From: Botryllus schlosseri
Taxonomy: Eukaryota
Length of the DNA: 64,000 bases
Assembly: GCA_051294905.1 (NCBI GenBank)
Contig: CM119371.1
Span: forward strand, 19,284,001-19,348,000
Direction of reading: 5' to 3'
Both the position numbers and the translations under genes were made by a program. Shown here piece by piece: positions 1 through 64,000 of this stretch. The notes below the pieces were generated by a model. That model searched no databases and had not been told where the DNA came from. It worked only from the letters and a program-made list of their open reading frames with translations. Numbering within the stretch: position 1 is the stretch's first letter; the number at the start of each line of letters is the position of its first letter.

Positions 1-2530
1 AGAGTTGATAAAAGTGGGTTGAACGGGATTGAACTGAAAACTCAACAGTGAACACAATGACTTGGACTCGAGTCAAAACACTATGACTCGGACTCGGCCC
101 TCTACTCACTGACATATACTCGTCTCCTTGGTGAATTGAAAACGACTTGACTTGACTCGAGTCGAAACAATGAAAGTGAGATTGACTTGTGACTTAGTTG
201 AAATCCTTCGATTTACCAAATAGTTTGGCCGAACATGTACTGCATAACGAAAATGGCTATGAAATTTAAAAAAGCAGGTATGGAAGGCAAATAACATCTA
301 CCGTATATCAGTAAATGCAAGTACCGAAACTATTCTGCACTACACAGAATCTCAAGATTTTTAAGGGGGTTCTGGTATCCTTGCATAGTTAAAAATTGTA
401 TTTCACATTCACAATTAGTGCAACAATATTGTACCAGACTAGATTATTACCCATTAATCAATTCAACGATCACCTATGCCTGGATTGCCTGCTGGTCTGC
501 AATTCTTCTCGACTCCTAATTCATGTGTGTCGCTGACTCTGGTCAGGGTTAAGCTACGATTATGAATGCCATTGCTTGCTGCCTAGAGAGGAAGTTATTT
601 CGATAGTAACTGGTAAATAAGATGAGTCTATGAGGCGGAGCAAAGCAGTCAGCATTACATGTCAGCCCCGCCTTGAAAATCATGCGCCCTTTTAAACCCT
701 TTTAAAATCGGCACTTTTCACCGAATTTGAATCGGTTTGCTAAAATTGCGATTAAGATACATCTATACGCTGGAGCAAGGCGTGTTTGGTATCATGGTAA
801 CGAGAAGATTGCCCTCTAGCGCTTAACGCCTATGAAACAGCTATCCACTAGAGGTATCACAGTGCCATGGTCTGCTGAAGGTAGAATACTGTCTGTTTTG
901 ATCAGCAGTTTTGTGTTTATGACCTAGTGTGAACTCTGGTAGCCTCGTTCTGCGTTCTCGAACATAACCTACTTCAAAGATTATGATATTATCTTTTCAA
1001 CAAAACATTACTCAATGCTCTAGCATTATTCATCTCGTTATTACGAACGAAATGCTGACCTAACTGTGCAGAATTTCAGTAGGCGCGTTATCCGACGGCG
1101 ATGCCGGCTTATCACGGCTGAATGAACACGACTGATGCTCTGTCTTCAGCGGACGGCTAAGCTATCTTGCAGTAATATAGTCATTGGAAACGGATCATAA
1201 AGCAGATATGAATGAAATTGCGATGCATTGCCAACAAACTATGTACCGGTACACAGAATGTTCATTTGTGATATAACATGATCCATTTTCTATTCAAGGA
1301 ACAAATTAGACTTTTGAGTGATATAGCATAAAGCATTCACGGTCGTCGTTATCGCAAAGATGGACTCTTTTCTGTAATTTTGGTTTCGAATATATCAGTG
1401 CATCAATATCTTTCCATATAGTCCCATGGGACATTCGTTCTACATACACAGACTGTGAAATAGCTGTATATCGATGTAGAAATTTACACATACAGTTGGC
1501 TGACGCATTTGTAGCGCTCGACCCTTCTATTTTTGGTTAGCCATGTGCACCAAATCATGTCCCTACTGTACTGTCGTGATTGGGAACACTTCTCAAAATA
1601 CTATGTACATCTAAAAACACAAAATAAATCATGTTTGCTAATATGCTGAGCATAAGATACGACCACAAACATAACCCAAACAATTTCGTGCATATAGCAG
1701 ATATTTGTTGAGGTCTACCTTCAGCCACCACCGTATATGCAATAGTAACTTTAAGGCTGTATGTTACACATAGGCCTACATGCTGTGATTTAAATTATGA
1801 TCGCCATCACAATTCATATTTATAATGCACACTGAGTTCACAGTCTCAGAAAGCGTGATTCCGTGCCAAATGAGCATATTTATTTTCATATAAGCACCAT
1901 GGTACTTGACACACTGATTCTTCTGGCATCACCATGAAAACTATAAAAAATTCACGAGTTATCCTCACAAAATTGTGGTTTTTACCTGTCACGCTTATGC
2001 AATTTTCATCATATCTGCAGTGAAATCCTCATAACTCCGAGCTGATTTGAGAATTTTCAAGAGAAATTTTTGATTCAGTGTTATAGCCTATAGCCAACTA
2101 TTGCACCAATCAGCCAAATTTTATAGACCTTCCTCAATCATTGTGCAACCCACCTGTTCATATCCAGTGTAACTACCCATAGTCTGGAGTGCGTACACAA
2201 CAAACTCTTTCATGAATCACAAATGCACAACAAAATTATTCAGTCAGGGATCAAAGTGCATTAGAGATATCTTTGTATGAGTCAGAATCAGTTCCTAGAA
2301 TGCCTTGAAGACGAAATCACACATCAACGATAGCAACAATCACCTACAGCCAGGCTACTGAACTATTTATGCAGCGGTCTAGTTACAAAAGTTTGAGATT
2401 TGCTTTGATCCGTTATAATTCTCATGAAATAATTTACACTCATACAAATGAGAAACGGTGTAACTATATACTCAATCAAGTAACGTGGTAACATAACAAT
2501 TAAGCAATAACTGAATAATACTATGTAACG

Positions 2531-3697
2531 CAGGGGTCACCAACACGCGGCCCGCATGCCGCCCGCGACCTGATTTGAAATTTCTGAAGAGCGCTTAGTA
2601 AAGCATTTTGAAACACATGGTGAAATTGATTTCAGTTCAAACATATTGTTGTTGTTATTCCTGTGCCCAATGTCACTATTCCTTACCAGCTGATACGGCC
2701 TCGGCGATGGTAATATCATTCCGTGGGGGAAAATTTGCTGATATGAATTGGCATATTGCCTGGACGTGCAATCACCGACCACTGCCCAGACCAAGACGCT
2801 GAAAAAACTACTACGGACCCCCAAAAGACCAAGCTTTACGAGGAGATAGTTTTCCAGCAAGTACCGTGTGTATAGCTAACCAGCATATCGATTCTTTAGT
2901 CCAGCGGTGGCGAATCTGCGATAGTAGAAGGAAAATTATGCGGCCATCGACACTTATTTTGAATAGGATGTGTTGGCGGCCGTCAATATTCAAATTGAAT
3001 TATGAATCGATTCCCTAATTATTCAGAAGTTTGAAGTATTCCTGAAATTTTCTTCGCGCCGCGCGCGATTCAGTGCGAGTTGACTTTCGATATTTGTATT
3101 GTAGCGTACTTTGTAATCTGAGCCCCACAGTACAGATGCGAACTGCAGAGGAAAATGATGCTCCCCATAAATAAATACCAATTTGTAATCTAGGTCTCCT
3201 CACCACAACGGAAATTTGTTTCTGGTAGTTGTTTGGGCGAATCCAATATCTTCCCACTATATCGACAATCCTGATGAGATGTCGAGAAACAACAGCATGC
3301 AACAACGGGGTCTAATAACAATTGGCCAACCCAACGATGCAGCACAGCATTCTAATAACTTCCCTAACGTTTCGAAAACGCCCCCTGCATCAATTCCACC
3401 AATGAATATGATCACATGGACTGAGAAAGGATGAATATTTGATAGTAATATGTGATACGATACTAATACTAACGACGAAATTCACTCAAGAATATGGATA
3501 CGGATCCTGGTACTTCATAACATGGCTACTCACGATTTGCCCGCCGTCCATGTTAGCATTGTACTGACGTATAGTTATCAAACCGTGGCTGTTATACAGC
3601 GTTGCCTATTTTTATCTCAATATTGAAGTTATGCGGCCCGCGGCCTCGACGAATTCTGAAAAGTTGCCCACGACCCATTTTGAGTTGGCGAACCCTG
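2531..3697. mobile_element. hAT-type non-autonomous DNA transposon (MITE)
   Basis: Termini CAGGGGTCACCAAC / GTTGGCGAACCCTG, subterminal GCGGCCCGC motifs, perfect 8-bp TSD ATGTAACG (2523-2530, 3698-3705). Confidence 0.85.
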
Positions 3698-4590
3698 ATG
3701 TAACGTAACCAATCTTCTGATAGTCTCAACTAAGGGGGAATTGACATTTTCTATTTCTTGCGAATTCTTTAAATCCTGGTTATAAATTGGTGGGATGGAG
3801 TCGAAGGCAGTAGTGAAGGTTTCACTGAAAATACTTTATACTAATACAGATCAGAAATTTATTCTGTATAAAGATCATGTTTGATAATGGTGACTCGCAG
3901 CTGCAACTATAGACCCAAGACATAACGAGAATTAGCACTGATATTTTTTTTGTTAATACACGATGATGGATTTCGATTTGTTAGAAAGCATGTACGGTAC
4001 TCAAGCTGGACGACAAATAGTGGTTGTTTAGGACCGATAAGTTGCGCGTGACGGAATGGTTTCTAGCATAGAATAATTAAACGGAAAGTTGCACGTGACG
4101 TTACCACCATTCCACTCTGGCTACCAAGCAAATACTTTGACAAATGAGGTTCGCATTAGGACCTTTGGCGGCTTGACACAGAGTGGAATTAGTGGCAACG
4201 TCATTAGTAATTTTCCAAGCAAATACTCAACTGTTCTATAAGCAAACAAGCAAGTAACTGTTCTATCGCATTTTTGTGGTGTATTGAACTGATAAAGTTG
4301 CTAATAAACCAATGATGATGATGATTAAAGAAACCCTTCTGTCACGCGAAATTTATTGTCTAAAATAGCCGCGGTTTCCGCGGTGAACGTTGGCTGTATT
4401 ATGAATATGTAACTAAATCACTCATCTGAAACCTGATTGGCTGACACGAACATGAATTTCTCTACAATACGTGATACAAACACCTTTTTGACTGTGAAAA
4501 GCACGTGAACACCTCCTCTTATAAGCTGCGCTTTCGCTTTTGTATCCTCGTAGGGAAATCCCCAAGCAGAGATGAGCGGGTTTGGAATTT

Positions 4591-4839
4591 GGAGAGAGAG
4601 ATATGATATTCTTTCTCGCCTGCACCATCGAGATGCTTTGGCGACGTAGTTGCGATACGGCCCCATGAGGTCATCTAGTCTGCGCCCCCGTTTTTTTTTC
4701 TCCTCCATGCTATCCGTGATTGCTGAGCGCCTAGCAGGATAGCTGCGGATACCATTTTTCGAATCTTTGGTATGCGGCCGGGGATCGAACCCACGACCTA
4801 CCGCTCGAGAAGCCGGACGCATAACCTGCACTATCTCGC
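4591..4839 (-). mobile_element. tRNA-derived SINE, family A
   Basis: Minus strand starts GCGAGATAGTGCAGGTT, has B-box GGTTCGATCCC, then a non-tRNA body and a (TC)n tail; homologous copy at 53023-53281. Confidence 0.8.
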
Positions 4840-4851
4840 AGGTACAGGATG

Positions 4852-5065
4852 GTATATTCATATTGAAATAAACCCGAATACTTTCGGCTGAAACTCGTCA
4901 GGGGTAATCGTCAGCAACTAGTAGAGAATTGGAAAGAACATTGTATATCAACAATCGTATCACAAAATATGACGTCATCAGCGTGAAATTTCGTGAATGA
5001 GAGAGCGTTCAATGTACTATTTTTAGGTGGTACACGAACTCCTTTTGTTGACAGAGTTTTGGTTG
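4852..5065 (-). mobile_element. Penelope-like element 3' end fragment
   Basis: Near-identical to the left arm of the 24.2-25.1 kb element; encodes ...QPKLCQQKEFVYHLKIVH* and carries the hammerhead motif. Confidence 0.8.
4872..4915 (-). ncRNA. Minimal type I hammerhead ribozyme
   Basis: Reverse complement reads GCTGACGATT ACCC CTGACGA GTTTCAGCC GAA AGTATT C GGGT: full CUGANGA/GAAA/UH core and stem I ACCC:GGGU. Confidence 0.75.
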
Positions 5066-5105
5066 GTGCTGGTGTTGGTGGATTTGGAATTTATATGTCC
5101 TAATC

Positions 5106-5785
5106 CAGTGGTTCCCAACCTTTTTCGTCTCGTGCCCCCCTTGGTCGATATTTGAGCTAAAATTCCACCCCTATTAAAAAATTGCCTGCGACTAAAAACA
5201 TGTGATTTTTAACGCGCAACCATTTGTTGACTGAGCAATTAATGACCGAACATATTCAGACATGTCCGAACCATGGCGAATGCGGACCGCACTAAAGTTT
5301 GGTGAAGTACAGTCAAATTTGACATGTTTTTGACCAGTCGGGTAGCCGCTTACGAAAAATAAATCACCAAGTCTGCTTGCTATGGGCTTGAGTTGAATCG
5401 ATGAATTTGGTATATTTTTCACGTCATCTCATATGTTGGCTTAAAAAGTTAAACAATTTCACTAGCGGCCTTGTGCTGAATTCGGCTTGACGTATTCCTG
5501 CTTAGCAGCGATTTGGTCGAGAGGCTGTCTCGGACCCAACAAAATTGTCTCGCGAGTCTCACTTTATCAGAGGGTGTAATATCTATGGAAGGCTTGAAAT
5601 CCGCCAAAGAAACATACAATTGTAAAGAACTAAATTCTACTTAACAGTTCTATACCATAAAAATCTGAAAACCTTGCAAACCCAGTGTATCTTCCGATAC
5701 AATGTCTTAGCCAGTTTCCCCCTAAAAAAATTAAGCCAGATTCCCCCCTAAAAATTCCAAAATCCCCCCCGGTTGGGAACCACTG
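5106..5785. mobile_element. hAT-type MITE
   Basis: TIR CAGTGGTTCCCAACC / GGTTGGGAACCACTG; TSD TCCTAATC / TGCTAATC (7 of 8 match). Confidence 0.8.
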
Positions 5786-6227
5786 TGCTAATCCAATCCA
5801 AATCCATGACTTTTGCATATTAAAATCCGCGTACTGTCCTAATCCGATTCTAACTTGAAATTTAGAAAAAATTATAATTAATGCAAGGAAGGAATTGGAA
5901 ATTTTCTTTCTCAGCCAACAATTCTCTTGCTTTAAGATAACTTAGCATAGGCTGCACCTCTTATGTTCATTGGCACCGAGTGTAACTCAGTGTAGTGTAC
6001 AAGTTCATTATTAACTGATCTGATAAAATTTCGTTGCCATTCGCCACTCGACATATCAATCTCTCGGAAAATCGGTAAATCCAATCTAAATCCTAATCCG
6101 TTCAGAGAAAATCTCTAATCCTAGTCCAATCCGAATCCGACAAAATCTCACAAATCCGTTTTTTAAAATCCTAATCTTAATCCATGCTCATCTCTGGTCC
6201 CCATACTCCCCAAAGACCCCACGTCAT

Positions 6228-6560
6228 CGGTGGTGTCCGGTCAACACCGAGAATGCTATTACCGAGAAGGACAATATCGAGAATGGACATTACCGAGAAT
6301 GGACAATACCGAGAATGGACATTACCGAGAATGGACACCACCGAGAATGGACATTACCGAGAATGCAATATATGCAATGCAGGCATGTTATGCATATGAA
6401 CAGGTCGTGTGTGTGCATCACGGCGTGGCCACATTCGGTATCGATTCTCAGGTATAAATTTCTCGACAACATCCGTCCCAGTAAGCTAGATTCTTGGCAT
6501 TGTCCGTTCTCGGTAATGTCCATTATAGGTAATAGCATTCTCGGTAATAGTATGGAACTA
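6228..6560. repeat. MITE-like element with tandem ~19-bp ACCGAGAATGGACA repeats and an inverted copy at the right end
   Basis: About 6 tandem units at 6245-6365; inverted units TTCTCGGTAAT at 6505-6550; related fragment at 15140-15200. Confidence 0.65.
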
Positions 6561-7630
6561 TATAAATTAAACATGTAACGGCAACGACCGATTTTGCAGC
6601 TTCGTTCCGCTTCGCCGAGGCTGGAGTAGAGAATTGTTTTGCGTAAGCGACTGTGGGATTTCTGGCAATCCAAAAGCTATCTTCCCGAGCACAGAAATTA
6701 TTGAATCTAGTCTTGATCGAAAGCTACAGTTGCACCGATTCCGGAGATATAAATTAAAATAATGATCAGGCACTGATCCACCTAGAATCAGTCCTCCAAG
6801 TCGGAAATATCGGCATTGTTCGAACAATCGGAGAGTCGCAACTGGTAATTGTTATGGCCATTGTGTTGCGGTTACCTGCCATTTCAAGCCATATTGCATT
6901 ACAAACAGAGGTGGTCAGTAACGAAGTACTTCTACTTTTTCGAAGTACTCAAGTAGTTTTCATCTACTCTGGTACTTTCGCTACTTCTACTTCATAATAT
7001 TTTGTGATCTACTTACTTACTTTTCGCTATTTTCAGTTGGTAAAGTAGAAGTACTTTAATCCTCCAATCAGGAAGACAGCCTGAGGAATTTCGGGGCTGT
7101 TTTCATGGAGTATCAACATTTAATTTTCATAAAAGTTGAGTAAAGCCCAGAATTTTCGTCGCGCATCGCGCTCAGTGGATACAGAGTTACCAGTATGATT
7201 TCACGAAAGTATCGGTGAATATAATTTAGGTAACGGGTTGGTGTGGTTCCGTTCACACCGCATTGTCGCCCTTCGCCCATACGAAATATTTCATCACAGT
7301 ATATATGGCTCATCATAACATTTGAAACTGATGTTTCGCAATCTAGCATTTACTTATCATATCATAATCTAGCAGACCATGGCGCGTCCTAATCTGGAAA
7401 GGTGGACTCCAACTTTTTTTTAGTTTCAGAGCTGTTTTAGCATACCACCTTTGAAACTTTCTGGTCTAAAGACATGGAATACATTTTCCGCTTTCAGAAG
7501 TAGTATTTATATTTCGCTTTCAATTCCCAGTATGATATACTCAGAGGTGGTCAGTAACGAAGTACTTCTACTTTTTCCAAACACTCAAGTAGTTTTCCTC
7601 TACTTCTGATACTTACTCAAGTAGATCTTT

Positions 7631-9123
7631 AATATGTATCATTATATACCCAGATACAAGCCCTATAATTCTCATCAAAAATTATTGCGGGTTTGTTAGT
7701 CTGGAAGGTGATATAGAAAAATATATATGTCGATCCAAATTCACTTTTCACCCCCTAAAATGTAAATCATTTGTCAAAGACCACATAACTCACGCAGGTC
7801 GAAGTTTTTTGCATGTGAGGAAAGATTCTGCCAACATGCTATTGTAGACGAAGTCGCGTACAGTAATCATGGGATTATCACAGAGAATTTTTCAAGTATA
7901 TTTTCGGTCCCAGTGTCTCATCGGTACCACATCTCCCCTACATGCACGCAGAGAGATAGTGACCGAGACCCTAGCGTCAACACTCAACATAGATGTGATG
8001 AACCGGGAAGGATTGTTCAAAGAGTATAAAAAAATTTCTGGCATCATTTACGTCTCCTGATTTATTAAAAGAGAAGTGTTGATAAGGGTGATTGTGTGAG
8101 CAACTAAGTCATTGCATATAGCAGGGGCGGGCAACATACGGCCCACGGGCCTTATCCGGCCCGCGAACAGTTTTTCGTCTTACATGATAATGTGGCCCGC
8201 GGCCCCAGATTGCCGATATTCTCCACTACTTGCTTACTACACCAAATTTTAGTGACTGTATGTTATTATATACGTGTATGCGCAGCGTTGCGAGAGTGGA
8301 GGTCAGGCATAAGTTAGTCGAAGCGGGAAGACTTGCATTATCGGCATTTACGATGCACTCAACCCTATTGTCGTCTGTGGTAATCATGATTTTACTACAA
8401 TGGTCATTTACACCAGGCTGATATTTCTATTTTTGATTCCGTAACCGCCGACTTGTAGCACGGCACGCTTCTACGCTTTTGTAAGGCACCGCTTATTCCA
8501 GGAGTCGCCAACTCAAGACGGCTCGCAGTCCACTTTTCAAATTTCGTAGAGGACGCGGGCCGCATGAATTCAATATCGAGATTAATTAGGCCACACAGTT
8601 GAACAACGACGCTATCTCGTCACCTACTCAACCCTAACGAATTGATAACTTGGTAAATTAGGGTTACCGGGCTTATCGAACGCCTTGAAATCTTAAATTA
8701 GGGATTGCACCGTGTGTTGATTGATCAGAGAGAAGCAGACATGGCGACATGGCGGGCGCCTGTATGACAATGTTATTCTCAAATCCACATTGTCGTCGCC
8801 ATTATCGGCGAGAAATGGCATTGAAGTGACATTGCTGCCGTTAAAATACATTCATCAAGTACGATTTATTCCTTGTCTATGTGGATAAATGGGCGAATAA
8901 TGCATCGAATCAGCAATCCGACCCGGCAAGTAGGCCTACCTAATTTTCCTATATCTCGCCCGCCGACTGGAGAAGTTGCCTGCCCCTGTTTTAGGGGGTG
9001 CAAAGTGAATTTGGATCGACATATACATTTTTCTATATCACCTTCCAGACTAACAAACCCGCAATAATTTTTGATGAGAATTATAGGGCTTGTATCTGGG
9101 TAGGCTATATAATGATACATATT
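7631..9123. mobile_element. Element with ~130-bp inverted repeats, containing a hAT-like MITE (8122-8988)
   Basis: 7631-7760 is the reverse complement of 8989-9123; internal CAGGGGCGGGCAAC / GTTGCCTGCCCCTG termini, TSD not matched. Confidence 0.65.
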
Positions 9124-9359
9124 TTTTGAATCAATACGATCCTCGAGTGGACTATTTTCAATTCAATTGCAATATTTATAGGGTGGGGGACCTATGGTAA
9201 CATAGCTAAATGAAGCAAAATAGTTGGACCAACTAATCACTTAACAACAGAAACACGCCTACATGTATAGAGGCTGTAAATCATAGTTGCCTGATGTGCT
9301 TTATCGCTACTACGAGGTATTTGAAAGTCAAAATGTCGATTTTCCGGTTATATTTAGGT

Positions 9360-11158
9360 CAGAGGTCTCAAACACGCGGCCCGCGGGCCGCATGCGGCCC
9401 TCAAGAACATTTTGTGCGGCCCGGGGAGGCATTTTTCAATTTCAAGTATTCGACAATATATTCTAGTGTCATATATCTTTTTTTAGATTTAGGAACTTAA
9501 AGTTCACTCTAAAACTACTACAAAAACCTGAAATCTAATCAAATTCACTATCACATCACTTTCTAAAATCTACCATGCAGTGGAAGATCGTTATTACGTC
9601 ACATTTCTGGTTCATGATGACAAAACATGAACCGTTGATGATTCGTGACTGAAAATTGTGATTTTGTTTGGTGCGACCTTTCGTCAAATTACTCGGTTTT
9701 GGATTGACTGGGTGATAAACTAAAAATGACTCGAGTTGAGTAGGGTCGAACGTTAAAATCAGAGAAGGACTTGCCTCTCGGAATAATGACTTGGCAATCC
9801 TACGGACGCAAAAATCTAGGAAACTGTCGTGGGGAATAGTAATATATCAAAAGCCCGTAGCTTGCGTTGCGTATATAGAATATAGGTCTGTATGGAAACC
9901 ATTGGCATTCTGTGGCCCCCGTGACGTAGATTTGGTTACATCCTGGATGTTGTTTGTTCTCTCTGTCCATGTTATTATCGGTGGCGAGTAAGGTAGTGGT
10001 ACGCTCAACAGCTGTAACACCAATGGATTCTTCGGCGATGAGTCATTTCTATTCCAGGGGTTCATAACCAGGGGTCCGTACCGTATCCCCTTCGTGGTAC
10101 AAAGCACCACATCAGGGGGTACCAGATGCATTGTGGAAATTGGCCTATATGCTGTGGAATCTTTTCTGGGCAAATTTATTCAACTGGAAAATATTCTTCG
10201 CGCTACGCTCGATTTTATGTGAATGGACTTTCTGATTTTTATATAGGTCCCAGCACAAATTGTGTTGAAAATCGTCAGGGGTCACTGGAAATCTAATTGA
10301 AAGTACAAGGGTTACGATCGCTAAAACGGTTAAGAAATAATGCTATTACTATGCAACAATAATGATTATATTTAAGTTGTTATTGATCTGTTACAATATT
10401 AATCGAAGAAAACCTAACGCTGGCTTAATTTGACTTTGGCAATGACAGTCACAATAGCCTATACTTATCTCGAGTATATCAGAAACCCCGATTAGACTAA
10501 ACCGTTCACATGCTCTGATATCAGATCAATCTTTAGTGAAATCTAAAATATTCTACATAAAATTGTGGCATTTCAAAGGTCAAATAGCTGCAATATTACA
10601 ACCCGACAGGTTTTACGATATCATGCGTCCTCTCGTATGTCTAAACTCATTATTTCAAACAAATTATGCCCGGCACAAAAACTATTTTATTCAAATATTT
10701 GAAAATGTGATTTTTTCGTGCCAAGCGTGAATAGTATAATAGTAAATTACATTTTCTCGGTGGTTGTGAAATGCCTGTCTGCAAGCTGCCGTTAAATAAG
10801 GCCTAGTTCATCATCATCATTATTGGTTTATTAGCAATTTTATCAGTTCAATACACCACAAAAAATGCGATACAATGAATAGAAAGGAAGATGTCGAAGC
10901 GACTTGGATTTGTCTATGGATTCAGACACCCACCTTGGCCTAGGCGTAGTAAAGAGGAGGCATGCACACTGAATGAAAGTAAAGAAGACAATATAGAAAA
11001 AGAATGCAACAATAATAGGGCGGCATATCATGGGAAGCGAGATCGATAGGTCAGTTGGATATTATACATTGAATACCCCTATTTATTGATGCTGCGGCCC
11101 GCGGGTCATCACAAATTAGAAAATTGTCCCGCGAGCACATTTGAGTTTGAGACCTCTG
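9360..11158. mobile_element. hAT-type non-autonomous element
   Basis: TIR CAGAGGTCTCAAAC / GTTTGAGACCTCTG; perfect TSD ATTTAGGT (9352-9359, 11159-11166). Confidence 0.85.
10809..11058 (-). mobile_element. LINE 3' UTR fragment (CR1/L2-like)
   Basis: Homologous in reverse to the 3' UTR at 53590-53845; ends with AATAAA and a (TGA)n tail on the minus strand. Confidence 0.7.
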
Positions 11159-11375
11159 ATTTAGGTGGTATTAATTTGGTAGGTTTCGGCAGAAATCAAA
11201 ACGAGCACTCCGCGCAATTTGCATACGACACACCACCGTCATTGCATTGAGGATAAGATTCAAACACATCACAAAAAACATATCAAGTTTTCCACGTAGT
11301 CAGCAATTAATGTAGTCAACGCACTTGAATTGAACAGAGACAAATTATATCCAAACATCGTCCGATATCTCAATC

Positions 11376-13103
11376 TCAAATTTTGACACCAACATGAATA
11401 CCAAGATGCCTATTCAATTTGGATTTGAAAATAAATCCTTTTCCACAAACATCACATTCATGCCTTTTGATACCAACATGGATAGCCATGTGCCTTTCAA
11501 GGTTCTCCTTTCCAGGTAATTCTTTACCACATACATCACATTTATGAATTTCGATACCCGCGTGCAAACGAAGATGTCTATTTAAGTTCTCTTTCAAAGT
11601 ATATCTTTTCAGACAAAAACCGCATTCATGGCTTCTGACACTAGCATGCACAGCCATGTGTTTCTTGAGGCAACCTTTTCGTAGAAATTCTTTTCCACAA
11701 ACATCACATGTATGGGTTTTGACACCAGCATGAATATCCAAGTGATGATTGAGATTACCTATATGCTTGAAATCTTTCCCACAAACTTTGCATTCATACT
11801 TTTTGACGTTGAAATGCATCTTTAAATGGGACTTGAGGCCACTTCTTCGGACGAAGTCTTTTCCACACACATCACATCTATAGCTGTTACCACTAGCATG
11901 CACAGCCATATGTTCCCTTACGCCCATATTTTGTCTGAATTCCATCCCACAAACATCGCATTTATATTTTTTGATGTCCGAGTGCAGCGCCATGTGCGAC
12001 TTGAGGTAATCCTTTGTCAATAATTCTTTTCCACAAACGTCACATTTGCAGCCACCCGCATGCACCGTCATATGTGAATGGAGGCCACCTCGTTGCGCGA
12101 ATTCTTTTCCACAAACATCACATATATAATTCTTGACAGCATTATGTATATCCTTGTGAGCGATTAGATTTCTTTTATCAGTAAACTTTCTCCCGCAAAT
12201 CTCACAGCTATGCTCCTTGACACCGACATGCATAGCCATGTGACTTCTCAAGTTTTTTTTTAGCACAAATTCTTTTCCACAAACATCACATTTGCAGGTT
12301 ATAAAAGTAGAATGCACTGACATATGTAGACGGAGGCCCGCCCTTTGAGCAAATTCTTCCCCACAAACATCACATTTATAATTCTTGACATCCCAATGAA
12401 TATTCATGTGATCTTTTAGCTTGCTCCTGTTAGTAAATCCTTTCCCACAAACATCACAACTATGATTCGTGACACCAACATGTATAGCCATGTGACTCGT
12501 CAACTTTCCTTTTCGCCCAAATTTATACCCACAAACTTCACACATATACCTTTTAACGCCAGCACGCATATCTGTATGTAGCTCGAATCCATGGTTTTGT
12601 GCGAGGTCTGTTCCAAAAACATGACATTTATCATCCTCATCCTTGACACAAGAATGCATCTCTGTGTGTAAATTGAGGTCACCCTTCCGAGTACATTCTT
12701 TTCCACGACGATCACAGCTTGCCACTCCACCATGTATACTTTTATGAATATTGAGGATGCACTTTCCAATGCCTTCATCACGACGAATGTCGCATTGTTG
12801 ATATTTTGCTGCACCATCTTCGTAAGGATCTTTCAAATTTGTGTTAGAATCAATTGAGAGTGACTCGCCGTACATCTCGATACAGACTGTTTGGTAACAG
12901 AGGAGGTCACAAACGAGTTCAATCCAATGATGAAGTGCAAATCGTTTATTACGGACGTGTTGATGAATAGGCTGATAATATCTGGTGTTAAAAAGCCTGG
13001 CATAAAAATCATCGTCAGATTCAAGCAACCCAATATTTTCAACCGAGAAATTACGTACTGTAGATATGGATTTGACGTAAACAAAATTGAAGCCCACATT
13101 CAT
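11376..13103 (-). CDS. Tandem C2H2 zinc-finger protein (14 intact fingers plus degenerate N-terminal fingers)
   Basis: 575-aa ORF with repeated CxxC-x12-HxxxH units. The start may be the ATG at 12875 (MYGESLSIDS), which aligns with the paralog's MDGESFSIDS. Confidence 0.92.
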   Translation of the reverse strand: MNVGFNFVYVKSISTVRNFSVENIGLLESDDDFYARLFNTRYYQPIHQHVRNKRFALHHWIELVCDLLCYQTVCIEMYGESLSIDSNTNLKDPYEDGAAKYQQCDIRRDEGIGKCILNIHKSIHGGVASCDRRGKECTRKGDLNLHTEMHSCVKDEDDKCHVFGTDLAQNHGFELHTDMRAGVKRYMCEVCGYKFGRKGKLTSHMAIHVGVTNHSCDVCGKGFTNRSKLKDHMNIHWDVKNYKCDVCGEEFAQRAGLRLHMSVHSTFITCKCDVCGKEFVLKKNLRSHMAMHVGVKEHSCEICGRKFTDKRNLIAHKDIHNAVKNYICDVCGKEFAQRGGLHSHMTVHAGGCKCDVCGKELLTKDYLKSHMALHSDIKKYKCDVCGMEFRQNMGVREHMAVHASGNSYRCDVCGKDFVRRSGLKSHLKMHFNVKKYECKVCGKDFKHIGNLNHHLDIHAGVKTHTCDVCGKEFLRKGCLKKHMAVHASVRSHECGFCLKRYTLKENLNRHLRLHAGIEIHKCDVCGKELPGKENLERHMAIHVGIKRHECDVCGKGFIFKSKLNRHLGIHVGVKI

Positions 13104-14589
13104 TACTTATAGAAACCTGTGCTAGTATTTGCATAATTAGAATACTGTTGTTGCCTATCGTTAACCACACAATAATGCCGGCTCCTAACACTGTTAACTC
13201 ACACACGTTCGTGAAAACTATATATATGAGTTAATCCTTTTTCGAACAATTTAATTTCTTGATTGGGTCAACATGTCACCACCTCATGTATCTTATGTTA
13301 TATAATATGGGTTGCTTTATGTTGAGTACATGCATGTTAAATTCAAGAGCCTAGTGCAGTATCCTGCTATTTCACCGACCTAAAATCAATGTGAATCCCT
13401 GCGCATTGGTCTATACCAGACTTAGGCGAACTACACCCCGCAGGCCGCATGTGCCCCGTTATAACATTTTTGCAGTCCGCGAAATCCCCAATTAACTTAT
13501 AAAAGACAGTAATAAATGCTTAGCAAGAATTAAATTACTGCAGCAATTTGAACAAGATTTCTCCTAATATATTTCATCATGATATTGAAAGGTTTTTGTT
13601 GTTAAACATTCCAGAAAGTCAAAACCGTAAACGACTTTAATCGGATCATATGCATGGGATTTTGTATTGGCGACAGCTTCGCGCCCCCTTCAGATGCTCT
13701 CATGCCTACCAAGGGGGGTGTGCCAACCAGTTTGAGCGCCACTGATCTAATGGAAATTGTATCAATCCCGTACCATATGCACGACAAAATTACATTCGCA
13801 GTACATGAATAGTTATGTTTTAGTATACGATGTCATTCTGTTTTGCTATGTAACTGTTGAACAATCATGGCATAACGGTCGCTAATTATTAAACAATTAG
13901 CGGCATTGTCTCCAAGTCTAAACGAGAGTAGAGAGCAGCCAAAGCCTGCGACGCGATAGTTCAGGCCAGCGACACGACATCTTGCACACGAGGCCTATTA
14001 CAGATGCGACTGCTCAAGCCAACGGTTATATCGTGCGCACCAGGCCTGCTGGAGATGTGACTGATTACGCCAGCGATTATATCTTGAGCACATGGCGTGT
14101 TGTTGATGCGATAGTCCGTTCGGGCCTATCATTGACGCGAAGAATTAGCGGGGACTGCCACGCGCGTGTAGAGCCGTCAATGACCTAATTTAGCTCGTGT
14201 ACAGACTACGGTGGCTCAGCAGGAGATCACATCAGACTTGACAACTAGATAATTCAATAATGCAATATCGAGACAAGATAGGCCACACAGTTGAGCAATC
14301 CCGTTTTTACAACTTTACGTATGTACAATGCGATGGTCACTAACATGGGCGATGGGCATGGTTATTACAAAAGAAGTAATATTTTATTATAGAAGTACAA
14401 CAACAAATAGCATGATCATGAACAGGCCGTGTGTAGGTGACCACTGGTATAGTGCAAAACAAGTCAAGCTTGGTGTACATACGTAAACCATTCTAATGCT
14501 CATCAGAAAGCATTGTGATTTAATATGAACCTAACTTGATTTTGCTGTATTTCTATCTCATGCACAATTTCATTCAATTTCGACGTTGT

Positions 14590-14770
14590 TGCTAATTCTG
14601 TAATTCTAAAACTTGTGTAGCTCTAATTCTAATTCTAATCTAATTTGGAAAAATCTGCATAGCTCTAATAACAATCTAATTTGGAAAAATCTGTATAGCT
14701 CTAATTCTAATCATAATCTAATTTGGAAAAATTGTGTACCTCTAATTCTAATTTTAATCTAATCTGGAAA
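14590..14770. repeat. Tandem repeat (CTCTAATTCTAATTCTAATCTAATTTGGAAAAA unit)
   Basis: About 4 copies; same array at 19330-19495; likely the subterminal array of a DNA transposon family. Confidence 0.75.
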
Positions 14771-15274
14771 TAACTGTTTAGGTAGTGCCACGTCAACCAG
14801 ACCGGATTTCAGGAATCATATCTCCAAGGCAGAATCTGTTGTATCGTGATGAATTTGGACATGATTCTGTTTGCTTGGAACAATTTCGTACTTTTACAAA
14901 CTACGGCATTTTCAAAATGCGCGACTGAAACTATTACCAATATTTTGAAATCGGCAACTAGGATTATACTAGCAGAACTACTCACGAAAACATAAGTTAG
15001 TTAGACCTACCCGGCAACCAATTATTTTGGTATTTTTTACAAGACCAGAATAGTAACACCTTCCCGACTTATAAATCTTCTCTTTTTTAATTACTGATCC
15101 TCCGGTTCTAACATCCTGGCAAACGATTTATGACTTATATTCTCTTGGTACTGTCCATTCTCCGTATTGTCTTGGTAACAGCATTCTCCGTATTGGCCTG
15201 TCACGCTGCATGGCAGAGGTATAAATATCGCAATGGACCGATGGTAACCATTAACCAAGTACGGATTTATCAAT

Positions 15275-16199
15275 CGGAGTTGAATCTATTGTAATTAGTA
15301 ATTGAGCTGAATGTGATTCATTACATTATTCTTGTAATTGTTATTGTAGCATTTTTATTTTGTAGAATTGTAATTTGATGAGATTTTTGCTGAATTACAG
15401 ATTTAATTACAGCACATCGTTATTGAGACCGGACAAGCACAACATAAAATAATGGTCGTTTATTACCGTGGTTTCACGCTCAACAAACAACCAGTGCTCA
15501 CCGTGACACCAATAACTGTGTCGCTTGCTACTTTAGCCTAGGATTATCTGTGTCTAGCAGCAACATCGGCCCCGTCAGAAAGAATATTTTCAATTGCATG
15601 TAATTATTTCACGGCAAAAAAGAAACTTACCGTACTGGGGCCCGAAACTTTTCGCACCCCGATTTTCATTGAATGCAATCGAACAGTTTTTGGGCAAAGT
15701 GAAAATGTAAAACAAAACCTTGTAATTTTTAGTCATCAGGAGCCTTTTGCCCTTTGCATGTATATTAGTTTTACACACCTCATCGCTCTCATCCTTATCG
15801 CTGACGCCTTATCAATCACATTTCAGCTTTGTGTATTCATTCGATTACATCTCGTCGTCTGTCTTGTAGCTTATTCGTTGTTAGTCGTTGCCAGTCGCTC
15901 AAACTCCAACAGTCGCTTGAAAATTTTTTGTTGTGTTTGTATTTTTCAGTACTCATGATTAGGGATAGTTCGTAAACGTTGGAGTTCTTAAAATTAAAGG
16001 GTTTTCTATGTATCATGAATTGAACAGGAATAGCATATGGTTGTTGCCCACGGTTGTCAAAGAGCACCTCTCTACCGGAGTTGAATTGATGATTAATCAA
16101 ATACATACCGTAGTTAACAATAACTGTAGTTTATTATTTTAGAATGGAACGGCATTGTAATTGTAATTGAACTGAATTAAAGTAATTGATCCAACTCCG
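15275..16199 (+). mobile_element. hAT deletion derivative retaining the transposase C-terminal dimerisation-domain remnant
   Basis: TIR CGGAGTTG / CAACTCCG; ~15520-15680 translates LATLA*DYLCLAATSAPSERIFSIACNYFTAKKK...LGPETF (hATC-like motif); degenerate TSD TTATCAAT / CTACCAAT. Confidence 0.8.
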
Positions 16200-16800
16200 C
16201 TACCAATCACAATGTACAACCCAAGCTCCATGTGAAGAGATGTTAACGGCTACCGCCTAAAAACAAATTCATCCACATATACTTTTGAAAGATTCGAATT
16301 GAAAAAAGCTTGATAACGGGGAAGATTTCATTTACCTAAAAAACAGAAGATTTTGACCTACAAAACGAAAATTTCGATATCTTTTTCCTCAAAAACTTAA
16401 TCCTAAAACTGACAAATCTTTACATGGAAAATAACTTTATCTAAACGAAATCTGGACCTATGAAGAATTCCGGTAGTTACATCAGGCTTTATGGTAGAAA
16501 TAATTGGAATTTGTTGTAGTACAACGAAAGATACTTTCCCGCATTCTCGAGTAGAAAGTTTCTGCCATACTAAATAGCTTGTCAAGTATGGAGAAAGAAC
16601 ATCTGTTGGCTGGCAACACTGAAGTTGTGCGGTACACTGCGGGTGACACAAAGTGTTGTTTCATTCTGAGTTCTGACAATGTTATGTTGTCTACACCACA
16701 ATTTTTCACAATGCGCTTCTCGATATAAGAACCATTGCCCAATGCCCATGATGTCTTGCTTCAGTTAGGATATTGCGGTACCGTACGTCGAGTATAGCAC

Positions 16801-17359
16801 CATAGTGTCCTAAATGGTGTCGACACAAGCAGATCTCACGGCTCAGTGAAATTGATTCACGTCACAATTTCCATTCGGCTACAGGCAATTTGACGGTCAT
16901 TTTTGACCGGCTTGCCGAGCATTAAATTTGGTAAAACGGATATCAATAGAAAGCTGACTCTGCACTGATTACGAAAATATAAATTTTATTCCGCTCGTGG
17001 CCCTGGAACTCCCACAATCAGCCTCGAATTTTTCATTGTTATGGAGATTGGCATTTGGATGCAACAATGTTGTCTGGCGAAACGAGAGAGTAGCTCAGAA
17101 CGCAACAATGCTGTCTGGCAAAACGAGAGAGTAGCTCAAGAGAAAAAGAGCCACACAGCATTGTTGCGTCCCAATGCCAATCTCCATAACAATGAAAAAT
17201 TTGAGGCTGATTGTGGGAGTTCCAGGGCCACGAGCGGAATAAAATTTATATTTTCGTAATCAGTGCAGAGTCAGCTTTCGATTGATACCCGTTTTACCAA
17301 ATTTAATGCTCGGCAAACTGGTCAAAAATGACCGTCAAATTGCCTGCATCCAAATGGAA
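16801..17359. mobile_element. Foldback MITE with long TIRs (CATAGTG-terminus family)
   Basis: ~16869-17078 is the reverse complement of ~17150-17359; the same 5' end CATAGTGTCCTA also occurs at 48347 and 49288, and a diverged version at 25141. Confidence 0.8.
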
Positions 17360-19647
17360 TAATTAGAATAGTAAGTGCAAAATGCCAGCAATATATTTCT
17401 AACTTAATTTCTGGTTTTGCTGAAAATTCTACAGTAGAACTCTACAACACTAAGCGAGTTGTGCAGATTCAATTTCCAAATTTTCACATATTCAGTAATC
17501 CCTATTCTGATATTATTGAAAAATAACCACCGTGTCTATAATTCTATTCTAATTTGTAAAAATATACAGCCATAATTATCATCATAGTCTAATTTTGAAA
17601 AGCTGATTTTCTAGTTGTCCAATTCTGACTACAGCATAGGCTACTGGATCTCGTAATAAAAATAATTGACGAGGAATTGGATGTGTGGTTAGTGTGTTCA
17701 AACACGAGGTGAAATACTCAAGACATTCCAGAGAAGTGATTTTGAACATTCCAGAGAAGTGATTTTGAACAATCTGTCTGCGCTGAAGTCGTGCTCGGTT
17801 GTGCCGTCACGTTATCGGTGTCGCTAACCTCCAGGGTATATTCCAATGGATTGATTTGCTCTGTCTTTGACCAATCTACTGGCACTCTCTCTTCTGCTAG
17901 GCTCTCTAACATCTGGAGGGTAGCAAGAACATCGAGGTATGGATCCATTGTTATTCTCAGTCGATATTGCACTATATTAATGTAGCTCTCTATAAAACAG
18001 GTTGTATTGAATTTTATGGTTGACCAAATTCTTGATAAACTGAAGTGGGGTTTGGCTGTCAACAAACAAGATTACTCGAATGGGTAACAGCAGATAACTT
18101 TGCATTGCAAAATTGTAACATAAATGTATTACAGCACTTGAGCACATGTATGCATATGACTTATTATATGATAACATCGTCACATTGCACAACAGTTAGA
18201 TCCTTGCAATGGCTGAAATTTACTTCTACACTCCTGCAGAGCCAATTGTCATAGGTTTGGAGAAATCAAAATCGTATGCAAATGTGTGTGCATGAACTCA
18301 GATTGTATATAATCACATTGGTGAAGCGGCTATCATGACTACGTGAAGCGGCTATCATGACTAATGCATCAATAAACGGAAAATAAAATTATATCTGAAA
18401 GTATCTATCTAGTTCTAGATATCCCTGAGTAATGAGATAAATGTCCTGCAATATACGAAATTTGCAGTAGAGTTTCTGGCACAGCAATACCGGTATAAGA
18501 CGATGATTTTGGTACGCTATTCCTACAATACCTCTTTTCATAACCTCAAAATGTTTGTTCTGACGGGTTCTGACGTTCATAACCTTACACTGTGCAGTAG
18601 CAACAGTTTAGTTAGCTGCTATACGCACATGACATCAACTAAACATTCATATCTATGAACAGCGCATCTCTCCCTTATGACGACACAGTTCATATCGCCA
18701 CCGACCGAAAACAGCTGATTGCTAACGTACGTCATTTGCGTCGATTTGCGTCAGTAATCCGCGATAAGATAACTCACAGGCGAATCCGTATCTGTACCAC
18801 AGAGTCACCAGGTGACCTTGCTCGCTGAATAAATTATCGCCGATTAAGGCAATCGGTGATTACTTTTCAATCGGCATCTGTGCAATCCACCCCTAGTGCC
18901 AACTGCCAATCCGCCATCGCATTACTTACAGTACACAGCACGTACGATCATGGTAGTAATTGTGACGAATAATAATGAACCATGCGTTAGTGCAACGCCG
19001 AAGCAGCTTCTGCTGGTGCGGAATAGTGTTGTTGGGCACAGGCAAATATATTATTTTGAAAAAAAAAAATTTGAAACTGAAATCAATTTCATGATTTCAC
19101 AATGCTTTACTTCGCGTTCTTCCAAAATCCAAAATCAGATCGCCGGCCGCATGTGGCGCGCGCGTCTTGGTGAACCTTGGTTACTGCAAAACGAGCCAAA
19201 CTTGGTGTACAGACCATTCTCATGCGTTTGGGAACGCACTGTGATTTGATATGAACTGAGACTGATTTTTGCTGTATTAATTTCTCATTTACAATTTCAT
19301 TCAATTTTCAAGTTTTTCCGAATTCAGTAATTCTGATTTAGAAAAAGCTGTGTAATCTAATCTAATTTGGAAAAATTTTGTTGCTCTAATTCTAATTCTA
19401 ATCTAATTTGGAAAAAATTGTGTAGCTCTAATTCTAATTCTAATCTAATTTGGAAAAAACTGTGTAGCTCTAATTCTAATTCTAATCTAATTAGAAGAAG
19501 CTGAAAATTTTGTAGTTGTACAAGTCTGCATAATACTGAAATGTTGGATTGGAATTAGCAATATGACGTCACAGGAAAATGACGGTGAGCTAATTCTAAT
19601 CTGATTTGTGAAATGATTCTATGCCAGTGATTCACAACCGCTGCTTC

Positions 19648-19928
19648 GTGGAGCGAGATAGCGCAGTGGTTTAATCCGCGGCTGCAACACCAACGGGTGC
19701 GGGTTCGAGTCCGACCGAGGTCGACTTCTGAATTCCGATACCTAAGTGTTGGAGGTTTACCTAGGCTCCTCCTCGCCACCTCATCCGCGTCAGCGGTGTC
19801 TTACAAAAGCCTAGAGGTGGGCCTTGCTATAAGTCGGCCGTTACGGAAAATAAGAAGAATATCGGCCTGGTGTAAATAACCATAGTAGTCGACAAACACC
19901 ATGAATACCCCAAAACAAACAAACAAAA
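19648..19928 (+). mobile_element. tRNA-derived SINE, family B, full length
   Basis: A-box TAGCGCAGTGG, B-box GGTTCGAGTCC, (AAAC)n tail, 12-bp TSD AACCGCTGCTTC (19636-19647, 19929-19940). Confidence 0.9.
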
Positions 19929-20968
19929 AACCGCTGCTTCAAGCTACCCTTCTTGCGCCTCTGATTGACCTATGAATATGCCACAAAATATAATAGACAA
20001 TTTTTGCTTATTTCTATCAATAGTTACAGTCGATCTTTGTATATGAATGCTAAAATAGTTGATATACCATACAAGAAGTCGAAATGGTACAGGCACCACT
20101 GATTTCATTCGCTCACTAGAACGCAATAAGAGTAGCCTATTTCACTATTGAATATTACCGTACCGGTACTCCGTTACTACTTTGACAAATGAGGTTCGCA
20201 TTAGTATCCTTGGGGCTGACCTGCCCTATCGTATGCTGTGAGTCAAATTATCCTGATCAAAATCGATCTATGAATGATGCCGGTATTACGGTATTACGGC
20301 TACATAACTGAATTACTCTTTTGAAATCTGATTAGCTGACACAAGCAAGAATTGCCTTCCAATACGTATACAAACAACTTTGACTGTGTAGATTGGCACA
20401 GTGAGAAGTGTGATGTCAATAAAATTTAAATGGGGTCAAAAAACGCATCGAAATTATGGAAGTATACATTATACAAGCAACAGACACACACCCATGCAAT
20501 CTTAGCTTTGTTTGTGTTCACAGGTGAAACTTCATCAATTAATTTTCTCAATAGTGTTGGCACTTATTATCAGATACTATGATGAGAGCTAACACCTCTT
20601 TATTCACTGGTTCAACAAGCAGGCCACCGGTTCATCAGTTACATGATTGCTGCTGAATATTTCTCTGGCAATTTCAGCACATTCATGCAGAACTTCATTC
20701 TCCAAAGCTACACTGATTAGGCTATCACATTTCTCATTAAGACAACTGATTTGCCTTGTGCCGATGTCTACTAGTACATTAAAACCCGTTTCGGCCATTT
20801 CAGTTGTGGAGTTCTGTAAATGAACTCCTAGTGCTTGGATTACTCAGTGCCCAGATTACCAGACCTTTGATTAGCCTACGCAAAAGTAATAACGCGCAAA
20901 TATTGATTCTCGGAGTACAGAACTTCAATATTGCAGCAAACAATACATTCATATTGCAAATTTATTCC

Positions 20969-21002
20969 ACTCGAAGCTTTTCGACTGGCCCTTTTCAGAA
21001 GT
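20969..21002 (-). ncRNA. Degenerate minimal hammerhead ribozyme (core G8 changed to A) in a second PLE 3' end
   Basis: Reverse complement reads ACTT CTGAAAA GGGCCAGTC GAA AAGCTT C GAGT, then AATAAA and a tail sharing TATTGAAGTTCTGTAC with the 24.2-kb PLE. Confidence 0.55.
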
Positions 21003-24000
21003 AACTTCATTTACTTGCGATCACTGTTCTCATTGCTTTAATCGTGATGCATCGTTTGCCCTGCGTATTCCTGGTGGGAATTGTAAGAGATTGTAACCGC
21101 GGCGCTGGAATTTCGTTCAACATTTTTATATCACCAATTCACCATTCGATTTCTGGAGACTGGGGCTGGGGCCTTTTGCGTCAGAGTGATATAAGAAGTA
21201 GTGCGACCATATATATTTGAATTCTAGTATTCGTGTAGCTATGTCTCCATGTATTTTACATGTAGCGGTTTCTGATTATCGTTTCCACCTCTCTGAATAA
21301 CGATTATTTGGTCCATTTTTACAAGAAAACTCCGAACAGAGTGTGTACTTATTTGCCTCCCCACAATGTAGTGTCCATGCACCGCCTTGTTCCTGATAGT
21401 TACTTGAGTGAGAACTCAACACTGTCGATAGATGGTTATAAATTGGCTGATGAACATGTTCGACATTTACTTCTATTAGAAATGTGCTGTAAAATTACAA
21501 TATTTCTTCAATTTAGTCAGAATGACCTCACGGGCCGGATGAAATGGTCTGGCGGGCCGAATGCGGCCCGTGGGTCGTATGTTTGACACCCCTGCTGTAC
21601 ATGAACTGGGATGTGATGTGAGTAATGTTATACCCCGGGTATACAATTATACAAGCTTGGGCAGAAGAAACAGTTACATCAATCACATTAAATTATGTTT
21701 TGTTAGTATGCATTAGTAGTATTACATAGTAATAATGCTATACTACCTATCGGTACATTTGAATAAATGTATCATTCAGAATCCAGGTGGTACAAAATGC
21801 AGTAAAAAAAACAAATAGGCGATACGTTGTTGGAAAAAGTGTGAGAAACACCGGTAAAGAAGGTGAGTTTAGGAGGCAGAGTAAAGCAGCCGGCATGACA
21901 CTTTAACCCTACCTCGGAAATCATGTGCCCTTAAGAGGCTTTTACACACATGCATGGCCCATACAAGTTTGATACCAATTCTAGAGCAAAGATGTAAGGG
22001 GGCCTGGAACCATCATGAAACGCAGTAATCACATCCAGAGTTAGCCATGTGCACCAAATGATGGTCACTGCTGTACCGTCGTCATTGGGACCACTTCTCA
22101 ATATATTATGTGCACATAAGAACACAAATATATCATATGCTTTTATGACAAGCGCCAGTGAGCGGAAGAGAAGAACACGGACTTAACACATGCAATCTGG
22201 CGTACATAGAGATATAGATATTTGTTGACTAGGTCTACTTTTAGCAAACATAGGCTTACGTTAAACGCAAGTAACTTTATGGCTGTATGCCACATATACA
22301 CTGTGATTTGAATCACCATCGGCTCGAATGCTGTAAGTCACATGAATGATAATCATCATGAACCAATGGCATAAAAACATTAAAATCGGGCGAAATATAG
22401 GAAAATACGCGTCTGGCCTCACACTGGCAATTATAAAGTATAAATATTGACACGGGATTACTGTATCATCTGGCAATGCCAGTTACTCTGTGTAGAACTC
22501 CCTTCACTAATACTTTCCCCTGCGCATTTTTCGGCCAACTCATTTATAATGCACTATGGACTCACAGCTTCCGAAATGGTAATTCCATGCCAAATGAGCA
22601 AATTTATTTTCAGATAAGCACCACGGTTAGTGAATTTCTATAAAATTTGACACACTGATTCATCTGCCAGCACCATGGAAACCAAAATAAATCTCGAATT
22701 CGACCTGATGACGGAGTTATCCTCCTCACGAAATTGTGATTGTTCGAGAATTGTTTGAGCTGTTTGAGAATTTTCGGGGAAAATTTGGATTCAGTATAGG
22801 CCTATAGCCGACTATTGCATCGATCAGCTCAATTTTATAGACCTTCCCCAATCTTGATGCAACCCCCTGGTTTGTATCCAGCGGAATTGCGCATATTCTG
22901 GCGTACGTAGACAACAAACTCTTTTACAAATCACAAAAGCAGAATGAAATTATTCCGTCGGAGACCGAAGTGCATTTGTGATATCTTTGGAACTATTCTA
23001 TTGGACGAATCAGAATCAGTTCGTAGAATGCCTAGAAGACGTATGCACAGTGCACACATCAACGATAGTAACAATCACATTCAGCCAGGCTACTGGACTG
23101 TTTATGCAGCGGTCCGGTTACAAAAGTTCGATATTAGCTTTGATCCGTTATAATTGTCATGAAATAATTTACATTCGTACAAATGTGAGACTCTGTAACT
23201 ACAGACTAAATTCGTAAATAGCTGGTTTGTGGTACAGATCTTGAATATAGCTTTCAATACAACATCAACTAAATTCGCTAACTTGCTATTATAGCAATTA
23301 AACAAACAATTAAGTGTGAAATGGAGCTAATGTTCTGTTAGTCAGAACTATGGGGGAATTGGCATTTTCTATTTCTTGCTAATTCTTCAAATCCTGGTTT
23401 TAAAGTGGTGAGATCGAGTCCACGGCCGTAGTGAAGGTTTTACTGGAAATACTTTATACTCGTTAGAGATCAGACACTTTTTCTTTATGAAGATCATGTT
23501 TGAAAACGGTGACTCCCTCGCAGCTTTAACTATAGACCCAGAAATGGCGAGAATTTGCACTCCTATTTTTTTGCAAATAAACGATGATCGATTTGTTAGA
23601 AGTTAAAAAGCATGTAGCCCACTACTAAGCCGGACTAGAAGCAGTGGTTGTTTACGCCAATAAGAGCGTGTGACGTTACCAGTGTTACCACCAATTCAAC
23701 TCATGGCTACAAAGTAAATCGACGAATAACGTCCGCATCAGGACCCTTGCTACGCTTTCGGATGCTACGAGTCAGATTATCCTGATCAAAATCGATGTAT
23801 GAACGATGCCTGTGCTATGATTATATAACTAAATTACTCATATGAAACCTGATTAGAGTGATTAGCTGACACTAGTAATAACAATTTCTCTAAAATTGAC
23901 ATAAGCTGCGCTTTCGCTTGTATCCTCATAGGGAATTCCCCGAGTCATCCGTATGACGTTTGCGTCATCTGGTGTCCAATGGTCAGTGAAATTATACTAC

Positions 24001-24241
24001 TTCTTCTCTGTGTGGTATTATCATTTGTGTATTATTATTATTATCCTCATCATTATTGGGTTGGAGATTTATAAGAATAATCTCATTCTAAAAGCTCCAA
24101 TCTCCACGTCCAGTACTGGCAAGTCGGTTTCTGCTGTCGGTATCTGAAACTTTGGTACGGCACTGAAACCATTATTTGAAGAGCTTCTTGGAGGTACAGA
24201 ACTTCAATATACAATTAAATAGTATATTCATATTGAAATGA

Positions 24242-24285
24242 ACCCGAATATTTTCGGCTGACACTCGTCAGGGGTAATCGTCAGC
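24242..24285 (-). ncRNA. Minimal type I hammerhead ribozyme
   Basis: Reverse complement reads GCTGACGATT ACCC CTGACGA GTGTCAGCC GAA AATATT C GGGT. Confidence 0.8.
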
Positions 24286-25018
24286 AACTAGTAGAGAATT
24301 GGAAAGAACATTGTATATCAACAATCGTATCACAAAATATGACGTCACCAGCATGAAATTTCGAATGAGAGAGCGTTCAATGTACTATTTTTAGGTGATA
24401 CACGAACTCCTTTTGTTGACAGAGTTTTGGTTGATGTATTTTGATAAAAGTTGATTCCAAGGCACACAAATGGAATTGTGAACGGCCTCGACCTACGATT
24501 CGAAATCGGTCGTCTCGATAATTATTCGCACAAATCGGATTATCCAACAGATGTTTGCCGATGGCAGAATTAATGGCCTTTGATCGATCAGCATCAATCT
24601 TAAGTGGATGAGTTAAGGGTGAGCTTTTCACATCGCGTGATCAGAACACGTGCGTCACGCGATGTGAAAAGCTCACCCTTAACTCATCCACTTAAGATTG
24701 ATGCTGATCGATCAAAGGCCATTAATTCTGCCATCGGCAAACATCTGTTGGATAATCCGATTTGTGCGAATAATTGTCGAGACGACCGATTTCGAATCGT
24801 AGGTCGAGGCCGTTCACAATTCCATTTGTGTGCCTTGGAATCAACTTTTATCAAAATACATCAACCAAAACTCTGTCAACAAAAGGAGTTCGTGTATCAC
24901 CTAAAAATAGTACATTGAACGCTCTCTCATTCGAAATTTCATGCTGGTGACCAGTGACGTCATATTTTGTGATACGATTGTTGATATATACAATGTTCTT
25001 TCCAATTCTCTACTAGTT

Positions 25019-25062
25019 GCTGACGATTACCCCTGATGAGTGTCAGCCGAAAATATTCGGGT
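25019..25062 (+). ncRNA. Minimal type I hammerhead ribozyme
   Basis: GCTGACGATT ACCC CTGATGA GTGTCAGCC GAA AATATT C GGGT: canonical core and palindromic stem III AAUAUU; predicted cleavage after C25058. Confidence 0.8.
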
Positions 25063-25140
25063 TCATTTCAATATGAATATACTATTTAATTGAAACCATT
25101 ATGTTCTATCAAATATAAGTGGGGAAGGGCAACGTCGAAC

Positions 25141-27200
25141 CATAGTGTTCTAAGGTGGTGTAGACACTAGCGATCGTTCCGCTTCGGCAGTTTGGTATCG
25201 CTGTCGCCAAGATGCATTCTCTGCCGCTTGAGCATAGGGAAAAGTTGCGTTCTAATCAGATCTAGGAAGTTAATTGGTTAGCGCGGTGTGTTTTCTGTGC
25301 GCCATTCTTGATGATGAGATATCAATTTATAAATTAAGATGTCAAATTTTACTGCCCGTAAGGTTTTTCAGGCAGTGTAAGCGGCATGTTATCGCGTTAC
25401 ATTGCAACTGGAGTAACCTGTCATAGCTTCCTTGTTAATGTTATCGTTACCATGCTATATGTACGCCAACATGTCTTTTGTATCATATCAGGCAAGTAAT
25501 ATATCCGACGATTCTCTAATTTTTCAAAATGCGAGCTGTGACTGGCACCAAGAATCCTATTCTTACTGTCAGACACCTCAGAGAATTGCGAAGTTCAGGG
25601 AATTAATTGAAGAGCTAGAAGCTGTGGTGCAAGATGCGTATCGGTTACAAGAATTCCATGCCATTGATCGCTTATGAGAGGAAATGAATGGATTCGATCA
25701 ACAGAACGGCCCATTACCCCTGAATTACTGATGCTTGATGAAGACATTTTGCGGATGCAGTCATCGTGGAAAAATATCTATGCCGGAAGTAACTGACGAC
25801 TAATTTCTTTTATGGAAGTCAGGGTACATCTTATCCCCTTGAATGGAAATCCTTTGGACTACAAAATGTCAAAATGTGGATGCATGACTATGATCTGGCA
25901 CAAACTGTGGCTTTTTACTCAGCAAGAGCAGAGCAAGCTATTTCTTGAGGCATTCGTAATATTTTAAAGATACTGATGAACATAATGATGATCCTCTTCA
26001 TTCTCTACTTCTTATCTCTAAAGCAATTTCCAAATATCAATGCTCATTGGAATTAATGAAAGACTAACGGAAATACAGACAAATGAATGTGACAATTTTC
26101 TACATTTACACTTAAGGGATTTGCACAATATCCGCATCTGAAAACAGTTCGCTCATGGCTAGCTTGAACTGTCAACCAAAACGTGAAAGCTCAAATCACA
26201 TTTATGGAATCACCAATCAGCCTTTGAATAAACTTTATTGGATAGTGGGTGAGGATTTCAAGAAGAAAACTGCAAGATAGATATCACTATCTTCACCAGT
26301 GAGCTCAGATGCAATTTGTATTACATGTATGTTGAAAGGCTATACTATCATAGCTTGAATGCAGAGATTATATTGCATGTTGTTACCATGGTAATTCCTC
26401 TGAGTAAATGGATTTGCAAAAATATATTTCAGCATATATGTAGTAAATGCCTTCATTCGCATCACTTGAGAGGGGATCTCTACTCGCAGGTCCAGCGGTA
26501 GATCTTCTTGACATTTTTCACAGTCATACAAACAAGACTGCCAAGTGATAAGCTTCCAACTAGAACCACTTATAGTTACCTGCACCATATTGTGATAGCG
26601 TTGGCTCAAGCACCAGTCAGGGTTCATATTGGGTTTATTAAATATATTCAAGAGATATTGCAACGAGTCAGCAAAATAGTTGAGACCAGAGGCATACTCA
26701 GAGTTGCAAGTTATATGAGGAAATTTCAATAAGCATATATATAAATTGTACGATACAATCATAATGATCAAAGTGCAATACTTTTTTGAACTAATCTGAC
26801 AAAAATTAATGCTCTGTTCTGCACAGTTTTGGACAAACGATTTATGCTATATAAATGCGTGAATGAAAATATGGTTGGCGGTGCTAAACTTGAGTCTTCG
26901 AGTTAATAAATTCTTTACTGCAATGAATGTAGTTGTGAAAGAAATGCGTGAATGTAGTCACCTATGCCATTTATGTAGAAACAATTATTCAAGTAAAAGT
27001 GCTATAGTTTACTCAAGCAGGAAGTATATATTGTAACTCAAACATCTCCATCTGATTGCTATGCAAGTTATCTTCGACACGTATATTTCACAAGAACCGA
27101 CTGTTGGATGATAAAGATGCGTGGTTTTCGGCGTTCATATGCAGAGATCAGTTGACACCGACAGAAGATTGAGGAATTTCTAAAAATGAATGAGATGTAA
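25141..27200 (+). pseudogene. Possible decayed large DNA-transposon ORF behind a CATAGTG-type terminus
   Basis: Begins with CATAGTGTTCTAAGGTGGTG; fragmented coding-like stretches (WHQESYSYCQT..RIAKFRE; YCDSVGS) only loosely recall invertebrate transposon proteins. Confidence 0.3.
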
Positions 27201-27277
27201 GCGAGCAACCATACCAAAACTACCTTGGGTCTCTGGCTAACCATCATATTTTTGGCGCTTCGATAAAGGCTCCTAAC

Positions 27278-27523
27278 TAGGGCGATTATTTTTTTTTTGA
27301 CATGTCAAAAGAAGTTGTAGCGTTAGGTCAAAAAGTGTCAAAAAAGTTGAAAGTTTTTTGCAAACTGCATTTCGTTTGTATCGTAGATTTTGCACAGTTG
27401 GTGAACTTATCATTTGACATTTGGCAACTTGTAGCATATCAAGATTTTTAGGGTCAACAAATGTAAAAATTATGATTTTTTAGGTCAAAATCTTCCGTTT
27501 TAAGGTAAAAAAAAATCGCCCTA
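27278..27523. mobile_element. hAT-type MITE
   Basis: TIR TAGGGCGATT / AATCGCCCTA; TSD CTCCTAAC / CTCATAAC. Confidence 0.75.
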
Positions 27524-30500
27524 CTCATAACATTTAGTTGGTGTTGGTCAGGAACGAAGTATTTCTACATTTTCAAAGTAGGCTACATAAGTAAACGTTT
27601 TGTCTATCTGCACAATTTATTCAGGTGGCTATGTCTTGGAATACTTCCAGTTCTACCTGGAACAGTTTTCAGTCAAAAGTTCTTTTCACAATATGGATTT
27701 CGAAAAGTATAAATTTGATTTGGGAAAAGTTGGCATCACATTTACAAATTTTCTTCAGGACCACGTGATATAGCCGTATCAATTAAGATAACTGAATAGA
27801 TTTTCGAGGAATCTACCCGGTACCTGTTACATCGTGCCGGTATTGAAACTATATAGTCGACAGTGGTATCGATTACTCCATGGTGGGCTCAAAATCACTG
27901 TTTATTTGGGCGGGAAGGAGATGAAAAAAGTGGTTTCGGTTCGTGACCACCTCTGGTCTATGAGTAAAGCTTTGCTAGTGTGACGTCACAACTCATTTTG
28001 AAATCCATTAGTGGGCGCTAAAGAGTGTCCGGAATTTGGATTGCAGAAATTTGGTAACCTAGCATAACACCATGTCAACCTATTTGCTTCCTTTAAATGT
28101 TTATGATTCACAATGAGCAGACAATGTGCTGTCTACAACGGTAGGCCTATAAAGTAGGCTACAAGCTGTAAAATACCAAATGATAAGTTCACCGACAGTG
28201 CGAAATCTACGATGCAAATGAAATGCAGGTTGCAAAAAAGTTACAACTTTTTAAACAATTTTGACATTTATTGATCTAACGCTACAATTTTGACCTAATT
28301 TTGATTTTTCATGACAAGTAAAAAATCTCCCTAGTCATGAGCTACTGCGCAGATATACTTTACCACAGCATCATTACCCTGCGTGCCTGCTTTACTTTAC
28401 TTATTCCTGAATAGTAAGGTCATTTTTACTTGTTGACGTAGGTTTGCAACATCCATTCCAAATTCTGATTAAAAAGTTCCCGGACTCCACAGAAAACCGT
28501 ATCACGATTTCATGATAATGAACCAAATTCCAACGTCCGCGTTTACGATTAGTGTTTCTTGTATTCCTCACAACGCATACGCAAGGCTAACGGCAGATAA
28601 CGACTAAAACAAAAAGGAAGAATTGAAATATGCCAACTTACACCGCCGTTAGAGCCACTGTTTTAGTGGTTTATATATGTATTCAACCGGTCAGTCATCG
28701 TATTGCTTCAATCAATTCCCTTGGTTGTTCCGAAGAACAGCAGCCAACGCTTTGGAAAACACTAGTATTTACGGACGCAAATTCTGTCGCTACACCATGA
28801 TAAACACTAGTGGTTTTTTAGGCATGTACCAGTAGTAGTTTCACCTTACAGTGCAATGTTTGTCAATTTCCTTATACCTGGTAGAGTTGTCAATACCCAC
28901 CAGTATTGGGATGACTCGAGTCACTTTTTGTATGACTAGGCTTGACTTGACTCGAGTCTCTTCGCAAAAATGACTTGACTTGACTAGACTCGACGTTTCA
29001 GAAATGCGGATTGATTCGTGACTCGGAGCACAATTACGAGTCAATGTCAAGTCATAAAGTATAGGTGTCGATAAAAATGGCTAATCTTGCAAATATTCGG
29101 ATTGTGCGCGATGCGCTGGTGTGACCTGTGAGAGTATGAGGAATCAATTAATGATTGTGCGTTTTACTGAGCCTCCGTTGTTCTATGACACATAAATTTA
29201 CCACAAACGAAGCGATCGGAGCTTACAGCTTACGTTGTCATCAAGTATTAGCAAAGTAATCTAATGGCAAAGTATCCATCTCAGTTCTTTCGACTGCTCA
29301 TTGTGGTCGGTACCAGTGTTGGGATAACTCGAGTCATGACTTGACTCGAGTCAGATTCGAGTCACCTTTTTCGTGTGACTTGACTTGACTCGAGTCACTT
29401 TGCAAAAATGACTTGACTTGACTTGACTCGGCGCTTCAAAAATGCGGATTGACTCGTGACTCGGAGCAAAATTCACGAGTCAGTTTCAAGTCATTAAGTA
29501 AGCTGTGTCGATTAAATAACCATATCGTATGTATGTTCGGGTTGTTCTCGATACGCCGGTGTCACTAGTGAAAGCAACCAGTCATTCGGTGATTGAACGT
29601 TTCACTGATTCCCCATAGTCACGTTACAAATAATTTGACCGCTAACGAAACAATCACAGCTTACGTTATCGCAGTGGCAATAGATTAATCTAATGGCAGT
29701 GGCTACTCGTCCGGTACCGGACGAATAATTTTCTCTGGCTATTCGTCCGGCACTGTGTGACGTAGGCCTGTTACTATGGAGACTGTATGCGTTTTTGACA
29801 GGCTTCGGTTTTGTACATTATTTATTCGCATTTCTGGTTACTGATTTGAATGGTTAAGCTGTTACTGATTTGTATGCTCATAATTATAGCTCCGAGGGAA
29901 AGTTTACGCCATACTAATAATTGCAAATTGCTGTCGTGAAAGTACCAGAACTTGACGCCCACCATTACCTTTACAAGAGATGTTCGCCTACGCTTAATGA
30001 AGTAAGAACAAGTAGGATACTGATTTGTATGCTCATAATTGGAGCTCCGAGGGAATGTTTGCGCCATACGAAGAGTTCCTAAGTGCTATCGTGAAATAAC
30101 CGGATGCAGTCAGAACACGAACGATTCACTGAAATTCTTGCTGCCTCCACTTATTTCTGAACTCATGCAAGCACCGTTGACCTAACCAATGATACGTGAA
30201 TTTATACCACCAAGACGGAATTTTCACCTCTGTTGTACTACGAGTACCCACTACCCATACTTGATGTTGCTGCACAGTAATGCTTGGAATACGAACTGAG
30301 AGAGACCGAGGGGCTTTTATTCTCATACAACAGAAATACAGAACAAATGGACAGCAGCAATGATGATACAAAAAACATGCGCATGCACAGTATTTGGTGT
30401 CGGATAGCAGAGATCGATGCAACCTTGGAAGTCAAGTGGTCTGATAAAACCCGCATGAAACAAGTATATGCCTACATTGTCTCTGCATGATCATTCTGTA

Positions 30501-30559
30501 ACGAATTGTAGTTGAAAAATTATATGATAGTAGCAAATGAATGAATGATAAAATGTGTG

Positions 30560-30830
30560 GACGAAGTAGGGCAACAGTGGTAATGGTAATCCATTCAAAA
30601 TGATAGGTCTTTGAGTAGTCGATAAATCTCTTGGTTAGGTAGCTAGCTATTAAGTAGGCCCAGGTAGATATTTCCCTTCAACGAGCGTCTTGTATTATGG
30701 AAGTGAACATCTGAAGCAGGTATGAAAAAGTCATCAAATACATACGACAAACTGTTGCAAAAATACTGATCATTGGGTGATAATTTGGTACGCATGGTAC
30801 GATTTAGCAGGGTCCAATACTGCAAAAAAT
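30560..30830 (-). mobile_element. CR1/L2-like LINE ORF2 C-terminal fragment inside the MULE
   Basis: VFDDFFIPASDVHFHNTRRSLKGNIYL matches the LINE at 46765-47244. Confidence 0.75.
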
Positions 30831-31899
30831 TTTTGCTGGTATTTCCCCACATTCTGTATTGCGAGTGACAGTGAATGCTGTGCATTCAATTTGCTGCTTC
30901 CAAGATATTCAAGCATTGATAGTGTGATTTCAATGTGAACATCGATCATGAAGAATAGCACTGAAGTACTTTCAATGTCACAGTTGCCGCTACATATTTT
31001 TCTAACAGAGGCATTTTTTGCAGCAGTTACAGAACCATTTCTTTTGTTTCGGGGAAGTGTTTAGTCGAGCACATAGGAGATGATCCCGGTTGAGACAGGA
31101 GTAACAGCCACTTGAATTGCTTTTAGTAAGTTGAAGGTCGCATATTCCACAGTACCAGTCCTTCTGACTATATTTACTTTGGAATGCCATCATCACAGCA
31201 GCCATTACATCATATGCGAAATATTTCTCGATGTGGAGTATATTCACAGTCTCATTAAGGCAGCTGTTGGGGATGAAACAAGTGTCAGACGTGAAAGACT
31301 TACTGCCCAATTTCTTTCTGTACATTTCTTCATAGTGTCGGATGGTAATACGATCCATGACAGCATCACTGTAAATGAGGCAGAAATAAAATTTGCTGTC
31401 GTTCTGCTTGAAAGTAACTTACATCTGTCTGTGTCTTCAGGATGTCTTTTTTAAATGCAACTGGAGCGTCACATTTCTTCTTCGTTCGTTACTTTCGCTC
31501 TCTCGATCGTTCTGGTGACGCACACCGCTTAATCGCAAACCCAAGCCTTTTGGGCATCCTCTTTTCTTTAGTTTTGCTCGCAAAAGTGTCAGACTCTTCA
31601 CTATGAGATTCTGCCCATCCTCTGCCGTACCAAACCTGATATGATCTTGGCTCTCTTTACGGAAAGTGCTGCAATGAAATGTGATGCGTTACCCTGTGTT
31701 TCAAGTGTAATGCACGGCATGTGTGGCAGTGCCGCTGCTCGTAGTCCAGTAGAAAGCAAAAAGGGTGTAGGCTAGTAGACTTTCTTATCCACAACCATCA
31801 TACCATGTTCCCCATGAACATGTTCAAATTTATAGGCTATATATTTGATTTTTGGTTAGGTTATCAATTTAGGATTGCGCCTGTGACGTGTCGCAAGGT

Positions 31900-32510
31900 G
31901 AGGTGATGGGGTTAAGATTGTGGTTTCGGCACGCGTGGGGTTAGGATCGGGGTGCCGTAAGATGAGGTGGTGGGTTTGGGGTTGCACATGTGGGGTGTCA
32001 TAAGATAAGGTGGTGGGGTTGGACTGTAGGGTTAGGATTGGGGTGTCGCAAGATGAGGTGGTGGGGTTGCACTGTGGGGTTAGGATTGGGGTTTTGGCAC
32101 GCGTGGGGTTAGGATCGGGGTGCCGTAAGATGAGGTGTTGGGTTCTGGGTTGCACGTGTGGGATTAGGATTGGGGTGCCGTAAGATAAGGTGGTGGGGTT
32201 GGACTGTAGGGTTAGGATCAGGGGTTCTGGCGCATGTGGGGTTAGGATTGGGGTGTCTAAGATGAGGTGGTGGGGTTGCACTGTGGGGTTACGATTGGGG
32301 TTTCGGCACGTGTGGGGTTAGGATTGGGGTGCCCTAAGATGAGGTGCGGAGGTGGTGGGGTTAGGGTTGCTCTGTGTGATTAGGATTGGTTGCGTGTGTG
32401 AGGTTAGAATTAGGGTGTCGTAAGTTGAGGTGGTGGGGTTGGGGTTGCACGTGTGGTGTTAGGATTGAGGTGTTGGGGTCATAGGAATAGGGTTGGAGTT
32501 TAGGCTGAGG
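31900..32510 (+). repeat. G-rich minisatellite
   Basis: Mixed ~48-bp (GGGGTTAGGATTGGGGTGCCGTAAGATGAGGTGGTGGGGTTGCACTGT) and ~29-bp units with extreme G/C strand skew. Confidence 0.9.
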
Positions 32511-33204
32511 GTAATCCAACCCTCATTTCACGATACCCGACTACAAAATGCTCATGGGGAACACTGCTTCTTGATGTTCAAGTTGTTATGAACCCGGTGA
32601 AAATACCGTATTGTATGTAACTAACGCTTACTTGCCGTTGGTTAGGTCGAAGACCCGTAGATGAGCTCTGAAATCTGCGACCGCCGCGGATGCAGTGAAA
32701 AGATATCTGGCCAGTGCCCACTGCCCATATACCGTAGTTGAGCGCATTATTCAAATTTCGCCGATTGATTCGCTTTCTTACTGCATCAAGCACACGCGAA
32801 TCTCTCTTGTAGAGCTGGACGTAATTTTCTTTCTGGTATTTCACCAAAGCACTTGCCAAGTCTTCGTAAGAGGCAAAATCTCGAGGAATCCATGCTGCAT
32901 TTACGGCTCACAGTTCCGGAAATCTACGTACCCATTCTGCAGTTACGGCGTGCTTACGCCGGACGAATAGCCTGAGGAACTTAATTCGTCCGGTACCGGA
33001 CGAGTAGACACTTCCTAATCTAATAGCAACGTGTATCTTTGTTTCTTAGACGGCTCAGTGCTAACATTGCGGATGCGCTCATCTTTACGAACCATGTTGT
33101 TTGATATAAATCGAACGAATATAGTTTACGAGTTTATATTCTCACGCATGTCTATAGTTGGGCAGTGTGTCACATCAATTCCTTCAACTTGTCGAGGATT
33201 CGTA

Positions 33205-36200
33205 AGTAGTATAGTAGATCGGTCGTGAGCGGCCATTGGTTCTTACGGGCCCGCTCGTGAGGTGCCGCGAAACTCGTGTTGGTGATGGCACCCTTTAGAC
33301 CCCCTTCCGCTGGTGAGATGCCATGTGTTCTTATGGGATCTCTGGTGATGGTACCCTTTCAGGTATAGGCTGCGTCGGTGATGTGCCGTGAAAACTCGTG
33401 TTGGTGATGGTACCCTTTCAGACCCCCTATCGCTCGTGATGTGCCATTGTTTCTTACGGGATCTCTGGTGATGTGCCATTGGTTCTTATGGGATCTCTGG
33501 TGATGTGCCATTGTTTCTTATGGAATCTCTGGTGACGGCACCCTTTCAGGTATAGGCTGTAGCGATGATGTGCCCACGGATTCTTGTCTCGTAGTGAACT
33601 AATGTTGTTGGTATAGGTTGCGGTCATGAGGTGATGTTGATTACGAAGTATATTGATCACGTGATTGATCCTTAGTTATTGTGTATACCCCAAATTATTA
33701 TATATGAGCGATTCGAGTTATTCCTAACGTTTACGATGATTGCGACTTGAATACATCGTTATTCTTATGGACGCGGCGGTGATTCGTACTTTCGGGTATA
33801 GACTGCGTCGGTATGTCGTACTTTCAGCGAAAAAGGTGCGAAATAGTTTGCTAAATCTAGGAATCAGTCGCATGGTAATGTTTTGGTAATTAGTTTGCCA
33901 CAGAACCGGCGTAGACGGCGATTCGAATATCAACAATAACCACAATAACCACGCTCACAAACTAACACTTCAAAAAGGTGTGAAATAGGTTACAAATCCC
34001 GCGATCGCTCACAAGATAATACCTAAGACATAACCATCGCTCGCGATTTGCTGTTACATACATTCCAATCACTCACGAGGTACTATTTTGGTAATTATAG
34101 TTTGTCGCAGAACTGGATTTCACTGGTAAGACTTAATATGTAACGAATAACCGAACCGTTGCAGACGGTGATTCGAATACCGACAAATTCTCACTTATTT
34201 TCTGATCCAACCCTAATCCTTTGCGTTGTTGGCGCTTATTCAACAAGGTGTGAAATAATTGTAAAATCCTACGTCGCTGACACGATAATGCATCATGCAT
34301 AGCGATCTAGTTAAAGTACGGTGTCGGAATCCATTCGCGAGATGTTCTATAGGTAAATTGAGATAATCCGAAACGAAATATTTTGACTTTGGCGTAGTGT
34401 GAATTGAAATAGGATTGACAAACATGACTACCAACTTTCCCACAGTCCCATTTCGATATTATACGCACATTGATTTGAAACAAGTAATGAAACATTGCAA
34501 CTCTTCGCGATCCGGCTTTCCGTTTGTCAAAGAGACATTTTAACATCTTACCATACTCAAAAGAATTATTCACAACATTAACCGGTGTTACAAATCTAGT
34601 TTTCACTTACTTGATTATATCACTACAACTCGCAAACTCGAATTGATTCATCTGGTTGTATTCATATGACCGATAATTTTATCCAACTGTAAAGGTCATT
34701 ATACTATTCTGTAAGACAGAGTATTTACTAATCGGTGCATATACGACTTGACATAAACATATTATATTTTGAGTATACGAGATTTGAATGTCTGAACAAT
34801 AACTGAGAAATAATTTATCGCAATTAAATCCGCATATTATAGTGTAAAATATATTGGAATGCCAGCAACTCTTTACGATCATAGTTACTACCGCATTAAC
34901 TAATTTACCCGGCCAACTCGTCATAATCATTCCTGAAATCAACACAAACATGGTCACTGACTTGAGTTAACCACAAGACAGCATCAAGTTTTAAATCCGC
35001 TTGTAGCTCTCGGATTATTCGCATGCATCGATAGACAATATTGTTGAACTCATGAGTATTCTATTTCAATGAAGTTTCGTTTTATACCGACTGCGAAAGT
35101 TAATATCGAATTGTAAGACTTGAAAAAAAAATCACATATTTGTTTGACGATAACACAGACATGACAAAAAACATAACCGAGATTTTATAAACTATAGTCA
35201 TATTACTCTACACATCTATCAATATCAGAATGCAAGTCGTCAAAATTTTTGTTTAAAGTAACATTTCACTTTTGGAATCGGATTCGTTATAGCCATACAA
35301 ATTACATTAAACCCAACACCAAAACAAAAGGACTTTTTACTTCATTAAAATCAAATCATTCGTCTTCGACTTGTGCTTTATTAGATTGCGCGCGACAGTT
35401 CGTTACGAATGAGCTGAAACCAAAGTTGAGAAATCTTTGTGTCCACAGATATAGAGCATGCATATAGCTAACACAATCACGAATCGGCGTTTCTGAGTAT
35501 TTCACGGAGGTAATAAACTTGTTAGTGTCACCTATCTAAAAGTATGCATGCGTTCGATTTCCATACCGCCTGTTGCGACGTTTAGGATTCGCTTACAATG
35601 ACCAAAAGTGAGGATTTAACATTAATGTCGTTACTGTTGGTATCCGCAACAGAGAATTGAAACATTACACAGTGTGAAAATATCTCTTTGATATCAAAGC
35701 ACTATCCCAAGTACACGATTAATACTCAACTTCGTTCACACTTTCTATAGAACGTGCTAAATGTAAAGTATCGCGAGGACTCTTTGATCATTACAAAAGT
35801 AAATTGGGATATGTTTGCTAGACGCATCCAATTCAACTAGAAATGTCTACTGCACAACACTCGTAATATCAAGGAAGTACTTGCTACACTGTAATTCACT
35901 AAACGTGTTTTGCATTGTTATTGATTTGTAGTATTGATTGAAATTGTTTTTGAACCCTCAAATAATAATAATTCCCGACATGAAACCAAGCCGCTGAAAG
36001 TCGTTGCCACCACAAAGAAACAATTTGCACGATGTTTATCAAATGTGTCCTATAGTTCGGTGTACTAGAATTATTTGTGTAACACATACACCGACAAAGA
36101 AATCGGAAATTTTTCCGTTGTCATTCGCGCGACTAAGAACATCATCGCTACAGCCTATACCTGAAAGGGTGCTGTCACCAGAGATCCCATAAGAAACAAT

Positions 36201-36506
36201 GGCACATCACCAGAGATCCCATAAGAACCAATGGCACATCACCAGAGATCCCGTAAGAAACAATGGCACATCACGAGCGATAGGGGGTCTGAAAGGGTAC
36301 CATCACCAACACGAGTTTTCACGGCACATCACCGACGCAACCTATACCTGAAAGGGTACCATCACCAGAGATCCCATAAGAACACATGGCACCTCACCAG
36401 CGGAAGGGGGGTCTAAAGGGTGCCATCACCAACACGAGTTTCGCGGCACCTCACCAGCGGGCCCGTAAGAACCAATGGCCGCTCACGACCGATCTACTAT
36501 ACTACT
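33205..36506. mobile_element. Non-autonomous Polinton/Maverick-like element
   Basis: ~367-bp TIRs (33205-33571, 36139-36506) starting AGTAGTATAGTAG and containing internal tandem repeats; perfect 6-bp TSD TTCGTA (33199-33204, 36507-36512). Confidence 0.78.
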
Positions 36507-38026
36507 TTCGTATTTGATCCTCTATATTGGCCGATAAAATCAGACTGTAGCATGTAACTATACAATTACTCGCGTATTTTATTAGCAGTTCTACGTTTGC
36601 ATGAGTGCTGCAACATCGTCTTGCATGTATATTTTACTTTATATTCGTTATTTGATTTCAGATAAATGGCCAATCCATCTGTCCTTAATCCAGTTAGCAA
36701 AATGTAATGATTTCTCATCGTCACTCATACTTCGAAAATTCAATTTGACTTGAATCGTGACTTTACTCGTGACTTGACTTGACTCGACTTGACTCGAGTC
36801 ACCTCCAAAAAACGAGTGACTTGACTTGACTCGAGTCACCTTTGAAAATTGATTGACTTGACTCGAGTCAAAATGTGCAATAACTCGAGATTACTCGTGA
36901 CTTGAAGGTAGTGACTTGATCCCAACACTGGTCGGTACTCACTTTAACCAGACCTCTTGTATGATTTAAATCGAATTTTAAGTTTATAAGTTTATTTTAC
37001 TCGCCAATCATCGGTGCAGACTTACATTGTATCTCACGGATGTGTATAGGCGGGCTCGTGTCAATTCGTTTTTGAAGATTCGTATTCTATTCTCTATTTT
37101 GGCTGATAATTCTAGACTGAATCGATACAGTTACATATACGCAGTTTAGCAGTCCTATGTATGCATGAGCGATACGACGCCTTTTCCGCGTTTACTTACC
37201 TCTATATTCACCCCACGATTCAAAATTAATGGCGACATTGAAACAGCTATCCAAATGCAATGCCTTAATTATGCCTCGTACTTTTAAAAATCAACTTGAC
37301 TTGAATTGTGACTTGACTCGTGACTTGACTTGACTTGACTTGACTCGAATTGACTCGAGTCATCTCCAAAAATCTAGTGACTTGACCTGACCCAAGTCAC
37401 TTTCAAGAATAGATTGACTTGACTTGACTCGAGTCAAAATGTGCACTGACTCGAGATGACTCGTGACTCGAAGGTACTGACTCGATCCCAACACTGATAC
37501 CCACAATGACCTGGGTCAATGTCAGGAATGGGTCTCTTACCTTCCGAGAACCTTATCGTAATATGAAATGGCTGGTCTGCGAAAAAAGGTGGTGGCCGGG
37601 GTGAATATTGCAGATCACCACCACCAATGCTCCACTAGACCACTGCTTTCTTGTAGGCCTGAGGGAAAGAAAAAAATTGAGGTTGCAAAGTTCGACATCA
37701 CATCCAAAGCACAAATTTGGAATGCGATCGACAATCGGTATGGTAGTAGGGAAAAGATTTGTCGTCTTTTGTTCGTCTTTTAGTAATAGATTACCTATCA
37801 GAAAAATAGACGCATGGAATTGTATTCAAAATAAAATTTAGGCAGGATTCGAATCGGATATTTGTAATATAGACACAAATTTGGAAATGCGATTTTTGGT
37901 AATTCCTATTTACATGTGATTACTTATAGAATCCGAGCTACTTTAAAATTTGGACTGGGATCTGAAGCCCGAACAATAGAACTGGGATTTCGACAAAATA
38001 ATTCACGTGCTAGCTATAGCTTGTAC

Positions 38027-41000
38027 CAGTGGCGGCTCGTGACAATATCGGGTGGTTGGGCAAGGGTTGCAAGCGACTTTTTATTAAGATGACGTCACCA
38101 TGGCGTTTTCCAACGTAAACAAGTAACTTAACACTAGAACGAACAAGTGGCTTTTTTGACGCATTTTCATTTTTGAAGAGCTGGCATTCAGTCAAATCTT
38201 ACGCCCTTCGGCTGAAACTTCTTGACTTTTATTTATTTTATGTAGGCCACCTTACCTATGATTTTCATCACTCATCTAGTACAAATAAAAAAGTTATACA
38301 CAGAACTACCTAGAACTACCGAGTGGCTTTTGTGACGCATTACAGTTTTTCTACCTTAAGGCATCGCAGTTTCATATTCTTGAAAGTGGTTATGTATCTG
38401 CTAGACGCAGAAAAGTCGTTTGTAACAACAGAACTTTGTTAATATCGACTTGGTCTAACTGTGTTAGCAACAACATCCCTTGTAATAGAAGGCCGTGGAT
38501 CTTCCTCGTTCCGAGTCCCCAAAGCTCTGTAATCTTATATTTCTGAAGCTCGACGTGTTACAGGGCATGGCATTTGAAAAGTACCACGAGACCAAGCCGA
38601 CATCTGTATTGTCCATACTAATATACTATAGGGTTGTACAAGGGCAAAGGGCCTTTGCACTCGTCTACGAGATGGATCTTCGAGGGGAGATGGAGCTGAA
38701 TCTTGTAAATCGAATGCATATGAGAACTGAGGGCATGAATGCATTATGTTTAGTCAGACCCTTTCGAGGAACAGATTTATGGAAGTCATGAGCTTTCTAT
38801 TGACATAACGAGGAAAAAAAGGTGTAGACTCGATAAAGATAATATTGTTTTCGTTAATTACATGGTCGAAATGCCACCAAATAATTGGGGTAAAATGTCA
38901 GATGGTGGACGCTGCTGCTGCCTAGTATTTGTACAAGGGCGTCTCGTATTTAGGCAAGGATAGGACAGGACACCTCGTCTATAAGCTATACATTTGCCAA
39001 GCATCGTAATGTGAAGAGTCTGATGTAATCCATCTCGAAACAATGTTACGTGAATGTGGCTGTATACGCTTGGAAAGGCAAGCGAAGTCCCAGTTGACAC
39101 TATTGTCAAAAGTTGCTTGAAGCTACCCAGGACCAGAAGGAACACAGGCAGCCTCATGTATCCACACTTTTCAAAGCTATCATCTTGTTGATAAGCGTAA
39201 CGGCGAGATGCCAGTGTATAGAGATCGAAGTTTTACACCTATATATTGAGTTCACTCCAACCGAAGGTAACTGTTTCCTTCAGAAACAACACAAACAAGA
39301 AACCAGTGTCGGTTAAATGTTATAACGAAACAAAACCAGGGGGATATTATTGGCCAGGTTTCAAAGCAGTATTCTATGAAGGTACCAACAAGTCGACGAT
39401 GGTCCGGGCATGTTTTCTTAGAATGTAAATGATCTTCTACTTGCCAAAATGCCGATACTATAAAAATATGCAAATCCAGGGTTAGTTGCGAGATTGCATT
39501 ATGCAAATCTTATCTGATAAGCTTTGTGATATGTCAGCAATAACCAAGAATGGTGTGGCTAAGGCGGATCTGGAACCTACTCCAAATTTGTAAAGAACGT
39601 GCTCAAATACCAAATGCGCACCAGAACAACACTTATAGGCCTATGTTGCACCAAAAAAACGGCGATTTGTTATATAAGCGTTGCACTAAGGTGTGTCTAA
39701 AATATTGCAAGTAGCTGTGAGCGCAATAAACAATGGTTTCTGATGCCGTTTGTTGAGATTTGAGCTGATTTTTAACTCCATTGAATGCATTTAATCGAAG
39801 AAAATTAAACATGCGTCAAAAAAGCCACAAGGTAGTTCTAGGTAGTTCGAAGTTCCGGTAGTTCTAGTGTTAATGATGGTACGGTAACATGAATTTGCCG
39901 GCAATAGTGATTTTAACGTATGTGCCACGAGAGGTCCGCCGGTGAGCTGTGACTTGAAGTGTGGTAACTGCGTAAACGGCGTACGAAACAGAGATTCAAC
40001 ACGGTTCATGTTCGCACTAGACCTGGAAATGACTATAACTGGAGAGATAGCGTAAGCCTAACTAGAAAGGTCAACGAGTTCGGACAGATACGCAATTGTT
40101 ATCTCATAGCTTGGGCCTGTCATATTGAATCCAAAACATCATTTTGAAGAACTAAGAATAGCAGCCTCGGAAATTCGGTCTCGGTACAGCATAGGAGATT
40201 TTGGCCTTGAAACTGGAGACTGTAACACAACACATACGGCTTTATTACTGTCCAATGTCCATAGGTCTGCTGCGAAATCGCCTTTGGAAAATATATTACC
40301 GAATAAATACGTGGATGTAAGCTTTAAACTTAGTACACTGTTACATGACATCATCGAGAAGTGGTCTCATGGCCCTTTTCGGTATGGTACACTGTCAAAA
40401 TTAATGCGAACAGACCAACACCGAATTTTGCGCAAAATTTACTGAGGAACAGGCTAATTAAGTGATCAGCTGTTAGCCGCCGTCGAAAACGAAATAGCTA
40501 TCGCGCTCGACAGCAGGGGGTTGTGAGCAAATGGCTTGAAGGCCACAATTTCACGGTGAAATTGACATTGGAGAATATAATATCAAAGTAAATATTTGAA
40601 TGCAAACTGAGAATGATATCATCATCTCAGTTAACGTTAGCGCAGATACACCGGCTTTTGCGTGAAATACGCAATGCGTTGTATGCTAAAGTGTCAGATC
40701 GGAGCACATCTCTACCATACTCGACCTTGATAACGAAATTACTGCCCTAATCACTGAGTATCAACCTTGAGACTTGGCAGAGCGTTCGATACTAAAACCA
40801 AGATATACCACGCAAAAGCTTATGACTGATCTAGGTAAGGAGCATCGTTAAAATCAATAGATACCAATACCGGCTTTGCATATAATCTGTTAGCGATAAA
40901 TGACGAGTCAGCTCTCACTCGAATTAGGAAACGAAATTACCACTAACACAGTTCAGTGACAAACTTAAAACTTTGTACAGCGTTCGATACTAACATTACG

Positions 41001-41693
41001 ACTTACCGTGCCAAATTTCATAACCGATCTCAGTATTGAACATCGTCAAAATCAATGGATACCAATACCGGCTTTTGAGTAAAATCTGTTTGCGATACAT
41101 GGCGGATCAGCACACACTCAACTTCGGAAACGGAATTACTACCCTAAACTTTAAGTAGAAACCCTGAAACTGAGGGCAGTGTTAAATACCACCATCACGA
41201 CATGACATACCAAGTTTCAAGAGTTTTCATGGTGTGAAACACCATCAAAATCGACCTATACCAGCAAAGGTCGACTAAACGCGTATTACGGTAACCGAGT
41301 TCAGATATAGATACGATTGTTACATCACACCTTAGGGGCGACCAGGCATATTTGCCCCGCTTGCTCGGCCATTTTACGAATAGGAGAGAGTAAATCACCG
41401 TTTCTTTATTGTGCGCGGCTTTGAGAGAATAGACAGTGAAAGCTTGATATGAGCGCTACCGGGGCATGCCCCGGCTAGGCATTCGCAAAGCGAAAACACG
41501 GAAGAGAATTCGATTTTCGCAGGACTTCGCTATATATGGGCATTTACAAGCGAAAGGACAAGAAGAATAGGATTTTCGCTGTGATTTGGGTATATGGAGA
41601 TTGGTGTGTGTCTATAAATGGTAAAGAATTGTTATTGAACAGAATATTAGGTGGGGCAATGCCCCGGTTGCCCTATAGGACGAGCCGCCACTG
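38027..41693. mobile_element. hAT-type element hosting a piggyBac
   Basis: TIR CAGTGGCGGCTCGT / ACGAGCCGCCACTG; perfect TSD GCTTGTAC (38019-38026, 41694-41701). Confidence 0.88.
38132..39869 (+). mobile_element. piggyBac relic with decayed transposase
   Basis: TTAA on both sides, TIR CACTAGAAC / GTTCTAGTG. Frameshifted remnants LSRNRFMEVMSF, YLGKD, KKPVSVKCYNETK, KQYSMKVPTSRRWSGHVF resemble PGBD-type transposase motifs. Confidence 0.85.
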
Positions 41694-42771
41694 GCTTGTA
41701 CCGCCCTAACTCACCCGCCTATGCCATGAATCATAAGCTTATTTGGTTCGGCTACAGGTCCAGTAATATCGCAATGGCAGATACTCAGTCGAATTGAATG
41801 GGGAGGGTTGTAATGACTCGACTTGAGTTGCGACTTTTCGGTGACTCGACTTGACTCGAGTCATTTTTTCAAAATACGGAAAATGACATTACACTATCGG
41901 AGTCATAACACTATGACTCGGACTCGTGCCTCTGAACACCCTTTTATGGCATTTTCCAGTTGTCTTTGTATACGATAGCTTGACTCTCAAAGCTATAAAG
42001 CAAGACGAATTTAGAAAAAGGAAGACATTTGGGCGTCATCGGAAGACATTTTTGATATGGTTACCGCTGTAATAGGTCGATTTTAATCAAAGTTGTGCCA
42101 GGCGATTGCATTACGGACTACTACCATTTTTAATTCAATGATTCGCAATTTACTTGTCCATCCCCGACATCTGAGTTACAGAATAAGCTGCAGAAAAAGT
42201 TCATAAAAATGGCGGGCGCCAATTGACTATGCGGCGATTTAATTGGCAAAGAAGCGTCTTGCAATGTTCAAGGTTGTGGTTCACATCAACCAAAATCTAC
42301 TTAGTAAACCACATTTATAATCTGCCCCCATTTCGTTGACGTGATATTTACTGGAAGTCTGAATCTGTCTTCTGTACTTAGTCGAGCATAGCAATGGACT
42401 AATTCTGAATCCAATCTGACACTGTATTCATATCGGTCCCTTTCACACTCAACTATTTATTGGCTGAATTCAAAGTCAGGTAGCGTTGCTGCATGTTATC
42501 TAATATGTAATGCAGTCTAGTAATTACATTGCTGCACTTCGCCCGATTTGCATTCGGCACACAAAGATCTTTGCATTGAGCATAAGATTCAATCACACAT
42601 CAGAAATGAAAACACAAACAGAACGTGTTGAGCACTACACAATAATCCGTAACAACTGATTTCCACATACTTTGAATTGTTCGAGACTATCATAATCAGC
42701 GATTAATGTAGTCAACGCACTTGAATTCGTGAGCAACAAATTATATCCAAACATAGTTTGATAGCTCAATC

Positions 42772-44154
42772 TCAATTTTTGACATCAACATGAATACCAA
42801 GATGTCTATTCAATTTAGATTTCCAAATAAATCGTTTTCCACAAACATCGCATTTATGACTTTTGATACCAACATGCATAGCCATGTGTATTCTGAGGTT
42901 ATCCCTTCCTGTGAATTCTTTCCCACATACATCACATTTATGGATTTCGATACCAGCATGCAAACGAAGATGCCTATTCAAGTTTGATTTCAAAGTATAT
43001 CGTCTCCCACAAACACCGCATTCATGGTTTTTGACAATAGCATGCACAGCCATGTGTATCTTCAGGTCACCTTTTCGCATAAATTCTTTTCCACAAACAC
43101 CACATGTGTGGTTTTTTACACCAGCATGAATAGCCATGTGTTTGGTGAGGTTATCGTTATGCTTGAAATCTTTCCCACAAACATTGCACTTATAATTTTT
43201 GACGTTGAAATGCATCTTCATATGGGTATTGAGGTCACCTGTTCGGGCGAATTCTTTTCCACAAACATCACATTCATGACTTTTGCCACTAGCATGCACA
43301 GCCATATGACACCTTAGGCCCATATTTTGTCTGAATTCCATCCCACAAACATCGCATTTATAGTTTTTGATGTCAGCGTGCAGATCCATGTGTGACTTGA
43401 GGTAAACTTTTGCCGCGAATTCTTTTCCACAAACATCACATTTGCAGCTTTTACCACCGGCATGCACCGGCACATGTGAACGGAGGCCATCCAGTTGCAC
43501 GAATTCCTTCCCACAAACATCACATATATAATTTTTAACATCATTGTGAATATCCATGTGATTGTTTAGATTGCTGATATGAGCAAATGTTTTCCCGCAA
43601 ATGTCACATCCATGATTCTTGACATCGACATGCATAGTCATGTGATTCGTCAGGTTACTTTTTCGCACAAATTCTTTTCCACAAACATCACATTCATAGA
43701 TTCCAGCACTAGCATGCATAGCCATATGTAGCTTGAGGACTTGATTTTGCGTGAAATCTTTTCCACAAATACCACATTTATGATCCTTGACACCAGAATG
43801 CACGTCCATGTGTCTCTTGAGGTGACTCTTTCGAGCATATTCTTTTCCACAAACATCACATTTATGATTTTTGACCTCAAAATGCATATCCATGCGAGTC
43901 TTGAGGAGTCCATTCCGAGACAATTTTTTTCCACGAACATCACAGTTATAGCTTTTCACTTCGGCAGATTTAGCTTCATGAATATTGATGCTGCACTTTC
44001 TAATGCATTTATCACGGCGAATGTCGCATTGGTCATATTTTGCTTCATCATCTTTGCTCAGAACCTTCAACTTCGTGTTAGAATCAATTGAGAACGATTC
44101 CCCGTCCATCTCGATGCAGGTTGTTTGGAAACAGCGAAGCACAAACGAATTCAA
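42772..44154 (-). CDS. Tandem C2H2 zinc-finger protein (13 intact fingers), paralog of 11376-13103
   Basis: Open reading frame with repeated CxxC-x12-HxxxH units; first in-frame ATG at 44109 (MDGESFSIDS); flanks also homologous to the first paralog. Confidence 0.92.
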   Translation of the reverse strand: MNSFVLRCFQTTCIEMDGESFSIDSNTKLKVLSKDDEAKYDQCDIRRDKCIRKCSINIHEAKSAEVKSYNCDVRGKKLSRNGLLKTRMDMHFEVKNHKCDVCGKEYARKSHLKRHMDVHSGVKDHKCGICGKDFTQNQVLKLHMAMHASAGIYECDVCGKEFVRKSNLTNHMTMHVDVKNHGCDICGKTFAHISNLNNHMDIHNDVKNYICDVCGKEFVQLDGLRSHVPVHAGGKSCKCDVCGKEFAAKVYLKSHMDLHADIKNYKCDVCGMEFRQNMGLRCHMAVHASGKSHECDVCGKEFARTGDLNTHMKMHFNVKNYKCNVCGKDFKHNDNLTKHMAIHAGVKNHTCGVCGKEFMRKGDLKIHMAVHAIVKNHECGVCGRRYTLKSNLNRHLRLHAGIEIHKCDVCGKEFTGRDNLRIHMAMHVGIKSHKCDVCGKRFIWKSKLNRHLGIHVDVKN

Positions 44155-46012
44155 TAATGAAGTGAAAACGTTCGATTACAGATGTGTTGATGAATAGGCT
44201 AATAATATTTGGAGTTATAGCAGACTGGAATGAAAAAATCATCGTTAGATATCTGCAACCCAACATTCTTAACACAGTAATGACGCAAAATAAATATGTA
44301 TTTGACGTCAACAAACTTGAAGCCTACATACATTACACAAAAAAAAAATTTATAAGTAGAATACTATTGCTGTCTACAGAAGAATAACGGCTTCTAATAT
44401 CGTTATCTCAGTCTCATATATGATCCATATGTTGGTGAAAACGATATCAATGAGCTAATCCTTCTTTAACAATCTAGTGTTTAGAAAAATTCATACTCAC
44501 AAATTTAATATTGTGGTTGGGTCAACATGTCACAACCTCACATGTACCTTTATGTTATATCAAATGGGTTGCTTTTGCTGAGTAGATGCATGTTGAATTT
44601 AAGAGCATAGTTCAGTATCCCGCTATTTTACCTACCGAAATTCAATATGAGATCCCTGAGCATGGGTCTATACCAGTGGTTCTTACCCAATGTTCCATGG
44701 GACACTGGGGATTTCGTGGGCGTGAGGACAGTCCAATAATTATAGGATATTGATTTTTGAGAATCCGAATCCGTCCGACAGCTTGCGTGTCTGTGAAACT
44801 ATTCGTCCGAATCCAAAGAATCTGAACCAACTATAATACTATATCCGAAAATCTCGTCCAAAAATCCGTACAACTGAGCTGAGATACAGTTCTGCACTGG
44901 AATATCACTATAATTGTTTGGGATCGGGCATGTTATTTGTTATTCTTTATTTGATGACGTTTTTAGGGGAATCAGTTTCCAGTTCAATTGTCCTTTATTT
45001 CTATTTCGCTTTTCTAATCATTCTAATTGTCTGATTTCAATCCTAATTGTCAGGGTTGTAACCAAGTCACGAGGCCCCGAGTAACAAGTCAATCTCACTC
45101 TTGTAGTTTTGACTCGAGTCAAGTCGACTCATTTTCAATTCACCACCGAGTCAAGTCCGAGTCCAAGTCATCGAGCAGAGGGCCGAGTCATGGTATTATG
45201 ACTCGAGTCCAAGTCATTGTATTGACTGCTCAGTTTCTAGTTAAAGTCTTGTTAAACCCCCTGTATTACCTGTTTAGTGATATCGAATGGTTCGCATTTA
45301 CAATATACTAATTTTCCCCATTTTTAGCAGTTTCTGGTCGCATTTTCAAGTACCAGTATCAACAGACGAAATCCCAATATTGTGATTACTTTACTATTCC
45401 TTGAAATTATAATGAAATGCCGGTCTTGGTCGTCTGTGTCTCGAGTCCTAAGACTTGGTTCGAGGCATGCGCAATAGGGTTGTCCAAAATTTGGAAAATC
45501 TTGAAAATACTCCGTGATTGTGTCTCATTCTATAGATTATTCATAAAAAACAACAATGAGCCTGAAAGAAGCTCATAGGAAAGCCGATAAGATTTCGGGC
45601 AAAGCGTTTGAAAGTAGCTGCCCAATAATGGGCGTGCCACCGACCATAGAACGGCGAGAAGACTAGTAACCAAATAACCACGGCTCTTGATTGACTAATC
45701 GGCTATGCTTCAATGATCACGACAGCAGCAGCTGGCTGATTAGGTGTTCAGCGAGTCTGCTACCGGCGGGGATTCTTAAAGCGCATAGGTAGTTGGTTGG
45801 CAGATGATGATTTAAGAATAATTCGGGACATGTTTAGGTACGAAATACATGATGAACAAACAACAACTGCTTCACAAAATCTTTTACAGCATGACTGCTT
45901 TATTGTGAAGGAAACTGCTGTAGCCTACATGTCGTGTTTTCATCGAGGGAAAGCAAAGGCGCTTATGCAAGTGGTGAACGAATACCTCGTTTCAGAAGCG
46001 ATCCATCATCAG

Positions 46013-46565
46013 TGAATACAAATATAAAGCATAACTATGACACTATACTTTGTGTGATCTTATTGGGCTCAAGCTGTAGAATATAGGTGACGTTTTGAAT
46101 GCTATAGGGATCGGCTGAATCAGCGGGTTATGCTTGGCACTTATCAGATGCTTACAGCAGATTGAATTCACTTGTAAGTGTTCTCAAAGTCCCTAATGAT
46201 AACGCAGAAGAGAGGTGTAGATGTACGCACAGGCTATGCTGGATATGGTATGTCAAAGTCCTTATTGATCCCGCAGAAAAGAGATGTAAAGAAAAGCACA
46301 GACTATGCTGCATAGTATCCAGCATAGTTTGGATATCATATCCAGTATAGTCTGTGCTTACTTTACACCTCTTTTCTGCATCATCATCAAGGATTTTGAC
46401 AACACTTACAAGTTATTTCAATCTGCAGTAAGTATAACTGCCAAGCATAACCGGCCGATTCAGTCGATCCCTAGAGCATTCAAAACTCCAACTATATACT
46501 ACAATTTGGGTCCAATGAGATCACACAAAATATAGTGTCATAGTCAAGCTTTATATCTGTATCAT
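46013..46565. mobile_element. Foldback/palindromic MITE
   Basis: Left ~230 bp is the imperfect reverse complement of the right ~230 bp (e.g. ACTATGACACTATA / TATAGTGTCATAGT). Confidence 0.75.
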
Positions 46566-47424
46566 CATAGTCATCCACCTGGCAATGTGGAGAGAAAAAC
46601 GTTATATTTTGAGCTGTGAGCGAAAGTGATGCCCTTTTTTTTTTACGTCAACCGATCACGAAGTGGGAGCAATTTTACGGGTTTTTGAGAATTCTTCTCC
46701 AGTTTTGCATGTCTGAAATTTCTGAAAAAGTGTCCTCTTTTTACATTTCCAAAATATGGTAAGCCTAATCAAGTAGGGCTTTTTTGGGTCTATTATAAGG
46801 CAATTCACGGATATGTGGTGGTAATGCATTCCAGATGATAGGTCCCGAGTAGTCGATAGATCTCTTAGTTAGGTTGCTATTGGGTGGGGGTAAGTAGATA
46901 TTTCCTTTAGACGAGGATCTCGTGTAGTGGGAGTGGACATTTTTAGAAGGCATGAAAAAGTCATCAAACACAGGAGGCAAACTACTGGAAAAATATTTGT
47001 GAATGACTTTTGATACTTCGAAGCGATATAGTTTGTCAACTTGCAAAATTCGGTGCTCACGGTAGAAAGGCGATAGTTTGGTACGTAAAGGTACAGATGA
47101 GATCAGTCGTATCGCACGGTTTTGCAGGGTTCGAATTCTGCACAAAAATGTTGTGCATGCACTTACCCATACTACGATTCCATATTGCAGGTGAGAGTGG
47201 AAAAGAGAGAAATAGATGGTTCGTAGTATTGATCTGGAGACCAAAAGATTGCAGAAGGGTCATTATTCTCACACACCGTGCTAGTTTTGATATTGTGAAT
47301 TCAATATGCTGCTTCCAAGACATTTTGGCATCGATGGTGACGCCGAGATATTTTGCTGAGTCACATATGGAGATTTGTTTATGATTGATGTTCACAGTGA
47401 AACTATGATTGGCATTATTTAAAA

Positions 47425-48243
47425 CAGGGGTGTCAAACATACGGCCCGCGGGCCGCATCCGGCCCGCCAGACGATTTCATCCGGCCCGCGAAGCAATTCT
47501 CAGTAGATTGAATAAATTCTATATTTTACAGCGTATTTGGTACAAATGATGAGATTTTTTGCAGCAATGAAATACTTCCATGTTCATAGGCCCCATTATA
47601 ACTACCCGACTACGGCGCTGTGGTTCCACTCTAGTTACCACTAGTAATAAGTCGGTGAAATTTACATCCAATTTCAAGAAAGCCAAAAGTGCAGAGTTTT
47701 ATACAAATATGGAGCGAAAACGCCAATGCGGAACCGTTATATGCAGTTTACTTTGAAAATATATTAGTTGCGAAAATATATAATTTCGATATCTATGGTC
47801 GCTCTGCTGTCGACCCAATAGACTCGCGGTTTAATAATAATAAACCAAATTCCAACGTCCGCGTTCCCAATTAAATATCTCGTATTCCTCACAATGCATT
47901 TGCTATGCAGGGCTAACGGGAGATTACGACTAAATCAAATGGAGCATGGAATATGCCAACTTATATATCGTTTATTTGTTGTAAACGCCACTGTTTTAGC
48001 GGTTCTTAACTGTATTCAACCGGACAATCGTCGTATTTTTGCCACTTCTATTGTTCGCGAATAAAGGTGTTGTGACTTTCTCCAAACGTCATGATCCGTG
48101 TATCATCTATACATGCTTTTATGGTATTCAATTAAAAAGCAAGAGCACGAGGTAACATTGTGGAATCAGTTGACTGGTCTGGCCCGCGAGTGATTTGAAG
48201 GCTTGAATCCGGCCCGCGAAGCAATTTTAGTTTGACACCCCTG
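47425..48243. mobile_element. hAT-type MITE inserted in the LINE
   Basis: TIR CAGGGGTGTCAAAC / GTTTGACACCCCTG; perfect TSD ATTTAAAA (47417-47424, 48244-48251). Confidence 0.9.
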
Positions 48244-48346
48244 ATTTAAAAGGAGCATCTCGGTCTTATCTGCATTCAAACTTAGTTTGTTTGCTGGTAG
48301 CCATTTCGACACTTTGGGGAGTTCCCTATTCACAGATGCATGCAAA

Positions 48347-48676
48347 CATAGTGTCCTATATGGTGTCGACACAGGCATATCTCACGCCTCAGTGAAATTG
48401 TATCACGTCACAATTTCCATTTGGCTACAGGCAATTTGATGGTCATTTTTGACAGGCTTTCCGAGCATTAAATTTGGTAAAACGGGTATCAATCGAAAGC
48501 TGACTCTGCACTGATTACGAAAATATAAATTTTATTCCGTTCGTGGCCCTGGAACTCCCACAATCAGCCTCGAATTTTTCATTGTTATGGAGATTGGCAT
48601 TGGGACGCAACAATGCTGAACAATGCTGTCTAGCTCTTTTTCTCTCGAGCTACTCTCTCGTTTCGCCATTACTATG
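48347..48676. mobile_element. CATAGTG-family MITE inserted in the LINE (P-element-like ends)
   Basis: CATAGT...ACTATG ends; 7-bp direct repeat ATGCAAA on both sides. Confidence 0.7.
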
Positions 48677-50473
48677 ATGCAAATCATCGACAGTGTTGGA
48701 GGTTATGAAGAGGTGAGTATCATCAGCAAATAGGGTTGTGCGGAATAAAGATGCATTAACAATGTCGTTAATATAAATGAGGAAAAAAGTCGGTCTAAGG
48801 ACTGAGCCTTGTGGCACTCCACAAGTTATATCTCTGGTAGTCGTTCTTGATGTCCCCAGTTTAACAAATTGTTTGCGGTTTGCCAGGTAGCTTTCAAGTA
48901 GAGTTGCTGCAATACCCCTGATTCCCTAGTGTTCTAGCTTGTATCTTAAGATTCTGTGGTTAACTGTGTCGAAAGCTTTGCGGAGGTCGATAAAAATGCT
49001 GCAGCCACTTTTTTTGCTTGATGGTTTTGTAATAGTCATAATGCTGAACAACCATCTTGAGATAAAGTCCCACAAAGACCGTGACGGTTGACTCCTAGGT
49101 TATGACTTCACTGTACTGTACTGACTACATGCGACTTTCATTTCGTGGTAATCATAATTCTACCAATCACAGTCGCAGTATCTTTTGTCAGCAGCCTGCC
49201 GTTTCATTCCACATCCTGATAATTGACGCAGAGTACCGCGTTTCCGCATTATGATGCAACACATATCGCAACATCACTTCGATTAACCATAGTGTCCTAT
49301 ATGGTGTGGACACAAGCAAATCTCACGGCTCAGTGAAATTGGTCCATGTCACTCTTTCCATTAGGTTAAAGGCAATTTGATGGTAATTTTTCACCGGCTT
49401 GCCGAGCACTAGGTTTGATAAAACAGGTATCATTCGAAAGCTACCCCAGTACTGATTGCGAAAATATAAATTTTATTCTGCTCATGGCCCTGGAAACCCC
49501 AAAAGCAAGCTCAAATGTTGCATTGTAACGGAGTTTGGCATCGTGACGCAACCATGGCGTCTGGGCAGCTCAGGAGCAAGTGTGTACGAGAGTGAGAGTG
49601 TGAATGCTCAATAGCTTATTTTGACCAATAGGTTAGTTTGAACAACAACGACGTATTTTTAAACTGAAATCAATTTCAGCATTTCATAATGCTCCAATAA
49701 GCGTTCTTCCGAATTCTCAAATCGGGTTACGGGCCGCAAAATATGACTTCGCGGTCTGCGTGTTGGTGACCCTTCTTTCAGATGCTACGATAAGACTAAT
49801 CTAGGTTTCAAGACTCCAACCATGTCAGGAAAGTGTCGGAAGTATAATTGTCTTTGATATTCTACCTCTTAGTCTGTTAGTCATAAGAGTGAACCAGATG
49901 TTATTTTCTACTTACGAGTAAGTAAAATGTTACCTATAGTAATTCGGTTTCAGAATATGCTGAAGTGGATGTAGCTATAAGCTTGTCAAATCTTGAAATT
50001 GAATTCCGAGGCTGGCTGTGGTGGCTGCAATTCCATTTATCATTTGGCACATCTTTCGGGTGACTTAGAGGCAAAAATATCTTCATCTACTTCGATCTCA
50101 TTGTATCTAATATATATATATATATATATATTTATATCGTATCGAATAATTTTCCCTGACTATCGAACTATGGTACTGCCGTAATTAGGGTACTCTAATA
50201 TTGTAGGTGTCAAGCTCAACAGATTTTAGCTGTAGATATATCATCCGCACACTTGGCAGTGAACTGGACCAATGTTCCCTGTAATTTTTCACGAGTCTGC
50301 GCGCACTCACCAACTCACATCGCGGTCCTGGACAACAGTGCGTAGCGACTAGGAAAAAAGGTCATCATTTCGGCTTTCTTGCGAGCGGTACACGTTTTTC
50401 TGTGCGCGGCGACTTTAAAAGCAGTGCGCGGCCGCACACGCGCGCAGCTTAGAGGGAACAGTGAACCGGACAC

Positions 50474-51627
50474 TAGCGTTGGGACACCGGGAAATCCCGA
50501 TCCCGGGATCCCGGGATTTGAAGTAATCCCGTTTCCGGGATTAATCCCAATGAAATCCTGGGATTTGTAAACATTATCTACCAAGCCTTACGTAGCCCCA
50601 TATACATTATTTTGGCAATAAAGTAGTGTCACTAACTCGGCTGATTGTCTAAAAAAACATTGTTTCTTCCTTTTTTTCCTGCAGCGCCCTTTTTCGAAAA
50701 TTTCCCCGGTCTGCCCCCCTCCCCCATATTTTAAGGATATTTCGCCGACAAATTACGAAAACGTCTAAACGACGGTAGGCTACTCTTGATAACTAGTTCC
50801 CAACCATTTTGGATGTCGGAGCAGCATTCCAAACTTCTGAGTATACGGAGGGGGCCGTATTATTAATTAAAACACTCGAGTAGGCTAGGCTATTTAGGCT
50901 TACTTATAACTAAACTTTACCTAAGTGTTGGAGGTTTACCTAGGCTCCTCCTCGCCACCTCATCCGCGTCAGCGGTGTCTTACAAAAGCCTAGAGGTGGG
51001 CCGTGCTATAAGTCGGCAGTTACGGAAAATAAGAAGAATATCGGCCTGGTGTAAAGGACCATAGTAGTCGACAAACACCATGAATACCCAAAACAAACAA
51101 ACTAAACTTTAAAGGTAGCTAATAAATTTACCTCTGGATCTCACCATCGATAAGCTAACTCAAAAGCATGCACATTAGGGCTGTTCAAAAATAACCTTTT
51201 TTCCTAAATCTTGCTGGCTACGTGATTAAATCGTTAGGTTGCCTTAAATAACGACGCACACTAAATTTGAATTCATTTCAACCAATATTCACGGGTTCGT
51301 ACAGTTTGAAAATTTCGAATTTCCCCAAAAATGCAAAAAATATATTTTCAAATTTTTCTGCCAACCCCATGAAATTGTTGCGCTGTCTTCAAAAACTATG
51401 CAAAACAAATTTGACTCAATTCCAAGCCGTAAAAGCGGAGTTATTTGAGTTTTTCGTTGATAATTCTGGGATTACCCTTGATCGGTGATGGATTGATGCT
51501 CTGTTCAATATTACAAGGAATAAATGTTGTTTGTGTAGCTTGTATGTATGTGTATTTTACTATTTTGCTAATCCCGGGAAATCCCGGGATTGAGAAGCGA
51601 AAATTTGATCCCGAAGTCCCAACCCTA
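50474..51627. mobile_element. hAT-type MITE with CCCGGGAT subterminal repeats
   Basis: TIR TAGCGTTGGGAC / GTCCCAACCCTA; TSD CCGGACAC / CTGGACAC. Confidence 0.75.
50920..51099 (+). mobile_element. 5'-truncated family B SINE
   Basis: Near-identical to 19741-19925; TSD AACTAAACTTTA (50908-50919, 51100-51111). Confidence 0.88.
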
Positions 51628-52480
51628 CTGGACACCCCTGTTCTGTATGGGATATCTACTCAGATATCTTTCAAAAATCATAATCAGCTGCGATAATTTT
51701 ACTATACGAAATCATACTTCAACGATAGGTCGATAGCACCAGTCAGCTTACACGGTTCAGACTTAGGGCTTTGCATCTCAAATCCTCATCTGGAATTAAA
51801 CTGATTGATTGACACGAGAGAGAACTTATCTAGCTAGTACGTAACTTACATAGTACGTGTACGGACGCCTTTGGCTTTGACTGCGAGCACATTCTAGATG
51901 AGCCAGACTGACTGACAATTTCCCGTAACACTCAAGTATATCTGTGCTAAAGCCGTTACTACACGCATCGCGCACTTTTGTAACACTTTCGAAAGTGCCA
52001 CATCTGAACAACAAGTTAAAACGTGACATGCCCTGCGGCTATAGATGGATAACTAATCTACACAATTGTGTGACTCACGGTTGAATACCCAAATGCAGAC
52101 AGCGATTGTTGGTCGCTTCGTAAACAGAAATTGTGTCCCAGCGACCGGACAGCATTATGTCCGCGGGGGTAGATTCGGGCGGTATTGTAACTCGGACACA
52201 ACGTCTGGGGAATGTTGTGACTCGTTGCAACTCGGACATCATATGTGGGATAGCTTCAGACTTCAGTACAACTGAGATATTATGTCTTTAGTATGCTCGT
52301 AACAGAGTTGGATCAATTGTAATTTGTGATTGAGCTGAATGTTATCAATTACATTTTTTTATGTAATTGTAATTGTAATTAAAGCATTTCTATTTTGTGT
52401 AATTGTAATTTGATGAAAATTTTGCTCAATTACAATTTTAATCATATTTTTATGGAAACCTGACGATCACAACATGAAAT

Positions 52481-52592
52481 AATCATCAATCAATCATTTA
52501 TTCGTCACACCTGTGAAAATCCGGTACGGACCAGGATGACGACGAGGGGCCGCAAGGCCTTAAGGCCTTAGTACACAGTCGCCACCTGTAAT
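52481..52592 (-). mobile_element. Short structured retroelement 3' end
   Basis: Minus strand has GC-rich hairpins, then GTGACGAATAAA and a (TGAT)n tail. Confidence 0.55.
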
Positions 52593-53022
52593 AATCAGCC
52601 TATTTACATCGGTGTTCTATGCGTGCCGCGTTATAACTAGATAATTCAGCCATGCCAAACTGTTTTCCCTACTTCAGTAGCAACAGAAAACTTTGTGAAT
52701 TATAATATAGGCTAAACCAGTGGCCCTTAAACTGGTGGGCGTACCCCCTTGCGCGACGTGAAAGCATCTGAAGGGGGCGCGAGGCTCTGGTAAACTGAAA
52801 TCTGCACCTGACTGACACGAGACAGAATCTATATCCATCTGCTATTCCTAAAATAAACATATTCGGATTTATAAAGTGAGTTGACAGTGTTGGTACTTAA
52901 AAGCTGCGCCTGTGTTCTGATGGGGATATTCCTGAAATCCTCCGTGGTACGTTTACGCCATCTAGCGTCCCATAGTTCAATGGGATAGCAACTTCTTCGA
53001 AAACCGGAATCACAAATTTCAT

Positions 53023-53281
53023 CGAGAGAGAGAGAGAGAGAAATGATTTTATTTTTCGCCTGCACCATCGAGATGCTTCGACGACGGAGATGCCATACGA
53101 ACGTAAGGTCACCTAGTCTGCACCCACGTTTTTTCTCCTTCTCCATGCTATCCGTGGATGCCAGCAGGATAGCCGCGGATTACCAGTTTTCGAGTCTTTG
53201 ATCTGACCCGACCGGGGATCGAAACCACGACCTACCGACCAAGAAGCCGGACGCATCACCATTACACTATCTCGCTCGGCT
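53023..53281 (-). mobile_element. tRNA-derived SINE, family A
   Basis: GCCGAGCGAGATAGTGTAATGG...GTTTCGATCCC head; homologous to 4591-4839; (TC)n tail. Confidence 0.8.
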
Positions 53282-53339
53282 TTCATGCTCGCCAGGGCCA
53301 CAAGAGCCGCACCCCAAACCCCACACTGCGGCCACTGCT

Positions 53340-53845
53340 CCGATCACTTTAATGACTTCTTTACCTCGGTATCAAAAGTGCATAAGTACGAGACACGCGT
53401 GTCCACGTCGTCTAACTATCATATGGTTGACAAAAAAGATCATCAATCTATAAAATATGCCGGACCTGAAGTGTGGAACAGTATGTCGCCGGCTATCCGA
53501 CAGTCATCGAGCATGTCCTCATTCAAGTCGAAATACAAGCAATTTCTGCTGAATGAATACTATACCCAGCCCTCACCATTTACCGGACCACACGACCTGA
53601 CATATCGATCTCGCCTTCCGTCACTTAACACCTGATTTTATCGGTTGCCACTTAATATATTATCTTCTTTTACTTTCATTTACTGTGCGTGCCTCCTCTT
53701 TACATCGCCTAGGCCCGGGTGGGTATCTGATCTTAAGACTAGGCTACTTCTTATAGTCGTTTCGGCATCTTCCAATCATTCATTGTATTGCAGTCTTGCG
53801 ATGTTTCGAAGCGATGAAATTGTATGAATAAACTTGAACTTGAAC
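53340..53845 (+). mobile_element. CR1/L2-like LINE 3' fragment (ORF2 C-terminus plus 3' UTR)
   Basis: HKYETR...SIKYAGPEVWNSM...FKSKYKQFLL; ends AATAAA(CTTGAA)n. Confidence 0.8.
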
Positions 53846-54837
53846 AGTTGTGGGGGTCCGAGCTCGAACGGGCCCCAAATCAACATAAGCTATAGTTTTA
53901 TGGGAGTCACAAAAGCCTAGAGAAAGACCCAATTAATGAAGAACGTACTCAAGAAAGAAAGCGAATGGAAAGAGCAAAAAAGACAATAAAGATTACAATA
54001 AAAATCTTTGACATCGCGGGCACTATAGGCCGAGGTAGATGCCATGCCAGACCGTATAACTGGTCGTTTCGGCATCCTCTATCTATTCGTTCCATTGCAT
54101 TGTATATTGTGTGTGTACTGATCAGATGAAAGTATAATTTGCCGATTATTTTTATTATCAAAAATGTTTTTCTTGAAAATTTTCTTTGCGCTTCACGTGA
54201 TTTGAAATGAGTTTACATGTCTTGATTTTATAATGCGTGACCCAAAACAAAATACCTATCAGTTCTAGAGATAGGCATTTCATTTTCCATCGTTACCGCA
54301 CCACGACAGACCATCAAAGTCATATGAATTTTCATTGTGTTAATGAAATGTTCATTATGTTTAATATCCAGCATTATCCAATTTGGAATCGTGTAGTGCG
54401 TCTCACGAAAGAAGTATTTTGAGCGATCCCAATATTTTTTTACTATAGCAGACGGGAGGTCACAAAATAGCAACTGGAAGTAAAGCACTTAATATCAGCT
54501 CTACCGATGATTCTGATCACGTCGGTTGTCAGAGGACAAAAAATAAAAATCCAATTACCCAAATTATTGACCTGTACGTATCACCGAATTGCATTTTTAT
54601 ATGTATATGTTATTCTTGATTTGAAGAATGAGAGAGAGAGAGAGAGAGAGAGAGAGTGAGTGAGTGTCTTTATTTTCATCCAACCAAAATACATAACACA
54701 CGGCAGTGATGGTGGTACAGAAAATATGCATGCACACTGCACAGTATTCGGTATTAGATAGGAATGATCGATGAGACCGTGAAGGTCATCTAGTCTGATC
54801 ACACCAGCATCAAACATAGGTACACTTGACTCTAAAC

Positions 54838-55957
54838 CAGGGGTGGGCAAACTTTTGGGCTCGCAAGCCGCATTCAACATCTGAATCCATTTGCGGGCCG
54901 CACTCTATAAAATTGGGAATATCAACCAAAAGCAATCCAAACATTGCTTTGATGATATCGTACACTCGTCAGAAACAGTGGCGAGATTTCATAGGCTGGT
55001 CGACTTCAACAGACAATTTGTCGAAAATATAGAGAGGAAAGTCGGTTGTCCCGATTCTTAGAACAGGATTGAAATTTAAATCTGTGCGCAGCGATCCGTT
55101 CATTGATTTACTACGTCCACTTTTGGTTCAGTTCCAGGGACTCACAATGCTGACAGCATCATAACCATGTTAGCTTCAAACACGCTTCTACTATGTGTAG
55201 ATAAAATAGAAATACCCTAATTCTACGCATACAGAGAACGAATCTTCCTAAGACACACGCGAATCATTTTTTATGAGCACATCACTGAACTAATTACAAC
55301 TGGAGTGGCCAATCTGAAAACACACTCGTGATCCGAATTATGTCAATCTCGTTTAGGATTTCTGTGATGTTTAGCAGTTGAAACCTTTGAAACTGCGTGG
55401 AATAGGAAGTATTTACCTTAGAACACGTGGCTCTCAAACTTTTTGAGAAACGCCCCCTCCCACCTTTATGATGGTAAAAGATTTCGAGCCCCCCTATCCA
55501 TATCATCATATCACCACACGCAATCAAAATGCTAGCAAACCTAACTGATAGCTTGATGCAGGGATATCTAGATATCCCTGGTTTTATGGCATGGAAGGTT
55601 ACGACTGTGGATGAGAGATTTTTAAATATGAAATTTAGACTACATACATGAGCAACTATTACGAATGGGTAGTAAATCGCGTGAAGCGCGAAAAAGTTTT
55701 TCAGTGGAGCACAGCTTCGCGCCCCCTTCAGATGCTTTCACGCACCCAATGGGGTGCACCCCCGGTTTGAGAACCACTGCCTTAGAATTATCGTGGTGAA
55801 ATATACTAAGAAAAAGTTTAATCAAGTCCCTGCATTAATTCGATTTTAAGTACGCATTTTATCAATATTTTATTAAGTTTCTTTAGACTCTCGCGGGCCT
55901 CACAGAACGGTGTGGAGGGCCGCATGCGGCCCGCGGGCCGTAGTTTGCCCACCCCTG
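54838..55957. mobile_element. hAT-type MITE with a nested hAT MITE (55424-55779)
   Basis: Outer TIR CAGGGGTGGGCAAAC / GTTTGCCCACCCCTG with TSD CTCTAAAC; inner TSD CCTTAGAA. Confidence 0.88.
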
Positions 55958-55999
55958 CTCTAAACAGTCTGGCTGTAAAAACTGTTAGATAAAAAAAGT

Positions 56000-56345
56000 A
56001 AAATTAAACGATGGTAGCAAATGATCAATGAAGCAGTCTGGGTGAGGTAGGGCAACAGTGATTTTATAACGACAAGAGGTGATCAAGTTAGGCTTTTTGA
56101 ATCTATTATAAGTCAATTCACGGATAAGTGGTGGTAATGCATTCCAGAAGATAGGTGCGGAGTAGTCGATAGATCTCTTAGTTAGGTTGCTATTGGGTGG
56201 GGGTAAGTAGATATTTCCTTTAGACGAGGATCTCGTGTAATGGGAGTGGAAATTTTTAGCAAAGTCATCAAACACAGGAGGCAAACTATTGGCAAAATAT
56301 TTGTGAATGTCTTTTGATACTTCGAAGCGATATAGTTCGTCAACT
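56000..56345 (-). mobile_element. CR1/L2-like LINE 3' fragment
   Basis: Close homolog of 46765-47040 (HSHYTRSSSKGNIYLPPPNSNLTKRSIDYS). Confidence 0.85.
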
Positions 56346-57471
56346 GTCAACTGTCTTCGGCAGGTGCAATAATACCTCGAGTAGGATTTTTTGAGATCCA
56401 AATTTTAACATAACAGGCGAAAACATGATCCGACTTTAATCAGGATTCCATTTATCGATCAGCAGTGGATTGGTATTGGAAAAACCATATATCTGTCCAT
56501 AGCCAAGTGCCGAGTTCACTGGCAACCGCCTTTATAAGAGATAGATCTCTATGAAATTGATTTTCGAACGCTCTGGTTCAATTGACATCTGATTGACAGG
56601 TACGAACCCAACTTTTGATAAAAAATTGACTGGGGCTACGAAGTTGAAGTGAATAAAGTTGATCATATCGCTACTCGCTAGGTCAGGGCCATCAGGAGCA
56701 ATATAAATATATACCTACAACAGTCTACCGCTTAAGATAAGATACATACATATCTTACAAGCACCTATATATATATTTCTTTTTGTGTTATGTTACTTTC
56801 GGGAATACTCAATACTGCACTTCGAAATAAAAGCACCAAAGATTAGGAGTTTTAATTGAAGTACTGCGATCCTATAACAATGGAAAATTTCCTAAAATTG
56901 TTTTCATCGCTTTCTGCATCCCATTTGAAATTCACTACCACGATAGTTATACAGTTCATAAAGTGATTTATTCCCACTTTGCTTTCAAATGTCGAATTAT
57001 ATGGTATATTACTATCATTACACTTTGGGCCACAGTGCACATACGATATGTATAGATTTAGTGTAAAAAGTATGAGTTCCTTATACAGCCATGCTTTTTT
57101 CATGGGCGTCCGTCTGCAATACTTTCCACATTCTGACATTCTCATAATAATGCGGTTAATCTAACGCCGTTGCCGCACTTTTCGGGTCTTTTTCGTAAAT
57201 GTTGGGCTATCCTATTCATCTATCACCCAAGTAAATCCCGTTTTACTTTCAAATGACGAATTCTATTGCTTCAATAGCACTATATCGGTACATATTTGAT
57301 TAGAAGAATTAGGCCTACCGCCGCTACCGGTATATTTTATTGACATGTAATACCTTACCCTGGTAAGTCCTACATTACTTTCAAATGACGAATTCTATTG
57401 TTGTCAACTTGTCATAGCGCTGCAGTTACAGTGTACAGATTCTATCAATATTGATTTAAAGGAATGCTGAG

Positions 57472-59544
57472 ATGTTAGCCACAAGGTTCTTGAAAGATGC
57501 ACTAAACTCCAAGTACAACCGGCAATATTTGAACTTGCGAACATTCAGATGGAAGATATCAACTCAACATGGGAATAAGCCGCTTATGCTGCAAAGAAGA
57601 GAGCTGGGAATATTAAGAAATGGCAAAATACCGAAGTCGAACTATAAGAATGTACGATATCAAATTCCCGGTCCAACGAACGTAGTCGGAAAACTGGACG
57701 GTTTAGAAACCACGCACGTCGGCGCTAAGAAGATAACCAAGTTTATGATGTCATACATCTGGCCGAAGGACAAGCCGCAAGTTAAAAGAACGGTAGTGTT
57801 CTCCTTATCCTTACTTGTAGGCGCGAAATTATTGAACGTACAAGTGCCTTTTCTCCTCAAATACGCCGTAGATCAAATATCTCTGATGTCTACTACTTCC
57901 CCAGAGCTGGCGGCTTTTACGACTGTGTATTTTCTGATAGTGGGCTACGGGGCCGCCCGTGTAGGCGCCAGTCTTTGTAATGAGCTGCGGGACGCTGTGT
58001 TCGCAAAGGTGGCGCAGAGGTCTATCCGAGAAATCGCCAGGGAACTGTTCGGACATTTGCACTCTTTAGACATGAGATTTCATATGGGCAGACAGACTGG
58101 TGCGTTGTCAAAAGCAATTGACCGCGGCACCAGAGGCATCAACTTTGTTTTCCGGGCTCTTGTGTTTAACATTGTCCCTACAATATTCGAAGTTACCTTA
58201 GTGTCCTCGATATTATGGTACAAATGTGGTGGTCAATTCGCAGTCGTGACTCTAGCCACTCTTACGACTTACATAGCATGGACGCTGTCGATAACGGCTT
58301 GGCGCACGAAATTCCGTCAAACCATGAACCGCGCTGATAACGAAATGGGAAATTTAGCCGTGGACTCGTTGATCAATTACGAAACCGTCAAGTATTTCAA
58401 CAACGAAGACTTTGAGACCAAACGCTACGATAAAGTCCTCGCGAGGTACGAAGAAGCGAATTTGAAGACAAACACGTCTCTCGCGCTGCTAAATTTCGGC
58501 CAGCAGTTCATTTTCGGATGTGGCTTGACAGCGATTATGTTACTAGCTGCGCAAGGCATCCAAACCGGAACCCTAACAGTCGGAGATTTAGTCATGGTTA
58601 ACGGATTGTTATTCCAGCTTTCTGTCCCGTTGAATTTCCTCGGATCAGTCTACCGAGATATAAGACAAGCTCTCATCGATATGGGAACTATGTTTAATTT
58701 GATGGAACGTAAAAGAGAAGTGACGAACGCGATCGACGCTGCACCGTTACTCGTTAAAGACGACATCGCCGCTATTAAATTCGACAACGTAACTTTCGGA
58801 TATGAGAAAGACAAAACTATATTAAACGGATTATCGTTCGAGGTACCTACTGGCAAAAAAGTAGCGATTATCGGCGGAAGCGGAAGCGGTAAAACCACAA
58901 TCGCTAGACTCCTGTACCGATTTTACGATCCGTGGCACGGAAGCATACACATCAACGATCAAAACATCAGACTCGTGACTGTGGAAACTCTGCGGAAAGC
59001 GATAGGTATTGTACCTCAAGAAACAGTGTTATTTCACGATTCGATATACCATAATATCTCGTACGGAGACTTAAACGCTGGCAAAGAGAATATCTACGAT
59101 GCTGCACGTGTAGCCGATATTCACGACTCAATCATATCGATGCCGAAAGGCTACGAAACTATGGTAGGAGAGAGAGGTCTGAAATTATCAGGAGGCGAAA
59201 AGCAGAGAGTCGCGATCGCGAGGGCTGTGCTCAAACAGCCGTGTATTGTGTTATACGACGAAGCCACATCGTCGCTAGACTCTATCACGGAGCAGAACAT
59301 TTTGAAAGCGCTACGTAGATTCACGATTAACAAAACCTCGATATTTATCGCGCACCGCCTGTCGACTGTGATGGATTGCGACGAGATTTTGGTGTTGAAT
59401 CAAGGCCGGGTGGTGCAGAAAGGCACTCATCAACAGTTGATGGCCGACCCGACTTCGTTGTACACCAAACTGTGGGAAAGTCAGAACACTGTGTCGTCTG
59501 ACGAGGGTGACAAAGACAAATACGGCGATAATTTAATTCAGTAG
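57472..59544 (+). CDS. ABCB7: Mitochondrial ABC half-transporter ABCB7/ATM1 (Fe-S cluster precursor export)
   Basis: 690-aa uninterrupted ORF: basic N-terminal presequence, [32 protein letters not shown], Walker A GGSGSGKT, signature LSGGEKQR, Walker [18 protein letters not shown]. Confidence 0.95.
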
Positions 59545-61987
59545 TCGCCGATCCGTCTTTTCGAAAATATGCTGTGAGTTTTTTTCGATCTCGTTTACAT
59601 TTGAGAGCAGGTTCAGGTGAAATCGAGATCGAGTACCTGGGTAATTTGATTCCGAGTCGAGCATCAAGATTCGATTTGATATCCGAGCATCGCATGTGAA
59701 TGACGTCATTACTACGGCTGGGCAAAATCGAATACCTACCTGGGTGATTTGATTATGAATCGCGTATTATGCTTAGAGTCGGGTATTCAAGCATCACTCA
59801 TTATAATGTCACATGACGCAAAGTTATCGAGAATTAAGATATTTACTTATAAGGTCATGTCATTTGCCATGTATTCAAAAGTAAGCGCATGTTAATATTG
59901 TAATCTATGGGCTCCATTATTGTCATTTTATGATATGGGGATTATGGTCAGGATGCTCTTACAAACATGAATCAGCGTGACTTTCTCAAACTATATAAAT
60001 ACCATTTTTGGCATATTTCTGTTCTATCTCAAACCTCTCTGCCTCAGTCAAATGGTAGAACTATAGAACGGCAATGTGGCAACAACATGGTTGAATCGTT
60101 CTGTAAATCAGCAAATTGTTCTATGGAAAAAGGCCGTGTCTCATGTTTGCCTCCTCTCCCGAATCCTACGACTTGCTACAGTTGCGCATGATTATTTTTG
60201 GCGCAATAATAAACTGAAAGTTTTTCACGCGCTAAGCTCGATTTGCTTCCACTTGTAGTTATTGCTCTGTGTCTAGTCCAGATTTCATATTTGAGAGGTC
60301 TCTCTACAGGGATAACCTGCCGTGCCATCAAACTATGCATAGCAATTGCAAACATTCTGGTTGCTCTTTTTAACATTTATATGACAGTAAGGGAGGCACA
60401 CAATTTTTAATTGGTCAAGAACACTTCCTCTTTTACGTACCGTACTTGGAAAATTGCTACTTCTACTTGAGTAGGCTATCAACTAAGCAACTACCAATGA
60501 TTACTACCTCTGACCACTTCTGTTCTGGACCATGGCCATTGTGAGGGTTGTTCATAACTTGCCAGAATTGCCTTACCACGAACATTCGTGCAACCTGCTT
60601 TACGATGCCGAGTTGACGCTAACCAAGATTTTCAAGCTCCATAGGAGTAAAGTATTGAAGCTACCCTTTTCCATGTTCAAATATTAGGCCTACTTTCGGT
60701 GAAAAATTTTGCTTCTCGAGACCCGACTCTCACTACTCGACTTAAATCATTACAGTTGATACTCTACTTGGAGTTTAATACACGAATCACGGTGCTCAGC
60801 TCTAGATACGAGATTATGCTGGCACACTTTCTTCTTGTTTCTTCGTCAAGAACATTTGTCTCGACTTTATCTAGGAAAATTGTTGATTCATTCATCGTAT
60901 GCAATACTTAATAGACCATTTGGATAACAGATATTAAATAGTCTCATTTCAATACTGTTTGTGTTGAATTTCTCATGTACATAACTTTAAAACGTACTGT
61001 CCTGATGTGTTTGAGCCAAGTTTTGAACCATGACCCTCAGCCTTTCAAAGTGGTAAATGGTACTCCGATTTAAATTATCTGGCGCTTGATTTCAGCGTGT
61101 CAGTAAAAAAAATTTACCAGTTGATTCGTCATTTGTAATAGTGGCGCTGTATCTGTGAAATTTTGATATTATGACCGTCAATTTAGCTAATTGCATGGCG
61201 TTTAAGGTGTCCAGTTGAAACTGTCCCTGGTACAAGTATATATACCGTACTCTGAAATGTTGAGAATGTCAAATGTTGTAGTGTTATGGTGCAAAAAGCA
61301 GGAGTTTCAGACACGGCTATACATTTTAAGGGTATGGGTGTGAAATGCTTTCCAAATCTACGTAATGTTATCGGTCCAACGCGGTTGCAAAGACAGCTAA
61401 AATGACATTGAATTTGTCTTTGCCCTAGCGATTGGCCTACCATTCACATGTACCACCGTAGCAGAAGTAGGCCATTACATATTAAGTGTAACGAGCATGT
61501 TATTTGATTTCCTTCTCTTCCCTCTGTCAAACAAAACGAGTTCGCACCCACCTTTAGCCTACCCCCGACTTCAAGGCCAGACACGCATGTAAACAAACAT
61601 AATATGAGAGCCTGTTCTCTGTTTTGAACAATATACAATGACAAAAAGAGTGATGACGATGTACCCTGCAAATATCAGCTGTCCATTTTTATTAAAGCGT
61701 AGGCGATGCTTTACCATACATCCATTCATTTACTTATCGACATTTTAATGCAGGAGAGGTATGAGTATGAGAGGCCGTTCTCTCTTCAGATCCAAATACA
61801 AGAATAAGTGTGATCACATACCCTCAAAATATCAACGTTTCTTATTAAAGCATAGACGATACTTTGCCATACGTTTACATATCTACATTTTGATGAACAG
61901 CTTTTGATTTTTTGTCAGAATTCTAACTGTATCTAATTCTCGTTTGGATGTGTGTCCAGTGTGGAGGAGTGCTTCATTTTGAATTTT

Positions 61988-62377
61988 ATGGCTTCCGAAT
62001 CGGACGATAAAGCGCTAGAAGCGTTGGCAGCGGCCGAACTGTTGAAGGAAGCTAAACGTGGGCGAGAGAGAGAGAAAACGTTGGGAACGGAAGGATGGAA
62101 GAAGCCGACCGGCCGTCCGAACAAACTCTTCATAGGAAGATCGGTAGCGAGTGCTATGAAGCAGACTCGGTACCAAGACGAAACAAGACGCAGTAAAAGC
62201 TCAAAATCGAGCCAAGACTCACGAGATAAGAAGCGCTCTCGAGCGTCTCCAGAGAAAACGCATACAAGCAAGAAAGACATTGAGGAAGCTGACTCTCGAA
62301 AGAGAAAACGCAAGCATTATGATATGGATTACGAGAAGAAATTTAAAGATAAGAAGCGAAAGTCTGAACGGCGGTAG
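61988..62377 (+). CDS. POLR1D isoform 2-like small basic protein (129 aa)
   Basis: ELLKEAKRGREREKTLGTEGW..PTGRPNKLF resembles the recalled human POLR1D isoform 2 motif EELLKEAKRGKTRAETMGPMGW..NKRF; Lys/Arg/Ser-rich tail. Confidence 0.75.
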   Translation: MASESDDKALEALAAAELLKEAKRGREREKTLGTEGWKKPTGRPNKLFIGRSVASAMKQTRYQDETRRSKSSKSSQDSRDKKRSRASPEKTHTSKKDIEEADSRKRKRKHYDMDYEKKFKDKKRKSERR

Positions 62378-62539
62378 TCAGGAGGGAGATTCGAAATCCG
62401 TTAGGCGCCTTCGCAGAATTTGTTTGCTGTCGGTACTGTCGGGGGGAAATAGAGTGCAGCATTCAACGCCTAAACCGTCATGCTTTTACACTGCTCGACT
62501 TGCAGTTGTGAGCAAGGTTTATCAAGCATATGCACTGTG

Positions 62540-62843
62540 TAGGGTTACCATATTTTGGAAATCTTAAAAGAGAACACTTTTTCAGAATTTTGAGACTTGC
62601 AAAACCGGAGGAAAATCCCGAAAAAATGATGAAAAAAAATCAAAAAAACAAAAAGAAGGTCAACTTTCAGGCTCAGCTCCCGAAATACCCGCCGCAGCGT
62701 ATTTACGGCATATCAGTCGAATTTGACCGTAAATTTGACCAAAATTCTCAAAAGAGAGGACAAAAGGGCGTTCTCCGAGGACGCTTTCAAATAAGTCGAA
62801 AAAGAGGACAAATCCTCTTTCAAGAAGACGTACGGTAACCCTA
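62540..62843. mobile_element. hAT-type MITE
   Basis: TIR TAGGGTTACC / GGTAACCCTA; perfect TSD GCACTGTG. Confidence 0.85.
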
Positions 62844-63044
62844 GCACTGTGTATACTGCACGGTGAAGAGCAAATTTTGCGCCAAACTTTCGGTTGCAGA
62901 TTATTTATGCGTTTGCCTTTTCCAAAACATTTTCGAGAGTAGATATAGGCTACTCTTATGCATTAAATGTGCGAAGTGATGTACGAAAGTGTTTATTCTT
63001 TTCAATTGCATGCACTTTATGCTACATTACTTTTAAGTGGTATG

Positions 63045-63481
63045 CCGAGGGTTGTAAGCAAGTCACAAGTCAATTACGGTAGACTTTTATAGTTTTGACT
63101 CGAGTCAATTTGAGTGATTTTTAATTCACTACCGAGTAAGTCCAAGTCCAATTTCGGGAGCAAAGGGATGAGTCCGAGCGTTAAGACTCGAGTTCAAGTC
63201 ATAGTGGTAACTGTTCAGTATCTAGTTCCAGTCAAGTTCAACTTACTCCTGTGAAACTCTTGGGTGATATCGCTGACCTCGGATTCATAAATATACTCAT
63301 GTTATCTCACTCTAGACATGTTTATTCAAACTGATAAAAGACAGCTTCTGTGCCTATTTTTCAACCGTCGGTCTTGAGATAGGAGACTTGAATAAGTGAT
63401 ATAGAATGTGTCGAGTCATGCTCATTGACTCGAGTACAAGTCGAGTCAATACACAAACTGACTCAAGTCATTACCACCCTG
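63045..63481. mobile_element. GACTCGAGTC-family MITE (other fragments at ~55-200, 41800-41935, 45050-45230)
   Basis: Clustered GACTCGAGTC/GACTTGACT motifs; ends ACCACCCTG; left end resembles the copy at 45051. Confidence 0.65.
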
Positions 63482-63681
63482 GGCACGCAATTCATGCAGA
63501 TATATCAAAAGGTTACCGGGTTAAAAATGTTTCAGAACAGCTGCCATAGACAATGGCTAAATCAGCACTGAATATTTATTGAGTTTGTTTTAGTACTGAT
63601 ACTTAGTCCCTTAATTCACAATGCAAAACTTTCACCCATTTTAACTCTTGTGTGTTTCATCCTCACAGCGTTAGGACTTAG

Positions 63682-64000
63682 ATGATGAGTTTTGACACGT
63701 ACCGCGAGTTTGAGGCGTCCTTGCAAGCGGCCAGGGAAAGAAGAAAAAAGCCGAACGTCAACAAGAGAGTGCTGAAAAAATTCATACTGAGCACGGAAGC
63801 CCACAATCGGAATCAGGAAGAGCAGGAGATGTGGACGAAGCATTTTGCGTCGAAAAATAAAAACTCTGAAACGTCGCAGTCGTCATCGGACGAGAGACAC
63901 AAGAAAAAGAAGAAAAAGGCGACAAAAAAGGAGAGAATTGACGAGAAAAAAGAACAAAAGAAACGCTACGACGATGACAGCTTGTCTTCAGGTAAAGAAA
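63682..64000 (+). CDS. NKAPD1/C11orf57-like protein, 5' part (runs off the window; absent from the ORF track)
   Basis: Open frame MMSFDTYREF...NKRVLKKFILSTEAHNRNQEEQEMW...HKKKKKK resembles the recalled NKAPD1 motif [23 protein letters not shown]. Confidence 0.7.
   Translation, partial: MMSFDTYREFEASLQAARERRKKPNVNKRVLKKFILSTEAHNRNQEEQEMWTKHFASKNKNSETSQSSSDERHKKKKKKATKKERIDEKKEQKKRYDDDSLSSGKE

Follow-up and report, generated by a model that had tools for sequence, protein, structure and literature searches.

The hammerhead motif and the locus

The window, by which we mean the whole 64,000-nucleotide stretch of Botryllus schlosseri DNA that was analysed, carries three copies of a hammerhead motif, at 4872, 24242 and 25019. 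The copies at 24242 and 25019 are the arms of one inverted, 5'-truncated insertion of a Penelope-like element (PLE) with a 12-bp duplication, a relationship that was omitted from the preliminary description of this DNA. The features, with the motif at 25019-25062 resolved into its parts, are as follows.

4849..5068, minus strand: separate short 3' fragment of the same family
4872-4915, minus strand: third hammerhead copy, carried by that fragment
24164..24175, plus strand: 12-bp target-site duplication, left copy
24176..24655, minus strand: left arm of the inverted insertion
24176-24212, minus strand: extra tail of about 37 nt on the left arm, corresponding to the start of the next ORF
24242-24285, minus strand: second hammerhead copy, within the left arm
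24640..25090, plus strand: right arm of the inverted, 5'-truncated PLE insertion, ending about 32-34 nt past the cut site
24640..24918, plus strand: coding part of the right arm, its translation matching the C terminus of the full ORF
25019..25024, plus strand: pseudoknot 5' arm, pairing with loop II bases 25042-25047 (from sequence and covariation) and ending 8 nt before C3
25025..25028, plus strand: linker, an extension of stem I in some families (extension pairs formed in 58.6% of cells)
25029..25032, plus strand: stem I 5' strand, 93.9% of cells paired, with two-sided change at three of the four pairs
25033..25039, plus strand: catalytic core C3-A9, with N7 a U in this copy and a C in most
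25040..25048, plus strand: single-pair stem II (G10.1-C11.1) and 7-nt loop II, G:C in 12 of 12 family representatives
25049..25058, plus strand: G12-A15.1, palindromic stem III and C17, stem III 94.3% paired, with two-sided change at the centre pair
25059..25062, plus strand: stem I 3' strand, forming 4 bp with 25029-25032 (from sequence and alignment)
25073..25090, plus strand: start codon and first codons of the next unit, cut off by the element end and matching the tandem junction of loci L040 and L042
25091..25102, plus strand: 12-bp target-site duplication, right copy

The preliminary description had read a complete core, a 4-bp stem I, a one-bp stem II and a palindromic stem III from the letters, and all of these are present. 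In the copy at 25019-25062 the closing pair of stem II is formed by G10.1 (25040) and C11.1 (25048), and the last six bases of loop II (25042-25047) form the 3' side of the pseudoknot and complement the arm upstream of stem I exactly, as had been claimed. G12-A15.1 occupies 25049-25052, the six-base palindrome 25052-25057 and C17 position 25058, and by the established hammerhead numbering the cut is predicted to fall between 25058 and 25059. The core segments C3-A9, G12-A15.1 and U16.1-H17 are all present, and the stems of the three-helix junction covary, with stems I and III paired as listed above and the stem II pair formed in 100% of cells. The 7-base core by itself occurs in the window at chance level (33 matches, 29.7 expected). 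The three copies differ within the motif only at N7, at one loop II base and at position 15.2 (A to G), as originally reported; the loop II change, found in the 4872 copy, breaks the sixth pseudoknot pair. These are near-identical transposon copies and not independent evidence of conservation, which is supplied by the diverged families described below. In both arms of the insertion the 5' truncation falls within the endonuclease domain, as judged from the translation, and the extra tail of the left arm has no counterpart on the right arm.

A search against hammerhead models had been proposed as a check, and it did not recover the motif: Rfam hammerhead models gave no match in the window at E<=1, and among 13 loci one gave a weak match to RF03152 (22.6 bits, against a gathering cut-off of 56.3). 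Rfam microRNA matches at 24597-24698 were rejected as due to the perfect inversion hairpin of the PLE insertion. The upstream arm was also considered as a second, shifted catalytic core and was discarded, as the most that could be drawn for it was a stem I of three pairs, two of them G-U, with stem II lacking. Taken with the covariation and the context given below, the motif at 25019-25062 is confirmed at the sequence level as a hammerhead of type I, with cleavage predicted, and its host as a young retrotransposon of the Penelope/Poseidon type, in whose terminal repeat it lies.

Elsewhere in the window, other long inverted repeats (33198-33571 with 36139-36513; 16869-17359; 7647-9102; 46016-46562) resemble DNA-transposon or MITE ends, two related C2H2 zinc-finger array exons lie at 11376-13106 and 42772-44175 (both minus strand), and an unbroken 694-codon frame at 57460-59544 (plus strand) has the ABC membrane and ATPase domains of an apparently intronless half transporter.

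The host element

A search of the 495-Mb assembly with the 26-base core of the family gave 4,456 exact matches (2,244 + 2,212), against 0 + 0 for the reversed control. With a 161-nt query, the best 40 of 1,362 first-look candidates were scored, nearly all at 96-100% identity, and the family ribozyme was found on both strands in 19 of 30 loci obtained with this query. Longer copies continue into an ORF with RT and GIY-YIG motifs, and a protein search of the genome (best 87 of 9,034 candidates) recovered frames open over 860 codons, and units that follow one another head to tail at intervals of 2,692 nt. In these units the ribozyme lies between the stop codon of one and the start codon of the next. 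The predicted cut is 14 nt upstream of the ATG of an 848-aa RT and GIY-YIG protein, and this position bears out the proposal that the hammerhead belongs to a PLE.

The 848-aa protein matches RVT_1 (E 7.8e-9), while a PDB sequence search returned one weak RT match (E 0.0008). Alignment with its relatives places the invariant PLE residues at D270-K271, C731, C733, H752 and H791; the GIY-YIG domain of family A was identified by motif, Pfam PF01541 having matched only the relatives P0012 and P0087. The diagnostics of Penelope/Poseidon EN+ elements given in the available text of PMC8557442 were found: a single ORF with RT and C-terminal GIY-YIG, DKG, CCHH and the lack of a CxxC linker finger. Tandem units, a 30-40-nt tail and inverted, 5'-truncated copies, the last arranged as that text describes for PLEs, are further traits of this type. 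The Penelope/Poseidon-type label was given by motifs and architecture, the RT tree described below holding unnamed loci only.

Several related loci were encountered during these searches. A family B tandem of three units with a period of 2,778 nt is found at L100 (G000 C1 22,034,530-22,040,111), with an open 849-aa ORF 59% identical to family A, and at L014:3-2866 (minus strand) a PLE insertion lies within frames that by eye resemble LINE endonuclease and RT. Many full-length relatives among P0001-P0120 are on contigs of 2.6-3.3 kb, about one unit, which could be either collapsed tandems or circular RNAs. Nineteen loci (L218-L236) of prokaryotic metagenome-assembled genomes also hold PLE proteins, most likely through eukaryotic contamination.

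Covariation between the upstream arm and loop II

Covariation across genomic copies had been named as a check of the pseudoknot. A looser pattern for other families gave 4,728 forward matches against 96 in the control (the reverse-strand count repeats the same sites), a second looser pattern 1,125 against 0 and a U3-core pattern 1,785 against 116. Sixty sites, picked by eye for varied loops among the first 100 matches listed per pattern, were cut out, and variant counts refer to these first 100 matches per pattern and to small cut-outs. The 29 rows of alignment A2 are 27 of the first 40 loci together with two of the three window copies. Excluded from it are L062, L066, L085, L099 and L100 as near-duplicates, L069, L070 and L095, in which the arm pairs in full but stands one base further off, L067 and L073, where the arm region is lost, and L063, L075 and L077 as probable chance matches.

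In A2 the helix between the arm and loop II is 87.4% paired over 174 cells, with two-sided change in 21 cells and a covariation of 0.398, compared with 0.231 +/- 0.028 in shuffled alignments; none of 500 shuffles was as high, and slid registers of the pseudoknot gave 7-36% pairing. Two-sided change occurs at four of the six pairs, a number equalled by 117 of 500 shuffles. In a further set, all 20 loci of the U3 pattern plus the window copy, pairing of the pseudoknot was 71.2% versus 59.9% (0 of 500 shuffles), even though this set is unfiltered and includes decayed and likely chance rows. The core itself covaries from C3-G8 to U3-A8 in high-copy families, at least three of which (G000 C1, e.g. 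L237, L241 and L242) have the U3-A8 core with the pseudoknot in the same register and in other sequences. As a negative control, 24 chance pattern matches in viral contigs had 41% pairing of the pseudoknot, with 250 of 500 shuffles as high. Viral contigs were rejected as a source of hammerheads, since their 38 pattern matches (24 distinct) had stem I and pseudoknot pairing not above shuffles. A genome search for families combining the common two-base stem III with a short G...C loop gave 17 + 16 matches against 15 + 14 in the control, and thus revealed no such family.

Distribution of the one-pair form

With a profile built from 40 proteins, 79 loci were retrieved from metagenomes and 19 from genome collections. 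Eleven of these, in four families at about 47-64% identity, have a one-pair stem II with a 6-7-nt loop, and the loop of each family's best copy complements an arm that ends 8, 8, 9 or 11 nt before position 3. The arm and loop sequences of these other-host families differ from family A at up to five of the six pairs. Several further copies have decayed loops or cores, and three close loci (L149, L166, L185) contain too little downstream DNA for the motif to be read. Loci at 28-40% identity that have a motif carry the ordinary bulge and a helix II of 4-7 bp, and in many distant loci no motif was found in the available stretch.

Twelve family representatives were compared, eight families from the genome and four from other hosts. 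The pseudoknot is 81.7% paired among them, with 0 of 500 shuffles as high, although the families are related by descent and the shuffle counts are to be read as support for the helix and not as p-values. In all twelve G10.1-C11.1 is kept as the only pair of helix II, and G10.1 follows A9 directly, with no bulge. Three of the rows, which are out of register, were scored as they fell; by eye they are fully paired, with different sequences. The nine in-register representatives have two-sided changes at five of six pairs, the sixth counted change being due to a row that is misaligned. Every catalytic position is retained among families with 47-59% protein identity, and change at the 3-8 pair is compensated; free variation of the core positions, which had been proposed as a refuting outcome, was not seen. 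One other-host family (L140, L141, L145, L151, L163, L208) has U3 opposite G8, a wobble at this core pair, and U at 17 in every readable copy. Just past the cut site of L157, the model of the histone 3' stem-loop is matched below threshold at 1319-1365 (E 0.00022) and at 1385-1420 (E 0.92), which may be due to chance.

In an RT tree of 34 rows, midpoint rooted and with labels assigned by eye (L233 was dropped as too short), a 100/100 branch separates the 13 rows with one-pair stem II from the 21 long-helix rows, among which they are nested. By these sequence comparisons the one-pair, pseudoknotted form marks one PLE clade, and more distant PLEs have the published long helix II; the long-helix-II PLE hammerheads were checked for such pairing by a rough scan only. 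The alignments support the view that the helix between arm and loop II is real and accompanies the one-pair stem II across the whole clade.

Relation to known hammerheads

The motif shares much with the minimal hammerheads of PLEs. It is of type I, it lies in the pLTR of an element with RT and GIY-YIG that has thousands of dispersed truncated copies, and it has a short palindromic stem III, a conserved G10.1-C11.1 and U3-A8 variants. In contrast to that type, it has no bulge, a helix II of 1 bp and a covarying 5-6-bp pseudoknot. Fig. S3 in the available material of PMC4209133 shows a bulge after A9 and a helix II of 3-8 bp in 56 of 56 representatives, and the accessible text of reviews from 2017 and 2020 describes PLE motifs as devoid of tertiary interactions (PMC6155905, PMC7761336). 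Of the Cervera 2014 consensus, the pLTR position and palindromic helix III are seen here, and the bulge, the multi-pair helix II and the lack of a tertiary contact are not. The preliminary description had named the motif a minimal PLE hammerhead; the published type has a long helix II, and the motif at 25019-25062 departs from it.

The single G10.1-C11.1 pair and the 6-bp knot that serves as helix II are shared with the pseudoknot (PK, RAGATH-1) hammerhead RF03152. In that ribozyme, as the available text of PMC11300833 describes it, an extra hairpin with an A-minor linker, helix IV, offers its loop as the partner strand, whereas here the partner is the 5' leader, the palindromic stem III is of the dimer type and the host retrotransposon is of the animal type. 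No helix IV hairpin was evident in the computed folds, and the flanks vary between families. About 40% of hammerheads, of all three types, use a pseudoknot between stems I and II according to the available part of Perreault et al. 2011 (PMC3088659), where one case has a one-pair stem II and a 6-bp knot, like the motif here. The case tested in that part, unlike ours, is of type II and metagenomic, and highly repetitive type I hammerheads were outside its stem-length analysis.

Among described elements, Anolis carolinensis Poseidon (PAc) resembles ours in several respects, as far as the available text of Frangieh et al. 2024 (PMC11167929) goes: its hammerhead is at the junction of pLTR and ORF, two downstream RT start sites give a 30-40-nt tail, and targets are AT-rich. 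The PAc cut falls 26 nt inside the ORF versus 14 nt upstream of it here, and no pseudoknot is mentioned in that text.

Evidence bearing on cleavage

Among the indexed sequencing runs no RNA run was listed as containing the sequence. In four raw RNA runs carrying the same species label, of which 3-6% each was sampled and 2,483-7,049 reads were mapped, there was no pile-up of read ends and no dip in depth at the cut site on either strand. The reads fall mainly in the terminal 250 nt, on both strands, 68-98% continue into other sequence, and the 5' half of the ORF is almost bare; most derive from lone copies within other transcripts. This pattern fits silent lone copies and gives no support for cleavage in vivo. 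Integrated copies extend 28-76 nt beyond the cut site: not one of the 87 copies mapped in L001-L060 stops at the cut; the ends of 44 lie at +28 to +40 and those of 33 at +62 to +76, and the other 10 continue into a tandem unit. These loci partly overlap, and the query used to select the first 30 extends to +34, which biases the count to long ends. Since no copy ends at the cut, the RNA that was copied there was either uncut or re-joined. The two classes of 3' end match the two RT start sites of the anole element as given in the available text of PMC11167929, and according to the same text the anole ribozyme in vitro needed the protein of the element and was dispensable for insertion. Computed energies also weigh against easy cleavage, with the self-duplex of the family A palindrome at -0.2 kcal/mol, compared with -4.3 for that of other families, and with G12-A14 paired to cleavage-site bases in a competing hairpin in the fold of the window monomer.

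Proposed mechanism and alternative explanations

We consider it probable that a type I hammerhead at the junction of PLE units, with a pseudoknot replacing helix II, cleaves tandem transcripts into 2,692-nt units. The position of the ribozyme between successive Penelope/Poseidon-type units is evident from context, and helix II is reduced to G10.1-C11.1, its place being taken by a 6-bp helix between loop II and a single-stranded arm, whose pairing the covariation shows. This helix would keep stem I parallel to stem II, as it does in the crystal structure of the pseudoknot hammerhead. The computed folds suggest that the arm occupies a loop II otherwise free to pair with the core, and the energies favour pairing of the arm with loop II once it is transcribed (duplex -8.1 kcal/mol versus -4.8 for the core). 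Stem III is presumably too short to close within one copy, and thus two copies in a tandem transcript would pair through the palindrome, as in PLE and newt hammerheads, perhaps assisted by the protein of the element. Cleavage would release 2,692-nt units starting 14 nt upstream of the start codon, and the thousands of lone truncated copies, including the three in the window, would be passive 3' remnants that should rarely cut. In the available account of PMC11300833, a hammerhead in which a 6-bp pseudoknot and the single G10.1-C11.1 pair stand in for helix II is active and has been crystallised. The accessible part of PMC3088659 reports that breaking such knots costs 20- to over 100-fold, and that in a ribozyme with one-pair stem II disruption of the knot gives a more than 100-fold loss; dimer cleavage through a short palindromic stem III is described in the available text of PMC4209133. 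The earlier suggestion that the pseudoknot compensates for the vestigial stem II holds insofar as the helix covaries and goes with the one-pair stem II, and its effect on the rate is a prediction.

That the fold is real but slow or dependent on protein, and is selected as a structured signal beside the start codon and not for routine processing, we regard as unlikely; protein loading, translation start and RT positioning would be candidate roles. It would account for copies that extend past the cut, for RNA reads without a cut and for the family with U3 and G8. It also has precedents in the available texts: the anole PLE hammerhead cleaved only when protein was present, its mutants spared insertion and no reads ended at the cut (PMC11167929), and fungal-virus hammerheads with a helix II of 0-2 bp are slow and lie just before ORFs (PMC13725137). 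Yet all catalytic positions are kept at 47-59% protein identity with compensation at 3-8, which fits selection on catalysis, and the palindrome is kept through two-sided change. It is improbable that the helix between arm and loop acts instead as an off-switch, a hairpin formed first in transcription that blocks the active fold until opened. Folding free of pseudoknots does give this hairpin in five of nine sequences, at probabilities of 0.68-0.96, and in the plus-strand copy of the window the computed hairpin extends onto U7-A9, but a folding program that excludes pseudoknots draws the helix nested by construction. Moreover, stem I covaries alongside the helix, the spacing to the core is nearly fixed (mostly 8 nt, with 9 and 11 in two) as for a tertiary contact, and without this helix stem II would be one pair only.

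We give very little credence to the view that the complementarity is a by-product, in which the arm is akin to a core duplicate shifted by 13 nt and loop II pairs with the core, as an inhibitory hairpin, or with nothing. In family A the arm and the core do begin with nearly identical bases, both matching the core pattern, and in computed folds loop II turns onto the core when the arm is removed, while family C prefers the loop-core fold (0.94). However, pairing of loop II with the core was discarded as a real helix for lack of covariation: in A2 it is 71.3% paired with no two-sided changes and 436 of 500 shuffles as high, and in the 12 representatives it is 64.8% paired with 44 of 500 as high. 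The loop of families E, F and H and of L157 has diverged from the core, and the arm has followed it. Cleavage at tandem junctions by the pseudoknotted hammerhead remains the reading we prefer. A stronger form of it, which we put forward tentatively and hold with low confidence, is that the PLE clade swapped the long helix II for a pseudoknot and regained a fast, dimer-gated hammerhead that would cut tandems efficiently 10-21 nt before the start codon. Unit-length RNAs would then be re-joined into circles or translated without a cap, and lone copies would be silent.

Significance

PLE hammerheads, dimer cleavage and pseudoknot hammerheads are each already known. Lünse et al. are said to have published a large survey of PLE-linked hammerhead variants in 2017, which lay outside the scope of the literature search in which we did not find the combination in print. 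A pseudoknotted PLE hammerhead is absent from the available parts of PMC6765202, PMC10085705, PMC13725137, PMC7936874 and PMC7229834, of the supplement text of PMC8557442, and of a 2026 bioRxiv preprint (10.64898/2026.07.22.740005). The findings suggest that the fold of one pair plus pseudoknot arose again in animal retroelements, apart from the RAGATH-1 type. The form is missed by the Rfam models and probably also by descriptors that specify a multi-pair helix II, and thus thousands of copies per genome can be missed.

Overall the interpretation offered in the preliminary description is partly supported: the motif is real and its structure well supported by the sequence comparisons, and enzyme activity is predicted. 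The available texts of PMC4209133, PMC6155905 and PMC7761336 describe what PLE hammerheads do as unknown and tie the poor activity of these ribozymes in vitro to missing tertiary contacts. Should cleavage be only slow, the present motif would be a modest structural variant. Should it prove fast and dimer-gated, a real tertiary contact would for the first time be known in a PLE ribozyme, and there would be a clean handle on the role of the hammerhead in these elements. In either case the clade, with its covarying pseudoknot, natural compensatory variants and young intact elements, provides a ready test set.

Follow-up and report, generated by a model that had tools for sequence, protein, structure and literature searches.

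The 64-kb stretch of Botryllus schlosseri DNA analysed here (hereafter the window) has a GC content of about 40%, is animal-like in character and contains many small TIR elements. The element that interests us is 3302 bp long and occupies positions 33205-36506. Two paralogous C2H2 zinc-finger ORFs are found on the minus strand (11376-13106, 576 aa, and 42772-44175, 467 aa); they lie 31.4 kb apart and are about 81% alike at the DNA level over 1.27 kb. On the plus strand, an uninterrupted frame of 694 aa (57460-59544) carries ABC_membrane and ABC_tran domains and presumably resembles a mitochondrial ABCB7/ATM1-type half-transporter; this intron-free frame may be a retrocopy or an intron-poor gene. 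An 881-bp fold-back element (24212-25092) is made up of inner arms of 297 bp (24344-24640 and 24655-24951) that are 100% complementary around a 14-bp spacer and of outer 107-bp arms that are 99% complementary. It has a partial copy at 4849-5068, and no obvious TSD was found at the boundaries tried. Another element, 1.5 kb long (7631-9123), has arms of about 114-135 bp with a complementarity of 95-98%. A G-rich minisatellite of GGGGTTAGG-like words, which we take to resemble a degenerate telomeric repeat, stretches from 31880 to 32480, 700 bp to the left of the 3.3-kb element. The observed/expected CpG ratio is 0.99 for the whole window and 1.47 for the interior of that element, so no CpG depletion is evident.

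The 3.3-kb element is bounded by long TIRs. The left arm (33205-33571, plus strand) is 367 bp long, starts with (AGT)2 and consists of units of about 32 bp, most of which begin with (G/C)GTGA; the right arm (36139-36506, minus strand) is 368 bp long and terminates with (ACT)2. Both arms share the terminus AGTAGTATAGTAGATCGG, and the ends of the element are AGTAGT/ACTACT. The arms are identical at 362 of 368 aligned columns, the remainder being five substitutions and one gap, each contains a period-32 array of 3.3 copies, and together they make up 22% of the element. The first-pass annotation had described near-identical TIRs of about 367 bp that start with AGTAGT and contain tandem units of about 30 bp, a description that these alignments bear out. 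The TIR does not form a special single-stranded-DNA hairpin fold (z = 0.0). No other copy of the TIR or of the interior was found in the window. When its AGTAGT sites were paired with its ACTACT sites (16 x 12) and its AGAGAG sites with its CTCTCT sites (42 x 15), the ends of the element were the only pair flanked by a 6-bp duplication.

Between the two arms, the left and right halves are not alike. The left TIR is followed by a subterminal zone of degenerate repeats (33572-34310, plus strand), in which internal repeats are found at 33830-34307 and the segment 33762-33816 is 78% like the TIR segment 33328-33384. When 13 bins of 200 bp were compared with 100 random controls, TIR-like signal in the interior was restricted to 33772-33971 (score 47 versus a control maximum of 29), where it runs in the sense of the left TIR. 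The rest of the interior (34311-36138) is AT-rich non-coding DNA with neither a protein match nor TIR-like sequence, and the GC content of the interior is 0.29-0.41 in 200-bp bins. The inner end of the right arm lies 9 bp into a unit of about 32 bp, and the left side carries the same unit onward. TIR-like and degenerate repeats thus extend inward on the left side only, and the element is lopsided. The boundary at 36138/36139 resembles a deletion junction, which could be private to this locus or could have given rise to a short family.

The element is flanked by two copies of TTCGTA (33199-33204 and 36507-36512), both flush with its ends. The flanking match is exact at 6 bp and at none of the other lengths from 1 to 11; a 6-mer would match by chance with a probability of 3e-4. 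The surrounding DNA is a host repeat, which has an uninterrupted paralogue 430 bp downstream of the element (36938-37262, plus strand) that serves as an empty-site control and contains TTCGTA once (37079-37084). The left part of the interrupted repeat (33078-33204, plus strand) aligns to 36938-37084 with a score of 50 (maximum of 36 in 200 shuffles) and the right part (36507-36709, plus strand) to 37079-37262 with a score of 97 (maximum of 43 in 200 shuffles). With the flanks aligned separately, the left alignment finishes and the right one starts on the same six bases, 37079-37084. Since the uninterrupted paralogue has TTCGTA once and the occupied site has it twice, the duplication is a true TSD; the exact 6-bp TSD proposed in the first-pass annotation is thereby backed by a paralogous empty site. 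Contigs from two of the DNA sequencing runs described below (X4 and X12) run from the left-flank repeat to exactly 36507 and skip the element (joints from 33070 to 36507 and from 33123 to 36507, the intervening letters not being known). They probably derive from further copies of the host repeat that are uninterrupted, and not necessarily from an empty allele of the locus. A 31-kb segmental duplication was also considered as a source of an empty site and was rejected, as the flanks lie outside its shared blocks. The host repeat and the TGACT-rich repeat that follows it make up a tandem pair of units, each of about 550 bp (33078-36930 and 36938-37496); the two units are identical at 315 of 441 columns on their right part, and the element sits inside the first one. 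The TGACT repeat has the deepest coverage of the examined stretch, in DNA and RNA runs alike.

The interior had been initially read as unrecognisable cargo or decayed genes. All six frames were compared with the Pfam and PHROG families, stops being written as X, and no family was found below E 0.1; four matches at E 0.11-4.8 were dismissed as noise. The reported lack of any pPolB, integrase, ATPase or capsid motif is therefore upheld. Beyond profiles, homologues were searched for with one entire frame and with parts of three others. A phmmer search with interior frame +2 against 1.84 billion representatives had no match at E 0.001, and word-seeded searches with 35234-35893 (plus strand), 34307-35166 (minus strand) and 34310-34966 (minus strand), which constitute weak evidence, retained 0 of 263, 0 of 87 and 0 of 96 candidates at E <= 1. 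The longest stop-free stretch has 99 aa; for 500 random sequences of matched composition, the mean is 98 aa. The stop-interrupted, coding-like stretches suggested on the plus strand, with 35540-35830 as the example, do not hold: the period-3 power over 35522-35821 is 1.34, in a range of 0.25-2.14 for 16 windows of the interior, against 1.73-4.19 for six windows of a real ORF. An X12 contig that covers 35495-35772, and with it most of the stretch in question, at a depth of 319 differs from the window copy at 14 places without any gap, 11 of them among the listed variable sites and three further. Since every frame has at least four stops off the 11 listed sites and the further differences are only three, the X12 contig is closed in all six frames as well. 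With no excess of ORFs, no codon periodicity and no protein match, the interior is non-coding DNA and not decayed cargo.

Other databases added nothing to this picture. No Rfam family reached its gathering threshold in the whole window, and distant blastn searches of phage records had no match. The TIR patterns were not found in viral contigs, metagenome contigs or prokaryote genomes, as one would expect of animal DNA; these negative results carry no information. None of the searches revealed homology with a known Polinton at the protein or the DNA level, and only the ends and the TSD link the element to that group.

Sequencing runs show that the element is not isolated in the species. Part of it is contained in 20 of the 24 listed runs (nine studies), 19 of them labelled organism A and one organism B; a single run of the 24 contains half of its words, and no RNA run is found among those listed as holding it. 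Four of the 24 runs were examined, namely the DNA runs X1, X4 and X12 and one RNA run. In each of the three DNA runs, 30 of 30 bins are covered. The lowest of the 17 interior bins is 16, 162 and 36 times as deep as the first flank bin in X1, X4 and X12, respectively, and the median interior bins reach 49, 514 and 129 times that bin, all of these values being summed depth and not copy number. The depth of 319 of the X12 contig mentioned above, which is unbranched and 278 bp long, is 24-52 times that of two flank contigs. At 24 of the 33 interior positions among the rows listed (40 of 677), at least 90% of the depth of X1 and X4 differs from the window copy, and so the depth at these positions stems from other copies. 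The TIR and all of the interior bins are thus multi-copy in the species, and the sequence is not unique. In the RNA run, of which about 6% was read, the depth over the element is 0-5 per strand, and 96% of the placed reads continue into unlike sequence, so that they do not bear on the expression of the window copy.

X12, which carries the label of organism B, contains the family too, and one of its flank contigs shows a single difference in 154 bp. The sample may come from the same species under another label, or from a very close relative.

The family to which the element belongs is structurally mixed. Other copies have length variants of the left subterminal zone, and some contigs diverge from the window copy at about 34310, 34535, 34799 and 35026. 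Contigs of X1 and X12 with a non-window letter at 33588 cross the junction between the left TIR and the interior with 46-49 letters on each side, which indicates that this junction is common to other copies. The right junction (36138/36139) was not seen in other copies among the rows listed, and none of the contigs listed spans the whole element. Relative to the lowest interior bin, the TIR depth, summed over left and right, amounts to 0.83, 1.39 and 1.65 in the three DNA runs (1.65 being X12); relative to the median interior bin it is 0.26-0.47, against the value of about 2 that a uniform 3.3-kb family predicts. Judging from the median bin, other structures may hold most of the interior-like DNA.

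The six differences between the arms amount to about 0.8% change per TIR arm, which together with the intact TSD suggests that the insertion is fairly young. The number of arm differences expected from the interior is 6.9 at a rate of 0.93% (P = 0.47), which is a lower bound drawn from at least 24 near-fixed differences in 2567 bp. It is 15.9 at a rate of 2.2% (6 differences in 278 bp; P = 0.004), and it rises to 37 when all 14 differences in 278 bp are used, family polymorphisms included. Whether the TIRs appear younger than the interior thus hinges on the rate that is used. No TIR position is present among the rows listed (40 of 677). Contigs that fit both arms can go to the better one, and arm-specific differences are hidden as a result.

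The presence of Polinton ends without core genes has precedents, since Repbase has non-autonomous Polinton entries of the 'Polinton-N' and 'Polinton-1N1' type. For this reason, the kind of element is not claimed to be new. As far as the accessible text of PMC8097293 goes, vertebrate Mavericks are recognised by 5'-(AGT)2//(ACT)2-3' or (AG)3//(CT)3 ends together with a 6-bp TSD. In the accessible text of bioRxiv 10.1101/2023.08.22.554363, which deals with a nematode set, typical Polintons have TIRs of 100-1500 bp and measure 13-25 kb. Compared with the autonomous Polintons/Mavericks of these two sources and of the available part of PMC3014272, the Botryllus element has the same end motif, a 6-bp TSD (at one locus) and a TIR length within the reported range. 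In contrast, it measures 3.3 kb instead of 13-25 kb, has no pPolB, integrase, ATPase, protease or capsid gene and does not contain an ORF of 100 aa. By its coding content and length, it is not an autonomous Polinton/Maverick; as a multi-copy sequence without coding capacity, it behaves like a non-autonomous Polinton derivative.

Among related systems, the PolB-less polintons of butterflies and flies, which the accessible text of the Pannagram study (bioRxiv 10.1101/2025.02.07.637071) describes as still mobile, are like the element in being Polinton-derived, TIR-bounded and presumably dependent on a helper. Nevertheless, these insect variants are at least 12 kb long and have kept other polinton genes as well as LINE/LTR cargo, whereas the element is gene-free. 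The Tlr elements of Tetrahymena were formerly called non-autonomous Polintons and, according to the parts of PMC5499653 and PMC4028283 at hand, are now regarded as a separate lineage of Polinton-like viruses with genes of their own, unlike the gene-less element. Non-autonomous Polinton copies are apparently absent from Anolis in the available part of PMC3014272, and no such family appears in the accessible portions of PMC6431247, PMC5718144, PMC5753468 and bioRxiv 10.1101/2024.01.15.575659. More generally, no description of a gene-less mini-Polinton family was found in the open literature, a scope that lies apart from Repbase and the 2006 founding paper. The element also shares with MITEs and other non-autonomous TIR elements the lack of genes, the multiple copies and the reduction to cis-acting ends; the difference is that the machinery suggested by its ends and TSD is that of a self-synthesising helper, as opposed to a cut-and-paste transposase.

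Several scenarios may explain these observations. What is directly observed is an integration with a 6-bp staggered-cut duplication, (AGT)2...(ACT)2 ends in long TIRs and no detectable gene. A Polinton-type origin, in whatever form, is very probable. Within that frame, we favor the interpretation of the element as a gene-less, non-autonomous Polinton/Maverick derivative that was inserted at about its present size into the host repeat by the integrase of a helper, to which we give a probability of roughly one half. In this reading, the element represents the Polinton equivalent of a MITE and belongs, as one of many copies, to a family of mixed structure. That the 3.3-kb form moved by itself is about an even matter: neither a second full-length copy, nor a second TSD, nor a helper was seen within the window and the contigs listed, which argues against its mobility. 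A bolder and more tentative proposal, to which we would give somewhat less than even odds, is that a fully gene-less 3.3-kb Polinton satellite was amplified to tens or hundreds of copies without any packaging constraint. Since 3.3 kb is about one fifth of the length of a helper, copying and integration would in that case take place inside the cell without a limit on genome length. Such a satellite may have descended, by collapse and renewed mobilisation, from a giant palindromic satellite, which would make a system of three levels: helper, palindromic satellite and mini-satellite.

The main rival is a collapse in place, because the right TIR ends in the middle of a unit and the subterminal repeats are found on the left only. 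It supposes that a much larger gene-less Polinton satellite was inserted and that its middle was then lost by an uneven deletion, so that one arm retains about 2.9 kb and the other 368 bp. In that case, the chance position of the breakpoint would have set the length of the TIRs, and the element need not have been mobile at 3.3 kb at any time. The 9-bp stub of the unit that ends the right TIR and is continued on the left side, the inward TIR-like sequence present on the left only (33772-33971, 47 versus 29), the left junction that is common to other copies when no right one was seen among the rows listed, and a ratio of TIR to interior depth that stays below 2 by every measure are all consistent with such a relic. 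The lopsidedness of the element fits a collapse after insertion equally well. Yet the founding deletion of a short family predicts the same lopsidedness, and the TIR sum in X12 does reach 1.65 times the lowest interior bin. On balance, this explanation seems rather unlikely, although it deserves more weight than those that follow.

Another possibility is that an autonomous Polinton with 367-bp TIRs was inserted and that one internal deletion removed all of its genes and joined its non-coding subterminal regions. In its favor, 96% of the vertebrate Maverick loci are degraded in the accessible part of PMC8097293, and the departure of contigs from the window copy at the four positions given above makes an internal junction possible. 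Nevertheless, no gene fragment is left on either side in 2.57 kb, 17 of the 17 interior bins are deep and no private internal junction is evident among the rows listed. Moreover, a vertebrate genome usually contains only a small number of autonomous Mavericks (median of eight), according to the same portion of PMC8097293. Such a deletion is thus distinctly improbable. The window is also rich in MITE-like TIR elements, among which long TIRs with internal units are common, and no Polinton homology was found. These facts could suggest that the element belongs, as a non-autonomous form, to an ordinary cut-and-paste superfamily and that its ends are Polinton-like by chance. The obstacle to this suggestion is that an arbitrary end starts with AGTAGT with a probability of about 3e-4 and that the length of the TSD is likewise that of Polintons. 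The two candidate groups that were compared do not fit either: IS3EU/GingerRoot elements have a 6-bp TSD and TA..TA or TG..CA ends in the available text of PMC10045372, unlike the AG..CT ends of the element, and Ginger1/Ginger2 elements, with TGTNR ends and TSDs of 4-5 bp in that of PMC2836005, differ from it in both termini and TSD. A chance resemblance is accordingly very improbable. An assembly artefact or a chance inverted duplication is hardly credible, as the arms differ at six places, the TSD is exact and validated by the paralogue, and the sequence was found in three separate runs.

Protein priming and the pairing of TIRs into a panhandle belong to the general background on Polintons, and a mechanism for a trans-mobilised, gene-less derivative may be proposed from them. 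The form would probably have been born by a deletion that shortened its right end and removed all genes. A full-size helper would then provide a protein-primed polymerase that would start at the terminal AGTAGT and copy the element by strand displacement. The displaced strand could pair through its own TIRs, which would keep the two arms alike in every round. The retroviral-like integrase of the helper would finally insert the copy and produce the 6-bp TSD. The 32-bp units are probably binding sites for proteins of the helper or of the host.

The self-copying of Polintons has been deduced mainly from their gene content, and the significance of the Botryllus element depends on which history applies. 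Should this copy be no more than the relic of a deletion, it would count as a common fossil marked by a clean TSD. If the proposal of an amplified satellite is true, the 367-bp TIR and the subterminal repeats would delimit the smallest set of cis signals with which a Polinton can replicate and integrate. If, as we favor, a short gene-less family has been moved in trans, the ends alone would suffice for helper-driven copying and integration. Such a family would also be a naturally occurring minimal substrate, and through it one could ask whether these elements need a capsid to spread.
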